A stretch of DNA of 64,000 nucleotides from Candidatus Krumholzibacteriia bacterium (GTDB taxonomy: Bacteria; Krumholzibacteriota; Krumholzibacteriia; LZORAL124-64-63), in contig JAGLCY010000030.1 of the NCBI GenBank assembly GCA_023270185.1, positions 1,134-65,133 on the forward strand, written 5' to 3'. Under the pieces are notes generated by a model, which had not been told where the DNA came from, made no database searches, and saw only the letters and a program-made list of their open reading frames with translations. This document shows, piece by piece, positions 1 to 64,000 of this stretch. Numbering within the stretch: position 1 is the stretch's first letter; each line of letters opens with the position of its first letter. The position numbers and the translations under genes were made by a program.

Positions 1-169
1 AGGAGGAAACCATGCTGAAATAGGCTCCCGGGTTCCCGCCTTCGGTCATGAGATAACCTTCGTTGGGGCTGTTCGACCAGGGTCCGGCGTCTCCGGCGAA
101 GGTTTCGACGAACTCGCCGGCCACGGCGGTCACTGCAAATGCGGCGTAAATGAGGCCTGCCATCAGCAT
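1..169 (-). CDS. Partial secreted hypothetical protein; its 3' end lies before the window start
   Basis: Reverse strand reads AAAAGGGGG-TG-ATG ATG CTG... = MMLMAGLIYAAFAVTAVAGEFVETFAGDAGPWSNSPNEGYLMTEGGNPGAYF. Signal-peptide-like N-terminus with an SD-like GGGGG upstream. The frame is open to the window edge and is absent from the ORF track because it is truncated. Confidence 0.35.
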   Translation of the reverse strand, partial: MLMAGLIYAAFAVTAVAGEFVETFAGDAGPWSNSPNEGYLMTEGGNPGAYFSMVSS

Positions 170-288
170 CACCCCCTTTTTCACGGTTTTTCTCCCATAT
201 TGAAATATCCCTGAGATCCGGGGCCGCGCACAATGGGCCCATTAATTCCGGGAATCATAGCTTTTGTGGATGAATCACTCTAACCCGC

Positions 289-3200
289 ATGTTCCTGTTG
301 TGTGCCTTTACGTTGCAAATCAGGGTTTTTTCTTCGACAACGTCATTTAGTGGTATTATTTCGGAAGCGATCCTGAGAACCCGAAGACACCCTGGCCTGA
401 AAGACTCGACCTTGCCACGAATCGTGCTGCTTGTGCTCTCCCTGGCCCTGATCTCCGGTATTGCCGGAGCCCAGCAGGAATTCGTCTTCCAGACCCTGAC
501 CGTCGACGACGGATTGCCCGACAACACCGTTCGCACGGTCATCCAGGATCAGCGAGGGTTCATGTGGTTCGGCACGCAGGGGGGGCTCGCCCGTTTCGAC
601 GGGAGGGAAATGAGGATTTTTCAACCGGTACCCGGAGATTCAACCAGTATCGGTGGTCGATTGGTCAACATTCTCTTCGAGGACTCCCGGGGCCGGATCT
701 GGGTCGGGACCATCCTGAACGGTCTCAGCCGGTACAATCCCCTGACCGAGAGTTTCACCAGGTTCGTGTCGCGATCCGATGGCGGGGTTTTTATCCCTCC
801 AACCTGGATCCGGGACATCAGCGAGGACAGCCACGGCTCCCTCTGGGTCGCCACGGGGGAAAGTTCTCTCTATCGGGTGGACGGCGAAACAGGAATTCCG
901 ACCAGGATCATCCCCGGCCCTCATTGGCCGCAGGAGTCCTCACCCCGATTGATAACCCGGATCATGGTGGATTCGCGGGACCAGGTTTGGATATCCACCA
1001 GATCGGGAAGGGTTTTTGTCACGGACCTCGAGGGACGCCGGCTCGAGATTCTCAACCAACCCACGTCCCAGGCCGATGGCGGGCTACTGACCAATGTCGA
1101 AAAGATCATCGAGGACTCCAGCGGCCGCATCTGGATAGCCGGTTACGGCGGGCTGCTGGGGTGGAATCCGAAATCCAGGGAACTGACCTCGTTTCTGCCG
1201 GATCTTTTCAACGCGGACGCGGGCGTTAACCAACTTATCAATCTCATCGAGGACAAGAACGGCGTGCTGTGGATCGGCTCGGTGGCCGGCCTACTGCGTT
1301 TCGATCCCCGGTACTCGCTGTTCCGGCTGTTCAAACATGACTCGGAAGTGTCCACCAGCATCGGGCAGGGGCCGGTCATGGGGCTGTGGTGTGACGAATC
1401 CGGCCTGATATGGACAGGTATGTGGAACGGCAGCGTGAGTCGTTTCGACCCCAACGGTTCGCTTTTCCTGGTCTATCAACACAGCCCCAACAAACCCGGA
1501 AGTCTCCATATCAATTCGGTCAGGTCCGTACTTTCCGACCGTCAGGGAACCATATGGATCGCCACTGGAACCCCGGCAGCGGGACCGGAAGTCGGCGGTC
1601 TCAACCGACTGGAACCCGGCGGCATCACTTTCGATCACATTCCACTTCCCCGGGCCGACCTGCATGTGATCGAATACCTCGCCGAAGGCCCGGGGGATCT
1701 CCTGTGGCTGGGAACCAACAAAGGTTTGTGGACATATGACCGCGCCCGGGGAACCTATGCTCCCCATCGCCCCGGGGATCCCGACCTTCTTTCCCTGGCC
1801 TCCAATTCGGTGAGAAAAATATTTGTGGATGACGACGGGTCCCTTTGGCTTGGGACCCGGAATCTGGGGCTGTGGCAACTGAACCCCGACGGCGCCCTGG
1901 GGAACCACTTCCCTCCGGATCCTGGGAACGACCGTGGTATCGCGGCTTCAGGCATCATCGATATTTTCCGGGACCAACAGGGCAGGCTGTGGATCGGCAC
2001 CGAAACCTCCGGATTGTATCTCTACTTTCCCGAGTCCAATGATTTTCAGCATTTTTTCGATCCCCAGGGCCGGCTCTTTTCCGTATCCAAAATCGAGAAC
2101 GGACCCGACGGCCGTCTTTGGATCTCCAGCATGTCGGGTCTGATCCTTTTCGATCCCGATATCGGTATTGTCGAAACGTTTACGTCCCGCAACGGTTTGC
2201 CCCACGACGACATCGCCACTTTCGTCATGGACAACAGGAGGCGGCTATGGCTCTCAACGGGTCGCGGCCTGGCCCTTCTCGACCCCGTTACGCGGGACGT
2301 CCACACTTTCGACACCCATGACGGCCTGCCCACGAACGAAAACGGATACAACGCGTATCTCGACCCTGACGGTACAGCCTACCTGCCGACCTTCAGTGGG
2401 CTGGTTTCCTTTCGCCCGGATCAGTACGTATCCAGCACCTTCGAGCCCAAGTTGGTGCTGACCGGTTTGAAGCTGTACGATGAACCCCTGATTCCCGGTG
2501 AGGGGGAAATTCTGGAAAGATCCGTGACCGACGCCTCCTCCATCACGCTTGATCATGACCAGAACGTGTTGACCTTTTCCTTCGCCAGCCTGGACTTCGG
2601 CCGTCCCGATCTGCACAGATATCACTTCCGGCTTGAGGGTTTTGACCCGGGATGGCGGAACGCGGGCCCCGAACGTCAGGCCTCCTACACCAACCTGCCT
2701 CCGGGCCGTTACACATTCGAGGTCCGAGGCACGAACAGCAGCGGTGTCTGGAGTCCGAAAACGGCGTCCATCGACGTCCTGGTTAACCACCCCTGGTGGG
2801 CATCCCCGCTGTCCTATGCCCTTTACATCATCATATTCATTGCGGCCCTGGCCCTGTTTTTCCGGACCCTTCTGCGCAGGGCCCATCACGTCCAGCTCCT
2901 GAAGATGCGCCAGGCCGAAGTCGAAAAACTGGAAGAACTCGACCGGGTGAAGTCCCGCTTTTTCGCCAACATCTCCCACGAGTTTCGAACGCCCCTGACG
3001 TTGATCGAGGGTCTTCTGCTTCGCGCTCGCAAACAGCAGAATACCATGACCGCCGATAACCGGAAAATGATCCTGGCCAATACGCGGCGATTGCGGGAAC
3101 TGATCGACAAACTTCTGGACCTTGCGAGGATCGAATCGGGTCAATTCAATCTCAAGTGGACCAACGGGGATATCATCTCCTTCTTACGGGCCCTCAGCTC

Positions 3201-4611
3201 ACCCTTCGAATACGTTGCCGATGCCAGGAACATCACCTTCACAGTGGAATTCCCGGCCGGCGATCTCGAAGGGTGGTTCGACCGCGACCTAGTGGAGACC
3301 GTGGTATCCAATCTCCTTTCCAACGCCCTCAAGTACACTCCTGAAGGTGAGCGGGTCGACCTGATCCTCGAGATCCGACCGACTCGGGTCCTGCCCGTGG
3401 ACGACAGGGACCGCATGGGATTGAGCGGCGCGGTCGATTGCAGGGATCTGACTATCTCGGTCGCCAACACCGGCACCTACGTTTCGGCCGAGGACCGGGA
3501 TAGGATTTTCGACCGTTTCCTACAGGCTACGGCATCGGACGGAGACGGAAATGTCGGAACAGGAATCGGACTGGCATTGGTCAAGGAGTTGGTCGAGTTC
3601 ATGGGCGGAGCGGTCGAAGTCACCAGTTCACTGGAGAAAAAGACAGCCTTCACCGTGACTTTTCCCCTGGTTGGAACACCCGTGGCCGGAGCTTCGGTGA
3701 TGGATGCCGGCAGTGCGTCCGAGACCGGACATGATTCCCCCGAGTTGCTAGAAGAGCGCATCTCCGGATACGGTCATGACTCTGCCTACAGCCGACCGGC
3801 GGACCGGGAACCCGAGCCCGGCCATGGTTCCGAACCGGATGAACCCGATAGCCTGCCCCTGGTTCTGGTGGTGGAGGATCATGCGGACCTGCGATCGTTC
3901 CTCGCCGCCGAACTCGAGGGCGGCAACCGGATCATCACGGCCGCCGACGGCGTCGAAGGACTCGAGGCGGCCCGTGGCCAGGTGCCGGATCTCGTGGTCA
4001 GTGACGTGATGATGCCGAACATGGACGGCTTCGAAATGCTGACCAGGCTGAAAGAGGATTCGGCGACCAGCCATATTCCGGTTGTCATGTTGACGGCCAA
4101 GGCCGAAGCCGGCAGCCGCAAGCAGGGACTCAGGATCGGCGCTGATGACTACCTCGCGAAACCCCTGGACCCGGAGGAACTGCGAATCCGCGTCAAAAAT
4201 CTCATCGACCAGCGGATCCTCCTGCGCCACAAATACAGCAGCAACATCGACCTGCTGCCGATCAGAAGCCTGCCCCTGGTGAACAGGGACGACCGCTTTC
4301 TCGCCCGAGCCATGACTGTGGTCGATGAGAATCTGGAAAACGAGGATTTCAGCGTGGAGGATTTTGCCCGGGAAGTGGGTCTGAGCCGGACCCAGCTCCA
4401 TAGAAAGCTCAAGGCCCTGACGGGCAAGTCGGCAACTTTCGTTGTGCGTCGACAACGCCTGCGCCGGGCCGCTGAGCTGTTGGCCAGTGGATATGGAAAC
4501 GTTGCCGAAGTGGCTTTCGCCTGCGGCTTCAAAAGCCTGTCCCATTTTTCGAGGAATTTCAAAGACGAGTTCGGTGTGGCCCCCTCACAATACCGAAAAT
4601 CCGGGGGTTGA
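289..4611 (+). CDS. Hybrid two-component system sensor histidine kinase/response regulator (HTCS) with periplasmic two-component regulator propeller repeats, Y_Y_Y region, HisKA, HATPase_c, REC and C-terminal AraC-type HTH
   Basis: 1440 aa ORF. N-terminal hydrophobic segment LPRIVLLVLSLALISGIAG, then many WVGT/WIGT propeller repeats. TM segment WWASPLSYALYIIIFIAALALFF. H-box FANISHEFRTPLT. Receiver LVLVVEDHADLR...SDVMMPNMDGFE...LTAK. C-terminal HTH_AraC (SHFSRNFKDEFGVAPSQYR). True start may be the TTG/GTG near 412-424. Confidence 0.9.
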   Translation: MFLLCAFTLQIRVFSSTTSFSGIISEAILRTRRHPGLKDSTLPRIVLLVLSLALISGIAGAQQEFVFQTLTVDDGLPDNTVRTVIQDQRGFMWFGTQGGLARFDGREMRIFQPVPGDSTSIGGRLVNILFEDSRGRIWVGTILNGLSRYNPLTESFTRFVSRSDGGVFIPPTWIRDISEDSHGSLWVATGESSLYRVDGETGIPTRIIPGPHWPQESSPRLITRIMVDSRDQVWISTRSGRVFVTDLEGRRLEILNQPTSQADGGLLTNVEKIIEDSSGRIWIAGYGGLLGWNPKSRELTSFLPDLFNADAGVNQLINLIEDKNGVLWIGSVAGLLRFDPRYSLFRLFKHDSEVSTSIGQGPVMGLWCDESGLIWTGMWNGSVSRFDPNGSLFLVYQHSPNKPGSLHINSVRSVLSDRQGTIWIATGTPAAGPEVGGLNRLEPGGITFDHIPLPRADLHVIEYLAEGPGDLLWLGTNKGLWTYDRARGTYAPHRPGDPDLLSLASNSVRKIFVDDDGSLWLGTRNLGLWQLNPDGALGNHFPPDPGNDRGIAASGIIDIFRDQQGRLWIGTETSGLYLYFPESNDFQHFFDPQGRLFSVSKIENGPDGRLWISSMSGLILFDPDIGIVETFTSRNGLPHDDIATFVMDNRRRLWLSTGRGLALLDPVTRDVHTFDTHDGLPTNENGYNAYLDPDGTAYLPTFSGLVSFRPDQYVSSTFEPKLVLTGLKLYDEPLIPGEGEILERSVTDASSITLDHDQNVLTFSFASLDFGRPDLHRYHFRLEGFDPGWRNAGPERQASYTNLPPGRYTFEVRGTNSSGVWSPKTASIDVLVNHPWWASPLSYALYIIIFIAALALFFRTLLRRAHHVQLLKMRQAEVEKLEELDRVKSRFFANISHEFRTPLTLIEGLLLRARKQQNTMTADNRKMILANTRRLRELIDKLLDLARIESGQFNLKWTNGDIISFLRALSSPFEYVADARNITFTVEFPAGDLEGWFDRDLVETVVSNLLSNALKYTPEGERVDLILEIRPTRVLPVDDRDRMGLSGAVDCRDLTISVANTGTYVSAEDRDRIFDRFLQATASDGDGNVGTGIGLALVKELVEFMGGAVEVTSSLEKKTAFTVTFPLVGTPVAGASVMDAGSASETGHDSPELLEERISGYGHDSAYSRPADREPEPGHGSEPDEPDSLPLVLVVEDHADLRSFLAAELEGGNRIITAADGVEGLEAARGQVPDLVVSDVMMPNMDGFEMLTRLKEDSATSHIPVVMLTAKAEAGSRKQGLRIGADDYLAKPLDPEELRIRVKNLIDQRILLRHKYSSNIDLLPIRSLPLVNRDDRFLARAMTVVDENLENEDFSVEDFAREVGLSRTQLHRKLKALTGKSATFVVRRQRLRRAAELLASGYGNVAEVAFACGFKSLSHFSRNFKDEFGVAPSQYRKSGG

Positions 4612-4641
4612 TCCGCGACCGCACCGTCATCAGGACGTTTG

Positions 4642-5283
4642 TCATTGGCAAACAGAAGGTGCCGGAAGGTGCCGGCAAACCCAGACCTGTCCAAAATCCG
4701 AGGTTGGAAAATCTTCCACGATTTCCAGCCCCGCCTCCCGGAATTCCGCCTCACGGGAGGCAGCCAGATAAGCGGGATAGTGCGGACCTTCCACCCACTC
4801 TATGAAACGGACCACGAAGTTTCCCGGCCTGCCGTAATCGAATACGACCACGTAATCCGATGCGATCCGCGCCGCCTCCGTCAAAACTTCTTTCCGGAAT
4901 TCAGCATCGACCCCGTGGAGAAAGTACCCCATAGAGATGATCCCGAATGACCGGTCCCGGATCCCGTCCAACTCGACGAGATCCATCTCCCTGAATGTTA
5001 CCGCGGGAAACTTCCTGCGTGCCCTGTCCAGCAGATTCGCCGCGAAATCCATGCCGGTCGTCGGGTGACCGCGTTCGGCAAAAACCCCGGCCAGGATGCC
5101 TGTTCCCGTGGCCAGATCCATGACGCTCAAACCCGTGGTCAGATCCAGTTTTTCCAGAGCTGTTCGGTAAGCGGGAGTCAGGTTCCGCTCGATGAACGGA
5201 TAGATCACAGAAACCAGATTGAAAAATCTCCTGGTTCGACTTCGTTCATCAGGATTGCTGCTTCGGCTACTGATCCCCGCCAT
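4642..5283 (-). CDS. Class I SAM-dependent methyltransferase (type 11-like)
   Basis: Motif I VMDLATGTGILAGVFAERG and downstream MTase motifs. Start placed at the internal Met (MAGISS) to limit overlap with the upstream gene. Confidence 0.75.
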   Translation of the reverse strand: MAGISSRSSNPDERSRTRRFFNLVSVIYPFIERNLTPAYRTALEKLDLTTGLSVMDLATGTGILAGVFAERGHPTTGMDFAANLLDRARRKFPAVTFREMDLVELDGIRDRSFGIISMGYFLHGVDAEFRKEVLTEAARIASDYVVVFDYGRPGNFVVRFIEWVEGPHYPAYLAASREAEFREAGLEIVEDFPTSDFGQVWVCRHLPAPSVCQ

Positions 5284-6106
5284 ACCCTTCACGGAGAAGA
5301 TCAAGCAGGCCGAGTACTTCCATCCCATTGGCCACGGCGATGTCCTTCAGGGAATGGCCGGGGTCGGCCTTCACCCCCGCGGTTTCCAGGATCGTCACCG
5401 CTTCGGCGACGTCGCGGTTGTACTCGTGGCAGAATGCTTCGAGGGTGAGTTTGCCGGTGCCCCTCGGCATCGTTGTCGGGATGGCCTTCGATCCGGTGGC
5501 CTCCTGAACCTCCGGACCCTTCATTATTTTAAATAATTCCTGGGGAGACAGGTTGTTGTCACGAGCCAGGTCGGCAATGACAACATCGGGGTCGTTGACC
5601 TCGATTCCCACGGTCGCCAGGTTCGCCTTGGCCACCTCCGGGTCCAGCCCGACGTTGCGCAGGAATGTCCGGAGTCCGGATTCCTCGGCATGGCCGTAGG
5701 GCGGTTCCCCGTATGTCTCCGTGCCGTCATCCTTGATGGACTCACCCAGATCCTGGACCCAGGCCATGGGCGGAACCTCGAGCAGGGTCAGGGTCGCCAC
5801 CACCGCGGTAACGGCCAGGGCCGCGTTGAAATTGGGCGTGAACAGCTTGAAATCCCGGGCCTTGTTCTTCATGTAGCCGGTCACCGGGCGCCAGTTGTAA
5901 TAGACGTGGAAGGAGGCGGCAATGAGCATCAACAGGCCCGCGTTCGTGTGCAGGTTGCCCCACTGTGTCTTGCTCAGACCCCACAGTTTCCAACTGGCCC
6001 AGTAGGCCACCCTCCCGTGGGGAACGATGTAGAGAATGATGCTGGAGGTCAGCATCATGGCAATGGCGAGGAACAGGGTCAATGATACGATGCGGCGCAG
6101 ACTCAA
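5267..6106 (-). CDS. DUF4405-like integral membrane protein with a C-terminal soluble repeat domain
   Basis: N-terminal TM helices with the HVYYNWRP motif typical of DUF4405 cytochrome-b-like membrane domains. C-terminal half holds three repeats of about 30 aa (GLDPEVAKANLATVGIEV / NRDVAEAVTILETAGVKA / IAVANGMEVLGLL). Confidence 0.55.
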   Translation of the reverse strand: MSLRRIVSLTLFLAIAMMLTSSIILYIVPHGRVAYWASWKLWGLSKTQWGNLHTNAGLLMLIAASFHVYYNWRPVTGYMKNKARDFKLFTPNFNAALAVTAVVATLTLLEVPPMAWVQDLGESIKDDGTETYGEPPYGHAEESGLRTFLRNVGLDPEVAKANLATVGIEVNDPDVVIADLARDNNLSPQELFKIMKGPEVQEATGSKAIPTTMPRGTGKLTLEAFCHEYNRDVAEAVTILETAGVKADPGHSLKDIAVANGMEVLGLLDLLREGYGGDQ

Positions 6107-6176
6107 GGCGAAGCCTCCTGATAACGGACTGCAGGATCACGAACCTCTAATCAACATCCCCCTGGTCCATACAGCA

Positions 6177-6198
6177 AGAAAAGGCCCCCCGGGGGGCC
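6177..6198 (-). terminator. Candidate intrinsic terminator: GGCCCCCCGGGGGGCC palindrome followed on the minus strand by a U-tract
   Basis: A perfect 16-bp GC palindrome at 6183-6198 with TTTTCTTG immediately 3' on the minus strand. It lies between the stop of the DUF805 gene (6253) and the start of the DUF4405 gene (6106). Confidence 0.5.
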
Positions 6199-6252
6199 AT
6201 ATTTTATTGACCCAATCCGCCGGGAGGCCTGAAATAATCCTTCAACCCGAAA

Positions 6253-6612
6253 TCAAGCAGCCTTTGGGTTTGCCCCGTACTGATTCATCCCGGCGTGACT
6301 TTCCTGGACGCAGAAATAAAGCAGGAAAAGTCCTCCAAAGGGAATGAATGTTATCAGGTACCACATGCCTGAACGATCGGTATCGTGGAGCCTGCGAACC
6401 GATACGGCGATGCTGGGAACAAGGATGGCCAGGGAGTAAATTCCACCCAGAACACCATATCCCGATTCACCCAAAAGTCCGATTTGGCTGTCGATGAACG
6501 TCAAGACGAGCGCGACGATTACATTAATCAGCACAAACATCCAGTATTCCCGGCGGCGAGCACGGCCGTTGAACACCGCGTATTTTTTCAGCACTTCCAG
6601 ATACCAATTCAT
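6253..6612 (-). CDS. DUF805 family inner-membrane protein (YhaH-like)
   Basis: NGRARRREYWMF...VRRLHDTDRSGMWYL...YFCVQESHAGMNQYGANP matches the DUF805 signature and length. Confidence 0.8.
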   Translation of the reverse strand: MNWYLEVLKKYAVFNGRARRREYWMFVLINVIVALVLTFIDSQIGLLGESGYGVLGGIYSLAILVPSIAVSVRRLHDTDRSGMWYLITFIPFGGLFLLYFCVQESHAGMNQYGANPKAA

Positions 6613-6648
6613 TGTTTTCTCCTTCTGGTTTCAACCGACTTACCTGAA

Positions 6649-8004
6649 TTACTCGAGTCCCAAATACTGTTTTGGCGGGTTCTCCGGAACCTGGAAAATA
6701 CCCCGCAGGTCCTCACTGGAGGAAATCAGCTGCTCGACGAAACTGTCTCCCTGGGTACCCTTGTCGGCCCACAGTTTCCATTGGTAGATCTTGCCCGGCT
6801 CCAAAGCGGGAGTGCCCGGCCGGCTGTCGAAATCATAGACAACGCTTGTGGCGTCAGCCGCGATGAAATCATGATTGACGGTTCCATCGGCGTTAAAACC
6901 ACCCCAGAGAACATTACCGCTGTGGTCCCTCACCTCGATGAAGTATTCCTTCGCCGAAGGATAGGCGACCCATGTGAAAGTCGGCACCTGCGAGTCCGCC
7001 ATGAAGGCGTAGGTGGAGTCCGCGGGATTGGTCGGGGAAAGGATGGTGATCGCCCCGGTGACACTGAAATTCAGTTCCAGGGAATCCGAGGTCGCGAAAG
7101 ATATATCCAGGCCCCCGGGATTCTTGAACAGCCAGTCGGGATCGATGACGTATCCGTCATTCTTCAAGGATGCCCAGGCGATGTAGTCACCGTCGGGAAT
7201 ACTTTCGATCCTGTAGTTCAGCCCTGATACATCACTCATGACCGACAGGCCCGGAACAACCGCGCGGGTCTCCGGGTCCAAAAGTGTTATGTCGACCGTA
7301 GAGTTTTCCGAAGCCAGGAACGTGACGGAACCCTTGAGCAGCGAACCCTGATATTCCGAAACCGGGATACTGACCGTATCGACCTCGGCCTGGGCCGAGA
7401 TGGAAGCGGTGACCGGTTCATCCATCTGGTAGCCGGACTTCAGGGCATCCATGTCATAAGTGCCGAAAGGCATGTTGTAGAGGATGAAAAAGCCGTCGGG
7501 TCCCGAAGCCGTGGCGTATTTTTCCTGGGTGGTTTGCGATTCGGCCAGGATCAGGAAATTATTGACGGCCGGCACCACAAACCCCTCGACATAACCGGTG
7601 TTTCCCGCGTTTTCCAGGACGTTAAGCAGGATACCCTCAACGGTTGTATCTTCCGCCGCCACGAAGAACGGTATGGGGGCAATGTTTTCGGGAGGAATGG
7701 CATTGTATCCCTGCGCGGAAATATTGAGGAAGTAGTTCCCCACCTCGATATCGAAGCGCACCATTCCATCCGCGTCGGTCATGCCCCTGAGCACGGCCTC
7801 GTTGTTTTCGGCCTGATACAGCACCACGTTCGAATTCTCGACCAACGAACTGTCCGCGGCGCTTCGGACGACAACCTCAAGGACCGTAGGATCGGGGGGG
7901 GCAGGAGGAGTCACCGGGTCATCATCGCCACCGCAACCCGCCACATATATGGTCAGCGTCGTCATGATCGCCAACACCATCATATAACCGAATATCTTCT
8001 TCAC
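6649..8004 (-). CDS. Lipoprotein with tandem carboxypeptidase-regulatory-like (CarboxypepD_reg) beta-sandwich domains
   Basis: Lipobox LTIYVAGC followed by GGDDDPVTPPAPPDP. Repeated VVLYQA...GMTDADGMVRFDIEVGNYFLNISAQGY-type segments. Confidence 0.55.
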   Translation of the reverse strand: MKKIFGYMMVLAIMTTLTIYVAGCGGDDDPVTPPAPPDPTVLEVVVRSAADSSLVENSNVVLYQAENNEAVLRGMTDADGMVRFDIEVGNYFLNISAQGYNAIPPENIAPIPFFVAAEDTTVEGILLNVLENAGNTGYVEGFVVPAVNNFLILAESQTTQEKYATASGPDGFFILYNMPFGTYDMDALKSGYQMDEPVTASISAQAEVDTVSIPVSEYQGSLLKGSVTFLASENSTVDITLLDPETRAVVPGLSVMSDVSGLNYRIESIPDGDYIAWASLKNDGYVIDPDWLFKNPGGLDISFATSDSLELNFSVTGAITILSPTNPADSTYAFMADSQVPTFTWVAYPSAKEYFIEVRDHSGNVLWGGFNADGTVNHDFIAADATSVVYDFDSRPGTPALEPGKIYQWKLWADKGTQGDSFVEQLISSSEDLRGIFQVPENPPKQYLGLE

Positions 8005-8114
8005 AATCTTGCTCCCTGGTTTTTTCGGAGTTCGCGGGTGCTATCCCAAGCAACCTCGGGTTTAATCCCTCGCAACTAGTTTATCGGCAGTGTTTTTGGA
8101 GACTTAAACCAAGG

Positions 8115-9503
8115 CTAGAACCGGTAGGACACGAAGGTCCTGAGTTCAATATTCTTCAAATGCATTTCGGGATAGTCGTCGAAGTACGAATTCCGCAGGT
8201 AATAGGTGTATTCCAGACCCACTCCCCACTTCTTGTAGACACGGGGGTTCAATGTGGCTTGCGCCCAGTGCACAAATTCATCGCCGGGGACGCCGCTGAG
8301 GGTGTGGAACCAGTAAATCCAGTAACGAATGGCAAAGGAGCCGTATTTTCGGTGATCCAGCATGCCGAACATCTTGAATTTGGCGCCGGTGTTGTAATTG
8401 TATTCCCTTCCCTCGGCGGTTTCGAATCCCACGTTGGAGCCGCCCAGAACTACCCAGTTCAACTGGGCGCCGGTCAGGATCTGCATCGATGATTGAGAGT
8501 TGAAGCGGGAAAAGATACCCGCGCCAATACTCTGACCCCCGAACTGATAGATCTGGGAATCGAAGTAGTCGTAGTCCTGGTAGATACCGATCAGGCTGCG
8601 GTTATCCTCGCCGTGATCAAATTTCCGACCGTAGACAAGACCCGAGCCTGTGACCTCGTGGATCAACGGGAAACGGCCGTGCAGGGTCAGAGCGGCCCGT
8701 ATAGTGAAATAATCGAAGGGTGCGGGGTCGGCGAGATCCTCGAAAGGATCCCCGTAGAGGAACTTCCCCTTCACCAGGTAGGCAAGCATGCTGTTGCTCA
8801 GGTCGGTACCATCGGCGACATGGTTGGTGCCCGCCGTAAGATGACCGCCCAGATACGACGGTCTCCAATCGTCCGGAGTCATGCCAACTTTGCCGGTCTT
8901 GCCGGTGACCAGGCGGTTGAAACCCCGGATGGGATTGACAAAAAAGGCCCCGATCTCCCGGAACGTCCGCTCCGAACCGGTGGCCGAATTGTCCAGGATC
9001 ATGGACGACAGCCGGTAGGCGGTCTCACCCATATACACACCGCCGACGGTGGTGGAGATCAAATCATTTGTCGACGGATGCTCGTTCTCCATGAACAGTT
9101 CCCAGATCATGCTGCCGGTCAAGGTGATGGGAATCGATCCCCAGAAGTCGTAGCCGTTGGTGCGGGCCGCGTTGAAAAACTGGCCGCCGTGAAGGGGATG
9201 CCCCCACTGATTCATGGCCCAGTCGTCGTGGTCCCAGATGAAGCCGGCCTTCAGGTTTTCTTTGACGGAGTTGAAACCGATGTAGGTCCAGTCGACACCC
9301 ATCAGACGGCTGGGCAGCCAGACCCCGATTGTCAACAGGGTCATGTCAACGGCCATCAGACCATTGTTGACCTCGGAAACCGGCGGTTGAAGCGTGTCGG
9401 GCATGGTCGGTTGAAGCGAATCAGGCGCGGCGGTCTCGGCGACGAGTGACATCCCCGAGACCGGAATGATCATAAGCAGAATCAGGATCATGAGGCGCAT
9501 CAC
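8115..9503 (-). CDS. Outer-membrane protein, DUF3943-like
   Basis: Signal peptide. Conserved WDHDDWAMNQWGHPLHGGQFFNAARTNGY block resembles DUF3943 of Bacteroidetes. C-terminal ...RTFVSYRF, the aromatic terminus typical of OM beta-barrels. Confidence 0.5.
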   Translation of the reverse strand: MMRLMILILLMIIPVSGMSLVAETAAPDSLQPTMPDTLQPPVSEVNNGLMAVDMTLLTIGVWLPSRLMGVDWTYIGFNSVKENLKAGFIWDHDDWAMNQWGHPLHGGQFFNAARTNGYDFWGSIPITLTGSMIWELFMENEHPSTNDLISTTVGGVYMGETAYRLSSMILDNSATGSERTFREIGAFFVNPIRGFNRLVTGKTGKVGMTPDDWRPSYLGGHLTAGTNHVADGTDLSNSMLAYLVKGKFLYGDPFEDLADPAPFDYFTIRAALTLHGRFPLIHEVTGSGLVYGRKFDHGEDNRSLIGIYQDYDYFDSQIYQFGGQSIGAGIFSRFNSQSSMQILTGAQLNWVVLGGSNVGFETAEGREYNYNTGAKFKMFGMLDHRKYGSFAIRYWIYWFHTLSGVPGDEFVHWAQATLNPRVYKKWGVGLEYTYYLRNSYFDDYPEMHLKNIELRTFVSYRF

Positions 9504-10024
9504 AGCAACCCCACCCCGAAAAAGATCGACTCTTTGCCGACGGTGTCCGACCCCAGGGAATAACCCTGGTAGATGTTGGTCGCCGCGACACCGATGAACG
9601 CGCTCAGGTGTTTGCCGAGAACGATCTCCAACTTAAGGCGGGCTTCAAGCGTGAAAAACTTGTCGGTATCGATGGCGGGGTCATCCGAACCGTCGGGAAT
9701 AACGTGCCGGTAACCCACATCGGCCCCAAGATAGAGCCGGGGAATGAGCTGAAATCTGCGTCCCAGGTTAAGACCCAGGAAAAACGCGTTCTCCCGGTTG
9801 TCGAAGGCGCTGAGGCCGCCGATACTCGCTTCGCCGTACCAGTTGTGGTGAGTGTATCGAAGCCCGGTGGTTATCTGGGTAATGTCGCTGCCGGAGGTGA
9901 CCCATTGGAATTCGGTATCCGAGGCCTGGTAGGCCAAGGGAGCATCTTCCTGTGCCAGGACGACACACGGCAGAACAAGTCCGAGGGTTAGAATCAGGGC
10001 CGGAACACAACAGGCTTTTGTCAT
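9500..10024 (-). CDS. Small outer-membrane beta-barrel protein (OmpW/OmpA-like fold predicted)
   Basis: Start taken at MTKACC with a signal peptide. Alternating amphipathic strands. C-terminus FFGVGLL. Confidence 0.45.
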   Translation of the reverse strand: MTKACCVPALILTLGLVLPCVVLAQEDAPLAYQASDTEFQWVTSGSDITQITTGLRYTHHNWYGEASIGGLSAFDNRENAFFLGLNLGRRFQLIPRLYLGADVGYRHVIPDGSDDPAIDTDKFFTLEARLKLEIVLGKHLSAFIGVAATNIYQGYSLGSDTVGKESIFFGVGLL

Positions 10025-10120
10025 GTATCGATTTCCGTCCGGGCGAATGGATGATGCCAGATAGTTGGCCAAGGCGATTCTACAATCACCATGTCTCCGG
10101 GATCAAGCGCTCGTTGGGCG

Positions 10121-11275
10121 TCACCAGGCGCTGCCTATCGTGAGGTATCCGACCGTTTCCTCCGGGCCGCGAGCTACATCCAGCCCCATGGCCAGGCCCA
10201 GTTTGCGCGCGATGAGGTACCGAAAACCGCCGCCGTAATTGTAGGCCTTCTCCGCATCCTTCAAACGATCGAAATTAACCGCCGCACGGCCCGCGCCCAG
10301 AAAGGCCAGCAGGCTCCAACGGTCGTCGATTTTCCAGCGCGGTTCGAATTCCGTCAGTGCGACATGGTAACCAAGGTACCGAAAAGCCGGGATACCGCGC
10401 AGCCTGACCCACGGCAGGGCATATACGGGGGCGCCGTGGCCGGCATTCCTGTACTCCATCCTCAAACCGAAGACAAAACTGCCGCCCAGGCTCAGGTACT
10501 GGTTCCACAGCAGGTCCAAACGACCATAAGTAAAATCTCCGCCAATCCTCGGACTGAATCGGGCGACGCTCGCGATGGCCCTGGTCCCCGCGTTAGGGGT
10601 GAAGACGTTATCGCGTGTATCGTAGGAACTGAAGAGGCTCAGGCCGGCGTTGTTCGAATACCCTTCGTCATCCAATTCAGCGTCCGTGTCGAAGGTGCCG
10701 TTGGTGCCGGCAAAGATGTATTTGGTACCGGCAAAAAATGCGGAATCCCAAAGCCGGAACTGGATCTGCTGGACCGTGCCCCCGCCCTCGATATGGTACG
10801 GAATCGGGTTGTTGTTGGTGTCGGAATCACGGCCGATGCCGTAGAAATCGACGTTGACCGAAGCATAGGCAAGCCCGCCCAGGTAACGGATATCGCCTTC
10901 ATCCCAGATTCCCATATGACCGCCGGCCACGGCCCAGGTTCCGTTATCGGCGTAAAGTCCGCCGCCGAATGAAATGCTTGGCGGGGCGGAAGGTGAATTG
11001 TCCTTGCCCGCCGCATCCTGCGGATGGAAGTAGGCCAGTCCACCGACGGCCCCGATTCCCACTGCGGGTTCATTGAAGGGAATGATGACCGGCAGGAAAC
11101 CGCTCTGGGTTTTCCGTGGGCCCAGGATGTCGAACTTGCCGTCCTCGGGGTCCTTGTAGTTGTCCCAGAAGGATGTCTCTTTGTCTGATGAAGAGTCGTC
11201 CCCGGCCTGAACGTTCGTAGGAACGAACAGACCGAGGACGAGAATCAGGACAAGGACGCTGCGGGCTCTTGTCAT
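10121..11275 (-). CDS. Omp85/BamA-like (bacterial surface antigen) beta-barrel outer-membrane protein without POTRA domains
   Basis: Start at MTRARSVLVLILVLG (signal peptide). C-terminal GGGFRYLIARKLGLAMGLDVARG...YLTIGSAW resembles the Bac_surface_Ag C-terminal strands. Confidence 0.5.
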   Translation of the reverse strand: MTRARSVLVLILVLGLFVPTNVQAGDDSSSDKETSFWDNYKDPEDGKFDILGPRKTQSGFLPVIIPFNEPAVGIGAVGGLAYFHPQDAAGKDNSPSAPPSISFGGGLYADNGTWAVAGGHMGIWDEGDIRYLGGLAYASVNVDFYGIGRDSDTNNNPIPYHIEGGGTVQQIQFRLWDSAFFAGTKYIFAGTNGTFDTDAELDDEGYSNNAGLSLFSSYDTRDNVFTPNAGTRAIASVARFSPRIGGDFTYGRLDLLWNQYLSLGGSFVFGLRMEYRNAGHGAPVYALPWVRLRGIPAFRYLGYHVALTEFEPRWKIDDRWSLLAFLGAGRAAVNFDRLKDAEKAYNYGGGFRYLIARKLGLAMGLDVARGPEETVGYLTIGSAW

Positions 11276-11300
11276 ATGTGGAAAACCATCCCGACCGATC

Positions 11301-13655
11301 CTACTCGACTTCCGCCACCTCGATGGTGACCTGGCGAATCTTCCCGGTGAAGCGGGTCTCCACCGGCCCAATGCCGATATCCTCGGCCACCGGCGTTTGA
11401 TTGTCGAGACCAACATCCGCGGTTTCATCCGCCGAGAAGATCAGAGGCTGGGTTTTTTCCACGCGGCCCTCAGCAACGGCCTTTCCGTTCACGGAGATCG
11501 TAGCAAGGCCTCCCTTGCCGAAGCCACCGCCATCATAGACGAAATCGAGTTCAACCGTGGAGCTTCCCGCCGGAAGAACATCGGTACCCGAAACGGTATA
11601 ACGCTCGAGTCCGAGAAAGTTGTAGGTGTAGATCGGTTTGCCATCCTTCACATAAAGTGACCAACCGCCGAATCGACCACCCTGGGCCAGGATCACGCCA
11701 TTTGCTCCACCCTCCGGGATATCGAGCTCGGCCGTGATCGTCACCGACTGGTTCTTCACATTGATGAAGGTGTTCTCCAGCATTCCGCTCATGCCTTCAT
11801 AAAGCGTGAGGGAAGTACGCCCACCCATAAGGTCCGGGCGTCCCGCGACGGCAGCATTCACACGCTCGACCGTCCGGTCATCAATGGGCAGGACATGATA
11901 CTTTTCGGCTTCCTTCATGAACAGGGCCTGCATTTCCTCCAACTTTTCGGGCTGTTCGGCAGCCAGATTATTGGTGAGGCTGAAATCAGCGCGGACGTCG
12001 TACAGATCCCAGATATCTGATTCCAGCGGCTTCTGTTTTTTGGTCTGCCACGGGGCCCGGTGAAGGGTGCGGGCAAGCCAGCCGTCGTTGTAGATCGCCC
12101 GGTTGCCGAACATCTCGAAGTACTGAGTGGTGTGCCTTTCCTTGGCCCTTTCATCGTCAAAGGTGTACAGCATACTGACACCCTCGATGGGGGTCTGCGG
12201 CGTTCCGTTGACGATCTTGGGTTCGGGGAGACCTGCGGCTTCCAGAATCGTGGGCGCCACGTCGATGACGTGCGAAAACTGAGTGCGCAGGCCTCCCTTT
12301 TCCTTGATGCCGTTCGGCCAATGAATGACCACTCCATTGCGGGTGCCGCCGAAGTCCGAGGCCACCTGTTTGGTCCACGAGAAGGGCGCGTCGAAAGCGA
12401 CCGCCCAGCCGGCGGCCATGTGCGGGAAGGTATGCGGTCCGCCCCACTCGTCCATCAAAGGAAGGAGATCCTCCACCTTTTCGGTCACCTGATTGAAGTA
12501 GGTCATCTCGTTGTACATGCCGACGAATCCGCCCTCGGCGCTGGTGCCGTTGTCGCCGGCAATGTAGATGAACAGGGTGTTGTCCATTTCGCCGATGTCC
12601 TCCAACGCCCCGACGAAACGGCCGATCTCGCTGTCGGTCTGCTCCAGGAACCCGGCAAACACCTCGGCCTGGCGGGCGAACAACCGGCGGTGATCGGCCG
12701 GCAGCGAGTCCCAATCCTTGATGTCTTCCGGTTTCTCGCCAAGCTTGCAATCCGCGGGAATGACTCCTGCTTCCTTTTGGCGTTCCAGGGTCTCCTGCCG
12801 GATCTGATCCCAGCCCTTGTCGAACTGACCCTTGTATTTGTCTGACCACTCTTTGGGAACATGGTGCGGTGCGTGGACGGCACCGGTGGCGTAATAAACG
12901 AAGAACGGTTTGTCCGGGGTCATCGACTGCTGGGCTTTCACCCAGTTGATCGCCTGGTCAGTCATATCAACGGTGAAATGATAGTCGGGTGTGTGGGGTG
13001 GGTTGACCCTGGTCACGCCGTCATAGACCAGCGGGTACCACTGGTCGGTTTCGCCCCCGATGAAGCCGTAGAATTTGTCGAAACCCTGATGGGTGGGCCA
13101 ACGGTCGTAGGGGCCCGAGACGCTGGTTTCCCAGGCGGCGGTTTCGTGCCACTTGCCGAACGCGCCGGTGCTGTAACCGTTGAGCCTGAGCATCTCGGCC
13201 AAAGGCGCCACGCTGTTCGGAATCTGCCCCGTGTTGCCGGGAAAAGCGGTCGCGGTCTCCATGATCGAGCCGGTGTTGGTGGTGTGATGATTCCGGCCGG
13301 TCTTGAGTGCGTTCCTGGTGGGAGAGCAGAGCGCCGTGGTGTGGAAATTGTTGAACCGCAGCCCTCCATCAGCCAGGCTGTCAAGAGTCGGGGTCTGGAT
13401 GGGACCGCCAAACGTGCTTGGTCCACCGAAGCCGACATCGTCGATCAGAACGATCACGATGTTGGGCGCCTTGGTGGGCGCCTTGACCTCGAACCGGGGC
13501 GGCGCTGCGACATTGCGAACGTCCAGCTCGCTGTAGGTAGGCCGTTCCGGCTCCTGGATGGGCAGGACCGTGCGATCGAATTCGTCCTGCGCAAGAACAG
13601 CCGATCCGACAGTCAAAACCGTCGCCACCATCATCATGGAAAACAGGAATCTCAT
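11301..13655 (-). CDS. Arylsulfatase (sulfatase family, formylglycine-dependent) with extra C-terminal domain
   Basis: Signal peptide. Sulfatase signature CSPTRNALKTGRNHH (Cys-X-Pro-X-Arg). Conserved metal-binding D/N residues. 784 aa. Confidence 0.9.
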   Translation of the reverse strand: MRFLFSMMMVATVLTVGSAVLAQDEFDRTVLPIQEPERPTYSELDVRNVAAPPRFEVKAPTKAPNIVIVLIDDVGFGGPSTFGGPIQTPTLDSLADGGLRFNNFHTTALCSPTRNALKTGRNHHTTNTGSIMETATAFPGNTGQIPNSVAPLAEMLRLNGYSTGAFGKWHETAAWETSVSGPYDRWPTHQGFDKFYGFIGGETDQWYPLVYDGVTRVNPPHTPDYHFTVDMTDQAINWVKAQQSMTPDKPFFVYYATGAVHAPHHVPKEWSDKYKGQFDKGWDQIRQETLERQKEAGVIPADCKLGEKPEDIKDWDSLPADHRRLFARQAEVFAGFLEQTDSEIGRFVGALEDIGEMDNTLFIYIAGDNGTSAEGGFVGMYNEMTYFNQVTEKVEDLLPLMDEWGGPHTFPHMAAGWAVAFDAPFSWTKQVASDFGGTRNGVVIHWPNGIKEKGGLRTQFSHVIDVAPTILEAAGLPEPKIVNGTPQTPIEGVSMLYTFDDERAKERHTTQYFEMFGNRAIYNDGWLARTLHRAPWQTKKQKPLESDIWDLYDVRADFSLTNNLAAEQPEKLEEMQALFMKEAEKYHVLPIDDRTVERVNAAVAGRPDLMGGRTSLTLYEGMSGMLENTFINVKNQSVTITAELDIPEGGANGVILAQGGRFGGWSLYVKDGKPIYTYNFLGLERYTVSGTDVLPAGSSTVELDFVYDGGGFGKGGLATISVNGKAVAEGRVEKTQPLIFSADETADVGLDNQTPVAEDIGIGPVETRFTGKIRQVTIEVAEVE

Positions 13656-13676
13656 CAGGGACCTCCGTATAAAACG

Positions 13677-13698
13677 TATCTGACAATTTATTCAGATA
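13677..13698. promoter_or_regulatory. Perfect inverted repeat TATCTGA-N8-TCAGATA in the divergent sulfatase/AraC intergenic region
   Basis: Read directly from the sequence. Located 22 bp upstream of the sulfatase start codon on the other strand. Confidence 0.4.
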
Positions 13699-13728
13699 AC
13701 CAATGTAATCCTGTCTCCTTTCATCCGC

Positions 13729-13768
13729 TTGACATATTGGCTCAAATCCTTGATAATTTGGCTCAATA
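13729..13768 (+). promoter_or_regulatory. Sigma70-like promoter TTGACA-17-GATAAT with direct repeats TTGGCTCAAAT / TTGGCTCAATA spaced 20 bp apart, upstream of the AraC-family regulator
   Basis: TTGACA at 13729-13734 and GATAAT at 13752-13757. Direct repeats at 13738-13748 and 13758-13768. Implies the regulator starts at ATG 13768 (MAKEK), near-leaderless, rather than at TTG 13729. Confidence 0.4.
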
Positions 13769-14823
13769 TGGCCAAAGAAAAACTATCCGGAATCTGGTTG
13801 TTGGAAGCAATTCGACGTGGAGGCGTCGATACGTACAGGCTTTCCCGCGATCACCCGAATGAAATCCGAAACCTGTTGGCGGATCCGGGGGCTTTGCCAC
13901 CGGACGAGCTGAATTTCATCCTCAACCTCTGTGCGGAATTGAGCGGTGACGACAATTTCGGACTGCACCTGGTTGATCTGGTCGATCCGACCATGTTTGG
14001 ACCATTGGGATATCTCCTGGCCAATGCTCCCACTTTTGATCGACTCCTGTATTTTACCGAAATGTATTATCACACCCTCTATCGGAGCGCGGTTTTCGAG
14101 CTAAATAAAGGCGAGACGGTCTGCTCCCTGGAATTCCGCGTTCAAGGGTCTCCCCAAGTATCCCTGCGCCATCTCAATGAATGGCCTCTCGGTTTCTTCG
14201 CCGTTTACTTCGCCAGGCAGATCGGACATGGATGGTTACCCCTGCGTGTTGAATTCACGAACGAAGCCCCCGATGATGTGCGTGAGCTGGAACGGGTTTT
14301 TGGTAGCAACATCACCTTCAACGCGCCCCGTACCGCCTTCGAATTCGAGAGAGAAATCCTCGACCGCAAAATCAACACTTCGGATTCGCGTTTTCTTAAA
14401 ATCCTTACCGACCAGGCGGAGGCGCTTCTGCTGGAAGTCGTCCGTCCCGAATCATTCGAGACCGGTGTGCGTTTGCAGATCCTGGAACTGCTGGAAAGCG
14501 GCGGCGCCAACTCCCGGGATATCGCGCGGAACATGGCCATGTCTCGCAGCACACTCAAAAGGGAACTGGCGGCCCGAAGTTTGACCTTTCGGGGACTCCG
14601 CAACGAAATCATCAAAGAGGTTGCCTGCAAAGCCCTGCTGGAGACCGATACCGAAGTGGGCGCATTGGCGAGGAAACTCGGATATTCCGAACTCAGTGCT
14701 TTCGACCGGGCTTTTAAACGCATAACCGGTATGAACCCGACCATGTTCAAGCGGGCTCAACAGAAATCCGACGTCACATTCCAGGTCAGCGCTCCTGATC
14801 CGCCGTTAAAAACTCGACGATGA
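13729..14823 (+). CDS. AraC family transcriptional regulator (N-terminal AraC-binding-like domain plus C-terminal HTH_18); likely regulator of the adjacent sulfatase
   Basis: C-terminal tandem HTH (RDIARNMAMSRSTLKRELA...LGYSELSAFDRAFKRITGMNP). Start is probably ATG 13768. Confidence 0.85.
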   Translation: MTYWLKSLIIWLNMAKEKLSGIWLLEAIRRGGVDTYRLSRDHPNEIRNLLADPGALPPDELNFILNLCAELSGDDNFGLHLVDLVDPTMFGPLGYLLANAPTFDRLLYFTEMYYHTLYRSAVFELNKGETVCSLEFRVQGSPQVSLRHLNEWPLGFFAVYFARQIGHGWLPLRVEFTNEAPDDVRELERVFGSNITFNAPRTAFEFEREILDRKINTSDSRFLKILTDQAEALLLEVVRPESFETGVRLQILELLESGGANSRDIARNMAMSRSTLKRELAARSLTFRGLRNEIIKEVACKALLETDTEVGALARKLGYSELSAFDRAFKRITGMNPTMFKRAQQKSDVTFQVSAPDPPLKTRR

Positions 14824-15163
14824 GCTCAGTAAGGCCGTGCCCCTTTGCAAACCCGGAAAGACTGCTGGCGCATATGGCCAGACAGGTGCAGCCCCGCGTT
14901 CCCTGGGGATCCAGGTCCACGGCCATTTGGGCATATGTCCGGGCATCCAGAAACAGGGCTTTGCTTTTCTTTCTGTCGGTTTCCAGGTTGGCGGCGCTGA
15001 TCAACGCCCGCGAAAGTTTCCAGGCCGCCGGGTAGGATTCCGTATCGCGCGACAGGATCGCGCGGAGTTCATGCTGGAGTCGATGGCGGCGTTTTTGGAA
15101 ATCAGGAAGATGGAAATTGAGGACGAAACCGAGGCAACAACCAAACATCACAAAAGAGCACAT
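14786..15163 (-). CDS. Questionable hypothetical ORF between the AraC gene and rhlE
   Basis: The long minus-strand ORF (track 14786-15385) is interrupted by a terminator-like element at 15164-15186. Only the downstream part could be real. No RBS and no recognisable domain. Confidence 0.15.
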   Translation of the reverse strand: MCSFVMFGCCLGFVLNFHLPDFQKRRHRLQHELRAILSRDTESYPAAWKLSRALISAANLETDRKKSKALFLDARTYAQMAVDLDPQGTRGCTCLAICASSLSGFAKGHGLTELIVEFLTADQER

Positions 15164-15186
15164 AAAAGGACCCCCCGGGGGGTTCC
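15164..15186 (-). terminator. Candidate intrinsic terminator of rhlE: ACCCCCCGGGGGGT palindrome followed by a U-tract on the minus strand
   Basis: Palindrome at 15170-15183. The minus strand reads GGAACCCCCCGGGGGGTCC-TTTTATGTGCTCTTTTGTG. Same C6G6 core as the element at 6183-6198. Confidence 0.45.
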
Positions 15187-15409
15187 AACGAGCCGCCCCC
15201 CAGTCCAGATCCACGTCCACGAAGACACGGCCACTGGCCGCATGACAGTCCAAACCGATGCCGGCGAACGCGAATTGAGTCGAGCCGACACAGAACGAAT
15301 GCGCTGCGATGCCGCCGTCTGCGAACACGGTGGCCGAAACACGACGACTATCCCGCCCCGAGTCCGCCGAGACCGGTTGTGGCATGAGAGAGGGAAAGCG
15401 GTAGCGTAA

Positions 15410-16645
15410 TTACCGCGCCCACTTCGAGCCCGAACCCCGCCCCTTACCCGCCCGAGCGCGCTGCCGGGCCGCCCGTGCCGAAGCCGCCAGGCAGGCCGCG
15501 ACGGTGGGCGAGTGCCACTGGTGATCCTCGAAAACTATCAGCGGTGTTTTCAAAAGACGCTCGACGCCCCGCAGATACGATACATCCTCGACGCAGCACA
15601 ACGACACAGCCACACCCGCTTTGCCGGCCCTCGCCGTACGTCCGATGCGGTGAATGTAATTTTCGGCGTCTTCAGGCAGTTCGTAGTTGATGACGTGGGA
15701 AATGCCCTCGACGTCGATGCCGCGGGCCACGATGTCGGTCGCCACCAAAACCTGCACCTTGCCACGGGTGAAGGCTTCTAGGGCGCGCTGCCTCTGGCGT
15801 TGGGATTTGTCCGAGTGGATGGCTTCCGCGCGAATACCGGCCTGCTCCAGATGCCTCGCCACTATGGTGGCGGCAACCTTGGTGCCGGTGAACACCAGTG
15901 CCCTCTCGGTATCGTCGCCCTTCAACAGTTCGACCAGCAGATCGGCTTTGTCCGCTTTGGCCACGAACATCACCCGCTGTTCGATGTTGTCGGCCACCGC
16001 GGCGGGCGGCGCCACCGAAATACTTTGGGCATCGGTCTGCATGGTGGAAGCCAGGCTGCGCACGCCGCCGGTCATGGTGGCCGAAAACAGCAGTGTCTGG
16101 CGCGGTTTTGGCACACGGTCGGCGACCCAGCGCACATCGTGCACGAATCCCAGGTCGAGCATGCGGTCGGCCTCGTCCAGGATGAGGAATTCGACGTCGT
16201 CGAGGATCATCTCCCCCTGTTTGACCAGGTCGATGAGCCGCCCGGGCGTGGCTACTACAAAGTCGACTCCCCGGCGCAGACGATCGATCTGCGGTCCGGA
16301 GGGAACTCCCCCCAACAGCACCGCGGTGCGGGTGCCGACATGGCGTCCGTAGGCGCGGATATTTTCATCGACCTGCAGGGCCAACTCGCGGGTGGGCGCC
16401 AGCACCAGGGCCAGTGGAGTGTCACCCTTTTCAGATGGACGCGTGGCGATATCGTCGATGATGGACAGCGTGAACGCGGCCGTCTTGCCGGTCCCGGTCT
16501 GGGCACTGGCGATCAGATCAAGGCCGGCATTGACGATGGGAATGGCCGCCTCTTGGATAGGTGTGGGCTCTGTGTAACCGCATTCGGCCAGAGCGCGCAG
16601 CACAGGCTGGCTCAGACCGAGATCGGAGAATTTTATCGTGGACAT
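15410..16645 (-). CDS. rhlE: DEAD-box ATP-dependent RNA helicase (RhlE-like)
   Basis: Q-motif and Walker A AQTGTGKT, DEAD box (LILDEADRML), SAT, HRIGRTAR motif, basic C-terminal tail. Confidence 0.9.
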   Translation of the reverse strand: MSTIKFSDLGLSQPVLRALAECGYTEPTPIQEAAIPIVNAGLDLIASAQTGTGKTAAFTLSIIDDIATRPSEKGDTPLALVLAPTRELALQVDENIRAYGRHVGTRTAVLLGGVPSGPQIDRLRRGVDFVVATPGRLIDLVKQGEMILDDVEFLILDEADRMLDLGFVHDVRWVADRVPKPRQTLLFSATMTGGVRSLASTMQTDAQSISVAPPAAVADNIEQRVMFVAKADKADLLVELLKGDDTERALVFTGTKVAATIVARHLEQAGIRAEAIHSDKSQRQRQRALEAFTRGKVQVLVATDIVARGIDVEGISHVINYELPEDAENYIHRIGRTARAGKAGVAVSLCCVEDVSYLRGVERLLKTPLIVFEDHQWHSPTVAACLAASARAARQRARAGKGRGSGSKWAR

Positions 16646-16931
16646 GGGTTCCTGTCTCGTTGATCCGGGATCTACGCAAACTTGGTCTCGGATGGAGCTC
16701 AGGAAGGCTGGGAGCCGAGAGGCGTGCAGAAAATCGCGGCAGCTTTTTTTGCGGCGCCAACAACGGGCCGCGCGTGTCTAGACTTTGTTTCTGGGCGGAA
16801 AGATATGGCCCAAGCGGAAAATTTGCAATAGATCCGTCATGTGACGCGCCGTCGACTACTCCGCCTGCCCTAATTGTGGTATCATTATTATCGTTGAATA
16901 ACGACCAACCGCTGTCCTGCAATCGGGGGTT

Positions 16932-17519
16932 GTGATGATGCGCAGATCATCAGTATTGCCGGGGATATTCGCCATCATTTTACCCATCGGCTTCGTATGC
17001 GCCGCCGAGCTGGAGATCCCCCTGACAGTGGTCACGCCCGAGGATCCTTTCACCACCCAGGTGGTTCCTATCGAGATCCCGGTTCCGATCGCCCAGGTGT
17101 CGAGGATCGCTCTGCGCCTGCAGGGAACCTACAATGATCAGTTTTTCACCTGCGACGTTCCCTACCACACCGCGACAGCACCAGGTCGAGTGGATATCTC
17201 TCTCGGAGACGACATCCTCATCTCACAGGAAGTCCTGATCACCCACTCCTTCCCCACCAACCCCGGCGATCCGCTGCCTTTCGATATTACCCAGGTATTA
17301 CTGGAGGGAGATGCGACCGACTGGCCCTTCCTGGCCGACGGAAGCGGCCAACTCGGAATCGCCGACAACGCGCGGTTGGTCTACTACGAAGACGCGTATC
17401 CCTGCTCCCCGGGCGAAGTCTTCGGCACACTGACCGGCGCCACCCTCATCGTCACCTTTGACACGACCGTTCCGGTCGAGACCCGCTGCTGGGGAAGCAT
17501 CAAGGGAATCTATCGTTGA
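16932..17519 (+). CDS. Secreted hypothetical protein
   Basis: Signal peptide MMMRRSSVLPGIFAIILPIGFVCAA. No recognisable domain. Confidence 0.45.
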   Translation: MMMRRSSVLPGIFAIILPIGFVCAAELEIPLTVVTPEDPFTTQVVPIEIPVPIAQVSRIALRLQGTYNDQFFTCDVPYHTATAPGRVDISLGDDILISQEVLITHSFPTNPGDPLPFDITQVLLEGDATDWPFLADGSGQLGIADNARLVYYEDAYPCSPGEVFGTLTGATLIVTFDTTVPVETRCWGSIKGIYR

Positions 17520-17525
17520 TCGCTT

Positions 17526-18158
17526 TTATGATTTTATCGTGATGACCTCATCAACATTGTTGAATATCTTTTCGACCCTTTGCTGCCAGAGTTCACCGAA
17601 GCTTTCCTTGTCTTCTGGTGAAGCCACGCCCTGCATGATCTTCTGCATGAGTTCCTGCTGGCTCGGATGACCTTCGACACCACTGGGGTCATAGACCACT
17701 TCCACGCTCCGGCCATTGTCGAGCCGCTTGAATTTCGCGCTGGAGGTGATGTCGGCTTCAAACTCCATCAGGCCATGCCGGACAAAGTTGCCGCCGATTC
17801 CCTTGAATCCCAACGTGGTTGTGGCTCCCGTGATCTGGGTCACGACATTGGCAATCACCCCGGCCACACCTTCTTCCTCCTCCTCCTTGAAGGACACGAA
17901 AATTTCTCCCCGGACAGGAAGTTGATCCTTGTAGAGGGCCTTCAATGCTTCCCTGGTCATCAAATAGGCGCCGGCAACCGTCGGGCAACTGTGTCCGGCA
18001 CTCTTGACGACGTCCAGATAACCGTACTCCACGTTCCCGCCTTCAAACGTTCCCAGTAAAGCAGACAGGTTGTCCTGAAGTTTTATGGATTCAATCGTGT
18101 CGAAAAACAGAGGGTATTTCACTTGATGGTCTCCTTGTAGGTGAAAGAGAGGCGGCAA
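17526..18158 (-). CDS. FmdE/FwdE-like domain protein
   Basis: SAGHSCPTVAGAYLMTREALKAL resembles the HxCPG-containing core of formylmethanofuran dehydrogenase subunit E family proteins. Lies immediately downstream of the Clp-like/RF-like fusion gene on the same strand, with a 27 bp gap. Confidence 0.45.
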   Translation of the reverse strand: MPPLFHLQGDHQVKYPLFFDTIESIKLQDNLSALLGTFEGGNVEYGYLDVVKSAGHSCPTVAGAYLMTREALKALYKDQLPVRGEIFVSFKEEEEEGVAGVIANVVTQITGATTTLGFKGIGGNFVRHGLMEFEADITSSAKFKRLDNGRSVEVVYDPSGVEGHPSQQELMQKIMQGVASPEDKESFGELWQQRVEKIFNNVDEVITIKS

Positions 18159-18185
18159 ATGCCACCCCCCATGATCTAATCCTCA

Positions 18186-21100
18186 TCACGAAAAGTAAGA
18201 GTGTGTATCGGTAGGTGGATCCCCGGCACACGCCCCCAGTAAATCAAAATCCCCTTCAAGAACCCGGTCCAGCCGTCCCGTTCTCCATCCTCGGCTCCGA
18301 TCCTTCACCAGCGGGTCCGGCAACTCGCGATAGATCCTCACCATCGGCGGGGCCCCGGCCATGGGTTCACGCATGACCTCCCGCGCCACCCTCAACAGCT
18401 CATCATTCCGCTCCGCCACACTGTCCTCGGGCATGGGGGCCACCCGGACCAGGACCTTGTGCTGGATCGAGGCTTTCGACTTGCGGGGATCAGGTTCCTC
18501 CCAAACATGCAGCCCTGTTTCCGACGCCAGGATATCATAAGCCGCATACCCCGACACGCCCAGCATCAGGGACCTGCCGCTGCCCGGCTTGTGGGCGACA
18601 TCTTCCAGCACCCGGACACGCATCTTGCGCCGTTGTCCCCACTGGCGGTACATCCCGCCAAGACGATCGACCCACTCGTCGACGATTTTACTCTCGATCC
18701 CCGGCCCCTGCTTGCTCTCAATACGGATAAAAGCTTCCCATGCCGAGCGTGACTCCAGGGAGCGGCAGGCCAATTCCAGCAAGTGGAAACGTCCGGCTGC
18801 CTGACCCACCAGCTTGCGGGGATAGTGTTCTTTGGGTCCGGTGCCCGGCAGCGCGATCTTCGGCAACAATCGTCCTGCCGCCTCCACTCCGGATTCGACA
18901 CGCTCCCGGTATTCCACCTCGCCCAGCACCGCGTATCGTTCAGTGGATGACCAGAATTCCGGTAACGCGGTCATGGACAGGGCCAGACTCTTGGCATCCT
19001 TCCAACCCGGCGATTCCAGGTATTGGCACAACTGCCGCCAGTGTCTGGTCAGGTCCTCGAGTTCCGCGGGGGTCCCCTTTGGATTCAGGGCGATGGCTGC
19101 GAGGCTGGTCGAAACACCACCCACGGTCGGAGTGCATGGATCGTTCTGGATCTCCTGTTCCGTTTCTTCGCCGTTGTCCTGCTCGGCCTCCGGGTTGATG
19201 AACTCGGTGAGCAGACTGTTCTCCCGCGCCTGGATATATAAAAACTGATCACCGGCCGGGAACTCCCCCTTGACGATCGTCTCAGCCAGGGGAGTCAGCA
19301 GATAGCGCTCGATGGCTCGTTTCAGCGGGCGAGCTCCCAGGGTCGGGCTGAACCCCTTGTTGAGCAGGAATTCCAGGGCTGAATCCTCCCAGACAACATC
19401 CCATTGGCGATTGCGGAGTCCGCGGCGCTTCTGGACATCATGCAGTTCCTTATCCAGGATCTCCCGCATGATTTCCCGGGTAAATGGCCGAAACACTATC
19501 ACGCGATCCAACCGGTTGAGAAACTCCGGACGGAAGGCCTTTTCCACGGCACGGCCCACGTCGCCGGCGCGAAATCCCTCGCCGTCCTGGTCAAAACCCA
19601 GGCCCACGCCGGTGGCTGCCTGCCCACCCAGATTCGAGGTGAGAATGATGATGGAGTGGCGGAAATCAGACGTTCGGCCCATGGGATCGGTCAGGCGACC
19701 ATCGTCGAAAACCTGCAGGAAAAGGTCCCACACCTTCGGATGAGCCTTCTCGAACTCATCCAGAAGAATGACCGAGAAGGGTTGCTTGCGGATCTTGAGC
19801 GTCAGGGATTCGCGGTCGAGATTTTGTCCGTCGCCGACCAGTCGTTCCAGGCTTTCCGGTGTCTGGAATTCGCTCATGTCATGGCGCAACAGCCGATCTT
19901 CCGACCCGAAGAGATAGCTGGCCAGAGCCTTGGCGATCTCGGTCTTGCCGGTGCCCGTCGGTCCGGCAAACAGGAACACGCCCTGGGGCCGGGACGGATC
20001 GGTCAAGCCCGCCTTGATCAGGGTGATGCGTTCGATGAGGCAATTGACGGCCTCGGGTTGGCCCAGGATCCGCTTGCTGAAAAATGCCCGTAACTGTTCC
20101 GGATCCAGCATCTGGCGTTCATCAAGGATCTGGCGGGGCAGACTGGTCATAGCTATCAACGTGGTGATCAGATCGTCACGGGTGATCTGCACCGGATCCC
20201 GGGACTCGGCCAGCACCTGCATTCGCGCCTGATCCAGGAACGACATCAGGCAACCCGGCGGTTCACGGTCCCGCAGATACTGGCGCGCCAGCAACCAGGC
20301 CTCGTGGATGCTTGTTTCGGTCAGGAGTTTTGGACCGAGGGCCTTCGACCAGGCCGCGGCAAGTTCCAGGGTAGCGGTCTCACCCAACGGCTTGATGCGG
20401 TAGACCTCGCACGAGGTCAACAGCCGGGGCTTGTCCTGGGCCAGTTGTTCGAAAGCAGCTGCCGGTAGCTCTCCGACAATGATGATCTCTCCTGATTCGA
20501 GTAGTGGCATAATAATATCCAGGATGCTGCTCCTGGAATGATCGTGGGTCCCGGCCCAACTGAGGGACTGGAAATCCGGCACATACCAGAGAACCTGCCG
20601 GCCGCCGCTGAGTTGCTTAACGAGTTCCTTGATTCTCTGATCGAGATCCCCGAAATACCTCTGGCCGGCCGTCATGTCGGACCCCGAGGCCTCGAAGACG
20701 ATCCACCCATTGTCCATGAGTTCGCGCCCCACCTGGCGCGCTACGGCGGTCTTGCCCACACCGTGTTCACCCGTAAGCAGCACCGAGCGGCGAGGGGTTT
20801 GTCGGATCGTGCGCAGAACATCCTGAACCTGGGCCGCAAGCTGGGGATGATCGATCACCAGCGGACCGGAGTTCGCGTCGGGATCCCAGATGCGACCGAT
20901 TGCCTGAAGGACGTCCCGGTCGATAAAAGCGGCCCGCCACTGATCGAGCTCGGCCTGAAGAGGCTCCGCCGCATCTTTCAACGGAGAATCCAGCGCGACG
21001 GTCAAGACCCCCCGCAGGCTCTCCCCTTTCTCCACGTCCAGTTTTTCCAGCAGCTCGCCGAAGGTCGACTTTTCCCCGTCCGCCAACCGGTCCGTCAGCA

Positions 21101-21603
21101 CCGGGGTCATGCTATTGATCAGGATGTCGAGCCAGGGTCCCTCATAATCCCGGATCTTGAAGAAAAGTTCACCCGCCAACGACCGATCGAACGGTGTGTG
21201 CTGCAGCAGTGCCTTCATTACGAAAAATTTATGCCAGGGCCCTCCTTGATCGAACAGCCGGAGCAGGGGAGCAACCAGTTCCGGATCACTATCGCGCTGA
21301 CTGACGGCCATGACCCCCATTTGCCACAAGGCCTTTGATGGATCATTACTGAGTTCAAGCAGCTCTTTGCTGGGGAAGGCGGAGTTTCTCAGCAGGTCGA
21401 CACCCGACTGAAAATCATTCATTTCCGCCAGGTCGTCTGGGGAATCCACGTCGTCGATATAACCGTCTACCACCGCGGCCTGGCCCTTGGCGGCGGTCAT
21501 CTGGGTTTTCTTTTCGAGCTCGGCCTTCCTGTCGAGATCAGCCTGGGAAACAGGTCGGTTCAGATTCTTCAATAAGGCTTTCAAATATTCAATGATACCC
21601 ATC
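18186..21603 (-). CDS. ClpA/ClpB-family tandem AAA+ ATPase with a novel N-terminal domain and a C-terminal class-I peptide-chain-release-factor-like module lacking the GGQ motif
   Basis: Start taken at MGIIEYL (GGAG 9 nt upstream). NBD1 has Walker A GEHGVGKT but an atypical Walker B (VLWYVPDF). NBD2 is canonical (FAGPTGTGKTEIAKALA, ILLDEFEKAHPKVWDLFLQVFDDGRLTD, ILTSNLG). The last 330 aa or so align to RF1/RF2 PCRF and RF-1 cores: AFIRIESKQGPG vs AGTGG; MYRQWGQRRKMRVRVLE vs MYLRWAESRGFKTEIIE; LGVSGYAAYDILASETGLHVWEE vs [35 protein letters not shown] vs HTSFSSAFVYPEVDD; C-terminal RTGRLDRVLEGDFDLL vs [21 protein letters not shown]. The GGQ loop region is deleted or replaced (MREPMAGAPPMV). Confidence 0.85.
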
Positions 21604-21713
21604 GACTGGACTCCATCCGGGCGAAGAGACAATTGGCTCAACACATGGCTGATGCTACCACAACTTCAACCGGGAGTGTATCCTGGGCTCAAACGGATGG
21701 TTCGGGCAGTCAA

Positions 21714-22817
21714 TTATTTGACTAGTACCATTCTCTTTGTCTCTGTGAGACCCGCAGCCTCAAGACGGTAGAAGAAAACACCTGATGGTACTTGCTGTCC
21801 TGAATCGTTTCGACCGTTCCAAACAACCTCGCTGCGGCCCTGTGGCACTGTCTCATCATTCAGGAGAGTGCGTACCAGGTGGCCTGACAAATCGTATACC
21901 CGGAGGCTGGCGATCGTCTCTTGCGGAAGGTTAAATGAAATAGTCGTCTGGGGATTGAAAGGGTTGGGATAGTTCTGCAACAGACGCGGCGCGTGTATTG
22001 GAAGTGTTCCATCCTGAACGCTACTCGGTAGTGATGGAAACACTCCTGATTCCGATGTCCAGGTCACGCCCGGAGTAACCTTGAACTGGGTGATCTTCAG
22101 ACCGTCGGAAAAGTCGAAATACCCATCACCGGTCACGTAGCCGCTGCCCGTATTGTATGACACGGACCAGGTCTGACCGTTGTAGATCCCCACGCGAAAC
22201 TGCAGGTCGTATTCCTGTGGGTTGTTCAGGGTTGATCCGGGGGAAACCAACTGTACCGTGAGCATGAAATCTTCGTTGACCTGAATCGTGCCCTCCTCAT
22301 CGACGCCCACTTCAAGTATCCCTGTATCGAAGATCTCGGTGTGCAGAGAGACGCGGCATTGGGCCCTGGATCCAGCACCGATATCCGAACCGATGGTGCC
22401 GATCGCCCTACCTCCGATAGAGACTTGCACGCCGTCGGCATAGTATCCAGCGGGAACCGTGTAGGTCAAAACGTCCAGAAACGATATATCCTCCACCCGG
22501 CCGGTGCCGACATGGATATGGTTGAGGTTATCCTTCACACCGTGGGCATATGCCTGGGCGCTGACCGTGGCGGTGGACATATCAACATAGAAAACTGCTG
22601 ACCCGTAATTACCGGCGCCGCCGAACTTGGTGAAATCACCATCCACGTAGATCTGGTTGAGGAGGACGGCATCGTCCATGATGGGAATGCCGTCAGAACC
22701 CGTGGCATAGACGTAGTAGTCGTAGGAGACATAGAAAGCAACGGCCGGAGAGGCCAAAACCGTGAGAAGAAACACCATCCCACAGACACAAGAGACGAAT
22801 CCACCGAATTTCATGAC
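21714..22817 (-). CDS. Secreted protein with T9SS C-terminal sorting domain (Por_Secre_tail)
   Basis: Start at MKFGGFVSCVCGMVFLLTVLASPAVA (signal peptide). C-terminal LQNYPNPFNPQTTISFNLP...GVFFYRLEAAGLTETKRMVLVK. Confidence 0.75.
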   Translation of the reverse strand, partial: VMKFGGFVSCVCGMVFLLTVLASPAVAFYVSYDYYVYATGSDGIPIMDDAVLLNQIYVDGDFTKFGGAGNYGSAVFYVDMSTATVSAQAYAHGVKDNLNHIHVGTGRVEDISFLDVLTYTVPAGYYADGVQVSIGGRAIGTIGSDIGAGSRAQCRVSLHTEIFDTGILEVGVDEEGTIQVNEDFMLTVQLVSPGSTLNNPQEYDLQFRVGIYNGQTWSVSYNTGSGYVTGDGYFDFSDGLKITQFKVTPGVTWTSESGVFPSLPSSVQDGTLPIHAPRLLQNYPNPFNPQTTISFNLPQETIASLRVYDLSGHLVRTLLNDETVPQGRSEVVWNGRNDSGQQVPSGVFFYRLEAAGLTETKRMVLVK

Positions 22818-23016
22818 ATTTCCCCTTTGCCCAGCAGCCCTCCAGCATTCATCCACGAAATCGATTTGGGCGATGACATTATTATATCATAAAATCGCTA
22901 TTGCTTTCCAAAATCCTGAACTCGTCCGTTTGACACAACCACCCCTCCGCGCCTAAGTTAGCTACCGAGGTGTCATCATTTTACGATTTGCTATTACAAC
23001 CCTGCTTATCATCCTG

Positions 23017-25986
23017 ATGTTGGACGCCGCCTCCGCCAACGCCTCGGTGCACGACATCCACCTCCACACCGACAGCACGCCCGATTATGTATCCATCGAG
23101 GACTTTGTGGCCACCGCCACCAGCGTCTGGGACGATCCGGAAGACGAAGCCATCGCCCTGTGGCGTTGGATGGTGCGCAGCCACCTGCAGACCAGCACCA
23201 CCCGCGAGGACGGCGCCCCGATCTGGGACCCCATCCGATTCTACGGCAGCTACGCCAACACCAACTGCGGATACAAGGCGGCCTTCCTCACCGCCTTCGT
23301 CGAAACCAAAGGTGGCAACTGGCGGCACCGCTACGTCGAGTTGAGTGACCACACCGTTGCCGAAGTATCCTGGGATGCCGGCGCCACCTGGCATATGTTC
23401 GACGCGTCCATGGTGGTCTATGCCCGCCGGCATGACGGCGCCATCGCCTCCTGTGCCGACATCGCCACGGCCACCAGTTGCGATCTGTCGGACTTCTGGG
23501 GTGATCCGGCTGCCGAGCCCGGACATCTCTATCTCTATCACGCCGCCGCCGAGTGCATGACCAACCCGCCGGACCCCGACCACCCCTTTGACCTGGGATA
23601 TCCCAGCGGCTACCGGAAAGGCGCCGACAACCCGGTGCCGTTCTCGCGTACCCTGCGCAACGGCGCCGACTCCTACCTCTCGGGTTTCGACGTGCAGGAG
23701 GCCTTCACCCACATACGGCGCGGCTGGCGCAACCGCCTGCACCTGCACCCCGGTCACAGTTACACCCGTTACTGGTTACCCCTGGGGGCGGGCCCCGAGT
23801 ACGCGCGGCTCACTACCAAGGGAAACGACCCCAACGATTCCTACTATCCGGCCAACATCCGCAGCAATGGCCGCTGGGAAATCGCCCCTGACTTCACGGC
23901 TGCCGACGTTCGGGGCGGCTGGCACCAACTCACCGGGTTGGTGCATCGCGATCAGGATGGCGGCGCGGGGCCGATCCTGCGCCCCGGACCCGATGTGAAC
24001 CAGGCCGATGCAGTGGTCAAGATCGATGCCGCCAACGTGATCACCTCGGCCGGGGTCTATCTGGCCGGACAGCGGGGCAGTGGCGACCAGGTGACCCTTG
24101 AGTTTTCCCGAGATGCCGGCTGCACCTGGACCCAGGTGGCGGCGCCGGCGGCCGGCTCCTTCGCGACCTGGTATAATCTGCCGGCGAACCTGGTGGGCGG
24201 CGCCTTCGAGGTCCTGTTACGAGTGCGCCTCGTGCCCGATGCCACCCGTCAGGATTGCGGCCTGAACGACTTGCGCGTCGAAGCCACCACCCAACTCAAC
24301 CGCATGACGCTGCCGCGCCTGCAGCGTGGCGCCAACCGGGTGCGCTTTGCCGCCGGCCCACCGCGGGAAACACTGACCTTGAGGCCCACCCTGCACGCCG
24401 GATCTCAGTACCATTGGACAGTTTCGGCCGCCGACTTTACCGGCCTCACCTCGCAGATTGAGCCCGGGGGCTACTCGTCGGCCATCGTGGTGCCCACCCT
24501 GGCCAACGCGCCCGGCAGCGTGACCTGGCGCGTCGACACCCCCAGTGATCTGCTCAGCGCCACCTTCGGTGGCAGCTTCCTGACTCGTTACGGTGGCTCA
24601 GGCGACCAGGTGCGATTGCGTTATTCGTGGGACGGTCAGAACTTCACGACGGCGGCAGTATTCGACGCCGGCACCGCGCCCACCTGGAATGCCATCCTGT
24701 ATGCCACGCCCGATCTTGTGCCCCCCGACGCGCGCGCCATCTGGCTGCAGTACGATGTGCACAGTTCGGTGAGCGCGTCTTCCCAGAGCACGGGTATCCA
24801 GGATGCCCTCCTGCAGGTGCACCACGCCGCCCACGACCCGACGTTTGTGCCGGTGGAAGTGACCTGGTGTTGGATCGAACACCGAACCGAGGGCGGCCTC
24901 ATGCGGCGGCATACCCGCGTGGTCACCACGGCCGACGAGGTTTGGGACCTCAACGTTTCCGGCTATCGCGACCCCACCATGCAATGGGTACGGGTGCAAC
25001 TGGCCGACCCGGGCGCTTCCGAGGGCTATGACGACGGGATCGACGTGGGCCCCGGCGCCGGCTTCGACCTGGTGAAGATCTCAGCCGATTGGATCGACGA
25101 TCTGGCTTTCGGCCGATCCTACACCGTGTCTCGACCTGCCTCGTCTGTCAATCCGGATACCGATGGCCTGGAGCTCACCGATGGCGTGATCATCCCACCC
25201 ACTACGTACCAGACGTCCACCTACGTGCAGGGCCAGGTGGCGTACTGGGAAGGGGACGATCCCCTGACGGTGACCGTCGACCTCGGCAGCGAACAACCCG
25301 TGCACGCCCTGCGCGTCACATCCCACCAACCCAGCGCCCAGTTCGGCCATGCCGGCACCATCGCGGCTTTCGGTCTGGACGACGACGGCGCCGCCACAAG
25401 TCTGGGAGTCATCCAGCACGATGATATCTGGAGCCCGTCGGGCGACCATCTCGACTGGGGCTACTGGCGTTCGGGCGACTTCGCCGACCTGCCCGCGGGC
25501 GGTCGCCTTGCCCACGGTTACTGGTTGGTGCTTGAAACGCCGACCACCGCGCGTCAGGTGCGGCTGGAAATTCTGCCCCTGGCCGGCCACGGCGTGGGCA
25601 TCAGCGAAGTGCAGGTATTTTCAGCGGTGAGCGTGTCCGATTGGCCCGACCGGGAGGTGGACCTGGGCGCGGTGTCGGCAGTGGTGTTCGATGACGCGCC
25701 GGCATCCAGACAACGGCAACACCTGTCCGTGACACCCAACCCGGCCAACCCCGGCACATTCATCGGTTACGAACTGCCTCGCGCCTCCCGGGTGGTCATG
25801 CGCATGATCGACGTGCGAGGTCGCCTGGTGCGCAACCTGGTTGACGGGTGGCGGCCCGCCGGAGCGCATCGAGCATTCTGGGATGGACGCGATAACGCGG
25901 GGCGCGCGGTGGCCTCGGGGGTTTACCTGGCGGTGGGCGAGTGGACGGGTGGTCGAACTATTGGACGCGTCACGCTGGTGCGATGA
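23017..25986 (+). CDS. Large secreted protein with N-terminal transglutaminase-like cysteine protease domain and T9SS/FlgD-Ig-like C-terminal sorting domain
   Basis: Cys-His-Asp arrangement NCGYKAAFLTAF...DHTVAEVSWDAGATWHMFDAS. C-terminus ...NPANPGTFIGYEL...GVYLAVGEW...RVTLVR. The in-frame sequence upstream of the first ATG encodes a better signal peptide (IILRFAITTLLIILMLDAASANA), so the true start is probably a non-ATG codon near 22975. Confidence 0.7.
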   Translation: MLDAASANASVHDIHLHTDSTPDYVSIEDFVATATSVWDDPEDEAIALWRWMVRSHLQTSTTREDGAPIWDPIRFYGSYANTNCGYKAAFLTAFVETKGGNWRHRYVELSDHTVAEVSWDAGATWHMFDASMVVYARRHDGAIASCADIATATSCDLSDFWGDPAAEPGHLYLYHAAAECMTNPPDPDHPFDLGYPSGYRKGADNPVPFSRTLRNGADSYLSGFDVQEAFTHIRRGWRNRLHLHPGHSYTRYWLPLGAGPEYARLTTKGNDPNDSYYPANIRSNGRWEIAPDFTAADVRGGWHQLTGLVHRDQDGGAGPILRPGPDVNQADAVVKIDAANVITSAGVYLAGQRGSGDQVTLEFSRDAGCTWTQVAAPAAGSFATWYNLPANLVGGAFEVLLRVRLVPDATRQDCGLNDLRVEATTQLNRMTLPRLQRGANRVRFAAGPPRETLTLRPTLHAGSQYHWTVSAADFTGLTSQIEPGGYSSAIVVPTLANAPGSVTWRVDTPSDLLSATFGGSFLTRYGGSGDQVRLRYSWDGQNFTTAAVFDAGTAPTWNAILYATPDLVPPDARAIWLQYDVHSSVSASSQSTGIQDALLQVHHAAHDPTFVPVEVTWCWIEHRTEGGLMRRHTRVVTTADEVWDLNVSGYRDPTMQWVRVQLADPGASEGYDDGIDVGPGAGFDLVKISADWIDDLAFGRSYTVSRPASSVNPDTDGLELTDGVIIPPTTYQTSTYVQGQVAYWEGDDPLTVTVDLGSEQPVHALRVTSHQPSAQFGHAGTIAAFGLDDDGAATSLGVIQHDDIWSPSGDHLDWGYWRSGDFADLPAGGRLAHGYWLVLETPTTARQVRLEILPLAGHGVGISEVQVFSAVSVSDWPDREVDLGAVSAVVFDDAPASRQRQHLSVTPNPANPGTFIGYELPRASRVVMRMIDVRGRLVRNLVDGWRPAGAHRAFWDGRDNAGRAVASGVYLAVGEWTGGRTIGRVTLVR

Positions 25987-26000
25987 GATTCACCGACGAT

Positions 26001-26038
26001 ATCAGGCCCGCCCCTCCAACTGGAGAAGCGGGCCTGAT
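26001..26038. terminator. Strong GC-rich stem-loop between convergent genes (ATCAGGCCCGC ... GCGGGCCTGAT with inner CTCCA/TGGAG stem)
   Basis: 11-bp perfect arms with a nested 5-bp stem. Lies between the stops of the 23017-25986 gene and the caspase-like gene. No U-tract, as is common for high-GC factor-independent or bidirectional terminators. Confidence 0.4.
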
Positions 26039-26068
26039 CGATCAACAACAGGGTTCAGCCATCAACGA

Positions 26069-26947
26069 CTAAATATCCAACATCCCTGTGTAGCTGTCGG
26101 TGTTCTTGGCCGAGGTTCGCAATTTATTCGAACGGCCCCACAATTTCATCTCGGACTTGGCGTAACCACTGATGTCTTCACCAAAGACCATGCTCAAATC
26201 CTCGGCTGCCTTCAGCCAGAAATGGGTCCAGGCTCCGTTGGTGAATTCCGGCGCGTCGTAGGAATAGGTATTGTCCGATGCAGTGGCCATCAGAGTGCCA
26301 CTCTCAACATCCCCATGGAAACCGCCAATGACACATGCATCAAGAGTAACCATCTTCTTGGTGCAAGCAATAGCGTTGAATTTCTCCATCACGTACCCAT
26401 GGGTCAGGTAATACATGTCCCGACTGATGAGACACGATCCATAGTTCAAGTACTTGGTCCCATGACCGGAATAGGAAAAGAAGACCTCGTCGCCGGCCGA
26501 CGCCGAGGCAACCAGCCAGTCAAGTCCGGCCGCGATGGCGTCAGCGGTAGCCGCATGGTCGGTGTCCACGCGACAGGTGAAACCCTGGCTCTGCAGGTAG
26601 GCCTTCATGTCCCGGGCATCGTCATCGCAGTAGTTGAGATCGTTGACCGTTCCATCGTAGTCGGAGATGCCCACGATGTAGGCGTATTTATGGGCGGGAT
26701 TGGGATTGGGATCCTCGTCTCCACCCGGATCAGGACGGATGGGCTTCTTTTTCTCTTCCATGTATTGTACCGAAGGCTCCAAAATTGACGTCTGGATAAG
26801 ATTCTGGGGCCGTGTATCGACAAATTCCGGTCTCTGAACCAAATTGATCTGCTCCTGCCCTGAAGCCGGATCCGTGGGCTTTTCACTGCAGCCAAAAAGA
26901 AAAGTCAGGGCGAGACTGGCCACAACAACCAAAAGAAGTTTTTTCAT
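26069..26947 (-). CDS. Caspase-like (peptidase C14 family) lipoprotein
   Basis: Start at MKKLLLVVVASLALTFLFGC with a perfect SD (GGAGGAAACGATG). Caspase His-Cys dyad context: AYIVGISDYDG..., FFSYSGHGTKY (His-Gly) and KKMVTLDACVIGGF (catalytic Cys). Confidence 0.75.
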   Translation of the reverse strand: MKKLLLVVVASLALTFLFGCSEKPTDPASGQEQINLVQRPEFVDTRPQNLIQTSILEPSVQYMEEKKKPIRPDPGGDEDPNPNPAHKYAYIVGISDYDGTVNDLNYCDDDARDMKAYLQSQGFTCRVDTDHAATADAIAAGLDWLVASASAGDEVFFSYSGHGTKYLNYGSCLISRDMYYLTHGYVMEKFNAIACTKKMVTLDACVIGGFHGDVESGTLMATASDNTYSYDAPEFTNGAWTHFWLKAAEDLSMVFGEDISGYAKSEMKLWGRSNKLRTSAKNTDSYTGMLDI

Positions 26948-27206
26948 CGTTTCCTCCAATAACAGGGTGGATTGGCGAGAGGCAAAATTAGTTACGTTTT
27001 GCCACGACTTGATCAGTATAGCAAATAATGATCTCTTGAGAAGCGAATGTCGCTCTTCGTTTTCAACTCGGACTCTCTGGTGGAACGTCGAACGATCGCT
27101 GTTTTTTTTGCAGGAGGGTATTTCATCACATTCATCAATTGGGGTATGGTACGATTGATTTGTAAAAGTCTTCTTCAAAATACTCCGGCCCGCATCGGAG
27201 CCACAA

Positions 27207-29783
27207 ATGCGAATCCTCCTGGTAATGTTTCTGGCGGTGCCCGCTCTGGTTATGGCCGTCTCGCCCGTCGCGCTGGTTGGAATCCCCCTCGATCAACCCG
27301 GTAACCAGGCTCGCTTCAATGAAATTATAGGTGAGTTGGATGTGCTTACGATCAAACCGGGCTCCTTTGCCCGGGTGGCGGCCAGTGCTTTCGACCTGGA
27401 AGTCATGAGTGAAGCCGGCCTCACGTTTAATATCCTGAACCAGGACATGGAATCCACCTTCAGTTTCCCCGACAAAAGCCTTCATTACGGGGCTTATCAT
27501 ACCTGGAGCGAGAACATCGCATTCATCGACAGCCTGCGCCTGCTCTATCCCGATGTCATCAGTGCCAAGTGGTCCATCGGCCAAAGTCTCGAAGGCCGGG
27601 AAATCTGGGCCTTCCGAATTTCCGACAATCCGGATATAGACGAGAACGAGCCTGAGATCCTCATCGACGGCGCTCACCACGCCCGCGAGATCATGTCCTC
27701 GGAATTTCCAATCATGTTCGCCGAGTATTTGGCGCGTGGTTACGGTTCGGACACTGAAATCTCGTGGCTTCTCAACAACCGGGAATTGTACATCGTACCG
27801 ATCGTAAATCCGGACGGATTCATCTATAACGAGATGACCAATCCCGACGGTGGCGGAATGTGGCGAAAGAACCGCCGCGACAATGGCGATGGCACATTCG
27901 GAGTCGATCTGAACCGCAACTATACATACCAGTGGGGCTATGACGATAACGGCAGCTCCCCCACCACCAGCGCTTTGACATATCGAGGTCCCTCGGCCGG
28001 CAGTGAACCGGAGACCCAAGTCATGATGGACTTTATCAATAGCCGCAATTTTCGCACCCATGACTCGGTGCACACCTTCAGTAACGTGGTCATCTACCCT
28101 TGGAGCTACGTCGATGCCCCGGCCCCGGACAATGCGGTGCTGGCTTCCATGTCCAACGAAATGACCAGATACAACGGCTATCTTCCAGGCCAAGGTAGTC
28201 AGATCCTGTACTTCACAAATGGTGGCGCCAGGGATTGGGCCTACGGCGCAACAAACGAACACGCCAAGGTTTTCAGCTTCACTACCGAGATAGGAGGTTA
28301 TGGCGATGGTTTTTGGCCCTCGGAAGCTCGCCGTGACGAACTTTTCCAGGAGAACATCTGGCCCCACATCTATCTGATGCGGGCGGCAGGCGCCTTTGTG
28401 GCAGTGCACTCACCCGTGGTAACGCCCGACCCGGCCAAAACCATCGACCCCGGACAGTCCGGGATGTTGACTTTCATGGTACAGAATCAAGCTGCCTCCA
28501 CTACCAGCGCTCCCCTCACTATAACCTTGAGCTCGGATGACCCCTGGTTATATCTGGGCCAATACGAACGCTCGATCGCCGCTTTGTCGCCGCAGGGTTT
28601 CGATGACCTGACTGGCAACCCGATTCCTTTCAATGTGCATCCGGACTGTCCCTCCGGACACTTGACCGATGTGCTCATCACGGTGCCCATGCCGGAAGGA
28701 ACCAGAACTTTCACCCTGACTTTCCTGATTGGTGTCGGACAAAGCCTGCTGGTGGACAACATGGAAGGGGACACAAGCAATTGGGTATTCGATGATACCT
28801 GGGGTCAAACGACCAGCCAAAGTCATGGTTTTGGAGGTACGTCATTGACCGATTCGCCCGATGGCAGTTACAGCAACGAACAGTCCTCTGCCGCAACCCT
28901 GGTTGGCAGCTTTTACGCCACCGCCATTTCTTTCTGGCACCTCCACGTCATTGAACACGGTTACGACTTTGGCTACTTGCAGGTACGCCCCCTCGGTGGC
29001 GACTGGACCAACGTCGGATCGTATTCCGGTTTCCTGGGTGGCTGGACCCAGGTAACCGTTACCCTGGACCAATACCTGGGACAAAAGCTGGAAATCCGAT
29101 TTCTTCTGGAAACGGACATAGGTGTGGTCAATGACGGCTGGTATATAGACGATGTGGAAATATTCGGTCAATCCAACAGTAATCTCGCCCCTGATATTCC
29201 CCTGCCACTTTCCTCTGCCGGCGTTGACTCATCGCAGATACTTCGCGTGGCGGCGGGCCCGGATCCAGAGGGCAGTCAGGTCGTCTGCGGCTTTCGCCTC
29301 TACCACCGGATTGCGGGCCTCTGGAAATTGATGGCCGAAAGTGATGATATTCCCACGGTGGCCGAAGAGGCCTCCTGGACCACACCATCCCTTCCGGACG
29401 GAGAATACAAATGGCGGGCCTGGGCCGGGGACGGCGAAGTGCGAAGCGACCTTTCTGCTGACCTGGTCTTCCTCATCGACCACGTTTCAGCCGTAGACCA
29501 AATAGCCCTGGATGGTCCGACCTTCCGCATCCTGAGCGTGAAAGACGGGCGGGTTCGCCTGCAACTGAGCCTCGATAACGGTACCGACGTTGAGGTCGCC
29601 ATCTACGATGTACGCGGAGCCCGTATCCAGAGTCTGCACCGCGGCTGGTTGGACGGAGGTCTGCGTGTATTGATTTGGGATGGTTGCGATCGCGCCGGCC
29701 GCAACGCAGCCAGTGGCGTATACCTGGCCCAGGCACGGGTAGGCAAGCGGGTCCTTACCAACAGGTTGGTGCTTGTTCGTTGA
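27207..29783 (+). CDS. M14 family zinc carboxypeptidase with C-terminal T9SS/FlgD-Ig-like sorting domain
   Basis: Signal peptide. Zinc-binding HxxE (IDGAHHAREI), NPDGF, propeptide-like N-terminus. C-terminal ...GVYLAQARVGKRVLTNRLVLVR. Confidence 0.85.
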   Translation: MRILLVMFLAVPALVMAVSPVALVGIPLDQPGNQARFNEIIGELDVLTIKPGSFARVAASAFDLEVMSEAGLTFNILNQDMESTFSFPDKSLHYGAYHTWSENIAFIDSLRLLYPDVISAKWSIGQSLEGREIWAFRISDNPDIDENEPEILIDGAHHAREIMSSEFPIMFAEYLARGYGSDTEISWLLNNRELYIVPIVNPDGFIYNEMTNPDGGGMWRKNRRDNGDGTFGVDLNRNYTYQWGYDDNGSSPTTSALTYRGPSAGSEPETQVMMDFINSRNFRTHDSVHTFSNVVIYPWSYVDAPAPDNAVLASMSNEMTRYNGYLPGQGSQILYFTNGGARDWAYGATNEHAKVFSFTTEIGGYGDGFWPSEARRDELFQENIWPHIYLMRAAGAFVAVHSPVVTPDPAKTIDPGQSGMLTFMVQNQAASTTSAPLTITLSSDDPWLYLGQYERSIAALSPQGFDDLTGNPIPFNVHPDCPSGHLTDVLITVPMPEGTRTFTLTFLIGVGQSLLVDNMEGDTSNWVFDDTWGQTTSQSHGFGGTSLTDSPDGSYSNEQSSAATLVGSFYATAISFWHLHVIEHGYDFGYLQVRPLGGDWTNVGSYSGFLGGWTQVTVTLDQYLGQKLEIRFLLETDIGVVNDGWYIDDVEIFGQSNSNLAPDIPLPLSSAGVDSSQILRVAAGPDPEGSQVVCGFRLYHRIAGLWKLMAESDDIPTVAEEASWTTPSLPDGEYKWRAWAGDGEVRSDLSADLVFLIDHVSAVDQIALDGPTFRILSVKDGRVRLQLSLDNGTDVEVAIYDVRGARIQSLHRGWLDGGLRVLIWDGCDRAGRNAASGVYLAQARVGKRVLTNRLVLVR

Positions 29784-30028
29784 TGACCTCAGCAGTAAAC
29801 GGTTTCAAAGAATTTCAATGGAGCTAGTGTGTCCCGATAGGACCACCAAGCGGTTGAACTTCCACAATACGACAACTGACTCGGTCGATCAATTGGACGG
29901 AACACCGCACCATTCGCGCAACATCCCATGGTGATCGGTTGTGGCTTTGAAATTGTGTCCGACAGGATCGACGGCCTTTGCGCTGGTCCGAGTTCGTTCG
30001 GGGTGCTTCAGAGACCAAGGAGTGAATC

Positions 30029-31027
30029 TTGGCAATCGACTTCCAGGTACTTGGTAAACCCGGCAGGGACAATGCCCTGTGGTTGCGCATCGATTCCGGG
30101 AATTCCGTTTCACGATTGCTGTTCGATTGTGGAGACGGCTGTCTTTCAGACCTGTCCCTCTCCGACATTCAGGCGACGGATCACTTGTTCTTTTCCCATC
30201 TGCACATGGATCACGTCGGAGGTTTCGATTCGTTTTTCCGCTGCACCTTCAACCGAGACACGAAACCGAACATGGTCTGGGGGCCTGCCGAAACCTCAAC
30301 CATACTTCACCATAGATTTCGTGGATTCTTGTGGAACCTGCACGAGGGACAGCCGGGCACCTGGCTGGTCAATGATGTCCATGCCGATCGCGTCGACCGC
30401 TATCGATTCGAGTTGTCCGACGCTTTTCAGACCAGGCATCTGGACAAAACCACCAAGCCATCCAACGCGATTCTCGAAGAGAAGGATTTCTCGGTTCAGG
30501 CTATCCAACTGGAGCACAGGGGTCCTTGCCTCGGATATCTCGTCAGGGAAAACCCCAGGCTGAACATCCTGACTGACAGACTTTCAGGAATGGGTCTTCT
30601 TCCCGGACCCTGGCTTCAGGACCTCAAGTCCGATTCAAAAGTATCCGAGATTGAAATCGAGGGAAAGACATGGAACCGCCACGAATTACGAAAGAAACTG
30701 TTGGTTGAAACCCCTGGGGAATCCATTGCCTATCTGACGGATTTTCTTCTGGATGAACCTGCGTTCGTTTTGCTGACGTCGTTGTTGAGTGGCTGTGATA
30801 CAGTTCTTTGCGAGGCACAATATCGCCATTCCGATCTTGAACTAGCCCTGCGCAACTACCATACGACTACGAAGTTGGTTTCCCAACTCGCCGTGAGGGC
30901 AAAAATCGGGAGACTCGTTTTGTTTCACTTGTCCGACCGTTACACCGTGGCTGACCGGGCAGAAATGTTGAATGAATGTCGCGCCATTTTTCCCAACACG
31001 ACATTTCCGGACAACTGGGCCATCTAA
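30029..31027 (+). CDS. MBL-fold metallo-hydrolase (RNase Z/ElaC-like beta-lactamase fold)
   Basis: TTG start with AAGGAG 6 nt upstream. HxHxDH motif (SHLHMDHVGG) and downstream His/Asp ligands. Confidence 0.85.
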   Translation: MAIDFQVLGKPGRDNALWLRIDSGNSVSRLLFDCGDGCLSDLSLSDIQATDHLFFSHLHMDHVGGFDSFFRCTFNRDTKPNMVWGPAETSTILHHRFRGFLWNLHEGQPGTWLVNDVHADRVDRYRFELSDAFQTRHLDKTTKPSNAILEEKDFSVQAIQLEHRGPCLGYLVRENPRLNILTDRLSGMGLLPGPWLQDLKSDSKVSEIEIEGKTWNRHELRKKLLVETPGESIAYLTDFLLDEPAFVLLTSLLSGCDTVLCEAQYRHSDLELALRNYHTTTKLVSQLAVRAKIGRLVLFHLSDRYTVADRAEMLNECRAIFPNTTFPDNWAI

Positions 31028-31287
31028 CGTGATTAGAGCATCAGGGGATCAGGTCTCAGACTGATTCTCAATAGGGTAAAATGAACCCGGATTTGGCAGT
31101 TTGTTGGATTCTAGCGACAAGCATGAATTGAAACGGTACCTACAATGGATGTAGAATGGAATCAACTTTCTGAAAGAGGAAGAATTGGCGTTTGAATTTA
31201 CTATTCTCGTTCAAAAACTCACTTTGGCTCGATAAGCCAAGCAAGAACCATTGCTGTCCAAAATCGACCGGCCAAGAGGATTCAATC

Positions 31288-32013
31288 ATGCTCCAGAAAA
31301 TCCACGACCACATGGTGAATGAATTACAGAAGAATGCCCGAACCAACGCGATCTTCCTGGTTGCCGTGGCACTGGTTCTGGCTTTGTGCGGTTCGGCCCT
31401 GGCTCAAAGTGATTTCACGGCGTCCCTGCTGGGTACCGGGCACGAGGAACGCGAGGACGGCGTCGAAGGCTGTCTTAGCGAGTCCGGCTTCATCGCCGGG
31501 GTGTACAATGCCGTTACCCAGCTCCAGACCGGCGGCAACGGGTACGGGTGCGACTCCGAGTGGGGCGCCTTCACCGAGTTCGATTTCACCGGCATCGGCA
31601 CCAGCAGCGTCATCCTTTCCGTTTCTTTGTATTTACGTTATACCGGCTACGGCGACGATGCCATGGGACTACCCTATATCGGTGTCTACGGGTACGAATA
31701 CGCTGGTGGTCCGGTTGTCCTACCCCGCACTGAACTCGATGATCATACTGCGCTGGCCGTCTTCGCGCCGACGAGCACCACCAACGTCGACATCGCCGTC
31801 GACGTGACTGATTTCATCACGGACCTGGTGCTGGAAGGGACTTTCCAGACGGGCTTTTTCGTCTGCGGTGTGTTCTCGGAAGTTGGCTACAACGACATGG
31901 TCTATTTCGGGGGTTCGAACCATACGCATCCGCCGCGTCTGGTCATCACGACGGCCAACCCCGTGTGGAACGACCGAAGCAGCTGGGGAGGATTAAAGAG
32001 TCTTTTCCGGTAA
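31288..32013 (+). CDS. Secreted hypothetical protein
   Basis: Signal peptide NARTNAIFLVAVALVLALCGSALAQ. Start could be 31288 or 31309. No confident domain. Confidence 0.45.
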   Translation: MLQKIHDHMVNELQKNARTNAIFLVAVALVLALCGSALAQSDFTASLLGTGHEEREDGVEGCLSESGFIAGVYNAVTQLQTGGNGYGCDSEWGAFTEFDFTGIGTSSVILSVSLYLRYTGYGDDAMGLPYIGVYGYEYAGGPVVLPRTELDDHTALAVFAPTSTTNVDIAVDVTDFITDLVLEGTFQTGFFVCGVFSEVGYNDMVYFGGSNHTHPPRLVITTANPVWNDRSSWGGLKSLFR

Positions 32014-32344
32014 ACCAATTGGGCCTGGCGACCGGCGCTGTTACCCAGATTTCGTTGCCCCCGGAAATTCTTCCGTTTGCCAACATAGGCACGGACAATG
32101 TGGATCGCGCTCTTCCCTTTGATGAACCCGATCGTTTGCGATACCGAAATACGGGAAGCATCTCCAAGCCCGATTCCGAGGAAAATTCATTAGAAAATAC
32201 AAGGAGAGGTCTTGACGTAAACGGTCACCGGAAGTTAGAAATAGTCACCCCCACGCTGGCCACCGAAAGGGGGACAGAATTTGCCGGAGGTCACCAGATG
32301 ATTCCCATTTTTCGAACCTTTTCCAAGATGTTTGAGGCTGGATT

Positions 32345-33544
32345 ATGCAAAGAAACTCATTCTTCCTGATTTTCTTCGTCCTTATGCTTTCCGCTTGCTC
32401 CGATCAGCCGGAGCGAATTGAATTCCAATTCAAGACCATGGGCACCATCGCCCGGTGCGACTTGGAACTACCCCCGGAACTTTCCCCAGCTGAGGCCCGG
32501 AGCATGGCCGTTGCCATCTGCGATTCCGTGACTGCCGTATTCAACACCTGGCAAGAGAACAGTGAGCTAAGCAGGCTGAACAACGCCCCGACAGGAACGG
32601 CCATCCCCGTATCACCCTGGCTGCGAGAATGTTTGGCGGCGGCCGAACGTCTACACATACTGAGCGACGGAGCCTTCGATCCCACAGCAGAACCCCTGAT
32701 GCGCCTATGGGGGTTCTACCGCCAAAAAGGATGCCTACCGTCCCAGGCTGAACTGGACTCTGCCCGGGCCCTGTTGGGGAAGTGGGATCTCACTGGTTCC
32801 GGGGAAGTCACAAAAACAACCGCAGGCACCAGATTCGATCTGGGCGGCATTGCCAAAGGTCTTGCGGTGGATAAAATTGCACGGCGCCTTCAAAAGGCTG
32901 GAGTGGACAACGGTCTTATCGATCTGGGGGGCAACTTGTTCTGCCTGGGCGGAGCGTCTGGTCGCCATGATTGGCGGGTAGGACTGCGCGACCCCCTGAA
33001 CCGGGACCGGTACTTCGCCTCCGTTGCCATCACCGGCTTGGGGATATCCACCAGCGGATCATACGAGCGCTTCGTCACCATCGACGGCCATCGCTATGGT
33101 CACATCATGAACCCGGCCACCGGCCGACCGGCCGAAGGGGTATTGAGCGCAACCGTGTTTGCCCCAACGGCCCTTCTGGCTGACGGTCTGTCGACGGCCA
33201 TGTTCGTCCTCGGACAGGACCGAAGCCGGGAACTGCTTGGGGATTTGGAAGAGCACGTGGAGGCCATCCTGGTAATTCCTGGCCGAGACATGGGTCAGGC
33301 CCGGGTTCTGGTCACGCCGGGCCTGGCAAACAGGGTCACTCTTGCACCCGAGTATGAGGAATTATACCAACTGGTCACCTGGTTCCAGCCCGACCAGGCG
33401 TCAGCATTTATCCCGCTATCGACTCCGCATCCTCGGCGCGTTCAGCCTCCAGCTCCTGGTCATAGCAGTAGGTACCACAGTTCAAGCAACGCCGTGCCTC
33501 GTAACGGGCGTCCTCCTCGTCGATGGTTCCTTCGACTTCCTTGA
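32345..33544 (+). CDS. apbE: FAD:protein FMN transferase ApbE (lipoprotein) - flavinylates RnfG/RnfD-type subunits
   Basis: Lipobox LMLSAC. ApbE core (FDLGGIAKGLAVDKIARRL...LIDLGGN...ISTSGSYER...HIMNP). The C-terminal 45 codons or so overlap the convergent rnfB-fusion gene; the real end is uncertain. Confidence 0.8.
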   Translation: MQRNSFFLIFFVLMLSACSDQPERIEFQFKTMGTIARCDLELPPELSPAEARSMAVAICDSVTAVFNTWQENSELSRLNNAPTGTAIPVSPWLRECLAAAERLHILSDGAFDPTAEPLMRLWGFYRQKGCLPSQAELDSARALLGKWDLTGSGEVTKTTAGTRFDLGGIAKGLAVDKIARRLQKAGVDNGLIDLGGNLFCLGGASGRHDWRVGLRDPLNRDRYFASVAITGLGISTSGSYERFVTIDGHRYGHIMNPATGRPAEGVLSATVFAPTALLADGLSTAMFVLGQDRSRELLGDLEEHVEAILVIPGRDMGQARVLVTPGLANRVTLAPEYEELYQLVTWFQPDQASAFIPLSTPHPRRVQPPAPGHSSRYHSSSNAVPRNGRPPRRWFLRLP

Positions 33545-35498
33545 ACGTACCCAGGCGATCTTCCAGCGATACGACCGGTTCATGAACCTTGGGCCGGGGC
33601 AGCACCCCCACGAGGGAGTCGAAAATCGACTCGGGCACCAGACCCGTTTGCCGCTGCTCAATGGGCGGAATTTCGCCCTCGGTCATGTAATAGTGAATGG
33701 AACGAGCCACAAATCTGCCGGCGCTGATGGCCTCGACCATCAGCCCGGGGCCGGTGAAACAATCACCGCCGGTAAAGATGTACGGCACGTCGGTCTGCAG
33801 AGTTTCTTCCTTGGCATCGATGGTGTTCCAACGAGTGGTCGGAAGGGTTGGCATACCGTCTTTTTCCAAAAAGTCCAAATCGGGCATCTGGCCCACCGCT
33901 TCGACCAGAAGTTCACAGGGTATGACTTCCTCCGTCCCCTTGACCGGGAACGGCCGACGTCGACCGTCGGAGTCGGGCTCGCCCAGTTTCATACCCAGCA
34001 CTTCCAGACCTGCGAGATTGTCACCCTCGGTGATGAACCGGTTCGGTGCGCAAAGGAAGCGGAACTGAATTCCCTCTTCCTCGGCAGCCACAATCTCAAC
34101 AGGGTTGGCAGGCATCTCGTCGCGGGAACGACGATAAACAATGGTCACGGATTCGGCACCGGCCCGCAGCGAGGTGCGCGCCGCGTCGATTGCCGTGTTG
34201 CCGCCACCGATGACAATGGCGTGCCCCTTGACCCTGGTCAATGGATCCTCCTGAAACAGCTCCAGGAATTTGATCCCGCTGATTACACCATCGGGTTTGA
34301 TTTCAGCCAGGCCCAGTTCACGATCGCGCCAGGCGCCCACAGCCAGGAATATGGCGTCGGCACCTTCCGCCCTCAGAAAATCCAGGGTGAAGTCACGACC
34401 AAGGCTGACACCCGTTCTGACCTTGACACCCAGGTCCAGGATACCCTGGATATCCCAATCCAGAATGGCCTTGGGTAGACGGTACTCGGGAATACCGTAG
34501 CGAAGCATGCCGCCCAGATCCGGCATCTGCTCGAAGAGAGTCACCGAATGACCGAGGCGCCGCAGGTAGTAGGCCGCACTCAAACCAGCTGGACCGCCAC
34601 CGACAACTGTAACCTTTTTGCCGGTCTCCGGTGCTACCGGGACATGCAGCCGTTTGCCGGAATTCATCTCATAGTCCGCGGCAAAACGTTTCAGATAGTT
34701 GATGGCGACCGGTTCGTCCTCGATCTGTCGGCGACAAGCCAGGGAGCAGGGCTCCGGACATACGCGTCCGGTGCTCAAGGGCAGTGGATTGTTTTCCTTG
34801 ACCGTCAAAAGGGCCAACTCGAACTCGCCGTTCTTGATGTGTTCGATATACTTGGGCACATTGACCTGGGCCGGACATTTCTGCCGGCAGGGGGCCAGAC
34901 ATTCCGAATACCGGTTCCAGTGCAAAATCTTGGTCGTTTCGGAGATGATACTGATAATACCCTTGGGGCACGCACGGACGCAGGCGCCACAACCCACGCA
35001 ACGGGCAGGATCAAATATGGGCAGTCCCGCATCACCCATGGTGATGGCACCAAATTGGCAAGCCCGCACACAGGTGCCCAGACCCAGACAGCCATGATCG
35101 CACATCAGCGGCCCATGATAGAAGAGCATGGCCGCGCGACAGTCGTCGAAACCGCCGTACTCGTATTTTCGCGTGGCGCGCGCCCCACCCTGGCAATCAG
35201 GGCAGGCCACCTGGGGCTCGTTATCCTGCATTTCCATGCCCATAAAAGCGGCAATATCGCGGGCTACTTCGGTCTGGCCCACGACGCAGGCATTTACCTC
35301 GGCCTTGCCTTCGACAATGGCCGCGGCACACGCGGAACAGCCGGCCATGCCACAGCCGCCACAGTTGGCCCCGGGCAACAAGTCGAGTATGCCTTTGATG
35401 CGCGGATCTTCCTCGACGTAGAACACGCGGGCAGCCACGCCCAGTCCTACTGCTGCTATTACAGCTATGCCACCCAGAATCATCGCAGGTATCAACAT
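33408..35498 (-). CDS. rnfB: RnfB-like Fe-S subunit fused to a GltD-like (glutamate synthase small subunit / NAD(P)H-dependent FAD oxidoreductase) domain
   Basis: N-terminus has a TM helix and the RnfB cluster motif LPGANCGGCGMAGCSACAAAI. Two 4Fe-4S ferredoxin motifs (CVGCGACVRACP and others). Then FAD/NAD(P)-binding Rossmann motifs VTVVGGGPAGLSAAYYL and AIVIGGGNTAIDAART, typical of GltD/dihydropyrimidine dehydrogenase PreT-like proteins. Confidence 0.85.
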   Translation of the reverse strand: MLIPAMILGGIAVIAAVGLGVAARVFYVEEDPRIKGILDLLPGANCGGCGMAGCSACAAAIVEGKAEVNACVVGQTEVARDIAAFMGMEMQDNEPQVACPDCQGGARATRKYEYGGFDDCRAAMLFYHGPLMCDHGCLGLGTCVRACQFGAITMGDAGLPIFDPARCVGCGACVRACPKGIISIISETTKILHWNRYSECLAPCRQKCPAQVNVPKYIEHIKNGEFELALLTVKENNPLPLSTGRVCPEPCSLACRRQIEDEPVAINYLKRFAADYEMNSGKRLHVPVAPETGKKVTVVGGGPAGLSAAYYLRRLGHSVTLFEQMPDLGGMLRYGIPEYRLPKAILDWDIQGILDLGVKVRTGVSLGRDFTLDFLRAEGADAIFLAVGAWRDRELGLAEIKPDGVISGIKFLELFQEDPLTRVKGHAIVIGGGNTAIDAARTSLRAGAESVTIVYRRSRDEMPANPVEIVAAEEEGIQFRFLCAPNRFITEGDNLAGLEVLGMKLGEPDSDGRRRPFPVKGTEEVIPCELLVEAVGQMPDLDFLEKDGMPTLPTTRWNTIDAKEETLQTDVPYIFTGGDCFTGPGLMVEAISAGRFVARSIHYYMTEGEIPPIEQRQTGLVPESIFDSLVGVLPRPKVHEPVVSLEDRLGTFKEVEGTIDEEDARYEARRCLNCGTYCYDQELEAERAEDAESIAG

Positions 35499-35514
35499 GC
35501 CTAGAACTCCCGAA

Positions 35515-36099
35515 TCAGTTGGTCATGCCCGCAAAGCCCATGAAGGCCAGCGACATGACGCCTGCAGTTACCAACGCAATGGCCGTTCCGCGCATGGCGA
35601 CCGGAACCGATGAGATAAAAAGACGCTCCCGCACACTGGCGAAGAGAAGAATTGCCAAAGCAAATCCCGCCGCACTGGACGCCGAGAAGACAATCATTTC
35701 CACAAAATCAAAACCGTGTTTGATGTTCAAAAGGGCTATACCCATGACCGCGCAGTTGGTTGTGATCAACGGCAGGAAGATTCCCAGCGAGTCGTACAGA
35801 CCCTTGCTCTGCTTCTTGATGAAGATCTCCACGAACTGTACCAAGGCAGCGATGACCAGGATGAAAACCAGGGTTTTGAGGTACTCCAGTCCCTGTGGTT
35901 CAAGTAGGTAGTGATATACGATCCAGGTAAAAATCGAAGCCAATGTGGACACGAAAATGACGGCCACACCCATACCGATAGCGGGACCCAGCTTCTTGGA
36001 CACGCCGCAGAAAGGACAGTTGCCAAGGTACTGCGCCAGCAGGATGTTATTGACGAAAATCGAGCCGATAACCAACAGAAACAGATCCATGGTATTCAC
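35515..36099 (-). CDS. rnfA: Rnf complex subunit RnfA
   Basis: Near-collinear with E. coli RsxA (LVNNILLAQYLGNCPFCGVSKKL...LGIFLPLITTNCAVMGIALLN...LMSLAFMGF). Confidence 0.9.
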   Translation of the reverse strand: MNTMDLFLLVIGSIFVNNILLAQYLGNCPFCGVSKKLGPAIGMGVAVIFVSTLASIFTWIVYHYLLEPQGLEYLKTLVFILVIAALVQFVEIFIKKQSKGLYDSLGIFLPLITTNCAVMGIALLNIKHGFDFVEMIVFSASSAAGFALAILLFASVRERLFISSVPVAMRGTAIALVTAGVMSLAFMGFAGMTN

Positions 36100-36102
36100 C
36101 CC

Positions 36103-36714
36103 CTAGGTCTGGATAAAGAATTCGCCGCGACGACGACTCCACGCGTTCATCAGACCCAGCAGCAAACCCAGACACAGGAAGGCGCCGGGAGCCTGGACCA
36201 TGAAACCGAAAGGTTCGAAACTGTCAGGGAAAACCGCCATACCGAACCAGGTGCCGACACCCAGGATCTCGCGGATCGACCCGACCAGGGTCAACGATAT
36301 CGAAAAACCCAACCCCACACTCAGACCGTCGGCCATGGACAGATGCACCGGATTGCGCGAAGCAAAGGCCTCGGCCCTGCCCAGAATGATGCAATTGACA
36401 ACGATCAGCGGGATGTAGATTCCCAACTGTTGCGAGAGAGGGAAAAAGAAGGCCTTCATCGCCAGTTCGACGATCACCACCAGGGTGGCGATCACCACGA
36501 TATAGCTGGCGATACGCACCTTGTCGGGAATAACTTTCCGCAAAAGCGAGATGAACATGTTCGAGAAGATCAGCACAAAGGTCACGGCAATCCCCATACC
36601 AAGGCCGTTCTCGGCTGTGGCCGTCACGGCCAGCGTCGGACAAAGACCCAGAACCATCCGAAACGGCGGCAGATCACGCCAGAGACCGTGGGTCAGCGTT
36701 TGGCGAAAATTCAT
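36103..36714 (-). CDS. rnfE: Rnf complex subunit RnfE
   Basis: GLCPTLAVT motif and polytopic membrane profile homologous to RsxE/NqrD. Confidence 0.9.
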   Translation of the reverse strand: MNFRQTLTHGLWRDLPPFRMVLGLCPTLAVTATAENGLGMGIAVTFVLIFSNMFISLLRKVIPDKVRIASYIVVIATLVVIVELAMKAFFFPLSQQLGIYIPLIVVNCIILGRAEAFASRNPVHLSMADGLSVGLGFSISLTLVGSIREILGVGTWFGMAVFPDSFEPFGFMVQAPGAFLCLGLLLGLMNAWSRRRGEFFIQT

Positions 36715-37334
36715 CAGCCTTCACCTCCGGAAACTGCGCCGCCTGAAGACCGCTCCTCAATGAGCAAGAGGATCTCCTGACGGTGATCCCGCAACATTTC
36801 CACCACTTGGTTGGTACCGTCGACCATTGCCCGGGACGAGAATGTGGCACCGGTAATGGCGTCTATTCCACCACCGTCACTGGTCAGAGATACCGGTTGG
36901 TCGAGGGTCAAACCTGTCCATTGCTGTCGGAAGCTTGCCAACTCGACCTTGGCTCCCACGCCCGGTGTTTCGCTGTGACTGACGATTTCCACGCCCAACA
37001 CACGGTCGTCGCGCGGATCCAGACCGATCATGATCACGATGTCGCCACTGTAGCCGCCGTGACCGGCCGCTTCGACGGCCAGGCCCGTTACTTCCCCGGC
37101 TTCGCGCAGATAAAACACCGGGTAGGTCTGGTCCCCCACCGGAACAGTCAACTTCTCGGTAAGCAGTCCCTCGGCCGGTTGCTTGAACAACCGCTCCAGG
37201 GCAGGTCCGCGCACATAGAAATCCTCTTGCATTTCGATGCGGCCGGCCAAACTCGTGCGCACGTAGGCCAGGGCCGCCGCACTCAGGGAGCAGATGACTC
37301 CCAACACAAGAACCAGGTGAGCAATCTCACGCAA
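36714..37334 (-). CDS. rnfG: Rnf complex subunit RnfG (FMN-binding)
   Basis: N-terminal TM helix. FMN_bind motif ...DAITGATFSSRAMVDG with the conserved Thr for covalent FMN. Confidence 0.85.
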   Translation of the reverse strand: MREIAHLVLVLGVICSLSAAALAYVRTSLAGRIEMQEDFYVRGPALERLFKQPAEGLLTEKLTVPVGDQTYPVFYLREAGEVTGLAVEAAGHGGYSGDIVIMIGLDPRDDRVLGVEIVSHSETPGVGAKVELASFRQQWTGLTLDQPVSLTSDGGGIDAITGATFSSRAMVDGTNQVVEMLRDHRQEILLLIEERSSGGAVSGGEG

Positions 37335-38307
37335 CGTCCTGCACCTCCCGACCCACTACCGATGGTGTTATGCGGTCCAACAACGGACTGCAGAAATTGG
37401 TCAACAGGACGGCGAAGATCGCGCCGTCGACATGAACCGAAAACGTGCGGATAAGCACCAGCAGGGTTCCCATGAGCAGCCCGTATAGAAACATGGGCCA
37501 GGGATTGACGGGCGAGGTCGTATGCTCCGGCGCAAGAAAGAAAATCATCAGTACAGTGCTGCCCGCCAACAAATGAAACACCGGGCCCACGGAACGATCG
37601 GCCGCAACCAGACCCAGCAAAGCCGCACATGCCACGACTCCCAGAATTCCCCCTGCCGGGATCTGCCAGGGAATTTCGCGAACCAGCATCAGGAACAGGC
37701 CGCCCAGCAGGAGCCACAACACCAAGGCATTGCCCACACCGCCGACCTGCCTGCCGAGAAAGAGATCGACAAGGTTGAAATCGACTTGGGCGCTCGCTCC
37801 CAGGGTCTTGACCAGCCGCATCGGTTCAACCATGGTCACCGACCAGGCTTGGCCCACCAGGGACTCGGTATAGTCCAGACGCGAAGGCCATGAAACAGCC
37901 AGGACGGCATAACCCAGGGCCACCGGATGCACAGGATAGGCACCCCAGCCGCCATAGAGTTTTTTCCCGATGATCACCGTCAGGACCGAGCCGATGACTA
38001 CCAGCCACCACGATGCCCCGACCGGCAACAGAAAGGCCAGTAACACTCCAAATGTTACACAGCTGTAATTGGACGCGAAATCACGGTTGGGCACCAACGC
38101 GTTCCAAACCATTTCAGCTACAACCGAAGCTACAACCGCGAGGGCGACCACGCGTAAACCGGCAAAACCGAAGTAGAACATACCGGCGGCTATGGCCGGC
38201 AACAGGGCCAGAAGCCAGGTCAGCTGGATTCCGGGAAGAGAGCTGCCGTCACGCCAATGGGAACTGGCTGCAATATTGAATTTTGACTGCGGAGCATCTG
38301 GATTCAT
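37327..38307 (-). CDS. rnfD: Rnf complex subunit RnfD (NqrB-like)
   Basis: Polytopic membrane protein in the canonical position between rnfC and rnfG. Confidence 0.85.
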   Translation of the reverse strand: MNPDAPQSKFNIAASSHWRDGSSLPGIQLTWLLALLPAIAAGMFYFGFAGLRVVALAVVASVVAEMVWNALVPNRDFASNYSCVTFGVLLAFLLPVGASWWLVVIGSVLTVIIGKKLYGGWGAYPVHPVALGYAVLAVSWPSRLDYTESLVGQAWSVTMVEPMRLVKTLGASAQVDFNLVDLFLGRQVGGVGNALVLWLLLGGLFLMLVREIPWQIPAGGILGVVACAALLGLVAADRSVGPVFHLLAGSTVLMIFFLAPEHTTSPVNPWPMFLYGLLMGTLLVLIRTFSVHVDGAIFAVLLTNFCSPLLDRITPSVVGREVQDVA

Positions 38308-38311
38308 TTCC

Positions 38312-39592
38312 TCAACCCCTAAAATTTACGGCCATCTTCACCATTTGAAGCAAAGGCCGGTGGGCTGGACACACGAAGGCACAAAGACCGCATTCGATGC
38401 AGGCCGTGGGATGATAGAGTTGAGCTTCGTCAAATTGGTCGAATTCGACGCAACGCCCGATCAGATGTACTTGCAGATTCACTGGACAAGCCCGGGTACA
38501 GCGGCCGCAATTTACGCAGATGAGATTCGTGTCGGCGACGATATCCTTTGCCTTAAGCACATGGACACCCGCCTGGAACTTGCTCAGTGGTGTTTCCAGC
38601 GTGAATTGGGCCGTACCGGTCATGGGACCACCCATGATCACGCGGTCTCCATCCTCGACAACCAGATTCTGACTGGCCAGCAAATCGCCGATGGACGTGC
38701 CCACGACTGTACGCACGGTAACGGGCTGGAAATCACGGCTGGAAGAAAGGGTGACCGTCTTGCGAATGCAGGGACGACCTTCAAGGGCATCATACATATC
38801 CAGCAGTTGTTCCACCGATATGACCGCCACACCACCCGACCGATAGGATGCATTGTTGGGCACCTTGATGCCCGTCAAACGCCCCACGTACTGTCGCTCT
38901 ATCCGACCGCGAAAATCGTTCGACAGCGGAACAACTTCCGCCAGATCGGAAAAGCTCTCACTGGCCCACTCCGCTTCGGCCTTGGACACAGCCAACAGGA
39001 TCCGTGCCTGGGGAATGATCTCGGCCAAACGTCGCAACGCCTCCTGCACCTCCTCCGTTCGCGTCCGCAGCAGCAGCCGGAAACTACAGATCGTGGGTTC
39101 CTGATTCACGCCCTTGATCACGATCTGGATTATCTCCGGGTAGTCCTCGATATCTACCTCACTGTCGTTATGGCCAGGGGTGGTCCATGGCGAGACAACC
39201 CCCGCGGCCCTCAACAGGTCCACACGTGTGGCCGACTGTGGGTCGATATCACACTGCCGCAACAGTTCGTCGCCGACCAACGGCGGCGTATCGTTTTTTT
39301 CGATGACAACCGCCGGCACGTGAAAACTGCGGGCCGCCCACATGGTCTTCAACTCAACAACTTTTCCACTGATTGAAGCGTGGATGAAATTGCCGTGTTC
39401 CGACCGGCCGATCACCTGGTTGCACGCCACCTCGTCGCCCGCCTGCACCAGGGGCCGAAAGAGAATCTGCCCGGGATACTCCAGGGGGATAAGTACCTGA
39501 TCGGGCGCCGGCAAATCCACGATTTCCAGGGCGCAGCCCACAGGGACAGGCACACGTGAACCTGGCGGCTTGAGGACATCCAAAATACTCAT
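38312..39592 (-). CDS. rnfC: Rnf complex subunit RnfC
   Basis: RnfC N-terminal barrel. Two 4Fe-4S motifs CVNCGRCTRACP and CIECGLCAFVCP. NADH/FMN-binding middle region. Confidence 0.9.
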   Translation of the reverse strand: MSILDVLKPPGSRVPVPVGCALEIVDLPAPDQVLIPLEYPGQILFRPLVQAGDEVACNQVIGRSEHGNFIHASISGKVVELKTMWAARSFHVPAVVIEKNDTPPLVGDELLRQCDIDPQSATRVDLLRAAGVVSPWTTPGHNDSEVDIEDYPEIIQIVIKGVNQEPTICSFRLLLRTRTEEVQEALRRLAEIIPQARILLAVSKAEAEWASESFSDLAEVVPLSNDFRGRIERQYVGRLTGIKVPNNASYRSGGVAVISVEQLLDMYDALEGRPCIRKTVTLSSSRDFQPVTVRTVVGTSIGDLLASQNLVVEDGDRVIMGGPMTGTAQFTLETPLSKFQAGVHVLKAKDIVADTNLICVNCGRCTRACPVNLQVHLIGRCVEFDQFDEAQLYHPTACIECGLCAFVCPAHRPLLQMVKMAVNFRG

Positions 39593-39611
39593 GGGGCTTC
39601 CCCTTTGCGCA

Positions 39612-40262
39612 TCAGATAAGATGGCAGGCCTTGCATATGGCCTGGTTCTGGTCGTCGATGAAGCGCTCGACGGCCTGTACGCGGTGACATGATGTGCAAC
39701 CGTCGTGATAGATCTCGACTACGGGCCGGAGACTGTGACAACCGTCACAGGCGTGTTCCTCGATCTCCAGCAGTTCCGGGTGTGAGAACTCCTCCGGGGT
39801 GTATTCCGGATCGTCGTGACATTCTTGACAGTCGCCGGGCTCTCCCGCGACCGTCGATTCTTCCGCCATCGATGGATGACAGGCACGGCAACTGCGCGCC
39901 GCCGTATCCGGCTGCAAAAGGTGACAGTCCGTGCAGGAGTGATCCTCGATCTCAAGCAACTCCTCGTGATCGAAAGCACCGTGCACGTATTCGGGATCGT
40001 CATGACATTCACTGCAGGCGTAGGCCTGACCCTGAATCAGCGCATGGTGGCAATCCACACACCGGGCACCGTATTCCTGGTGGGCAGCATGGGTGAAAAG
40101 CACTGCACCGCCACCGTTGTCGAGATAGAAACGGCGACCGGCAACAGACGGATCCGGCTGCAGGTATCCGTAGACCGCCACCGCTGCAGCAACCAAAGCA
40201 AGGATGACCAACGGCCGGTTTACAGACGCCAAAGGGTTCCTGTTGGACATGGCCCTCACCAC
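39612..40262 (-). CDS. Membrane-anchored octaheme c-type cytochrome
   Basis: Eight CxxCH motifs in 216 aa (CVDCH, CSECH, CTDCH, CRACH, CQECH, CDGCH, CTSCH, CKACH) and an N-terminal signal anchor. First gene-pair of the rnf operon. Confidence 0.85.
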   Translation of the reverse strand: MVRAMSNRNPLASVNRPLVILALVAAAVAVYGYLQPDPSVAGRRFYLDNGGGAVLFTHAAHQEYGARCVDCHHALIQGQAYACSECHDDPEYVHGAFDHEELLEIEDHSCTDCHLLQPDTAARSCRACHPSMAEESTVAGEPGDCQECHDDPEYTPEEFSHPELLEIEEHACDGCHSLRPVVEIYHDGCTSCHRVQAVERFIDDQNQAICKACHLI

Positions 40263-40732
40263 TCCATGCTGTCGTCGAGAATGATCTTGTGCTCATCATC
40301 AGGATCGATCAAATGCCAGTGGCAACCAGTGCGCATGCAGAAATAGAAAGGAACCCTTACGGTGGAGATTCCCACCAAGACACAGGCAACGTGGGAGTCA
40401 CCACGGTCACACTTGCGCTCACCGGCCCGCAACGACGCCTGGCAATGCCAGCAGCGCAGGTCGGTCACCTCCTCACCTTCAGTGAGCTGGAGATTGCTCT
40501 TGCGTTCGAATGCGTTGAGGTAGGGATTGAGTTGCATCCAGCCGGTGTTGCCGTCAGGGTCAATGGTCACAAGGTGAAGTAAATTGTCCTTCATCAGACT
40601 GCGGGAACAATGGGGACAGTAGCAGCCCAGGAAAGAGCCGGACTTCAGAACTGTGCGCTCGTTGTAGTTGTGTTCATCCCAAACAATCTCTTGCCAACTG
40701 TCCTTCGGGCGGGATTTGTCCTGACTCATCAA
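40256..40732 (-). CDS. Cysteine-rich (putative metal/zinc-ribbon) hypothetical protein leading the rnf operon
   Basis: 158 aa with 9 Cys in CYCPHC / CWHC / C..C-type clusters. 7-nt overlap with the cytochrome gene start. AAGGGG RBS. Confidence 0.5.
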   Translation of the reverse strand: MMSQDKSRPKDSWQEIVWDEHNYNERTVLKSGSFLGCYCPHCSRSLMKDNLLHLVTIDPDGNTGWMQLNPYLNAFERKSNLQLTEGEEVTDLRCWHCQASLRAGERKCDRGDSHVACVLVGISTVRVPFYFCMRTGCHWHLIDPDDEHKIILDDSMEW

Positions 40733-40752
40733 ACAGCCCCTTGTTTGCTGGT

Positions 40753-40834
40753 GTTAAACCCTTAACAACGAACGAATAATAAATAGCGCCAAGAGCAAAA
40801 ACAAGTTAAACCATTGGTTTTTATTGAGTTAACA
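40753..40834 (-). promoter_or_regulatory. Putative rnf-operon promoter (minus strand TTGTTT-17-TATTAT) flanked by two GTTAAACC motifs and palindromes (GTTAA-ACCC-TTAAC; AAACCA-T-TGGTTT)
   Basis: -35 at 40799-40804 and -10 at 40776-40781 on the minus strand. GTTAAACC at 40753-40760 and 40805-40812. AAACCATTGGTTT palindrome at 40808-40820 abuts the -35 and GTTAA-N4-TTAAC lies downstream of the -10. AT-rich 120-bp island in a GC-rich genome. Confidence 0.35.
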
Positions 40835-40854
40835 CATATATAGGTGGTAGGAAT

Positions 40855-42491
40855 TCAAGCCCGGGAAGATCCCCCAGGCGGATTGGCCGGAAATGCTTCC
40901 ACACAGGTATCCTCAAGTCGGGAAACCATCTTCGCCAAACCTTCGGTGGTTGTCGGAATATCAAATCCCTCATATCCGGCCGGTATGCGCATGCCTTCCT
41001 CGTCACTGATTTCGAAAACATCGTCCACTCCGTCGGCGGCCAGTTGAAAACTCAGCGTTACATAATCATGTATCTGTTGGCCAAATTCGGCCAAGGCGGG
41101 CCGCGCAATCAACTCCTCCTTGATCAACCGACCGACGGTGGTCAGGAAGTTGCCCACCTGATCCGCCGTGAAACCTTCGTTTTTGCGCCGGGTAGCGATA
41201 ACCTGGCTATAGTGCCGAAACATGTGCCGGTCCCGGGTCCGCACCGATGTAACCAATACCTGATAGATCAGGGTGATGAACCAGAGCAGGGTCTCATGCG
41301 GCATCTCGTGGTAGCGACAAAAATCTTCGCGGTTGGTCGGTGCCGTCACGTAGTCTGAAATCTTCTCGACGAGAGACGACCTCAACTCTTCCAACTCATA
41401 GCTGATCAGCAGATTCGGCCGTTGTCCGATGCGCTGCAAGGCTTCCTCGTTGCGCATGTGCCAGACCTCACCATGGGATTTCAAATTCTCCACCATGACA
41501 AGAAGACGACGCTGCACATCCAAACGCTCGGTCGGTTTCCAATCCAGTCCGGCATGGCTTCGACTCGCATCAACCCGCAATTGCTTGTCGATGTAATTCA
41601 CCATCCAGGGCGCTTCGAAGGGAGGACGACCGATCAGGCGACCCAGCCACCAGCGCAGCCGAACCCCAATTCCCGCGAACCACTTGGGAAGACAAATGGG
41701 ATCAGGCGTACAACCGAAGTAATAGGTTGTGGCCGCAGTAAAAAGTTCACGATGGCTGGTTACATGACTGGGACTGATGTTGTAGATGCCGAAACGAGGC
41801 AGTTGTTCGCTCTGCTCAATAGTGCGGTGTATCAATTTGACCAGGTCCTGGATGTGGATATAGGGAACGGCCGAATCACCACGGCCACCCAGGATCCGTG
41901 CGTTCCATCCACGCTCGAGCCACGTACGCATCAGCATGTACAGTGGTGGATATTCGCACCAATCGCTGAAAACGGCGGCCAGCCGCAAGACCGAAGCCGG
42001 AAAATACTCGGTGTGGTCGCGAACAATCTCCTCGCCCGCGCACTTGCTGCGGGCGTAGGCAAACTTTGCATCGGGCGGCGAATCCTCGTTGAGAACTTCA
42101 CCCGGTGGTGGAAACTCGCACGCGGCCAGGGAGCTGGCAAAGATGAAACGGGCAGTGCCAATCTGCCGTGCCAACTTCAGAACGTTGCGTGTGCCCAGCA
42201 CATTCGTTTGATCATACTCCGAGTTGTCCATGTTGTGGAAGTCGTAGTAGCCGGCCAGGTGCACGACATAGTCGGCGCCACCTTGGGTCAAAATGCAATC
42301 CACCACATCGCGCATGGTCTCCCAGCGGGAAATGTCGACCTGGGTCCAGCGCATGTTGTCATAATCGGGAACCCCGGCATCGCGTCGCGAGCGTCGAGCC
42401 AGACAAAACAGGCGATACTTGCCCGCAGCACTGGCCAGGAAATTGCGACCGATGAAACCAGATGCTCCCGTGACGACCACTCCGGGTAAAT
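40855..42491 (-). CDS. NAD-dependent epimerase/dehydratase (SDR) family protein with a C-terminal extension of about 330 aa and no recognised domain
   Basis: Start at MNPNLPGVVVTGASGFIGRNF (Rossmann GxxGxxG), YxxxK region (YARSKCAGE). C-terminal half has no recognised domain. Confidence 0.7.
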
Positions 42492-42497
42492 TGGGAT

Positions 42498-42944
42498 TCA
42501 TGATTGTTCCTTTGCAAGTTGCGTCATACACCAGCGACGATACAGAACAACCAACACAAGGGCCATGGCGCCATCGGCCAGGCCCGATAGCAGAACAACC
42601 TGCAGGGACAGATTCATTATCCAATAGATTATCAAAAAGATGGTTGCCAAGACCTTGACCACGATTGCGAAGACAACAAGACACCGGAAGCGCAACGGAT
42701 CCCAGGCCGCCATGGAGTAACCCACCGCCATGACGATGTGGAAGACACCACCTTGGACAGGGAAGAAGGGCTCGGAACAGGGAATATAGCCCAGCTTACC
42801 CAGAAGGGCGGCCGGGTGCCAGATCAGGCCCAACCCCACGGCAACCGAGTGAAGGGCCAGACTCCAGAGCCAAAATCTGAGCACGAAACCAATTCGGATC
42901 GGATCAGCCATTCGAGAAAACCCCCTGTTAGCAGAGGTCATCAA
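42498..42944 (-). CDS. Small integral membrane protein (4 predicted TM helices)
   Basis: Hydrophobic helices. Immediately upstream of the epimerase gene on the same strand, suggesting co-transcription. Confidence 0.45.
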   Translation of the reverse strand: MMTSANRGFSRMADPIRIGFVLRFWLWSLALHSVAVGLGLIWHPAALLGKLGYIPCSEPFFPVQGGVFHIVMAVGYSMAAWDPLRFRCLVVFAIVVKVLATIFLIIYWIMNLSLQVVLLSGLADGAMALVLVVLYRRWCMTQLAKEQS

Positions 42945-43095
42945 TCATGAAACTTGTTTTTTCTTTGTCAACCATATTCCGATAGCAGGTCGGTGGGTGT
43001 GCGTCGATTACCGTGTCAGATTGTGTAAAGTGTTGGCCGCCAAACTTCCCTGAGCCTGGCGACCGGATCGAGCCAAATCAAAAAAGAGACACCCC

Positions 43096-44256
43096 CTATT
43101 TCAGCAGCAGCATTTTGCGACTCTGCCTCTCACCCCCCGACAAAACAGAATAGAAGTAGCTTCCCGACGGCAAGGAGCGACCATCACCGCCTCGTCCCCG
43201 CCAAGTAAATTCCTGCGGCCCCGAGGCGAGATGCCCCAGGTCCGATGCATCGACCAGCCGACCGGCGCTGTTGAAGAATTCGATCCTGACGGTGCCCGAC
43301 TTATGCATCGTGAAAAGTAATTTGGTGGAAGGATTAAAAGGGTTGGGGCTGTTTTGCATCAGTTCGACTATGGAAGTGGGAACGACCCCACCCTGAACAC
43401 CGGTGACCGATTCTGTTGCCCAGATATCCGAGTTCCCGGACCGACCTGATGTGAACGCCAACTGCATTCCATCGGGTGCCCAGGTCGGCCGTGTATCATA
43501 TGAAGGGTCTATGGTCACCTGGATGGCCGTTCCGCCTGTAGCCGGAATCACCCAGATATCCGAATTTCCACTTCGTTCAGACTTGAACGCGATCCAATTT
43601 CCCAGCGGTGACCAGGAAGGACGGGCGTCGTCCGCGGGGTCTGATGTCAATTGAACCGGAGTGCCTCCGTTGCTCGGAATAATCCAAATGTCCCCGGATG
43701 GGCCGGCAAATGCAATTTGACTGCCGTCGGGTGACCAGGTCGGATAGGTCCCTCCCATACTCGTCAGTTGTTCAGGCACCCCTCCGCTTGATAGCACCAC
43801 CCAGATGTCGTTGCCCGAACCACAGCTGGAGGCAAACGCAATCTTTCTCCCATCAGGGGACCAGGATGGTTTGGCGTCGATACTGGAACCGGACGTCACC
43901 TGAGTTGGCGCCCCACCGGTTGCCGATACGGCCCAGATGTCAAAACTCCCGGCTCGGTCCGATGCGAAGGCGATTTGAGTACCGTCGGGTGACCACGCCG
44001 GTTCCGTATCGGCGGCCGGATCAATGGTAATCTGATAAGCAACGCCGCCAACACTCGGGATGACCCAGATGTCCGGGTTTCCACTCCGGTCCGACTTGAA
44101 GGCGATCTCCGTACCGACCGGTGACCAGGCGGGCCGATTGTCCGCGGCGACATTTGTCGTTATCTGGATGATCTCGGCGAATGCCGCTCCACAGAGAAGA
44201 ACCAAAGTGGCACTACAATAGACAGCAACTATTGAAATCCTGCGAAATCTGAACAT
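43096..44256 (-). CDS. TolB-like PD40 beta-propeller repeat protein with T9SS C-terminal sorting domain
   Basis: Start at MFRFRRISIVAVYC (signal). About seven PD40 repeats (P.WSPDG..IAF.S.RSGN.DIW). C-terminal MQNSPNPFNPSTKLLF...GSYFYSVLSGGERQSRKMLLLK. Confidence 0.8.
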   Translation of the reverse strand: MFRFRRISIVAVYCSATLVLLCGAAFAEIIQITTNVAADNRPAWSPVGTEIAFKSDRSGNPDIWVIPSVGGVAYQITIDPAADTEPAWSPDGTQIAFASDRAGSFDIWAVSATGGAPTQVTSGSSIDAKPSWSPDGRKIAFASSCGSGNDIWVVLSSGGVPEQLTSMGGTYPTWSPDGSQIAFAGPSGDIWIIPSNGGTPVQLTSDPADDARPSWSPLGNWIAFKSERSGNSDIWVIPATGGTAIQVTIDPSYDTRPTWAPDGMQLAFTSGRSGNSDIWATESVTGVQGGVVPTSIVELMQNSPNPFNPSTKLLFTMHKSGTVRIEFFNSAGRLVDASDLGHLASGPQEFTWRGRGGDGRSLPSGSYFYSVLSGGERQSRKMLLLK

Positions 44257-44386
44257 GAATTTCCCCTTTCTGTCCCCGGTTGGTGATATACCAAACCCTC
44301 CCAAGCCAATTCGTTATTATTCTAACATAGTTCTCAGAGCCTCTTGGGATATTTCGCCCAGCACATTCCAATGGTCTGGGAAAAAC

Positions 44387-45682
44387 CTACCCCAAAACCA
44401 TTTCCACCTCTCGAGACATAACCTTGAACCCATTCTTCTCAACCCAAGCCATCAGATATTTCAATTCCCCGACTTTAGGCAATCGATTCCCCTTCCCTCG
44501 CACCTGCATCACGGTCCGAGACCCATTATGAACCTCTACAGTGAGCTTCCGCCTGTTATCCTCCGTCAAAGACCAGATGCTGGTGTGCCGTGAAGCCACC
44601 ACATCCCGATAACTGGCCACACAGTGTCTCATGCTGCGCCCTTCGGTAACCAGGTCCTTCGCCGTCAGAACCTCACGCACCGCCCACACTTCACCTGGAA
44701 CCTTCCGCCCTTCCTTCCTCCGCACAGCCCTCCAGACTCCCCCTTTGAATCCGGAGGGATCGAACACCCGCTTGCGGAACTCCTTCAAATCCGCCAATTC
44801 TCCATGCCACTGCTCCATACCTCGCATGACTGAAGCCACTGTGCGTCCCTTCAAATCCACACGGGTGTCCTCCGAATACCGCGTAATAAGAAAATCAAGA
44901 ATGGGATCCAGTTGAACCACATCCAGATCCGATTGGCGGCAGAACCAGTGGATGACATCAGCCCAGTACCCCTCATTTTCACGGAATCGGACCAGACGGG
45001 ACTCTCCCAGACTCTTCGCAAAATTCTCTGTCCCGCCATAACCCAATACCTGCGCCCGGCGCACCATTTTTTCCAGAGGCATCGGGCACCGAGGGGTACC
45101 CAAAATATGAACCATGCGGCGCGTCAACGGAACCGGCAGCAACTTGGTACCGACCAGATCGCGCAGACTTTCCCCCTGGGCGATGTGGGCGAAGACACGG
45201 GGAGTGATGATGACCATTTTTCTTCCATCGGGACGGATCAACATGGAATCCCAGAAATATGGGGAAATTGGATAACGCCCCGTCAGATGAGCTGCCAACG
45301 AGCGAAAAGCCGCGCCGAGCCCCCGCCCATCGGGACGCCACGCCTCCGGATCGCGCAACCATTCCGTCCAGACCAACATGGCCAGACCATCTCGATACGG
45401 CGCGTCAAACAGACCGGGCCGCTGGACTCGAATTACCTCGAACAGGTCAAGGAACCGGGCACGCTGACTGGTAGTAAACTTGTATCCCATCTGATCCAGG
45501 ATACGATTCGAATCATACCGACTGGACTTGATGGCAGGCGGAACCTCGGCAGGAGTCCCCTTCCGGATATTTTTCCTTCTCAACCCGGCGGCCCCGGCCA
45601 GTCGTTGTTCCTTCTCGGCCTTGACCCGGAAGGCTTCCCTGCCTGCGCGGGTGTAGCTCTTTTTGCGACGTTTCTTGCTCAT
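44387..45682 (-). CDS. PcfJ-like protein (conjugative/mobile-element-associated family); N-terminus possibly extends to 45802
   Basis: C-terminal region with SMRHCVASYRDVVASRHTSIWSL resembles the conserved HC...Y core of PcfJ-like proteins. Basic N-terminus MSKKRRKKSYTRAG. No other mobile-element genes nearby. Confidence 0.5.
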   Translation of the reverse strand: MSKKRRKKSYTRAGREAFRVKAEKEQRLAGAAGLRRKNIRKGTPAEVPPAIKSSRYDSNRILDQMGYKFTTSQRARFLDLFEVIRVQRPGLFDAPYRDGLAMLVWTEWLRDPEAWRPDGRGLGAAFRSLAAHLTGRYPISPYFWDSMLIRPDGRKMVIITPRVFAHIAQGESLRDLVGTKLLPVPLTRRMVHILGTPRCPMPLEKMVRRAQVLGYGGTENFAKSLGESRLVRFRENEGYWADVIHWFCRQSDLDVVQLDPILDFLITRYSEDTRVDLKGRTVASVMRGMEQWHGELADLKEFRKRVFDPSGFKGGVWRAVRRKEGRKVPGEVWAVREVLTAKDLVTEGRSMRHCVASYRDVVASRHTSIWSLTEDNRRKLTVEVHNGSRTVMQVRGKGNRLPKVGELKYLMAWVEKNGFKVMSREVEMVLG

Positions 45683-46281
45683 GGCTTCTCTCAATACACT
45701 GGTGGTCTGTCCGTGTTGGAACACGGGGCAGTCGTAGCCGGTGCAATGCTCGCGCCGCCCTGGTTGCAGGACATACGAACGCACCGGTTTCCAGCAGAAC
45801 ACCGGGAGAAGCGCTAAAACCTGGATGAGAAAAGACTCACCCTGCGTGGATCTCCAGTTCTACCGGTCTAGATAGACGGCCCAGATGTGCCCGATTAGGC
45901 TCCAACACGGTTCGCTGACGGCGATACCGGTTGGTCTTCCTAGGGATATTGGGCAACTGGTTACTGGTTGCAGGGTCATCGTGAAATCCTCGGAGAGGGG
46001 AAAAAATTGGGCGGAAAATGCCACCCGGACGAGGCGCACCTTACTTTATGTCTGAATAAATGTCAAGCCGGAGCACGCGGACTTGATCACCACAAAGCAA
46101 TGGAGGCAGGACGTTTATAGGGCAATTTTTTTGATCTTGTGCCTCACTGGTATTCTGTCCGTATTACCACGAAGGCGGATATGATAGATTACCAGGGAGA
46201 CCGAATGTCGGCGGGATGGACAACCGGAGGGCAGAAACAGCAGTGACATTTCATCCCGCTCCAAACCTACAATCCCCCCGG

Positions 46282-48468
46282 ATGCCATTGGTGATTCTCA
46301 CCTGTCTGTTCGCCCTGGTTTTCACGGCCTTACCACCGACTGCCGTCGCGGTGCAGCCCCTGCCGTCAACCTGGCCGGAGAGGCCGGCCGACGTCGACAC
46401 CAGCGGCTTTGCCCTCATCCTCGGCGGCGGTGGCGCACGCGGCATGGCCCACATCGGCGTCCTCGAAGTTCTGGAGGAACTTGGTCTGCGGCCCAGCCTG
46501 ATCGTGGGCACGAGCATGGGTTCGGTGGTGGGATCTCTCTACGCGTCGGGCGTGAGTTTGCCGACCCTGAAAGGGCTCGCTCTGGGCCCGGGTCTGCTCG
46601 ATATTTTTCTCGATGTTGAATCGCCTCCCGCGCAACTCCAGGGCGGTTGGTGGGGCCCGTCACCACACCAGCTCAGCTTGCAGGTTTCACGCTGGCCCCC
46701 CTTGCCCAACCCCGGCTTGAGCCGCGGCCAGGGCTTCGAGTCATTGGTCGGCAAGCATACGGGCGATGCTCTCTTTTTGGCGGACAACGATTTCGATCAC
46801 CTGCCCATCCCCTTCCGCTGTGTCAGCACCGACCTGCTCAACAGTTCCCTGGTGATCCACGATCATGGCTCGCTGCCCCGCGCCGTAAAAGCCAGCAGCA
46901 CCATACCCATGATTTTCTACCCCGTTGAATTCGAAGGCCGTCAGTTGGTCGATGGTGGTTTTCTGGACAATCTGCCGGTGCAGGTAGCGCGGCGCCTGGG
47001 TTTCGAGCGTGCCATCCTGGTCGATGTCAGCAACGTGCATTTGCCGGACAAGGAGCAGCCGACCGACCTTTACCAGATGTGGATCCGCATGGCCGAGTTG
47101 CAGACCTTTTTTTCCAACCAGTACGATGTCGGCGACAACGATGTGCTGCTGAAAATGCCACTGGCCGAGTACCGCGGTATGAACATGGAGGCCGCATCGG
47201 AGATCCTGGCCATCGGCCATGAAACGGCGTGGCAACACCGGGACAAATTGCTGGAATTGCGCGACGCCTGCGGTCCGGTGGTCGACGATCCGCCACCTTT
47301 GACGCCACAGGCCGGCCCGGTCACGTTGAGATCAATCGAGGTCAGGGACCTGCAACGCATGTCGCCGGGACGGGCTCTCGACCGATTGCAAATCCACCCG
47401 GGCGATCGTTTGGATATCGCCACCGCATGGCGCAAAGCCGCCTGGCTCACCAGGGAAAGCAGTTTTCAGACCATCGGTTTCCAGTTCATCCCGGTCGCGG
47501 CCGACACCGCCGATGTCATCGTCCACATCCAGGAAGAGACACGGCCCCGACTGGAACTCGGCGCCAGCGTGATTACCGACGATGGCGTGGCGATCATGGC
47601 CCGGCTGCGACATGACAACATGTTCGGGCGGGGCGGATCGCAGCTGTTGAGTTACCGCTACAGTTACCGGGAAGCGCGTCTCGATGCCCTGATTGACCAG
47701 AGCATCAATGGACCCGGATGGCTGGCTGTGCGGGGACGTTTCCTCTGGCAACGCGAGCTTCCCGGCCTTTATGACCTCGGTAAGGAAATGGATCGCTACG
47801 TCATGCGTCGGACCCGGTTCAGCCTTGACCTCGCGGTGCGTTCCTTCCGATACAATTGGAGCCTTTACCTGGGTGGGGATCTGGGTCAGACGAACAGCTA
47901 TCTGGAGAGCCGCGCAATTCCCGGCACAGGCAATCAACCTCTGCGAACCTTTCACCTATCCCTGGAAAGTCACGGGCGCGACCTCCCCGTTTCCCACCCC
48001 ACCCGCGGCGCGCGGCTTGGATACACCCGTTCACCCGGTCATGCCGGCGACGAACCGGACTGGTGGCGCACAGACCTGGGCTGGGTCCTGCCAATCGGCG
48101 GTCTGGGTGACTGGGAACCAATCTGGGCGACGGGGGCGGTCATCAGCTCGAACGATATTCCCGTGGTGCACCAGGGTCGCGCCGGTGGCCCCCGTGGCTG
48201 GGTGGGCTTGCGCCGGCAGGAGATCATCGCGCCGCAAATCGCGTGGTCCCGAGCCGCCCTGCAGCACCGGTTGAGCGGTGGGATCTACATGGAGATCGCG
48301 GGGGCGGTTGGCTGGTATGGGGAAAAGAACCTGTCCGCGTCACGTCCTGTTTGGGGTGGCGGTTTGGAGGCGGGTATGGAAAGTCTTATTGGGCCGCTGC
48401 GGCTGGGGTATGCCATAGCTGAGGATCGACCGGGGTATGTGTATTTGCAGGTGGGACATGAATTTTAG
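46282..48468 (+). CDS. Patatin-like phospholipase fused to a POTRA/Omp85 beta-barrel (PlpD-like type Vd autotransporter)
   Basis: Signal peptide MPLVILTCLFALVFTALPPTAVA. Patatin oxyanion motif GGGGARG, GTSMG (GxSxG) lipase serine, catalytic DGG region (DGGFLDNLPV). C-terminal half a Bac_surface_Ag-like barrel ending ...YVYLQVGHEF. Confidence 0.85.
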   Translation: MPLVILTCLFALVFTALPPTAVAVQPLPSTWPERPADVDTSGFALILGGGGARGMAHIGVLEVLEELGLRPSLIVGTSMGSVVGSLYASGVSLPTLKGLALGPGLLDIFLDVESPPAQLQGGWWGPSPHQLSLQVSRWPPLPNPGLSRGQGFESLVGKHTGDALFLADNDFDHLPIPFRCVSTDLLNSSLVIHDHGSLPRAVKASSTIPMIFYPVEFEGRQLVDGGFLDNLPVQVARRLGFERAILVDVSNVHLPDKEQPTDLYQMWIRMAELQTFFSNQYDVGDNDVLLKMPLAEYRGMNMEAASEILAIGHETAWQHRDKLLELRDACGPVVDDPPPLTPQAGPVTLRSIEVRDLQRMSPGRALDRLQIHPGDRLDIATAWRKAAWLTRESSFQTIGFQFIPVAADTADVIVHIQEETRPRLELGASVITDDGVAIMARLRHDNMFGRGGSQLLSYRYSYREARLDALIDQSINGPGWLAVRGRFLWQRELPGLYDLGKEMDRYVMRRTRFSLDLAVRSFRYNWSLYLGGDLGQTNSYLESRAIPGTGNQPLRTFHLSLESHGRDLPVSHPTRGARLGYTRSPGHAGDEPDWWRTDLGWVLPIGGLGDWEPIWATGAVISSNDIPVVHQGRAGGPRGWVGLRRQEIIAPQIAWSRAALQHRLSGGIYMEIAGAVGWYGEKNLSASRPVWGGGLEAGMESLIGPLRLGYAIAEDRPGYVYLQVGHEF

Positions 48469-48568
48469 GGGATATCGGGAGTTGAGACGTTGCTGGCGGG
48501 AGATAACCACATGACAGGGCGTTGCACTATCGGACCAGCATTTACAACCGGACAGCGGGGGAAACTTA

Positions 48569-48673
48569 CTATTTCTTCTTTTCTCTCTTCAGTTTTCGTT
48601 TTTCCTTGGCAGTATGCTGGGCCGTTTTCTTTTTCTCCTTCTTGCCTTTATCTTTACTTCCCTTGTCACCCAA
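48569..48673 (-). CDS. Candidate small, highly basic Lys-rich ORF (34 aa) with a perfect Shine-Dalgarno site
   Basis: Minus strand: AAGGAGG-7nt-TTG GGT GAC AAG ... = (M)GDKGSKDKGKKEKKKTAQHTAKEKRKLKREKKK*. Lies within a 285-bp intergenic region whose plus strand is a striking polypyrimidine tract. Could equally be non-coding. Confidence 0.2.
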   Translation of the reverse strand: MGDKGSKDKGKKEKKKTAQHTAKEKRKLKREKKK

Positions 48674-48752
48674 ATCTATTCCTCCTTGTTTTATAATGAC
48701 TTGCACCGGACTGTACGGACGAAAACTCTTCTTCGATTACTTAAGGTAACAC

Positions 48753-49304
48753 ATGAACACCCTGCGCGTCACCTCTAGACAACCCCATCCCCCCGCCGTG
48801 GCCTTTGTTGCCCGCTCGGGCACCGGCAAGACCACACTGGTCGAAACCCTGATCGGGGAAATGCGGCGTCGGGGATACCGCGTCGGGGCTCTCAAACACG
48901 ATGCCCACCGGTTCGAGATCGACCGGCCGGGCAAGGACAGCGCCCGATTCACAGCGGCCGGCGCGGAAGTCATGGTCCTGGTCTCGGACGACACCGTGGC
49001 CATGGTCCAAAAGCCCGAACAGCCCCCACGGCTGGACAGGGTGCTTCGGGAATGGTTTACTGATCTGGACCTGGTCCTGGTCGAAGGTTACAAGACCAGC
49101 GACCTGCCCAAGATCGAAGTTCACCGGACCTCGTTGGGAAAAACCCTGCTGTGCCGGGGGGAAAAAAACGATCCCCATCTGCTGGCCGTGGCCAGCGACG
49201 GACCGCCCGACGAATTCACTGAACTCGACGTGCCCTTGTTGGACCTGGAAAACCCGGCGGCCATTGCCGATTTCCTCGAGGAGTCTTTTCTTAAATTCGA
49301 ATAA
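48753..49304 (+). CDS. mobB: Molybdopterin-guanine dinucleotide biosynthesis adapter protein MobB
   Basis: P-loop VAFVARSGTGKTTL and MobB-family core (ALKHDAHRFEIDRPGKDS...LVLVEGYK). Confidence 0.85.
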   Translation: MNTLRVTSRQPHPPAVAFVARSGTGKTTLVETLIGEMRRRGYRVGALKHDAHRFEIDRPGKDSARFTAAGAEVMVLVSDDTVAMVQKPEQPPRLDRVLREWFTDLDLVLVEGYKTSDLPKIEVHRTSLGKTLLCRGEKNDPHLLAVASDGPPDEFTELDVPLLDLENPAAIADFLEESFLKFE

Positions 49305-49416
49305 AGGTTTTCCAAGCCCGGCTGCCTAACCTCCGCGACAGACGCGGAACACGGCGAAGGGCCGAAACGGTCGCGCGGGAAACGGTGCGGTCAGCTCCCG
49401 TACTTGGAAGGAAAAC

Positions 49417-50442
49417 ATGTCTGTGAACCATGCCCGTCATGGCCGGGCCGCGCATTCCCGTAAACCGCTTGTCGACCCACAGGGTCGCACGCTCGACTAT
49501 CTGCGCGTGGCGGTCACTGACCGTTGCAACCTGCGCTGCAGCTATTGCATGCCTGCCGAGGGCATCAAGCAGATTCCCCACGACGACATCCTGACCCTCG
49601 AAGAAACCCACCGTCTCTGCTCGCTGTTCACCGAGCTGGGTGTGCGCAAGATTCGCGTCACCGGCGGTGAACCGCTGGTGCGCAAGAGCATCGTTCCTTT
49701 CCTTGCCTCGTTGACTGAATTACCGGCCCGGCCCGAGGTCCTGCTGACCACCAACGGCCTGGTTCTCACGGAACACCTGGAAGAGTTGAAGGCCGGCGGG
49801 ATCAGGCGGATCAATCTGAGCATCGATTCGTTGAACCCCGAAACCTGGACCGGGATCACCCGGCGTGAAGGGTTTGAAAAAGTCCGCTCGGCGATGGACC
49901 TTGTCCTGGAGATGGGACTGGGTCTGAAGATCAACGTGGTTGTTCTTCCCGGAGTGAACGACCACGAGATCCCCGACTTCGTGGAATTGACCCGCAACTC
50001 TCCACTGGCGGTGCGTTTCATCGAGCCGATGCCCTTCGACGGCGCCGGCAAGGCCCTTGAGGATACAATCGACGGGAAGGAAATTCTTCTGCGCCTGCGC
50101 AGCAGATTCGATCTGACCCCCGTGAATCAGGCCGCCGATGCCGTCGACAGGCTGTTCACCGTGCGCGGGTTCAAGGGCACCGTCGGGGTCATCGAGGGAC
50201 ACAGCCGGACCTTCTGCGCCGCCTGCAGTCGGTTGCGCATCGATTCGCGCGGCCGCCTGCGCACCTGTCTCTACGGCGCGCCGGGCGCAAGCCTGTTGAA
50301 ATTGATACGCGATGGCGGATCAGACGACGACCTGGCCGAAGCCATCCGGACTGAAATCTCGTTCCGTTTCAGGGATGGCAAAAAGGCCGAACTGGCCCAC
50401 CACCTGGTGGGACTCGAAAGCATGGCCAGCATCGGCGGCTAG
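49417..50442 (+). CDS. moaA: GTP 3',8-cyclase MoaA (radical SAM)
   Basis: CNLRCSYCMP radical-SAM cluster motif, MoaA C-terminal Cys motif (CAACSRLRIDSRGRLRTC) and GG tail. Confidence 0.9.
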   Translation: MSVNHARHGRAAHSRKPLVDPQGRTLDYLRVAVTDRCNLRCSYCMPAEGIKQIPHDDILTLEETHRLCSLFTELGVRKIRVTGGEPLVRKSIVPFLASLTELPARPEVLLTTNGLVLTEHLEELKAGGIRRINLSIDSLNPETWTGITRREGFEKVRSAMDLVLEMGLGLKINVVVLPGVNDHEIPDFVELTRNSPLAVRFIEPMPFDGAGKALEDTIDGKEILLRLRSRFDLTPVNQAADAVDRLFTVRGFKGTVGVIEGHSRTFCAACSRLRIDSRGRLRTCLYGAPGASLLKLIRDGGSDDDLAEAIRTEISFRFRDGKKAELAHHLVGLESMASIGG

Positions 50443-50457
50443 AAACAGGGAGAGGCC

Positions 50458-50898
50458 ATGGGCAGGATAGAAGCCATCTGCATCAGCCGGGAAAAAGGCA
50501 CCGTGAAGGAAACCGTCGCCGATGCTGAACTGCGGGTCAAACACGGCATCGTGGGCGACGCTCACGCCGGTGACTGGCACCGGCAGGTTTCCCTGCTGCC
50601 GAGTGAAAGCATCGCCAAGGTGCGCGAGATGATGCCTGAACTTGCCGACGGCGCCTTCGCCGAGAATCTGGTCACCTCGGGCGTCGACCTGGCCCACGTT
50701 CAAATCGGTGACAAGGTCGCCATCGGCAATGACGTGTTGCTCGAAGTAACCCAGATCGGCAAGGAGTGTCACCAAGGCTGCGCCATCCGGCAGATCACCG
50801 GCGACTGCATCATGCCTCGCGAAGGAATCTTCTGCCGGGTGCTCAACGGCGGACGTATCCAGCCCGGCTCTTCCGCAACCCTTAACCCGTCCCTCTGA
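50458..50898 (+). CDS. MOSC domain-containing protein
   Basis: MOSC beta-barrel signature with conserved Cys (IGKECHQGCAIR). Embedded in the Moco operon. Confidence 0.75.
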   Translation: MGRIEAICISREKGTVKETVADAELRVKHGIVGDAHAGDWHRQVSLLPSESIAKVREMMPELADGAFAENLVTSGVDLAHVQIGDKVAIGNDVLLEVTQIGKECHQGCAIRQITGDCIMPREGIFCRVLNGGRIQPGSSATLNPSL

Positions 50899-50902
50899 TC
50901 CC

Positions 50903-51511
50903 TTGGAATCTCTCGGGAAAACCGTGACCGCCGTCATCCTGGCCGGCGGCCGTTCAACCAGATTCGGAAGCGACAAGGGACTCGCCACCTGGCGAGGGCG
51001 ACGCCTTGTCGATCACGTCCTGGACCGTCTGCCCGCAGGAAGAGACGGCACGGTGCTGGTCATCCGCGAAGAGCAGGACGAAGGCTCCTGGCCCGGCGTC
51101 TCCATCGTTCATGACGATCCCGACCGGAACGAAGGCCCCCTGCGCGGAGTGATCCGCGGCCTGGCGGCTTGCCAAACCTACTGGGCCTGGGTCGTTGCCT
51201 GCGATCAGCCCCTGGTCAGCGCCGAGCTGCTTCTTGCCCTCCAGGCGTCCGCCCTTCCTGATGACCAGGCTCTCCTTCCCGAATGGAAAGGCCGACTGCA
51301 GCCCCTGACCGGAATGTATGCCGTGAACAGCGGTCCGTTGTTGGCCGAGCGCGAAACCGGCGGTGAAAAATCACTCATAGGCGCCCTGAAAACCGTGGGC
51401 TACCGCGTGTTCACCGAAGAAAAATGCCGCCGTTATGACCATCGCGGCTTGGGTTTCCTGAACATCAACCGACCTGATCAATTCGCCGAACTGGAAGGAT
51501 ACGAATCGTGA
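50903..51511 (+). CDS. mobA: Molybdenum cofactor guanylyltransferase MobA
   Basis: AVILAGGRSTRFGSDKGL N-terminal nucleotide-binding motif typical of MobA. 4-bp overlap with moeA. Confidence 0.85.
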   Translation: MESLGKTVTAVILAGGRSTRFGSDKGLATWRGRRLVDHVLDRLPAGRDGTVLVIREEQDEGSWPGVSIVHDDPDRNEGPLRGVIRGLAACQTYWAWVVACDQPLVSAELLLALQASALPDDQALLPEWKGRLQPLTGMYAVNSGPLLAERETGGEKSLIGALKTVGYRVFTEEKCRRYDHRGLGFLNINRPDQFAELEGYES

Positions 51512-52728
51512 TCCCCTATCCCGAAGCCCTGCGCATGGTGCTCGATAATATCCGGCCGCTGTCGACTAAAACAGTTCCGGTGGACAAAGCTCTCGGCGGA
51601 TTCCTGGCCCGCCCGGTCAAGGCCCCCGCTCACTCCCCGCGTTTCGAACAATCGGCCATGGATGGCTACGCCGTGCGCATGGCCGACGTCGCCGGCGCTC
51701 GACCCGGGCATCCGGTTGTCCTGAAACTTGCCGATGAAATACCCGCGGGAAATCGGAAATCCGTGACCTTGAAGAAGGGCCAAACCGTGAAGGTGTTCAC
51801 GGGATCGCGCCTGCCCCGCGGTGTGGAAGCCGTGGTCATGAAGGAATACGTCGCGCTTTCCGATGACCAGGCCGCCATCGCCTGTAAGGTCTCCATGGGC
51901 GATAACATCCGCCGCGTTGGCGAGGAGTACCGCCGCGGCGACGTCGTCCTTCCCGCGGGAGTCCGGGTCACCCCGCCGGTGGTCGGCATGTTGGTGATGC
52001 TGGGCAAGGGCCGCGCCGTCATACGACGCCTGCCCACGGTGACGGTCATCACCATGGGCAACGAACTCGTGGCTCCGGGAACCCGGTTGGGACCTGGTCA
52101 GATTCCCGATTCCAACGGTCCCTCCGTGACCGCCGCGCTTCGCGCGCTGGGTGTGACCGGAATCCGCCGACGCCGCGTGAAAGACAAATTACCGGCGCTG
52201 GTGAAAGCCATGAAGGAAGGCCTGGAAAATTCCGACCTGGTGGTCACCGTGGGCGGCGCTTCGGTCGGCGACTACGACTACGTTCACGACGCCCGCAAGG
52301 AACTCGGAGTGCGCGACATCTACACGAAGGTGGCCATCAAACCAGGCAAGCCGAACCTGTTCGGGCTGGATCGCCGCAAGACCCCGGTGTTCGGGCTGCC
52401 CGGCAATCCGGTATCGGCCCTGGTTTCATTCCACGGACTGCTCAAACCCGCGGTGTTGAAAATGATGGGTTCGCTGGATGAAGGCTCCCTGGTTCTGCCG
52501 GTGAAGCTGAATGAAGCGACCCGCAAGAAGCCCGGGCGTTTGAACTGGCTGCGGGGCCGCCTGGACATGGAGGACCTCAATCTGACGGCCGAACTGGTCA
52601 CCGGCCAGGAATCGCACATGCTGAGTGGCCTGGCCATGGCCGATATCCTGGTGGAGATTCCCCTTGAAGCTGTGGGATCCGCCTCCGGTGAAACTCTTCT
52701 TGGGGTGAAGCTGGACTGGGACAAATAG
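51508..52728 (+). CDS. moeA: Molybdopterin molybdenumtransferase MoeA
   Basis: MoeA N, MoCF_biosynth (TVGGASVGDYDYV) and C-terminal domains. 406 aa. Confidence 0.9.
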   Translation: MIPYPEALRMVLDNIRPLSTKTVPVDKALGGFLARPVKAPAHSPRFEQSAMDGYAVRMADVAGARPGHPVVLKLADEIPAGNRKSVTLKKGQTVKVFTGSRLPRGVEAVVMKEYVALSDDQAAIACKVSMGDNIRRVGEEYRRGDVVLPAGVRVTPPVVGMLVMLGKGRAVIRRLPTVTVITMGNELVAPGTRLGPGQIPDSNGPSVTAALRALGVTGIRRRRVKDKLPALVKAMKEGLENSDLVVTVGGASVGDYDYVHDARKELGVRDIYTKVAIKPGKPNLFGLDRRKTPVFGLPGNPVSALVSFHGLLKPAVLKMMGSLDEGSLVLPVKLNEATRKKPGRLNWLRGRLDMEDLNLTAELVTGQESHMLSGLAMADILVEIPLEAVGSASGETLLGVKLDWDK

Positions 52729-52842
52729 GCGCAAAACGAGACTGGTTGCCCTGCCAACCAACCCGGTTTTGTTCTATACTGGACGTGATTCCTAAAACCC
52801 CCCTGGGGGTCCTTCATCTCTTCCCAACGGAGCGCCGTCCAC

Positions 52843-53871
52843 ATGGAACTGACCATCACCCGGCCCGACGACTGGCATCTGCACCTGCGCGACGGCGCGG
52901 TTTTGACGTCGGTCGCCACACACACCGCCCGGCAGTTCGGACGGGCGATCATCATGCCCAATCTGCAACCGCCGGTCACGACAACCGAACAGGCGTTGGC
53001 TTACCGCGATAGAATCCTGGCTGCCATTCCCGCCGAATCGGGTTTTGAACCGTTGATGACGCTGTACCTGACGGACAATACCCCCGCGGCCGAAATCCGG
53101 AAGGCCAAAGAATCCGGTTTTGTTCACGCCCTGAAACTTTATCCGGCCGGCGCGACCACCAACTCCGACGCCGGCGTAACCGATCCGGCCAAAGTATCGG
53201 CGGCTTTTGAAGTCATGGCCGACCTGGGCCTGCCCCTGTTGGTGCACGGCGAGGTGACCGATCCGGACATCGACATCTTCGATCGGGAAGCCGTGTTCAT
53301 CGAACGGAGCCTCGCGCCCCTGGTTCAAAAATTTCCCGATTTGAAGATCGTGCTCGAACACGTCACCACCGCGCAGGGAGTGGAGTTCGTTCAATACGGC
53401 GGGCCCAACATCGCAGGCACCATCACGGCGCATCACCTGCTGTTGAACCGCAACGCCATCTTTGCCGGCGGGCTGAATCCCCACGCCTACTGTCTGCCGG
53501 TTTTGAAGCGGGAACAACATCGCGAAGCACTGGTCACCGCGGCCACCGGCGGCAGCGGAAAGTTTTTCCTCGGCACCGACAGCGCGCCCCACGCCCAGAC
53601 GGCCAAGGAATCGGGCTGTGGGTGCGCTGGTATCTACACCGCCCACGCGGCAATTGAACTCTACGCCACCGCTTTCGAGGAAGCTGATGCCTTGGGCGAA
53701 CTGGAAGGATTTGCCAGCCTGCACGGACCGGCTTTCTATGGGCTGGATCCTAACTCCAAAAAGATCACGCTGGTTAAAGAGGAGTGGCGGGTGCCAGAGA
53801 CATATGAGTTGGGTGATTCGATGGTGGTGCCCTTGATGGCGGAGCGGACCTTGGGGTGGAAGCTGAAATAA
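52843..53871 (+). CDS. pyrC: Dihydroorotase (class II, homodimeric type)
   Basis: N-terminal [10 protein letters not shown] metal-binding motif. Collinear with E. coli PyrC. Confidence 0.9.
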
Positions 53872-54085
53872 CCCATTTTTGTCGATAAAATCGTTAATCT
53901 ACCTGTATTTCACCGATTTGGGAGCACTGCTGCCGATTGTCACAACAATGGTTTTCTGGTTCTGTCAGTGATTTTATTTGTGCAATTTCAGAACAGCTTT
54001 ATTATATCCCATGTCTTATCTATGATTCCCCAAGGCTGGTCCGTCGCCCAGCTCATTTTAGTCGTTTGCCGATTGGAGCCTCAAA

Positions 54086-56131
54086 ATGTTACGGACCCAC
54101 AAATGGATTCTTCTTCTTACCCTGATCGCCCTTGCCGGATTGATCGGGTGCAGCGACGACGACGACGACCCGGTGACTCCCCCGGGTCCGGATGACCCGA
54201 GCATCGTATCGGTCATTATCTCCCCCGAGTCCTCGACCTTCACGAATATCGGTGAAGAGCAGGAGTTCGACGCCGCCGCCTTCGACGCCCAGGGCGCCGT
54301 CGTGGACACCGTATTCGAGTGGCAGAGCAGCAACCCCGCCATCGTCCAGGTCGGACCCGGCGGCTTCGCGGTCGCGACCGGGATCGGGAACGCCGAGATC
54401 TATGTCTCGTCCGGCGGCAAGGCCGATACGGCTTCGGTTGTCGTCGACGTTATAGGTGCTCCGATATTCGAGTGGATCGCCGGCGAAGACGGCGATTGGC
54501 AGGACGGATCGAAATGGAGTGAAGGCACCGCGCCCCAGGCGGACGACATGGCAGTCATCACCGTTCCGGGAGACTACGTCGTCACCCTGACCGGGGATGT
54601 CGAAGTCCTCGGATTGCAGCTTGGCAGCGACTCCGGAACCCAGACCCTGGCCACGGGCGCGAACACCCTGACCATGGACCATGGCGGTCTGAGTGGGGGC
54701 GCCGCATTGGACATCACCGGCGAGGTGTATGTGCTCCAGGACGCCGTATGGAGCGGCGGTTCGGTGGTCGGGACCGGAAGCCTGACCATTGAACGTGACG
54801 CAGATTTCAACCTCCTGAGCGAATCGCTGAAATTGGAGGCCACCCTGGTCAACAAAGGAAACATCACCCTGTTGCCTGGCGCGACCCTGCAAATCAACGG
54901 CGGAACTCTTGAAAACAACACCGGCGCCCTCATCGATTTCCAGGGCAATGCGACCATTTCTGTTTTCAGTGATGGAGTTTTCAACAGCACCGGTACGATC
55001 GAAAAGAGCGCCGGCCAAGAGGAGGCGTCAATCCTGACCTCGTCGGCCACGTTCACGACCGATGGCACGTTGAGGGTCGATTTCGGGAAACTTTGGATAT
55101 CGGGAGGCACACTGAAAAACATCATCGACATCGCCGAGGGGGCCGTACTGCGGCAGTCCGGCAACACCGCCATTCCGAGCCTCATCTCCCGCGGCGATGG
55201 CGCCCTCGAGATCGGCGGCAGAGTGACCTTCGGCAATTTGTCCGGTGAGTCCATTGCCCTCAAGAACGTCATCCTCGACTCCAGCAGCAATCCATCCATG
55301 GCTGGGCCCGCCAACGTCCGGATTGACGAATCCTTTACCTGGCGCAAGGGTACCCTCGCCGAGTTGGGTGAATTCACGACCATGCCTGGAGCGATGACCC
55401 GCCTTGAGACCACGGGTACCAAGGGTCTTTCAAACATCACCTGGAACGTCATCAATCAGGTCGAAGCCGATGAATCCCTCAACCTGTTCCTGGCCGACAA
55501 CGCGGGCATTGTCATTGAGCCCCAGGGACAATGGACCCAGACAAACGGCGGCACGATCAGCGTGGGGCTGGGTGGCACACCCGACGGCTTCCATGTGCAG
55601 GGCGTGCTGAACAAGGTTGGACCCGGGGCGTTCGTAGTCAAAACCCCCCTCACCTGTACGGGAACATTGAATCTGGTTGATGGCGCGCTCACCGTGGAGG
55701 GAGACTTCCTTCTCCACGAACTCGGAGTCATCACCGGTGGCGGCATTGCTGATGATGTGGGCTTTAACGTAAGGCTCATTCTGGTTGCTGCCGACTCCGC
55801 CGAGATGCGGGGCACGATTCGACCCGACCTCGACGGGAACCCCGCGCGGATGGACATCCAGGGTCTCGTCGATCTTACATCCACATTCCGCGTCGAGCTG
55901 GATATCATGCTCTCGGGTGACATCCTCTTCGAGAGCCTCAATTTCATTACCGGCGGACAAGAGCTCGCCGGCACACTTGCGGTCAATGTTGTGAATTTCC
56001 CCGATCCCGGAACGGAAATCCGGGTGGTCTCCACACATGCCGGCCCCGGTATGTTCGACCATATCACCGGCGAGCAGGCGTTCACGGGAGTCGTTCAGGA
56101 CGAACTGGGAGTTCTGTTGACGAGGAACTAG
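54086..56131 (+). CDS. Lipoprotein with Big_2 (bacterial Ig-like group 2) domain and a long beta-rich (pectate-lyase-fold-like) region
   Basis: Lipobox LAGLIGC followed by SDDDDDPVTPPGPDDP. Big_2 segment VSVIISPESSTFTNIGEEQEFDAAAFDAQG...EIYVSSGGKADTASVVV. Confidence 0.7.
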   Translation: MLRTHKWILLLTLIALAGLIGCSDDDDDPVTPPGPDDPSIVSVIISPESSTFTNIGEEQEFDAAAFDAQGAVVDTVFEWQSSNPAIVQVGPGGFAVATGIGNAEIYVSSGGKADTASVVVDVIGAPIFEWIAGEDGDWQDGSKWSEGTAPQADDMAVITVPGDYVVTLTGDVEVLGLQLGSDSGTQTLATGANTLTMDHGGLSGGAALDITGEVYVLQDAVWSGGSVVGTGSLTIERDADFNLLSESLKLEATLVNKGNITLLPGATLQINGGTLENNTGALIDFQGNATISVFSDGVFNSTGTIEKSAGQEEASILTSSATFTTDGTLRVDFGKLWISGGTLKNIIDIAEGAVLRQSGNTAIPSLISRGDGALEIGGRVTFGNLSGESIALKNVILDSSSNPSMAGPANVRIDESFTWRKGTLAELGEFTTMPGAMTRLETTGTKGLSNITWNVINQVEADESLNLFLADNAGIVIEPQGQWTQTNGGTISVGLGGTPDGFHVQGVLNKVGPGAFVVKTPLTCTGTLNLVDGALTVEGDFLLHELGVITGGGIADDVGFNVRLILVAADSAEMRGTIRPDLDGNPARMDIQGLVDLTSTFRVELDIMLSGDILFESLNFITGGQELAGTLAVNVVNFPDPGTEIRVVSTHAGPGMFDHITGEQAFTGVVQDELGVLLTRN

Positions 56132-56152
56132 TCCTGATCGGAAATGGAAGTG

Positions 56153-56182
56153 GGCGCGGCGATGGGAATCCGTCGCCGCGCC
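56153..56182. terminator. GC-rich stem-loop (GGCGCGGCGA-N10-TCGCCGCGCC) between the convergent lipoprotein and hipA genes
   Basis: Perfect 10-bp arms read directly from the sequence. No U-tract. Confidence 0.35.
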
Positions 56183-56238
56183 TCTGCAGGATAACACCAA
56201 TAGCATTGCGGGAAAGTGCCCCCAGGGGCACTTTCTTC

Positions 56239-57543
56239 TTATATCAACCGGTGTGTCTCCCCTATAGCCGCGGCCTTCTCCTCGGGAACCCCGGCCTCCG
56301 CCGCAAATTCCACCCAGCGCGACACCACCTCCCCCACTTCAGCAATGATATCCGCCCCTTTCTTGATGCTCATCTCCCGTCCAACGGTCAGCAAATCCTC
56401 CCGCGCGAACCCATCGCGTTTACCAGCCAGTGTCATCTGGTGACGATTGGTCCAATCACCGGCCGGGTTGTACGCGTAGGTCACATCGAAGGCCGGCGAC
56501 AGGCGCCACTCACCTTCGGTATCCATCAAAAACGCGATGTTCTTGGTGTGGTCGTCCTGGTTGCGAGCGATGATGTTGAACACCGTGCGCCGGAACTGCT
56601 GTTCGGCGTCGGGATAGGGCAAACGCAATTCACGCATGACCTGGAAGGCCTGCTCATAGGAGTGCGCGCCGGCAATGTTGAAATCGAAATGGGCCATCGC
56701 GCACAGGGACTGCATGTGCAACTTGCGATTGCCCCCGGGCCTGTCGAAACGGCGCGTCATGAAATGGGCGCGATCGCTTTCCTCAAGCAGGCGACAGGTC
56801 GTCATCTCGATGCCGCAGGCGGTGGCCATCAGGTAATAGGCGTATTCGATACGCCCGTAGCCGGCGGGTTCACCAAGTTGGCGATCGCGCACTCCGTCAA
56901 ACTTGAGGATCCAGTGGTCGAATCCCTCGGGGGCCTCCACCTGTCCGGAGCGCACTTCCTGTGTGGCGTCGTTCACCGCGATGACCGCCTTCGGTCGCCC
57001 GCCACCGGCCGAAGTGCCGACGCGGATGATGTCCAGCATCGCCTCCGACGCGTTGGCCTCCAGGTTGACGTTCAAGCCGGCCCGGTTGTCCAGCATGGTC
57101 CGGGCCAGCACCACCAGTTCGCCTACTTCCACGGGAACCGATTTGTCCAGGTCCCCGACCACCGCGGGCTCAAATTCCAACGCGCCCATGGCCCGTCGCC
57201 CCGTGTAGCAGAGTCGCTCCACCGGGCTGAAATTTTCGGCGGTGCGTCCCTGGCGGGCCAGCCAGGCGTCGATGATGCTGTTGCCGAACTGGTCGGGCAG
57301 CGCGTCGGCCAACAGGCCGGGCATCCCGCGAAATGTTTCGAAACCCAGACCCGGGAAGTTGAACCTCGCCTGCGCCCGTCGCGCCTGGACCCAGGGCATT
57401 TTCAACGGCGCGAGATCCAAACCCTCGTCCAGGAAATCGGGATCGAATTCGAAGGTGGCCAACCCGCGCTCGTCGTTCCAGGCCACCGCGCCGACCAATC
57501 GGTCCCACATTCGGACCAGGGCGGTGTCGACCTTTTCTACCAT
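56239..57543 (-). CDS. hipA: Type II toxin-antitoxin system HipA-family toxin (Ser/Thr kinase)
   Basis: HipA N-terminal and C-terminal kinase motifs (RVGTSAGGGRPKAV, IARNQDDHTKNIAFLMD, LSPAFDVTYAYNP). 7-bp overlap with the upstream hipB. Confidence 0.9.
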   Translation of the reverse strand: MVEKVDTALVRMWDRLVGAVAWNDERGLATFEFDPDFLDEGLDLAPLKMPWVQARRAQARFNFPGLGFETFRGMPGLLADALPDQFGNSIIDAWLARQGRTAENFSPVERLCYTGRRAMGALEFEPAVVGDLDKSVPVEVGELVVLARTMLDNRAGLNVNLEANASEAMLDIIRVGTSAGGGRPKAVIAVNDATQEVRSGQVEAPEGFDHWILKFDGVRDRQLGEPAGYGRIEYAYYLMATACGIEMTTCRLLEESDRAHFMTRRFDRPGGNRKLHMQSLCAMAHFDFNIAGAHSYEQAFQVMRELRLPYPDAEQQFRRTVFNIIARNQDDHTKNIAFLMDTEGEWRLSPAFDVTYAYNPAGDWTNRHQMTLAGKRDGFAREDLLTVGREMSIKKGADIIAEVGEVVSRWVEFAAEAGVPEEKAAAIGETHRLI

Positions 57544-57908
57544 TGGGGATCCTCCCGGTCAGGATCAGGATCGGAATCGGATTCCGGCCTCTTGCGCGAC
57601 GCCCGCTGACGCTGCCTGCCCTGAAGTTTGGCCAACTGCAAAGGACTGGGTCCAGCGTCGGGCAGGAAGTTTTCCAACTCCTCGAGCGCTTCGAGCACGC
57701 GCAGAATCCGGATCAGAGTCATCATGCTGCTCGATGCTCCCCGCTCGAACTCCCCCACGGTCATCCGGGTCAGGCCCGCCTGGTCGGCCACTTCCTGCTG
57801 GGTCAGGTTCCGGTTCAAACGTCGTCGTTTCAGTCGCCCGCCGATTTCCGTGAGGATGGCCTGGTCGCTCATGCCGTAGATCGTCACAATGATCCTTTCT
57901 TTATTCAT
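57537..57908 (-). CDS. hipB: HipB-like XRE-family HTH antitoxin/transcriptional regulator
   Basis: HTH_XRE (RLKRRRLNRNLTQQEVADQAGLTRMTVGEFERG) directly upstream of and overlapping hipA. The start may be the internal GTG/ATG (about 57887-57872). Confidence 0.75.
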   Translation of the reverse strand: MNKERIIVTIYGMSDQAILTEIGGRLKRRRLNRNLTQQEVADQAGLTRMTVGEFERGASSSMMTLIRILRVLEALEELENFLPDAGPSPLQLAKLQGRQRQRASRKRPESDSDPDPDREDPQW

Positions 57909-57910
57909 TG

Positions 57911-57978
57911 AAACTGAAAATGTCAGTTTATGATGTCTTTACCTGACATTATAACTCAATCTCTTTCTTGTCGACAAG
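57911..57978 (-). promoter_or_regulatory. hipBA promoter/operator region: inverted repeats AAACTGA-N5-TCAGTTT and ATGTCAG-N17-CTGACAT overlapping a TATAAT -10 (minus strand), plus 12-bp palindrome CTTGTCGACAAG at the -35 position
   Basis: IR1 57911-57929 and IR2 57920-57949. Minus-strand TATAAT at 57948-57953. Palindrome at 57967-57978. Consistent with HipB autorepression sites overlapping the promoter. Confidence 0.4.
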
Positions 57979-58198
57979 TGATTTTATGATCTATTTTATC
58001 ATCATTATCGGCAAATATTATCTTAAAGATAGTTTTATTTGGCGTTACACTCAGCTTAACCCACAGAAACCCCGCCATTGACCCGAGACCGTCATTTAGA
58101 CTACATTTCTCCCCATTAGACCTCCCGGTTGATGGACCCGTCAGAAGACATGGCGAGACTGAAGTTTTCGAGGATTTTTTCAAAGGACCAATCCTGAA

Positions 58199-59626
58199 AT
58201 GAAGAGATTCATATCCACCTCATGTTTGTTGCTCGGGGCCCTTTTTGTTGTTCCAGCGGGTGCCGGCGCGGAAGAACTCACCTTCGCCGAATCCTGGCAA
58301 ATGCTGCTGCAGAACAACGAAGGCCTGGCGGCTGAACGCGCCGGCGTGGAGCGAAGCGAATATTTGGTTCAGGCCAACAAGGGGCGGCGCCTTCCAACCC
58401 TGGACTTGACTGGTTCCTATATGCGGCTGGATGACCCGATCACAGTCGGACCAACCGACTTGTTGTCCAGCATGCCCGCCGGTGCGGAACTGGAGCAGCT
58501 GTTCACCAACATCGGCAACCTGTTGGGCATTCCCGCCGGAAGCGTGGACCAGGCCCTGACCAGCACCCTCCGGGATGACGATGTCTGGAATGCCAGCCTG
58601 CGCGCCTTGTGGCCCCTGTTCACCGGCGGCAAGATCAGTGCGGCAAACGACATCGCCGAGGCCCAACAGATGGAAGCCGAGTTTCACCTGAAAATGGAAG
58701 AGCAGGTCAAGTTCGAGGAATTGGCCAAATACTACTTCGGAGTGGTTCTGGCCGACCGTGTGCTGGAGACCCGGGTCGAGGTGCAGGACGGCTTGGCCGA
58801 GCATCTGGATCATGCCGTCAAAATGGAAGAGCAGGGGCAGGTGGCCCGGGTGGAACGCCTGCAAGCGGCCGCGTCGCACGACCAGGCACTGGTGGAACGC
58901 AGGAAGGCCGAGCGCGATTATGAGATCGCCTCCCTGGCCCTGACCCGGATTGTTCGTTCCGAATCTCCGGTCCATCCGGCCAGTGGTTTGTTCACCAACT
59001 CCAAGCTTCCTTCGGAACAGTCCTTCGTGGATTCCACCCTGGCCCAGTATCCGGGGCTGGGAATGCTCGACGCCAAAAGGCGGCAGGCCAACGGACTGAT
59101 CAAGGTCAATCAGGCGGACTACTATCCCGGAGTGTTTGTCTTCGGCAACTACACTTTTTACCAGGGTGACGATCTTGTCGGCAAGACCGCTCCCGACTGG
59201 ATGGTGGGTGTTGGAGTCAAAGTTCCCCTGATCAGTCCTTCGGGCCGCCGGGATCGGGTTGGCGCTGCCCGCAGCGCGGTGCTCCAGGTGGATCATCTGC
59301 GCGGCCAGGCTGAACATGATCTTCAACTCCTGGTGGAAAAGACCTACCGTGAAGCCCTTCAGGCTCTTGAGGAATACGAAGGTCTGGCCACCAGCCTGGA
59401 ACTGGCTGAAGAGAACGCGCGCCTGCGCAATATCGCCTTCAGTCAGGGGTTGTCCACCTCACTGGATGTCATCGACGGACAACTCTTTCTGGCCAGTATC
59501 AAAACCCAGCGATGGGTTGCCGCCTATCGTTATGTGCTCTCACTCGCCCGCTTACTGGCTATCAGCGGTGGCTCGGGCGACTTCGCTTCTTTCCAAAACT
59601 CCAACAGCAGCGGGATGGGATCATGA
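58199..59626 (+). CDS. TolC-family outer-membrane efflux protein
   Basis: Signal peptide and two OEP repeats. 475 aa. 4-bp overlap (ATGA) with the HlyD gene. Confidence 0.9.
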   Translation: MKRFISTSCLLLGALFVVPAGAGAEELTFAESWQMLLQNNEGLAAERAGVERSEYLVQANKGRRLPTLDLTGSYMRLDDPITVGPTDLLSSMPAGAELEQLFTNIGNLLGIPAGSVDQALTSTLRDDDVWNASLRALWPLFTGGKISAANDIAEAQQMEAEFHLKMEEQVKFEELAKYYFGVVLADRVLETRVEVQDGLAEHLDHAVKMEEQGQVARVERLQAAASHDQALVERRKAERDYEIASLALTRIVRSESPVHPASGLFTNSKLPSEQSFVDSTLAQYPGLGMLDAKRRQANGLIKVNQADYYPGVFVFGNYTFYQGDDLVGKTAPDWMVGVGVKVPLISPSGRRDRVGAARSAVLQVDHLRGQAEHDLQLLVEKTYREALQALEEYEGLATSLELAEENARLRNIAFSQGLSTSLDVIDGQLFLASIKTQRWVAAYRYVLSLARLLAISGGSGDFASFQNSNSSGMGS

Positions 59627-60597
59627 AGAACAGGAAACCGGTTTGGATCATCTTCGCGGTCGTGGTGGTTTCCTGGTTGGCGATTGGTTTTTTCAAAGCC
59701 TACAAACCAGTGGGCTACCGCCTGCAGGGACAGGTGGAAGCCCGTCAGTACAGTGTTTCATCCAAGGTACCGGGCCGGATCGGGGAGGTCCTGGTGCGCA
59801 AGGGTGACCAGGTGGAACCGGGGCAGCTCATCTTCACAATTTTCAGTCCCGAGTTGGATGCCAAGCTGGAACAGGCCCGCGCCGGCCGGGACGCGGCCGG
59901 AGCCATGTCCGACCAGGCCGAGAAGGGAGCCCGCAGTCAGGAGATCGCGGCGGCCAGGGACCAGTGGCAAAAAGCCGGCGCCGCCGCCGAGCTGATGGAA
60001 AAAACCTACCGTCGGATCAATAATCTTTTTGAAGAGGGTGTGATTTCCGAACAGAAACGGGACGAGGTCTACACCCAGTGGCAAGCCGCCAAATTCACCG
60101 AAAGCGCGGCCGAACAGCTTTACCTGATGGCCAAGGAAGGCGCTCGCGAAGAAACCAAACAAGCGGCCGCTGATCAGGTGCGCATGGCCGAAGGCGTGGT
60201 GAAGGAAGTGGAAGCCTTCGAGGCGGATACTCGCATCGAGAGTAGTTACCAGGGCGAGGTTGCCCAGGTACTGCTTCACGAAGGTGAGTTGGCGCCCACC
60301 GGTTTCCCTGTCGTGACGGTTGTGGATATGCAGGATGCCTGGATCGTGTTGAACATCCGGGAAGACCGGCTGCAGGACTTTAAAAAAGGTACCCGTTTCA
60401 AGGGAGTGATCCCCGCTCTCGGCGGCTCGACCCACGAATTCATCGTGGATCATATGGCCGTGATGGGCGACTTCGCCACCTGGCGCGCCACTGACACGGG
60501 TAAGGGATTCGATATGCGGACCTTTGAAATCGAGGCCCGTCCGGTCAAGGAGATCAAGGACCTGCGCGTGGGCATGAGCGTGCTGGTGGAAAACTAG
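59623..60597 (+). CDS. HlyD-family membrane-fusion (periplasmic adaptor) protein
   Basis: Start at MKNRKPVWIIFAVVVVSWLAIGFF (TM anchor), coiled-coil and beta-barrel MFP domains. Confidence 0.85.
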   Translation: MKNRKPVWIIFAVVVVSWLAIGFFKAYKPVGYRLQGQVEARQYSVSSKVPGRIGEVLVRKGDQVEPGQLIFTIFSPELDAKLEQARAGRDAAGAMSDQAEKGARSQEIAAARDQWQKAGAAAELMEKTYRRINNLFEEGVISEQKRDEVYTQWQAAKFTESAAEQLYLMAKEGAREETKQAAADQVRMAEGVVKEVEAFEADTRIESSYQGEVAQVLLHEGELAPTGFPVVTVVDMQDAWIVLNIREDRLQDFKKGTRFKGVIPALGGSTHEFIVDHMAVMGDFATWRATDTGKGFDMRTFEIEARPVKEIKDLRVGMSVLVEN

Positions 60598-60600
60598 AAA

Positions 60601-61785
60601 ATGAACGGGACCCTGAGACAAAGGTTGCGCCGGGAAATCCGGATTCTCCAGGAAGAACCCTGGCTGATGGCCATGGCCGTCTGGCTGCCCCCTTTGCTCT
60701 TTGTCATTTTCTGGTGGATTTTTTCCGTCGGCTCATCCTTCGACCTGGCCATCGGCGTTGTGGACCTGGATCGTTCCGACCTGAGTCGAACACTGATTCG
60801 CCAGTGTGACGCCAGCAGCGCCATGGCCGTCGAACAGCAATACGCCACAGTCCAGGAGGGACGGCGGGCCCTTGTCGGCAGTGAAATCTACGCCCTGATG
60901 GTTATCCCGGAGTACATGGAACGAGATGTCGTCCTCGGAATGTCACCCCGGCCAACGGTTTTTTATAACGGCCAGTACATCCTCATCGGCAAACAGATCA
61001 ACGGGGCCATGCTCAAAACCGTTGGCACCCTGTCGGCCCAGATCGGCGGCTTGAAGGCCCTGGCGACCGGCGCCGCCTTACCAGGAGTCGTGGGCCAGGT
61101 TGCCCCCATTCGCGGGCAAATCATTCCGCTGTTCAACCAGAACACAAATTACGCCGAATTCCTGGTGTCGGGAGCGATTCCGGCGATCTGGCAGATCCTG
61201 ATCGTGATGGTGACGGCGATCTCGCTGGCCGCCGAAAAACGCCATGGCGGCTTGTCGGGTTGGGTGGCGGGAAAACCTGCTCTGGCCCTGTTTTCCAAAC
61301 TCCTGCCCTACACCCTCATCCTATGGCTCCAGGGTGTGATCTTCCTGGTGGGAATGTATGGTTGGTTGGGTTGGCCCATGAACGGCAGCTGGGCGGCGCT
61401 GATCCTGGCTCAACTGCTGACCGTACTGGCCGGCCAGGCCATGGGGAGTGTGTTTTACCTGCTGGGCCGGGACGCGGCCCAGGCCCTCAGCCTGGCCGCG
61501 GTCTACACCGCGCCGAGTTTCGCTTTCATGGGAGTGACTTTTCCGGCCACGGACATGGGCTGGCCGGCGCTGGTCTGGCGGTCCCTGATTCCGGTGACCC
61601 ACTACATCAACGTACAAATCCAGGTTGCCAATTACGGTGTTGATCCCTGGCGGCTCTGGACATCTTTCGGCGCCTTGCTGCTGTTCATCGTACCCATGAT
61701 GCTGGCTCTGCGATTGGTGCAGCGGTTGGCTGTTGGTCCAGCGGTAGACAAAGTATCCCCGGCCGGCGGGGAGGTGCCCGCATGA
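60601..61785 (+). CDS. ABC-2 family transporter permease (YhhJ/YbhS-like)
   Basis: N-terminal TM, large periplasmic loop, then six C-terminal TM helices. 4-bp overlap with the next permease gene. Confidence 0.85.
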   Translation: MNGTLRQRLRREIRILQEEPWLMAMAVWLPPLLFVIFWWIFSVGSSFDLAIGVVDLDRSDLSRTLIRQCDASSAMAVEQQYATVQEGRRALVGSEIYALMVIPEYMERDVVLGMSPRPTVFYNGQYILIGKQINGAMLKTVGTLSAQIGGLKALATGAALPGVVGQVAPIRGQIIPLFNQNTNYAEFLVSGAIPAIWQILIVMVTAISLAAEKRHGGLSGWVAGKPALALFSKLLPYTLILWLQGVIFLVGMYGWLGWPMNGSWAALILAQLLTVLAGQAMGSVFYLLGRDAAQALSLAAVYTAPSFAFMGVTFPATDMGWPALVWRSLIPVTHYINVQIQVANYGVDPWRLWTSFGALLLFIVPMMLALRLVQRLAVGPAVDKVSPAGGEVPA

Positions 61786-63062
61786 CCTGGTGGGAAATCG
61801 TCAAAGCTGAATTCCTGGCCGTATTTTCCAGCCACGCCATCGTCCTGACGGTGTTTGGCGGCGTTGTGTTCTACTCGTTTCTCTATCCCTTGCCCTACAA
61901 TCACCAGACCCCACGCGAGCAGGCCGTCCTGGTGGTCAACCACGACGGCAGCACCCTGAGCCGCAAGCTCGAACGCATGGTCGACGCCACGCCCCAGGTA
62001 CGCATCATCGGACATGCCCATTCCGAGGACGAAGCGAGGGATCGTTTCCTGAAGGGGAAGGTCGCCGGGATACTGGTTATCCCTGAAGGTTTTCACCGGG
62101 ATCTGATGAAAGGCCGTTCACCGGTTCTGATCTACGCGGGGGACGCATCGTTTTTCCTGGTCTATGGGATGGTGATAGAAGGTTTGGCCACGGCGACCGG
62201 TACCCTGGGCGCGGAAATCAAGGTGGGGCGGATCCTGGCCACCGGTCAACCCATGTCCCTGGCCGTGAAACAACACACACCTCTGGGTGTGAACATGCGT
62301 CCGGTCTTCAACACCACCATGGGGTATGTCCACTATGTGGTGCCCGCCGTGTTCGTGCTTATCCTGCACCAGACCATGCTCATTGGTCTGGGACTGCTTG
62401 GAGGCGCCCAAAGGGAACAGACTCGCGAGGGCGTGGACGGATATTGGTTGCGGGTTCCTGCCGGGGTCTTGCTGACCGCTCGTCTGGCCCTGTTCTTTGC
62501 CTTTTATTTTGTATTGGCCATGTACTACTTCGGCTACTGTTTCTCCTGGTACGGGATCATTCATCTGGCCAAGGTGACGGATTTATTGGCTTTGATTACA
62601 CCCTTCCTGTTGGCGGTTGGATGCCTCGGAATTGTCATCGGACAGCTGATTCCCAGGCGTGAACTGGCCACCGCCATTGTCCTGTTGTCCAGCCTGCCGC
62701 TGGTGTTTTCGGCGGGTTTCATCTGGCCGGAATCGGCCTTGCCGGTGGCGCTGGACAAAGTGGTCCAGCTTGCGCCGAGTACACCCGGCATCAAAGCCTT
62801 CCTGCGGTTGAATCAGATGGGAGCCGACTTTTCCCAGATCAGGGGTTTGTGGCTGCAGTTGTGGCTTCAAGCGGTCGTTTATGGCGGGCTGGCTTGGTGG
62901 CTGTTGCGTCGCCGGCAGCTATTTTATCAACATCATCTTGTGGGTGGCGGCGAACCCCTCAGCCTCGATCCTATAGAAGTAGACCCCACTCGACACCGCG
63001 CGCCCCCTGTCGTCGGTCCCGTTCCAGGTGACGGTGTGGGACCCGAAGGGCATCACGCCTGA
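61782..63062 (+). CDS. ABC-2 family transporter permease (second paralog, YbhR-like)
   Basis: Same architecture as the preceding gene. The last 45 codons or so overlap the convergent T9SS gene, so the true 3' end is uncertain. Confidence 0.8.
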   Translation: MTWWEIVKAEFLAVFSSHAIVLTVFGGVVFYSFLYPLPYNHQTPREQAVLVVNHDGSTLSRKLERMVDATPQVRIIGHAHSEDEARDRFLKGKVAGILVIPEGFHRDLMKGRSPVLIYAGDASFFLVYGMVIEGLATATGTLGAEIKVGRILATGQPMSLAVKQHTPLGVNMRPVFNTTMGYVHYVVPAVFVLILHQTMLIGLGLLGGAQREQTREGVDGYWLRVPAGVLLTARLALFFAFYFVLAMYYFGYCFSWYGIIHLAKVTDLLALITPFLLAVGCLGIVIGQLIPRRELATAIVLLSSLPLVFSAGFIWPESALPVALDKVVQLAPSTPGIKAFLRLNQMGADFSQIRGLWLQLWLQAVVYGGLAWWLLRRRQLFYQHHLVGGGEPLSLDPIEVDPTRHRAPPVVGPVPGDGVGPEGHHA

Positions 63063-64000
63063 CACCAGGGTGCGGATTTGAATTCCCCGGACATCATAGA
63101 TTTTTAGCATCACCCTGCTGGATACCGGCAGATCGAAGGAGATCTTCGTGACCGGATTGAACGGATTGGGATAATTGTCCCCCAGGCTGAACCGGACCGG
63201 GACGCTGGTCAGGTCAGTTGTCTGCAGGTCGAAGGCGTCGCCACCGTCGATCGCCAGGCTCGAGCGTAATGTGCTGCCGGATTTTCCGTCTGAAGTGTTC
63301 ATCACGATCTCGAGCAAATGGTTTTCAAATTCCACCGGCGTGGACCCCGCGAAAGCGACCAGCAGTTTGTCGCCGGACGCCTTCCAGTGGAACAGGCCCG
63401 CTTCGGCCAGGTCCGAGGTGACGGTCTCGACCAGGTTTTCAATACCCGGCGCCGTTACCTCAAGCCACAGTGAGCGCGCCGAACCTCCTGAAATTTCCAG
63501 CGGCAAGGTCAGGGTGCCGTACTGGCCCTGGGCCTCACCCCAGGTGGCGGTTGTGTCTTCGATGAGATCCGTTTTTTCAGGGGCCGCTCCGATAATCAAT
63601 GCCGCGTCCCATGGGTCAAGCAAACCATCGCCCGACATATCGCCCCGAGCTGATTGAGTCGGTGAAAGTCTGGTGGCTCCCACGCAATCTTCGAGCACAA
63701 GCCGCGCGTCGGTCCGGTTCACGGTTCCATCACCATCGACATCACCTGTCGCGGCGACCGAAGACGAAGGAACCGCCGCTCCAAACCGCACAAAGAACAT
63801 CGGCCCCGGCCACAACACTTCCATGCCGTGTTCTTCCGTGGTGGCCGAAATCGTGAGCAGATTCGCCCCCTGGTTCAGGTCCGAAACCGACAGCGAGAAC
63901 TCGTCCAGGGAATAGTGGTGGATGGACCCGAAATTGGTCGCCTGCCACAGACCGTTGATGTCGATCCTGCCGGTGTCGTCACCGTTCCAGGTGCTGACCT
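62919..64000 (-). CDS. Secreted protein with dockerin-like EF-hand repeats and T9SS C-terminal sorting domain; 5' end beyond the window
   Basis: The frame is open from the window end (...VSTWNGDDTGRIDINGLWQATNF...) through GDVDGDGTVNRTDARLVLE / GDMSGDGLLDPWDAALIIGA (dockerin-type repeats) to GDNYPNPFNPVTKISFDLP...GVYFYRIEAEGFAATHKMMLIK. Confidence 0.6.
   Translation of the reverse strand, partial: VSTWNGDDTGRIDINGLWQATNFGSIHHYSLDEFSLSVSDLNQGANLLTISATTEEHGMEVLWPGPMFFVRFGAAVPSSSVAATGDVDGDGTVNRTDARLVLEDCVGATRLSPTQSARGDMSGDGLLDPWDAALIIGAAPEKTDLIEDTTATWGEAQGQYGTLTLPLEISGGSARSLWLEVTAPGIENLVETVTSDLAEAGLFHWKASGDKLLVAFAGSTPVEFENHLLEIVMNTSDGKSGSTLRSSLAIDGGDAFDLQTTDLTSVPVRFSLGDNYPNPFNPVTKISFDLPVSSRVMLKIYDVRGIQIRTLVSGVMPFGSHTVTWNGTDDRGRAVSSGVYFYRIEAEGFAATHKMMLIK

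What the first reader, a model, noticed from the sequence alone, without database searches (positions are those of the whole stretch)
18186..21603. ClpA/B-family AAA+ ATPase fused to a GGQ-less class-I release-factor-like module
The 1139-aa product has an uncharacterised helical N-terminal domain of about 280 aa followed by tandem AAA+ domains. NBD1 has a degenerate Walker B (VLWYVPDF); NBD2 is canonical. The last 330 aa or so align block by block with bacterial RF1/RF2. The PCRF core MY-x-RW, the ISGxYAYGxLxxETGVHR block, the HTS...V.V.PE strand and the C-terminal RTG...VLdGdlD helix are all present. The segment that should carry the catalytic GGQ loop is replaced (MREPMAGAPPMV), with about 60 residues deleted. 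A Clp-type unfoldase/disaggregase joined to a catalytically dead, ribosomal A-site-shaped domain suggests an ATP-driven factor that recognises stalled or empty-A-site ribosomes, or extracts nascent chains, without peptidyl-tRNA hydrolysis. I am not aware of a described family with this architecture. It is followed by an FmdE-like gene on the same strand, so they may form a two-gene operon.
Basis: partly seen in the sequence, partly recalled or inferred. Interest (0 to 1): 0.85.

Follow-up and report, generated by a model that had tools for sequence, protein, structure and literature searches.

The report
Clp ATPase fused to dead release-factor module
This gene encodes a real, widespread but undescribed bacterial protein: a Clp-type ATP-driven motor with a loop that looks able to dock the ClpP protease, fused to a copy of translation release factor 2 that has lost both its catalytic and its stop-codon-reading parts, so it may be a new ribosome-directed quality-control machine.

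Summary

The fusion is not a chimera. It is collinear in about 60 genomes across more than 10 phyla, and there are 368 cluster representatives at 50 % identity.

- An invariant [ILVM]-G-F tripeptide lies exactly where ClpA/ClpC/ClpX carry their ClpP-docking loop.
- The NBD2 pore loop has lost GYVG and is acidic.
- There is no M-domain.

The FmdE neighbour is not conserved and there is no conserved synteny. I found no paper describing this family; databases call it "ClpC" or "PCRF domain-containing protein".

Best reading (about 0.4): a ClpP-coupled AAA+ machine targeted to ribosomes by a catalytically dead RF2 mimic. The function is untested, and loss of the decoding-centre contact motifs argues for caution.

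The parts
18186..21602 (-). Complete CDS, 1138 aa plus stop: Clp/Hsp100-type double AAA+ ATPase with a C-terminal RF2-like module
   Evidence: ORF list; translation; RBS GGAG 8 nt upstream of the ATG; domain hits
20835..21602 (-). N-terminal all-alpha, acidic domain (residues 1-256). Family-specific, poorly conserved, HEAT/ARM-like at best. It is not a Clp_N domain and is absent from ~880-aa variants
   Evidence: No Pfam hit. AF2 model pLDDT 67, all helices. Only non-significant HEAT/ARM/alphaRep matches, E >= 0.09. Median net charge -14. Short variants
20103..20834 (-). NBD1 (residues 257-500): nucleotide-binding but probably hydrolysis-dead AAA+ module, with no M-domain
   Evidence: AAA_16/AAA hits. 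The ClpB alignment skips ClpB residues 402-519, i.e. the M-domain
20748..20771 (-). NBD1 Walker A, GEHGVGKT (intact; Lys in 45 of 50 family members)
20634..20669 (-). NBD1 pore loop AGQRYFGDLDQR. The aromatic residue is kept (Tyr in 35 and Phe in 12 of 50 members). It aligns to ClpB AGAKYRGEFEER
20571..20594 (-). Degenerate NBD1 Walker B, VLWYVPDF. ClpB I-D-E corresponds to V-P-D here; the family consensus is hhWxhP[N/D]F
19203..20102 (-). NBD2 plus D2-small domain (residues 501-800): the most conserved part of the protein, with canonical ATPase motifs
   Evidence: AAA_2 5.7e-43 and ClpB_D2-small 8.9e-19; conservation profile about 0.85; motifs
19941..19964 (-). NBD2 Walker A, GPTGTGKT
19809..19838 (-). 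NBD2 pore loop VGDGQNLDRE. The canonical G-Y-V-G is deleted. The loop is acidic or small, and in the family alignment only one member (L017) shows an aromatic residue
   Evidence: Alignment to ClpB 'GAPPGYVGYEEGG'; family block; charge
19749..19772 (-). NBD2 Walker B, VILLDEFE (canonical D-E)
19593..19601 (-). L-G-F tripeptide in the loop after sensor-1. [ILVM]-G-F is invariant in the family and aligns residue-for-residue with the ClpA I-G-L ClpP-docking motif
   Evidence: BAP (ClpB with the ClpA loop, 5ofo) alignment. Family block of 49 readable rows (48 relatives plus the window protein), all [ILVM]GF. LGF as the ClpC/ClpB discriminator: PMC10149685
19095..19202 (-). Variable acidic linker (residues 801-836) between the Clp core and the RF-like module
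   Evidence: pLDDT below 50; low conservation; median charge -7
18237..19094 (-). RF2-like module (residues 837-1122): RF domain 1 (about 837-950) and the domain 2/4 superdomain (about 951-1122), without domain 3
18483..18491 (-). D-P-R at the position of the RF2 stop-codon-reading 205-SPF-207 motif. Not conserved in the family
   Evidence: phmmer alignment; family block; role of SPF from PMC6742477
18345..18434 (-). 30-residue variable segment with one short helix that occupies the slot of RF domain 3 (GGQ). About 60 residues fewer than RF2
   Evidence: Model secondary structure. Family block and slot length, median 30. No RF-1 hit in 19 of 19 members
18237..18344 (-). Near-invariant Arg/Trp-rich C-terminal motif, VR(R)YRExP(S/D)PLV(R/K)DxxRGWRTGRLDRVLxGDFDL. 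It corresponds to RF domain 4 strands and the last helix
   Evidence: Alignments. It served as the search pattern WRTGRL[DE]RV that found 107 genomes
17526..18158 (-). Downstream FmdE-family gene, 27 nt after the stop. Locally co-oriented but not a conserved partner, so probably not part of the system
   Evidence: PF02663, E 4.3e-9. Present downstream only in L006, which is 94 % identical

Best explanation
What is shown (confidence about 0.95): the gene encodes a member of a large, conserved and uncharacterised subfamily of class-I Clp/Hsp100 AAA+ ATPases. Its parts, in order:
- An acidic helical N-domain.
- NBD1, which keeps Walker A and the aromatic pore-loop residue but has lost the Walker B acidic pair. 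It probably binds ATP without hydrolysing it.
- NBD2, a fully competent ATPase whose GYVG pore loop is replaced by a short acidic loop. It carries an invariant [ILVM]-G-F tripeptide at the position of the ClpA/ClpC/ClpX ClpP-docking loop.
- An acidic flexible linker.
- An RF2-derived module that keeps RF domain 1 and the domain 2/4 superdomain but has lost domain 3 (GGQ) and the codon-reading elements.

What is inferred (confidence about 0.4): the protein forms a hexamer. The RF2-shaped, catalytically dead module tethers it to ribosomes, at or near the A site and stalk region where RF domains 1 and 2/4 normally sit. This binding would be independent of a stop codon and could not release the peptide. 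ATP hydrolysis in NBD2 would then remodel or extract a ribosome-bound, probably basic, protein. That protein would be handed to ClpP through the [ILVM]GF loops. In logic this would be a bacterial, covalently fused counterpart of the pairing of an inactive or specialised RF paralogue with an ATPase.
For: Architecture and homology.

The fusion is genuine and ancient:
- Single collinear tblastn HSPs span query residues ~42-1122 in about 60 genomes from Krumholzibacteriota, Acidobacteriota, Calditrichota, Gemmatimonadota, Planctomycetota, Bacteroidota, Actinomycetota and others.
- The exhaustive search found 368 representatives at E <= 1e-30, and in the listed complete proteins the module always sits at the C-terminus.

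Loss of GGQ is universal in the family: PCRF is matched by 18 of 19 members and RF-1 by 0 of 19.

ClpP docking:
- [ILVM]GF is present in all 49 readable alignment rows and aligns exactly to ClpA IGL.
- LGF-type loops are the accepted marker that separates ClpP partners from ClpB (PMC10149685).

A ribosome link is suggested by:
- Retention of RF domain 1 with its conserved FW.S..R motif. In RF2 this domain bridges 30S and 50S at the A-site periphery (PMC6742477).
- The near-invariant Arg/Trp-rich domain-4 motif.
- A module much less acidic than RF2.

The acidic N-domain, linker and NBD2 pore loop would fit basic clients such as ribosomal proteins. This last point is inference.
Against: - The RF elements that contact the stop codon and decoding centre are not conserved. 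SPF is DPR or variable, the GGTE helix tip is lost, HRxxR has become HVxE (a charge reversal), and the Trp that I recall (unchecked here) lying in the RF2 switch loop aligns to Ala in the variable slot segment. Canonical A-site docking is therefore not assured.
- There is no conserved gene neighbourhood with translation, rescue or clpP genes.
- The active ring lacks an aromatic pore loop and the ring that has one cannot hydrolyse ATP, so processive threading into ClpP is doubtful.
- The RF module hangs from the ClpP-proximal end of the motor, not from the substrate-entry face, although a linker of about 30 residues could span the distance.
- There are no experimental data, and the monomer models say nothing about assembly.
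Confidence: 0.4

Rival explanations
1. The RF2-like module has been exapted as a non-ribosomal protein-protein interaction, adaptor-docking or autoregulatory domain. On this reading the protein is simply another ClpC/ClpA-like ClpP partner, and its substrates are chosen by the N-terminal helical domain and/or the module.
For: All codon-reading and decoding-centre contact motifs have decayed, while the structural core and a new conserved surface are kept. There is no synteny with translation genes. The [ILVM]GF loop is invariant. Other Clp subfamilies differ mainly in accessory domains (ClpI paper).
Against: It is hard to see why a complete three-domain RF scaffold, including domain 1, would be maintained at 35-45 % identity across more than 10 phyla if only a generic binding surface were needed. 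The invariant Arg/Trp-rich segment looks like a nucleic-acid contact (inference).
Confidence: 0.3
2. The protein is a non-threading, ClpP-independent ATP-driven switch or holdase. NBD2 hydrolysis moves the C-terminal RF-like arms, for example to pry factors off, split or cluster ribosomes. NBD1 only clamps, and the [ILVM]GF loop binds something other than ClpP, possibly the protein's own RF module.
For: The NBD2 pore loop has lost GYVG and its aromatic residue (one exception, L017, in the family alignment), and the loop is acidic. NBD1 has a dead Walker B. The module is attached directly after the nucleotide-sensitive D2-small domain.
Against: Invariance of the tripeptide at exactly the ClpP-docking position is most simply explained by ClpP binding. 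NBD1 keeps an aromatic pore loop.
Confidence: 0.17
3. The module acts as an RF2 decoy. It mimics RF2 to capture RF2-binding partners (ArfA/BrfA-like rescue factors, RF3, PrmC) and delivers them for unfolding or degradation, so regulating termination or rescue.
For: The module resembles RF2 more than RF1 (E 1e-6 against 0.03; prfB hit). It keeps domain 1 and the domain-2 beta-sheet. From my own knowledge of published ArfA-RF2 and BrfA-RF2 ribosome structures (several appear among the hits), these small rescue factors contact RF2 domain 2; I did not test that here.
Against: The PrmC and PTC-related surfaces in domain 3 are absent. Domain 1 charge differs strongly from RF2 (-2 against -21). No partner gene is linked.
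Confidence: 0.08
4. Artefact: an assembly chimera, or a frameshift-fused prfB-like gene next to a clp gene.
For: A few database entries are split into pieces: L001/L011 in Terriglobia and L005 at 1.94x coverage.
Against: The same uninterrupted architecture occurs in about 60 independent assemblies from many phyla, including contigs over 1 Mb and a complete chromosome. The exhaustive search lists many full-length proteins of about 1100 aa. The module is 17-23 % identical to real RFs, so it is not a recent prfB.
Confidence: 0.01

Closest known systems
ClpA / ClpC (class-I Clp/Hsp100 unfoldases that partner with ClpP)
   Same: Two AAA+ modules. AAA_2 and ClpB_D2-small domains. NBD2 with Walker A, Walker B, sensor-1 and sensor-2. 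The NBD1 pore-loop aromatic residue. A hydrophobic-Gly-Phe/Leu tripeptide at the ClpP-docking loop position. Full-length collinearity with ClpA residues 200-740.
   Different: No Clp_N domain. The NBD1 Walker B acidic pair is lost. The NBD2 GYVG pore loop is deleted. There is no M-domain (unlike ClpC). It has an extra 340-aa C-terminal linker plus RF-like module. Scores are far below the ClpA and ClpB equivalog cutoffs: about 300 bits against 993 and 1232.
Bacterial class-I release factor RF2 (prfB)
   Different: The whole GGQ domain 3 is missing. SPF, the GGTE helix tip, the basic residues around the codon-reading loop and the switch-loop Trp are all lost. The module is not free-standing but sits at the C-terminus of an AAA+ ATPase. 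The prfB model scores 32 bits against a cutoff of 370.
PrfH (RF-H), the release-factor paralogue that recognises damaged ribosomes with RtcB2
   Different: From my own knowledge, not tested here: PrfH keeps GGQ, lacks domain 1, is free-standing and is linked to rtcB. The present module is the reverse on the first three points (no GGQ, keeps domain 1, fused to an ATPase), and no conserved neighbour gene of any kind was found.
Dom34/Pelota with ABCE1, and Vms1 with Cdc48 (archaeo-eukaryotic rescue / RQC)
   Same: Functional logic only. In both, an RF-superfamily protein that is catalytically inactive (Dom34) or specialised (Vms1) works with an ATPase on stalled ribosomes (PMC6514570).
   Different: They are not homologous: they have the aeRF1 fold, whereas this module has the bacterial RF fold. 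The partners are separate polypeptides there and covalently fused here. A ribosome connection is not demonstrated for this family.
ClpI (Actinomycetota Clp class; Jiang & Schmitz 2023)
   Same: A bioinformatically defined extra class of double-ring Clp ATPases, some with LGF loops and variable N-domains.
   Different: ClpI has an M-domain and intact ATPase modules. No C-terminal RF-like domain is reported for it: 'release factor', 'PCRF' and 'C-terminal' each occur 0 times in the paper.

Membership tests
Clp/Hsp100 class-I AAA+ ATPases (ClpA/B/C) | Two tandem AAA+ modules, with an AAA_2-type NBD2 followed by the ClpB_D2-small domain | tested here: met
   AAA_16/AAA at 257-333; AAA_2 at 538-700 (5.7e-43); ClpB_D2-small at 708-786 (8.9e-19). 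ClpB, ClpC and ClpA in the PDB at E 1e-67 to 1e-82.
Clp/Hsp100 class-I AAA+ ATPases (ClpA/B/C) | Functional Walker B (hhhhDE) in both NBDs | tested here: not met
   NBD2 has LLDEFE. NBD1 has VPD here and P[N/D] family-wide in place of DE.
Clp/Hsp100 class-I AAA+ ATPases (ClpA/B/C) | Aromatic GYVG-type pore loop in NBD2 | tested here: not met
   A four-residue deletion leaves an acidic loop without an aromatic residue (one exception, L017, in the family alignment).
Clp/Hsp100 class-I AAA+ ATPases (ClpA/B/C) | Clp_N (Clp repeat) N-terminal domain | tested here: not met
   No Clp_N hit at E <= 1. The N-domain model is all-alpha, with only weak HEAT/ARM-like matches.
ClpB/ClpC | Coiled-coil M-domain inserted in NBD1 | tested here: not met
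   The alignment to T. thermophilus ClpB jumps from residue 402 to 519. The protein is collinear with ClpA, which has no M-domain.
ClpP-partner unfoldases (ClpA/ClpC/ClpX/ClpE) | Hydrophobic-Gly-Phe/Leu tripeptide in the surface loop after sensor-1 of the last AAA+ module | tested here: met
   LGF at residues 668-670 aligns to ClpA IGL. [ILVM]GF is present in all 49 readable alignment rows. Marker status per PMC10149685. Actual ClpP binding cannot be tested with these tools.
ClpA / ClpB equivalogs (NCBIfam) | Score above the curated equivalog cutoff | tested here: not met
   ClpB 302 bits against 1232; ClpA 301 against 993; ClpV, ClpK and ClpG also far below cutoff.
Bacterial class-I release factors (RF1/RF2) | PCRF domain / fold of domains 1, 2 and 4 | tested here: met
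Bacterial class-I release factors (RF1/RF2) | RF-1 domain (PF00472) with the catalytic GGQ motif | tested here: not met
   No PF00472 hit in this protein or in any of 19 relatives. The slot holds about 30 variable residues with no GGQ.
Bacterial class-I release factors (RF1/RF2) | Stop-codon-reading tripeptide (SPF in RF2, PxT in RF1) and the associated conserved residues | tested here: not met
   DPR lies at the SPF position and is variable in the family. GGTE and HRxxR are not conserved. Role of SPF: PMC6742477.
Bacterial class-I release factors (RF1/RF2) | Binding to the ribosomal A site | not testable with these tools
   No docking or multimer prediction was available. There are only indirect arguments for and against (see the report).
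PrfH (RF-H) | GGQ present, domain 1 absent, genomic linkage to rtcB | tested here: not met
ClpI | ClpC-like short M-domain and intact D1 and D2 ATPase motifs | tested here: not met
   No M-domain and a dead NBD1 Walker B. ClpI description.
Known anti-phage defence proteins (PADLOC) | Full-length match to a defence-system model | tested here: not met
   Only partial hits to the generic NBD2 core: DolB and PDC-M37B at residues 503-660. No copies on viral contigs or plasmids.

The most novel reading that the evidence does not exclude
The family is a previously unrecognised bacterial ribosome quality-control or turnover machine. A GGQ-less RF2 mimic, covalently tethered to a ClpP-docking AAA+ motor, would recognise ribosomes with a vacant or aberrant A site (stalled, damaged or hibernating), independently of a stop codon. 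It would then use ATP to extract and degrade ribosome-bound basic proteins or factors, or to dismantle the ribosome. This would be a fused bacterial counterpart of the Pelota-ABCE1 or Vms1-Cdc48 logic, and it would be widespread in poorly studied phyla.
Probability: 0.25. Interest if true: 0.9.

Novelty: new variant of a known kind. Interest (0 to 1): 0.72.

Why it matters
Bacterial ribosome rescue and quality control are currently explained by tmRNA, ArfA/ArfB/BrfA, PrfH-RtcB, RqcH/RqcP, HflX and MutS2 (from my own knowledge). In none of these, as far as I know, is an RF-derived A-site mimic physically coupled to a Clp unfoldase or protease.

If the module really targets ribosomes, this family would be a new, ATP- and probably ClpP-dependent branch of ribosome surveillance or turnover. 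It is present in hundreds of lineages (Acidobacteriota, Gemmatimonadota, Planctomycetota, Calditrichota, Krumholzibacteriota and others) that are common in soils and sediments.

Even if it does not target ribosomes, the family is of interest for three reasons:
- It is a natural experiment in AAA+ mechanics: a dead ring that keeps its aromatic pore loop stacked on a live ring with an acidic, aromatic-less one.
- It shows that the RF domain 2/4 superdomain can exist without the inserted GGQ domain.
- The family is large and well conserved, and it has clear mutational handles (LGF, NBD2 Walker B, the RGWRTGRL motif), so the hypothesis can be tested directly.

Tried and rejected
- FmdE two-gene operon. 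The FmdE gene follows only in L006 (94 % identical) and not in L007 (82 %) or any other locus. Rejected as a functional partner.
- Conserved synteny. All-against-all clustering of up to 5 neighbours on each side across about 70 loci gave no cluster in more than 9 loci, and those 9 are closely related Pyrinomonadaceae. ClpP lies nearby in 1 of 80 loci.
- Stand-alone GGQ-less RF proteins. The short hits on long contigs (P0009, P0017, P0018, P0029) turned out to be frameshift fragments or to be cut by contig ends. No proven free-standing version was found.
- ClpI identity. Rejected.
- Defence system or mobile element. PADLOC gave only generic AAA-core hits, and there were no viral or plasmid copies.
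- N-domain identity. Pfam found nothing and Foldseek found nothing significant.
- Technical failures.
- Literature. Five full-text searches and two papers read for this purpose found no description of an RF-like domain fused to a Clp/AAA+ ATPase.
- Other checks. Rfam found no RNA elements in the window. The AT-skew anomaly at 34-38 kb is an unrelated membrane-protein operon.


Full report
1. THE OBSERVATION

The window carries a long minus-strand ORF, 18186..21644 from the first GTG. The ATG at 21602 is preceded by GGAG at a spacing of 8 nt. Homologues align from that Met. I therefore take the gene as 18186..21602, 1138 aa.

Pfam gives AAA_16/AAA at residues 257-333, AAA_2 at 538-700 (E 5.7e-43) and ClpB_D2-small at 708-786. 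It also gives PCRF at 956-1032 with 26.4 bits, above the curated cutoff of 24. There is no hit to RF-1/PF00472, the GGQ domain. NCBIfam gives ClpB and ClpA at about 300 bits, far below their equivalog cutoffs, and a weak prfB hit.

2. THE C-TERMINAL MODULE IS A REAL RF2 HOMOLOGUE

- phmmer of residues 801-1138 against PDB sequences finds RF2 at E ~1e-6. The match covers RF2 residues 10-209 (domain 1 and domain 2), with a weak second match to the C-terminal strand and helix. RF1 scores much lower, at E 0.03.
- A profile of 19 family members aligns to E. coli RF2 residues 10-202 with 98.4 % probability, E 9e-15.
- An AlphaFold2 model of the module is confident: pLDDT 85.8, pTM 0.82.
- Foldseek returns only RF2 and RF1 at the top, E 1e-12, probability 1.0.

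The secondary-structure order matches RF domain 1, the beta-alpha-beta core of domain 2, and the two strands plus final helix of domain 4. A single short helix within about 30 residues sits where RF2 has the domain 3 of about 90 residues.

RF2's 205-SPF-207, which reads the stop codon (PMC6742477), corresponds to DPR here and is not conserved in the family. The same is true of the GGTE helix tip. It is also true of the basic residues of the 'GVHRLVR' strand, which is 'GLHVxE' in the family. The Trp of RF2's 'GWG', which I recall lying in the switch loop (not checked here), aligns to Ala in the variable slot segment.

The module is therefore dead for catalysis, and it has almost certainly lost the ability to read stop codons.

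3. THE FUSION IS NOT A CHIMERA BUT A LARGE FAMILY

The first homologue search found 29 proteins, many carrying ClpB_D2-small plus PCRF. Short hits on long contigs proved to be frameshift pieces of the same gene or to be cut by contig ends.

A scan of one genome per species with the family motif WRTGRL[DE]RV found 107 genomes, of which 80 loci were fetched. In about 60 of them a single collinear tblastn HSP covers query residues ~42-1122 at 38-94 % identity. The phyla include Krumholzibacteriota (closest: L006 at 94 %, L007 at 82 %), Acidobacteriota (many Pyrinomonadaceae), Calditrichota, Gemmatimonadota, Planctomycetota and Bacteroidota/Rhodothermales. Eisenbacteria, KSB1, Actinomycetota, Rokubacteria and Verrucomicrobiota are also represented, along with a complete Lysobacter chromosome. 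Nearly all are MAGs.

An exhaustive HMM search of 1.84 billion representatives with the module profile gave 368 proteins at E <= 1e-30 and 827 at E <= 1e-10. In every complete protein listed (about 1050-1290 aa) the module is at the extreme C-terminus. A minority of about 880 aa lack the N-domain.

PCRF is detected independently in 18 of 19 members and RF-1 in none. No copy is on viral contigs or plasmids.

4. ANATOMY OF THE MOTOR

This section uses an alignment of 50 full-length ORFs and alignments to solved ClpB, ClpA and ClpC.

- **NBD1.** Walker A is intact (GESGVGKT consensus). The pore-loop aromatic residue is kept (Tyr in 35 and Phe in 12 of 50), aligned to ClpB AGAKYRGEFEER. Walker B 'IDE' is 'VPD' here and 'P[N/D]' family-wide, with an invariant Trp and Pro. 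The Arg-finger positions are LL in this protein. This ring should bind nucleotide but not hydrolyse it.
- **M-domain.** There is none. The ClpB alignment skips residues 402-519, and the protein is collinear with ClpA 200-740.
- **NBD2.** Walker A, Walker B (LLDEFEKA), sensor-1 (TSN) and sensor-2 (GARPLKR) are nearly invariant, and this is the most conserved region. Its pore loop, however, has lost GYVG. ClpB 'RLIGAPPGYVGYEEGG' corresponds to 'RLVGDGQN----LDRES'. The family loop is acidic or small, and only one member (L017) has an aromatic residue.
- **ClpP-docking loop.** In the loop after sensor-1 the sequence LGF (residues 668-670) aligns residue-for-residue with the ClpA IGL that was grafted into the BAP hybrid (5ofo). 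All 49 readable alignment rows have [ILVM]-G-F there. The presence of an LGF-type loop is the accepted marker of ClpP-docking unfoldases as opposed to ClpB (PMC10149685).
- **N-domain.** It is all-alpha, poorly conserved and acidic (median charge -14). It has no significant structural match; the best hits are HEAT/ARM/alphaRep repeats at E >= 0.09.
- **Linker.** An acidic, disordered linker of about 30 residues joins the normal end of the Clp core to the RF-like module.

5. GENOMIC CONTEXT

The FmdE-family gene lies 27 nt downstream and is probably co-transcribed in this organism. It follows the gene only in the 94 %-identical L006.

Clustering neighbours across about 70 loci shows no conserved partner. 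clpP is nearby in only 1 of 80 loci.

PADLOC matches only the generic NBD2 core. The gene therefore looks like a stand-alone chromosomal housekeeping or stress gene.

6. HOW IT MOST LIKELY WORKS

Shown:
- A Clp-type double-ring ATPase whose only hydrolytic ring is NBD2.
- A sequence-level ClpP-docking tripeptide.
- A C-terminal RF2-derived scaffold without GGQ or SPF.

Inferred: the hexamer docks ClpP through [ILVM]GF. The RF2 mimic, on its flexible linker, localises the machine to ribosomes.

Arguments for ribosome targeting:
- The complete RF shape, including domain 1, has been maintained across phyla. In RF2 domain 1 bridges 30S and 50S at the A-site periphery.
- The strongest conservation in the module is an Arg/Trp-rich stretch of domain 4.
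- The module is far less acidic than RF2.
- RF paralogues have repeatedly become sensors of ribosome state: PrfH, and Dom34 and Vms1-Cdc48.

Arguments against:
- Every motif known to touch the codon and decoding centre has decayed, including a charge reversal next to the former SPF loop.
- There is no genomic linkage to translation genes.
- The motor is odd for a translocase, with its aromatic loop on the dead ring and an acidic loop on the live ring.
- The module sits at the ClpP-proximal end.

The consistently acidic N-domain, linker and NBD2 pore loop suggest basic clients such as ribosomal proteins. This is speculative.

I put about 0.4 on a ribosome-targeted, ClpP-coupled remodeller or degrader. 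I put about 0.3 on an exapted, non-ribosomal interaction or regulatory domain in a ClpC-like protease partner. A non-threading, ClpP-independent switch gets about 0.17, an RF2-decoy function about 0.08, and an artefact about 0.01.

7. COMPARISON WITH KNOWN FAMILIES AND NOVELTY

The protein belongs to the Clp/Hsp100 superfamily, but it fails several defining features of ClpA, ClpB and ClpC: the NBD1 Walker B, the NBD2 GYVG loop, the Clp_N domain, the M-domain and the equivalog cutoffs. Its module is homologous to RF2 but fails the defining functional features of a release factor, namely GGQ and SPF. It is not PrfH and it is not ClpI.

Five full-text searches and the comprehensive survey of release-factor evolution (PMC6514570) gave no description of such a fusion. 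That survey never mentions Clp. It does note that the GGQ domain is an insertion into the codon-recognition domain. Databases label members only as 'ClpC' or 'PCRF domain-containing protein'.

I rate it a new variant of a known kind: a new Clp subfamily with a new accessory module. There is a roughly one-in-four chance that it represents a new ribosome quality-control mechanism.

Interest: 0.72.

Noticed in passing
window 21714-22856 (-), 23017-25986 (+), 27207-29783 (+); also L002:979-7007: Several large secreted proteins end in FlgD_ig / Por_Secre_tail (T9SS-type) C-terminal domains, including an M14 carboxypeptidase. The same kind of neighbours flank the family member in L002. This fits an FCB-group / Krumholzibacteriota origin for the window.
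   Followed up: partly
L006 (JAUXGQ010000004.1): A contig labelled 'Gammaproteobacteria bacterium' is 94 % identical to the window protein and shares both flanking genes. The next relatives are all Krumholzibacteriia, so the label is probably a mis-binned or misclassified MAG.
   Followed up: partly
L001/L011 (Terriglobia JAXLQK010000034.1) and L005 (ERZ26696514, 1.94x coverage): The family gene is broken into 2-4 consecutive ORFs by frameshifts. These are either pseudogenes or assembly errors; I did not resolve which.
   Followed up: partly
L037, L063, L072, L074; P0061, P0126, P0156, P0158: Variants of about 880 aa lack the helical N-domain and begin just before NBD1. They come from MAGs labelled Bacteroidota (L037), Thermoleophilaceae and Gaiellaceae (L063, L072; Actinomycetota by my reading) and Rubricoccaceae (L074). 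The N-domain is therefore dispensable in some lineages.
   Followed up: no
window 15410-16645 (-): A DEAD-box RNA helicase (DEAD plus Helicase_C) lies 1.5 kb downstream on the same strand as the Clp-RF gene. It is not a conserved neighbour in other loci.
   Followed up: partly
window 35515-39592 (-): A strong positive AT skew at 34-38 kb coincides with a run of minus-strand genes for polytopic membrane proteins and an Fe-S protein. By eye this resembles an Rnf/Nqr-type complex operon (RnfA/E/G/D/C order). There are no tandem repeats.
   Followed up: partly
window 24001-26000: GC content rises to 0.66, against about 0.58 elsewhere, inside the 989-aa secreted-protein ORF at 23017-25986. I did not investigate the cause.
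   Followed up: no
window 1-64000: No Rfam family reaches its gathering score anywhere in the 64 kb, so no tRNA, rRNA or riboswitch was detected.
   Followed up: yes

What the first reader, a model, noticed from the sequence alone, without database searches (positions are those of the whole stretch)
33408..35498. RnfB fused to a GltD-like NAD(P)H:FAD oxidoreductase domain
The terminal gene of a complete rnfCDGEAB operon encodes a 696-aa protein. The N-terminus is the membrane-anchored RnfB Fe-S domain (LPGANCGGCGMAGCSAC) with two ferredoxin-type clusters. The C-terminal 400 aa or so carry two Rossmann dinucleotide motifs characteristic of glutamate synthase small subunit / PreT-like enzymes. 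In canonical Rnf, RnfB is the ferredoxin-interacting subunit and RnfC binds NADH. A pyridine-nucleotide-binding flavoprotein fused to RnfB suggests this complex links NAD(P)H at the RnfB side. It would then act as an ion-translocating transhydrogenase-like or NADPH-coupled Rnf variant rather than a ferredoxin:NAD oxidoreductase.
Basis: partly seen in the sequence, partly recalled or inferred. Interest (0 to 1): 0.6.

Follow-up and report, generated by a model that had tools for sequence, protein, structure and literature searches.

The report
Rnf pump with NADPH-flavoprotein-fused RnfB
The fused gene is real: this membrane ion pump carries its NAD(P)H-binding flavoprotein on subunit RnfB, has lost the usual NADH site on RnfC, and is encoded next to a multihaem cytochrome, but the type ("Rnf2") is already described in sulfate reducers and this is a new example in another phylum.

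Summary
Window 33408..35498 (-) is one 696-aa ORF. Residues 1-192 are RnfB (TM helix, PF04060 Fe-S domain, 2x[4Fe-4S] domain). Residues 193-680 are a GltD/NfnB/StnC-like module (Fer4_20, FAD Rossmann, NADPH-type Rossmann "VYRRSRDEMPAN"). At least 115 full-length homologues rule out a frameshift artefact.

RnfC has lost all four FMN/NADH motifs, so "transhydrogenase-like" fails. RnfD lacks the threonine that carries covalent FMN. RnfG's FMN site and the RnfA/E cysteines are intact. An octahaem cytochrome c gene precedes rnfC.

Most likely reading: NAD(P)H -> FAD -> Fe-S chain of RnfB -> RnfA/E -> RnfG-FMN -> periplasmic cytochrome c, coupled to ion translocation and reversible.

This architecture is already published as "Tol2-type Rnf" or "Rnf2" of Desulfobacteraceae (Wöhlbrand 2013 as cited in PMC5109826; PMC11887813). 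No biochemistry was found in the library.

- The type occurs in Krumholzibacteriota and, by source names, Zixibacteria, Marinimicrobia, Calditrichaceae and Acidobacteriota-type lineages.
- The loss of the RnfD FMN site, which none of the papers read mentions.
- An NADPH-type rather than NADH-type motif.
- A circularly permuted Fe-S motif in the C-terminal tail.

Verdict: new member of a known kind; moderate interest.

The parts
33408..35498 (-). rnfB::gltD-like fusion gene, 696 aa
   Evidence: ORF. Pfam and NCBIfam domain layout. More than 115 full-length homologues. AF2 mean pLDDT 78.8.
34923..35498 (-). RnfB part (residues 1-192): N-terminal TM helix, [4Fe-4S] FeS domain (C46, C49, C54, C71), 2x[4Fe-4S] ferredoxin domain (C133/137/143/147 and C167/170/173/177)
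   Evidence: PF04060 at 41-72 and Fer4 at 135-183. RnfB models cover 1-191. Matches A. woodii RnfB 9eri_B residues 6-197. The Cys are invariant in 115 sequences.
33411..34922 (-). GltD/NfnB/StnC-like FAD and 2x[4Fe-4S] NAD(P)H oxidoreductase module (residues 193-696)
   Evidence: Fer4_20 plus Pyr_redox_2. PRK12771 489 bits. 9bov_A, 9n5u_A, 8oh5_C and 5jca_L by sequence and by fold.
34515..34616 (-). FAD-binding Rossmann motif, VVGGGPAGLSAAYYL
   Evidence: Translation. Pyr_redox / NAD_binding_8 hits at 295-333.
34104..34226 (-). NAD(P)H-binding Rossmann motif with NADPH-type signature, GGGNTAIDAART...VYRRSRDEMPAN
   Evidence: Translation. Aligns with the NADPH-site sequences of NfnI-L and StnC. 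Distribution by clade.
33465..33488 (-). C-terminal invariant CxxCxxxC (C671, C674, C678), the circularly permuted first half of the GltD-type Fe-S motif
   Evidence: Translation. Invariant. The tail 636-675 aligns with residues 7-46 of NfnI-L (weak stretch, -0.4 bits) and, within high-scoring full-length alignments, with the same position in StnC and 9bov_A.
35515..36099 (-). rnfA (194 aa)
   Evidence: PF02508, TIGR01943 at 249.6 bits. C28 and C116 conserved.
36103..36714 (-). rnfE (203 aa)
   Evidence: PF02508, NF009070 at 264.7 bits. C25 and C108 conserved.
36714..37334 (-). rnfG (206 aa), FMN-attachment motif DAITGAT retained
   Evidence: FMN_bind, best NCBIfam hit NF045876 RnfG_DVU2794. 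Aligns to 9eri_G and 7zc6_G. The motif is kept in 29/29 fused loci.
37327..38307 (-). rnfD (326 aa) lacking the FMN-attachment threonine (SVTMVEPM instead of [ST]xATPL)
   Evidence: PF03116. Alignment to 9eri_D and 7zc6_D. Survey of loci. Thr153 is the attachment site in 7zc6 (PMC9588780).
38312..39592 (-). rnfC (426 aa): RnfC_N barrel and two C-terminal [4Fe-4S] motifs kept, NuoF-like FMN/NADH motifs lost
   Evidence: No PF01512 hit; TIGR01945 205.7 bits, below its cutoff of 245.95. Alignment to 7zc6_C, 9eri_C and 8ahx_C. Motif tables.
39612..40262 (-). Octahaem c-type cytochrome (216 aa, 8 CxxCH, N-terminal hydrophobic anchor or signal), c3/c7-type
   Evidence: ORF. Cytochrome_C7 and Cytochrom_c3_2. 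HmcA-like. 1z1n_X and 1duw_A. A multihaem ORF lies upstream of rnfC in 20 of 23 evaluable fused loci.
40256..40732 (-). 158-aa Cys-rich ORF of unknown function at the head of the operon, overlapping the cytochrome start by 7 nt
   Evidence: ORF. No Pfam hit. 44 homologues, nearly all 155-168 aa, with seven invariant Cys. Same position in L001, L003 and L005. AF2 all-beta, no PDB fold match.
32345..33544 (+). apbE (FAD:protein FMN transferase), convergent with and overlapping the 3' end of the fusion gene
   Evidence: PF02424, E = 2.6e-76. NF007774.

Best explanation
This is an Rnf2-type ('Tol2-type') Rnf complex. It is a redox-driven ion pump in which the input module, RnfB, has acquired an NfnB/StnC-like FAD and 2x[4Fe-4S] NAD(P)H dehydrogenase.

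Proposed electron path:
1. NAD(P)H, NADPH-type by motif in this organism, gives a hydride to the FAD.
2. Single electrons pass through the two GltD-type [4Fe-4S] clusters.
3. They continue through the RnfB ferredoxin-domain clusters and the N-terminal RnfB [4Fe-4S] cluster.
4. They reach the intramembrane RnfA/E cluster.
5. They reach the covalent FMN of periplasmic RnfG.
6. They leave to the operon-encoded periplasmic octahaem cytochrome c, and from there to whatever that cytochrome serves.

The classical output branch has lost both flavin sites (RnfD covalent FMN; RnfC FMN and NADH site). It is probably structural, or does something not yet known.

Electron flow is coupled to Na+ or H+ translocation. 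It is probably reversible, so cytochrome c could reduce NAD(P)+ at the expense of the ion gradient.

Shown here: domain content, motif presence and loss, synteny, and co-variation across loci. Inferred: cofactor occupancy, the electron path, nucleotide preference, ion coupling and direction.
For: Fusion and domains.

The GltD part is closest, by sequence and fold, to the GltD-like subunits of NfnABC (9bov_A at 42% identity, 9n5u_A), StnC (8oh5_C) and NfnI-L. PMC12221290 states that StnC binds NADP(H) in its part homologous to NfnB-type proteins. The motif GGGNTAID..YRRSRDEMPAN matches theirs.

RnfC:
- No Complex1_51K hit.
- GIVGxGGAxFP, NxxECEPYLTxD, EDNK and YPQGxEKQLI are all replaced.
- 0 of 24 RnfCs in fused loci carry any of the four motifs.
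- 22 of 22 Clostridia-type RnfCs carry GxGGAxFP and ECEP.

RnfD: the threonine aligned to Thr153 of 7zc6_D is Glu. The motif is absent at the aligned site in 27 of 27 fused loci and present in about 21 of 23 canonical ones. Thr153 carries the FMN (PMC9588780).

The input half is intact. RnfG [ST]GA[TS] is kept in 29 of 29 fused loci. RnfA C28/C116 and RnfE C25/C108 are conserved. ApbE is adjacent.

A multihaem cytochrome c lies directly upstream of rnfC in 20 of 23 evaluable fused loci.

Methanosarcina Rnf, which is reported to pass electrons from ferredoxin via the cytochrome MmcA to methanophenazine, shows the same RnfC and RnfD motif losses.

Literature:
- The same architecture is described, and a cytochrome c3 exit proposed, for Desulfobacteraceae Rnf2, which is made constitutively (PMC5109826; PMC11887813).
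- NQR arose from Rnf by an analogous swap of RnfB for an NADH-oxidising flavoprotein (PMC12174285).
Against: - No biochemistry exists for any complex of this type.
- RnfC keeps both [4Fe-4S] motifs and has its own newly conserved motifs (SPWTxPG, EEPT, YxxRIER). This suggests a retained but unknown redox role that the model does not explain.
- Three fused loci (L020, L025, L026) have no cytochrome gene upstream of rnfC.
- In D. alaskensis G20 the operon cytochrome DhcA was dispensable for Rnf-dependent growth (PMC4215793). That Rnf is of the small-RnfB kind according to PMC11887813.
- The AF2 model is unreliable for residues 89-185, so continuity of the Fe-S chain from FAD to the N-terminal cluster was not checked geometrically.
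- RnfD could still bind FMN non-covalently.
- NADPH preference rests on motif similarity only. A Desulfobulbales clade has FRFS instead of YRRS.
Confidence: 0.55

Rival explanations
1. Ferredoxin stays the main donor. Reduced ferredoxin docks on the RnfB ferredoxin domain and drives the pump, with cytochrome c as acceptor. The GltD-like module is a secondary entry or exit that equilibrates the RnfB Fe-S chain with NAD(P)H, like a tethered Fd:NADP+ oxidoreductase. This is essentially the published suggestion for Rnf2: 'ferredoxin (and maybe also NADH)'.
For: The RnfB part aligns with canonical RnfB through its first dicluster domain. Stand-alone NfnB homologues act as monofunctional Fd:NADP+ oxidoreductases (PMC12221290). 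The proposal itself is in the PMC11887813 supplement.
Against: The extended polyferredoxin region, which in canonical RnfB is described as the ferredoxin acceptor (PMC12174285), is replaced here by the flavoprotein. No ferredoxin-binding feature could be tested.
Confidence: 0.22
2. Flavin-based electron bifurcation or confurcation. The NfnB/StnC-like FAD splits the NADPH electron pair. One electron goes down the Rnf chain to high-potential cytochrome c. The other goes up to ferredoxin, perhaps through the orphaned RnfC clusters or an exposed RnfB cluster.
For: The closest solved relatives are the NADPH-binding subunits of the bifurcating NfnABC, StnABC and NfnI enzymes. RnfC keeps two [4Fe-4S] motifs without a flavin. 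Orphan paralogues sit beside NuoF-like genes, as in Stn/NfnABC.
Against: No second electron branch or second nucleotide site is visible in the sequence. GltD and DPD use the same module without bifurcation. There is no geometric evidence.
Confidence: 0.1
3. One reading: an ion-translocating transhydrogenase, with NADPH at RnfB-GltD, NADH at RnfC, and electrons crossing the membrane module between them.
For: Two cytoplasmic peripheral subunits remain, and one clearly binds a pyridine nucleotide.
Against: RnfC lacks every FMN/NADH motif and RnfD lacks its FMN threonine. The potential difference between NADPH and NADH is too small to drive a pump of this kind; this last point is an inference.
Confidence: 0.03
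4. Same machine, but the physiological direction is reversed. Periplasmic cytochrome c, reduced by periplasmic or extracellular donors, feeds electrons inward to make cytoplasmic NAD(P)H, using the ion-motive force.
For: Rnf is reversible (PMC12174285, abstract seen). Rnf is needed for growth on H2 and formate in D. alaskensis (PMC4215793 and PMC4841214).
Against: Nothing in the window points to a periplasmic donor system. No other cytochrome gene lies in the 64 kb. The G20 data concern a small-RnfB Rnf.
Confidence: 0.1

Closest known systems
Rnf2 / 'Desulfobacula toluolica Tol2-type' Rnf of Desulfobacteraceae (Wöhlbrand et al. 2013 as cited in PMC5109826; PMC11887813)
   Same: - RnfB of about 700 aa with a pyridine-nucleotide oxidoreductase domain.
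- RnfC without the NuoF-like FMN/NADH domain.
- A cytochrome c gene in the cluster.
- Gene order rnfCDGEAB.
- The window protein aligns end to end with the Desulfosarcina alkanivorans protein (51% identity, residues 1-688).
   Different: - A different phylum (Krumholzibacteriota).
- An octahaem rather than a 4-5-haem cytochrome.
- An extra 158-aa Cys-rich gene at the operon head, found only in the window clade.
- The published descriptions speak of NAD+/NADH, whereas the motif here is NADPH-type.
Canonical Rnf (A. woodii 9eri, C. tetanomorphum 7zc6, A. vinelandii 8ahx)
   Same: All six subunits are present. The RnfA/E cysteines, the RnfG FMN threonine and the RnfB N-terminal cluster domain are conserved.
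   Different: RnfB carries a flavoprotein instead of a polyferredoxin tail. RnfC lacks the FMN/NADH motifs. RnfD lacks the FMN-attachment Thr. A cytochrome c gene is present.
Na+-NQR
   Same: Same logic. A pyridine-nucleotide-oxidising flavoprotein with a TM anchor feeds the RnfA/E-like core. The RnfC/NqrA position no longer oxidises or reduces NAD(H) (PMC12174285).
   Different: - The input flavoprotein is GltD/NfnB-like and fused to RnfB, not FNR-like NqrF.
- RnfC keeps its two [4Fe-4S] motifs, whereas NqrA has no cofactors.
- NqrB keeps its covalent FMN, whereas this RnfD does not.
- The likely acceptor is a cytochrome c, not a quinone.
Methanosarcina acetivorans Rnf with MmcA
   Same: A multihaem cytochrome gene lies directly upstream of rnfC. 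RnfC and RnfD lack the canonical flavin motifs in the Methanosarcina loci L060 and L066. NAD is not a substrate.
   Different: RnfB is small and unfused, and ferredoxin is the donor. MmcA is a roughly 500-aa pentahaem protein.
NfnABC / StnABC NADPH-binding subunit (9bov_A, 9n5u_A, 8oh5_C) and NfnI-L (5jca_L)
   Same: Best sequence and fold match for residues 182-679. Same permuted position of the RCLxC motif as in 9bov_A and StnC. Same YRR[ST] NADPH-type motif.
   Different: Those are soluble bifurcating transhydrogenases with extra formate-dehydrogenase-like domains. Here the module is N-terminally joined to a membrane-anchored RnfB and ends just after the Cys motif.

Membership tests
Rnf complex (RnfABCDGE, ferredoxin:NAD+ oxidoreductase) | Six subunits RnfC, D, G, E, A, B encoded together | tested here: met
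   Pfam and NCBIfam hits for all six, contiguous on the minus strand at 33408..39592.
Rnf complex (RnfABCDGE, ferredoxin:NAD+ oxidoreductase) | RnfA/RnfE cysteine pairs for the intramembrane Fe-S centre | tested here: met
   RnfA C28/C116 and RnfE C25/C108 are conserved in fused and unfused loci.
Rnf complex (RnfABCDGE, ferredoxin:NAD+ oxidoreductase) | RnfG covalent-FMN threonine in the [ST]GA[TS] motif | tested here: met
   DAITGAT aligns with the A. woodii and C. tetanomorphum sites. Kept in 29/29 fused loci.
Rnf complex (RnfABCDGE, ferredoxin:NAD+ oxidoreductase) | RnfD covalent-FMN threonine (Thr153 of 7zc6_D) | tested here: not met
   Glu at the aligned position. The motif is absent at the aligned site in 27/27 fused loci.
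Rnf complex (RnfABCDGE, ferredoxin:NAD+ oxidoreductase) | RnfC NuoF-like FMN/NADH-binding domain | tested here: not met
   No PF01512 hit; below the TIGR01945 cutoff. All four motifs replaced.
Rnf complex (RnfABCDGE, ferredoxin:NAD+ oxidoreductase) | Ferredoxin:NAD+ oxidoreductase activity coupled to Na+/H+ transport | not testable with these tools
   Requires biochemistry.
Rnf2 / Tol2-type Rnf (PMC5109826, PMC11887813) | [quoted passage not shown] | tested here: met
   696 aa. RnfB models cover 1-191 and Pyr_redox_2 covers 295-594.
Rnf2 / Tol2-type Rnf (PMC5109826, PMC11887813) | RnfC lacking the NADH-ubiquinone oxidoreductase (FMN) and SLBB domains | tested here: met
   No PF01512 or PF10531 hit. 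Only a weak NQRA_SLBB hit, below its cutoff.
Rnf2 / Tol2-type Rnf (PMC5109826, PMC11887813) | c3-type cytochrome gene in the cluster | tested here: met
   Octahaem ORF at 39612..40262, with Cytochrome_C7 / c3_2 hits.
Rnf2 / Tol2-type Rnf (PMC5109826, PMC11887813) | Full-length homology to a Desulfobacteraceae large RnfB | tested here: met
   tblastn gives 51% identity over residues 1-688 to Desulfosarcina alkanivorans PL12 (L008). It gives 52% over 1-389 to a Desulfobacula MAG (L045), where the contig ends.
GltD / NfnB / StnC-like NADPH-dependent Fe-S flavoprotein module | Fer4_20 domain with the Cys ligands of two [4Fe-4S] clusters | tested here: met
   PF14691 at 86 bits. C200, C204, C208, C247, C251, C255, C671, C674 and C678 are invariant. 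Cofactor occupancy was not tested.
GltD / NfnB / StnC-like NADPH-dependent Fe-S flavoprotein module | FAD Rossmann plus NADPH Rossmann with the YRR[ST] signature | tested here: met
   Aligned with NfnI-L and StnC.
GltD / NfnB / StnC-like NADPH-dependent Fe-S flavoprotein module | Fold | tested here: met
   Foldseek against PDB: 9bov_A E = 5.6e-47, 5jca_L E = 4.1e-37, TM-score normalised to target about 0.8 for NfnI-L. pLDDT is about 90 in this part.
GltD / NfnB / StnC-like NADPH-dependent Fe-S flavoprotein module | NADPH versus NADH specificity and catalytic activity | not testable with these tools
   Motif-level inference only.
Na+-NQR | NqrF (FNR-like FAD domain plus [2Fe-2S]) as input subunit; NqrA without cofactors; NqrB with covalent FMN | tested here: not met
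   The input subunit is RnfB::GltD. NCBIfam Nqr models score far below their cutoffs. RnfC keeps two Fer4 motifs. RnfD lacks the FMN Thr.

The most novel reading that the evidence does not exclude
The NfnB/StnC-like FAD on RnfB is a bifurcating flavin. The complex would couple NADPH oxidation to simultaneous reduction of a high-potential periplasmic cytochrome c, through the ion-pumping membrane core, and of low-potential ferredoxin, via the flavin-less RnfC clusters or an exposed RnfB cluster. That would make it a membrane-bound, ion-coupled, cytochrome-linked bifurcating enzyme. It would have evolved in parallel to NQR and be spread across Desulfobacterota and FCB-group phyla.
Probability: 0.1. 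Interest if true: 0.85.

Novelty: new member of a known kind. Interest (0 to 1): 0.4.

Why it matters
Rnf is usually annotated, and fed into metabolic models, as ferredoxin:NAD+ oxidoreductase. This type has no NADH site on RnfC and carries a NAD(P)H flavoprotein on the input side. Treating it as Fd:NAD+ mis-assigns the link between the cytoplasmic nucleotide pool and periplasmic cytochromes.

It is reported as core and constitutively abundant in Desulfobacteraceae (PMC11887813). It may therefore be a widespread route from NAD(P)H to periplasmic or extracellular electron transfer in anoxic sediments.

It is also a second, independent instance of the step that produced NQR: a pyridine-nucleotide dehydrogenase replacing the ferredoxin-accepting end of RnfB. 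The joint loss of the RnfD and RnfC flavin sites makes a concrete, testable prediction about where electrons leave the complex.

Tried and rejected
- **Frameshift or two-gene artefact.** Rejected: the ORF is continuous and the fusion is conserved.
- **C-terminal CxxCxxxC as a remnant of a molybdopterin Fe4S4 domain, with C580 as fourth ligand.** Rejected: C580 is clade-specific. The tail aligns with the N-terminus of NfnI-L, so the motif is circularly permuted.
- **Geometry of the Fe-S chain from the AF2 model.** Not possible: residues 89-185 have pLDDT below 50 and no coordinates are available.
- **Regex for the NADPH motif and for RnfG.** Too strict. Replaced by alignment-based read-outs.
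- **First MAFFT run.** Timed out.
- **Genome-contig scan.** The 80 loci are a sample, not a census, and do not include the closest Krumholzibacteria relatives.
- **Promoter and terminator scan.** Uninformative.
- **Literature searches for 'RnfB + GltD', 'RnfB + glutamate synthase + fused' and 'RnfC + cytochrome c + NADH binding + Desulfovibrio'.** These found nothing relevant. The relevant papers surfaced only through 'RnfB + sulfate reducing bacteria'.
- **The 2025 RNF/NQR review.** It does not mention this type.

Full report
**Observation**

The minus strand of the window carries one uninterrupted ORF at 33408..35498, 696 aa, with an ATG start.

Pfam places the following:
- The RnfB-type Fe-S domain PF04060 at residues 41-72.
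- A 4Fe-4S dicluster domain at 135-183.
- The DPD/GltD-type Fer4_20 domain at 195-280.
- Pyr_redox_2 at 295-594.

In NCBIfam, the RnfB models cover residues 1-191. GltD-like models (PRK12771 at 489 bits, PRK12814, gltA, gltD_gamma_fam, YgfK) cover 196-680. Both Rossmann motifs were read off the DNA.

The gene is the last of a tightly packed rnfC-D-G-E-A-B set. Gaps or overlaps between neighbouring genes are 1-19 nt, and every member was confirmed by Pfam and NCBIfam.

The fusion is not an artefact:
- An identical protein is deposited from a Candidatus Krumholzibacteria MAG.
- More than 115 full-length homologues at 55-95% identity share the architecture.
- Residues are invariant on both sides of the junction.

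Two more genes belong to the operon:
- An octahaem c3/c7-type cytochrome with an N-terminal hydrophobic anchor (39612..40262).
- A 158-aa Cys-rich ORF (40256..40732) that overlaps the cytochrome start by 7 nt.

An apbE flavin-transferase gene converges on the 3' end.

The same order recurs in Desulfopila aestuarii (L001) and on a 1.3-Mb contig whose products NCBI names as Candidatus Krumholzibacteria (L003). That order is small ORF, cytochrome, rnfC lacking PF01512, D, G, E, A, then the fused rnfB.

**The RnfC premise fails**

Canonical RnfC holds an FMN in a NuoF-like domain and reduces NAD+ there (PMC12174285; PMC9588780).

The window RnfC has no Complex1_51K hit and scores below the TIGR01945 cutoff. 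I aligned it to the solved RnfCs 7zc6_C, 9eri_C and 8ahx_C. All four signature motifs are replaced:

| Canonical motif | Window RnfC |
|---|---|
| GIVGxGGAxFP | GVVSPWTTPGH |
| NxxECEPYLTxD | KGVNQEPTICSF |
| EDNK | SKAE |
| YPQGxEKQLI | FRGRIERQYV |

GGPMxG and both C-terminal CxxCxxCxxxCP motifs are kept.

The replacements are themselves conserved among the sampled members of the 120 closest RnfC homologues. This argues for a changed function rather than decay.

**Co-variation across loci**

A genome-contig scan returned 80 loci. About 50 loci carry a fused RnfB and about 30 an unfused one. I called ORFs and scored them with phmmer and MAFFT.

- No full-length rnfC in a fused-RnfB locus (0 of 24) has any of the four motifs.
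- All 22 Clostridia-type unfused loci have GxGGAxFP and ECEP.
- A third class also lacks them: unfused RnfB with a cytochrome gene. It includes Methanosarcina (L060, L066, with MmcA) and a Thermodesulfobacteriota MAG (L058).

A multihaem ORF of 4-11 CxxCH lies directly upstream of rnfC in 20 of 23 evaluable fused loci. It is absent in L020, L025 and L026.

**A second loss, in RnfD**

In C. tetanomorphum, FMN is phosphoester-linked to RnfD Thr153. It relays electrons from RnfG-FMN to riboflavin and on to the RnfC clusters (PMC9588780).

In the window RnfD the aligned residue is Glu: SVTMVEPM against TVTTATPL (A. woodii) and GVTTATPL (C. tetanomorphum).

The [ST]xATP motif is missing at the aligned site in 27 of 27 fused loci. 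It is present in about 21 of 23 canonical loci. It is also missing in the Methanosarcina loci and in L051, L055 and L058.

By contrast, the input side is intact:
- The RnfG attachment motif [ST]GA[TS] is kept in 29 of 29 fused loci.
- The RnfA (C28, C116) and RnfE (C25, C108) cysteines are conserved.

So the input half of the pump keeps its cofactor sites, and the classical output half has lost both flavin sites. None of the papers I read mentions the RnfD loss. The PMC11887813 supplement calls the other subunits "very similar".

**The flavoprotein module**

Sequence and fold searches agree on the closest solved relatives:
- NfnABC subunit A: 9bov_A at 42% identity, and 9n5u_A.
- StnC: 8oh5_C.
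- NfnI-L: 5jca_L.
- Then DPD and GltD.

PMC12221290 states that StnC binds NADP(H) in its part homologous to NfnB-type proteins.

AF2 gives pLDDT of about 90 for this part, but below 50 for residues 89-185. I therefore could not check the geometry of the Fe-S chain.

The second Rossmann motif is GGGNTAIDAART..VTIVYRRSRDEMPAN. It matches NfnI-L (GGGNTAMDAARS..VWILYRRTRKEMTA) and StnC (..IIYRRTIDEMPA).

By clade, the signature varies:
- YRR[ST] holds in the window clade, in Desulfobacteraceae Rnf2 and in Desulfovibrionaceae.
- A Desulfobulbales/Geopsychrobacteraceae clade has GAGNVAMD..FRFSRDxMEAN.

NADPH preference in the window organism is therefore a motif-level inference, not a result.

The invariant C-terminal RCLNCGxxCY is not a truncated extra domain. 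The tail (636-675) aligns, weakly, with residues 7-46 of NfnI-L. It aligns, within high-scoring full-length alignments, with the same post-Rossmann position in StnC and 9bov_A. It is therefore the circularly permuted first half of the GltD-type cluster motif.

**Mechanism proposed**

The path I propose is: NAD(P)H -> FAD -> two GltD-type [4Fe-4S] -> RnfB dicluster domain -> RnfB N-terminal [4Fe-4S] -> RnfA/E centre -> RnfG-FMN -> periplasmic octahaem cytochrome c. Electron flow would be coupled to Na+ or H+ movement and would be reversible.

- Shown: domains, motifs, synteny and co-variation.
- Inferred: cofactor occupancy, electron path, nucleotide preference, ion coupling and direction.

The logic parallels NQR. 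There RnfB was replaced by the NADH-oxidising NqrF, and NqrA carries no cofactor (PMC12174285). It also parallels Methanosarcina Rnf, which uses its cytochrome as the exit.

Unexplained: RnfC keeps two [4Fe-4S] motifs and has newly conserved motifs, and three fused loci lack a neighbouring cytochrome.

**Already known**

- PMC5109826 (2016), citing Wöhlbrand et al. 2013, describes a "D. toluolica Tol2-type Rnf". Its RnfB is about 700 aa and carries NAD+-binding sites. Its RnfC lacks the NADH-ubiquinone oxidoreductase and SLBB domains. Five of its subunits are detected in D. multivorans under all tested substrate conditions.
- PMC11887813 (2025) calls it Rnf2. It places it in the Desulfobacteraceae core genome and reports constitutive, abundant formation. 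It notes the cluster-encoded cytochrome c3. It proposes that ferredoxin "and maybe also NADH" oxidation reduces that cytochrome, feeding Qrc.
- PMC11434368 (2024) reports the same gene in Desulfovibrionaceae as "loss of rnfB" with an FAD-dependent oxidoreductase in its place, and draws the NQR analogy.
- The 2025 RNF/NQR review does not mention it.
- I found no biochemical or structural study in the library.

The window protein aligns end to end with the Desulfosarcina alkanivorans large RnfB at 51% identity. It is therefore a member of this published type.

**What is added here**

- Occurrence outside sulfate reducers. Source names give Krumholzibacteria, Zixibacteria, Marinimicrobia, Calditrichaceae, Thermoanaerobaculales and Fibrobacteraceae.
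- The RnfD FMN-site loss, and its co-variation with the RnfC loss and with the presence of a cytochrome.
- The NADPH-type signature and its clade-specific alternative.
- The permuted Fe-S motif.
- A clade-specific 158-aa Cys-rich operon gene with no family or fold match.
- A set of roughly 25 orphan RnfB-N::GltD paralogues away from rnf genes. One sits beside a NuoF-like gene and one beside a split formate dehydrogenase.

**Verdict**

The NAD(P)H site on RnfB holds. The transhydrogenase reading does not. This is a new member of a known but biochemically uncharacterised kind, of moderate interest.

Noticed in passing
window 40256..40732 (-): A 158-aa Cys-rich ORF sits at the head of the operon and overlaps the cytochrome start. 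It has 44 homologues, nearly all 155-168 aa, with invariant C39, C42, C94, C97, C108, C132 and C137. It has no Pfam family. The AF2 model is all-beta and has no PDB fold match. It was found only in the window clade (window, L001, L003, L005).
   Followed up: partly
L022-L024, L027, L029, L030, L032, L033, L035-L044, L046, L049, L050: About 25 Desulfobacterales and Syntrophobacteria loci encode a full-length RnfB-N::GltD protein (36-41% identity) with no rnf genes detected in the DNA held. Several of these contigs are short. Their second Rossmann motif is divergent. In L032 the gene follows a NuoF/HydB-like gene (Complex1_51K plus NADH_4Fe-4S). In L046 it is divergent from a split formate-dehydrogenase alpha subunit.
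   Followed up: partly
L060 and L066 (Methanosarcina), rnfC and rnfD: Methanosarcina RnfC lacks the GxGGAxFP, ECEP, EDNK and YPQGxEKQLI motifs. Its RnfD has no [ST]xATP motif in my alignments. A preprint (10.1101/2022.07.20.500911) states that the known cofactor sites are conserved in M. acetivorans.
   Followed up: partly
L001, L005 and 31 of 117 homologues: A Desulfobulbales/Geopsychrobacteraceae clade of the fusion has GAGNVAMD...FRFSRDxMEAN where the others have GGGNTAID...YRRSRDEMPAN. This may mark a switch in nucleotide preference.
   Followed up: no
window 32345..33544 (+) against 33408..35498 (-): The apbE ORF runs 137 nt into the 3' end of the convergent fusion gene. Its last ~90 residues lie beyond the ApbE domain and are Pro/Arg/Ser-rich, so the true stop may be earlier or the tail may be spurious.
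   Followed up: no
L051, L055, L058 (Thermodesulfobacteriota / Ca. Desulfofervidaceae): These rnf operons have a small, unfused RnfB but an RnfC and RnfD that lack the flavin motifs. L058 also has a tetrahaem cytochrome upstream. In L051 the RnfB is cut by the contig end, so it could be fused.
   Followed up: partly
window 48753..52728 (+): A run of ORFs whose N-termini look like molybdenum-cofactor biosynthesis proteins (MobB-, MoaA-, MobA- and MoeA-like). This was judged by eye only and not scanned.
   Followed up: no
window 24001..26000: GC content rises to 0.663 against about 0.58 for the rest of the window. The rise falls inside a 989-aa ORF (23017..25986).
   Followed up: no
window 27207..29783 (+), 43096..44304 (-), 44387..45802 (-): An M14 carboxypeptidase and a PD40 beta-propeller protein both end in FlgD_ig / type IX secretion-like C-terminal domains. 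A PcfJ-like protein lies next to them.
   Followed up: no
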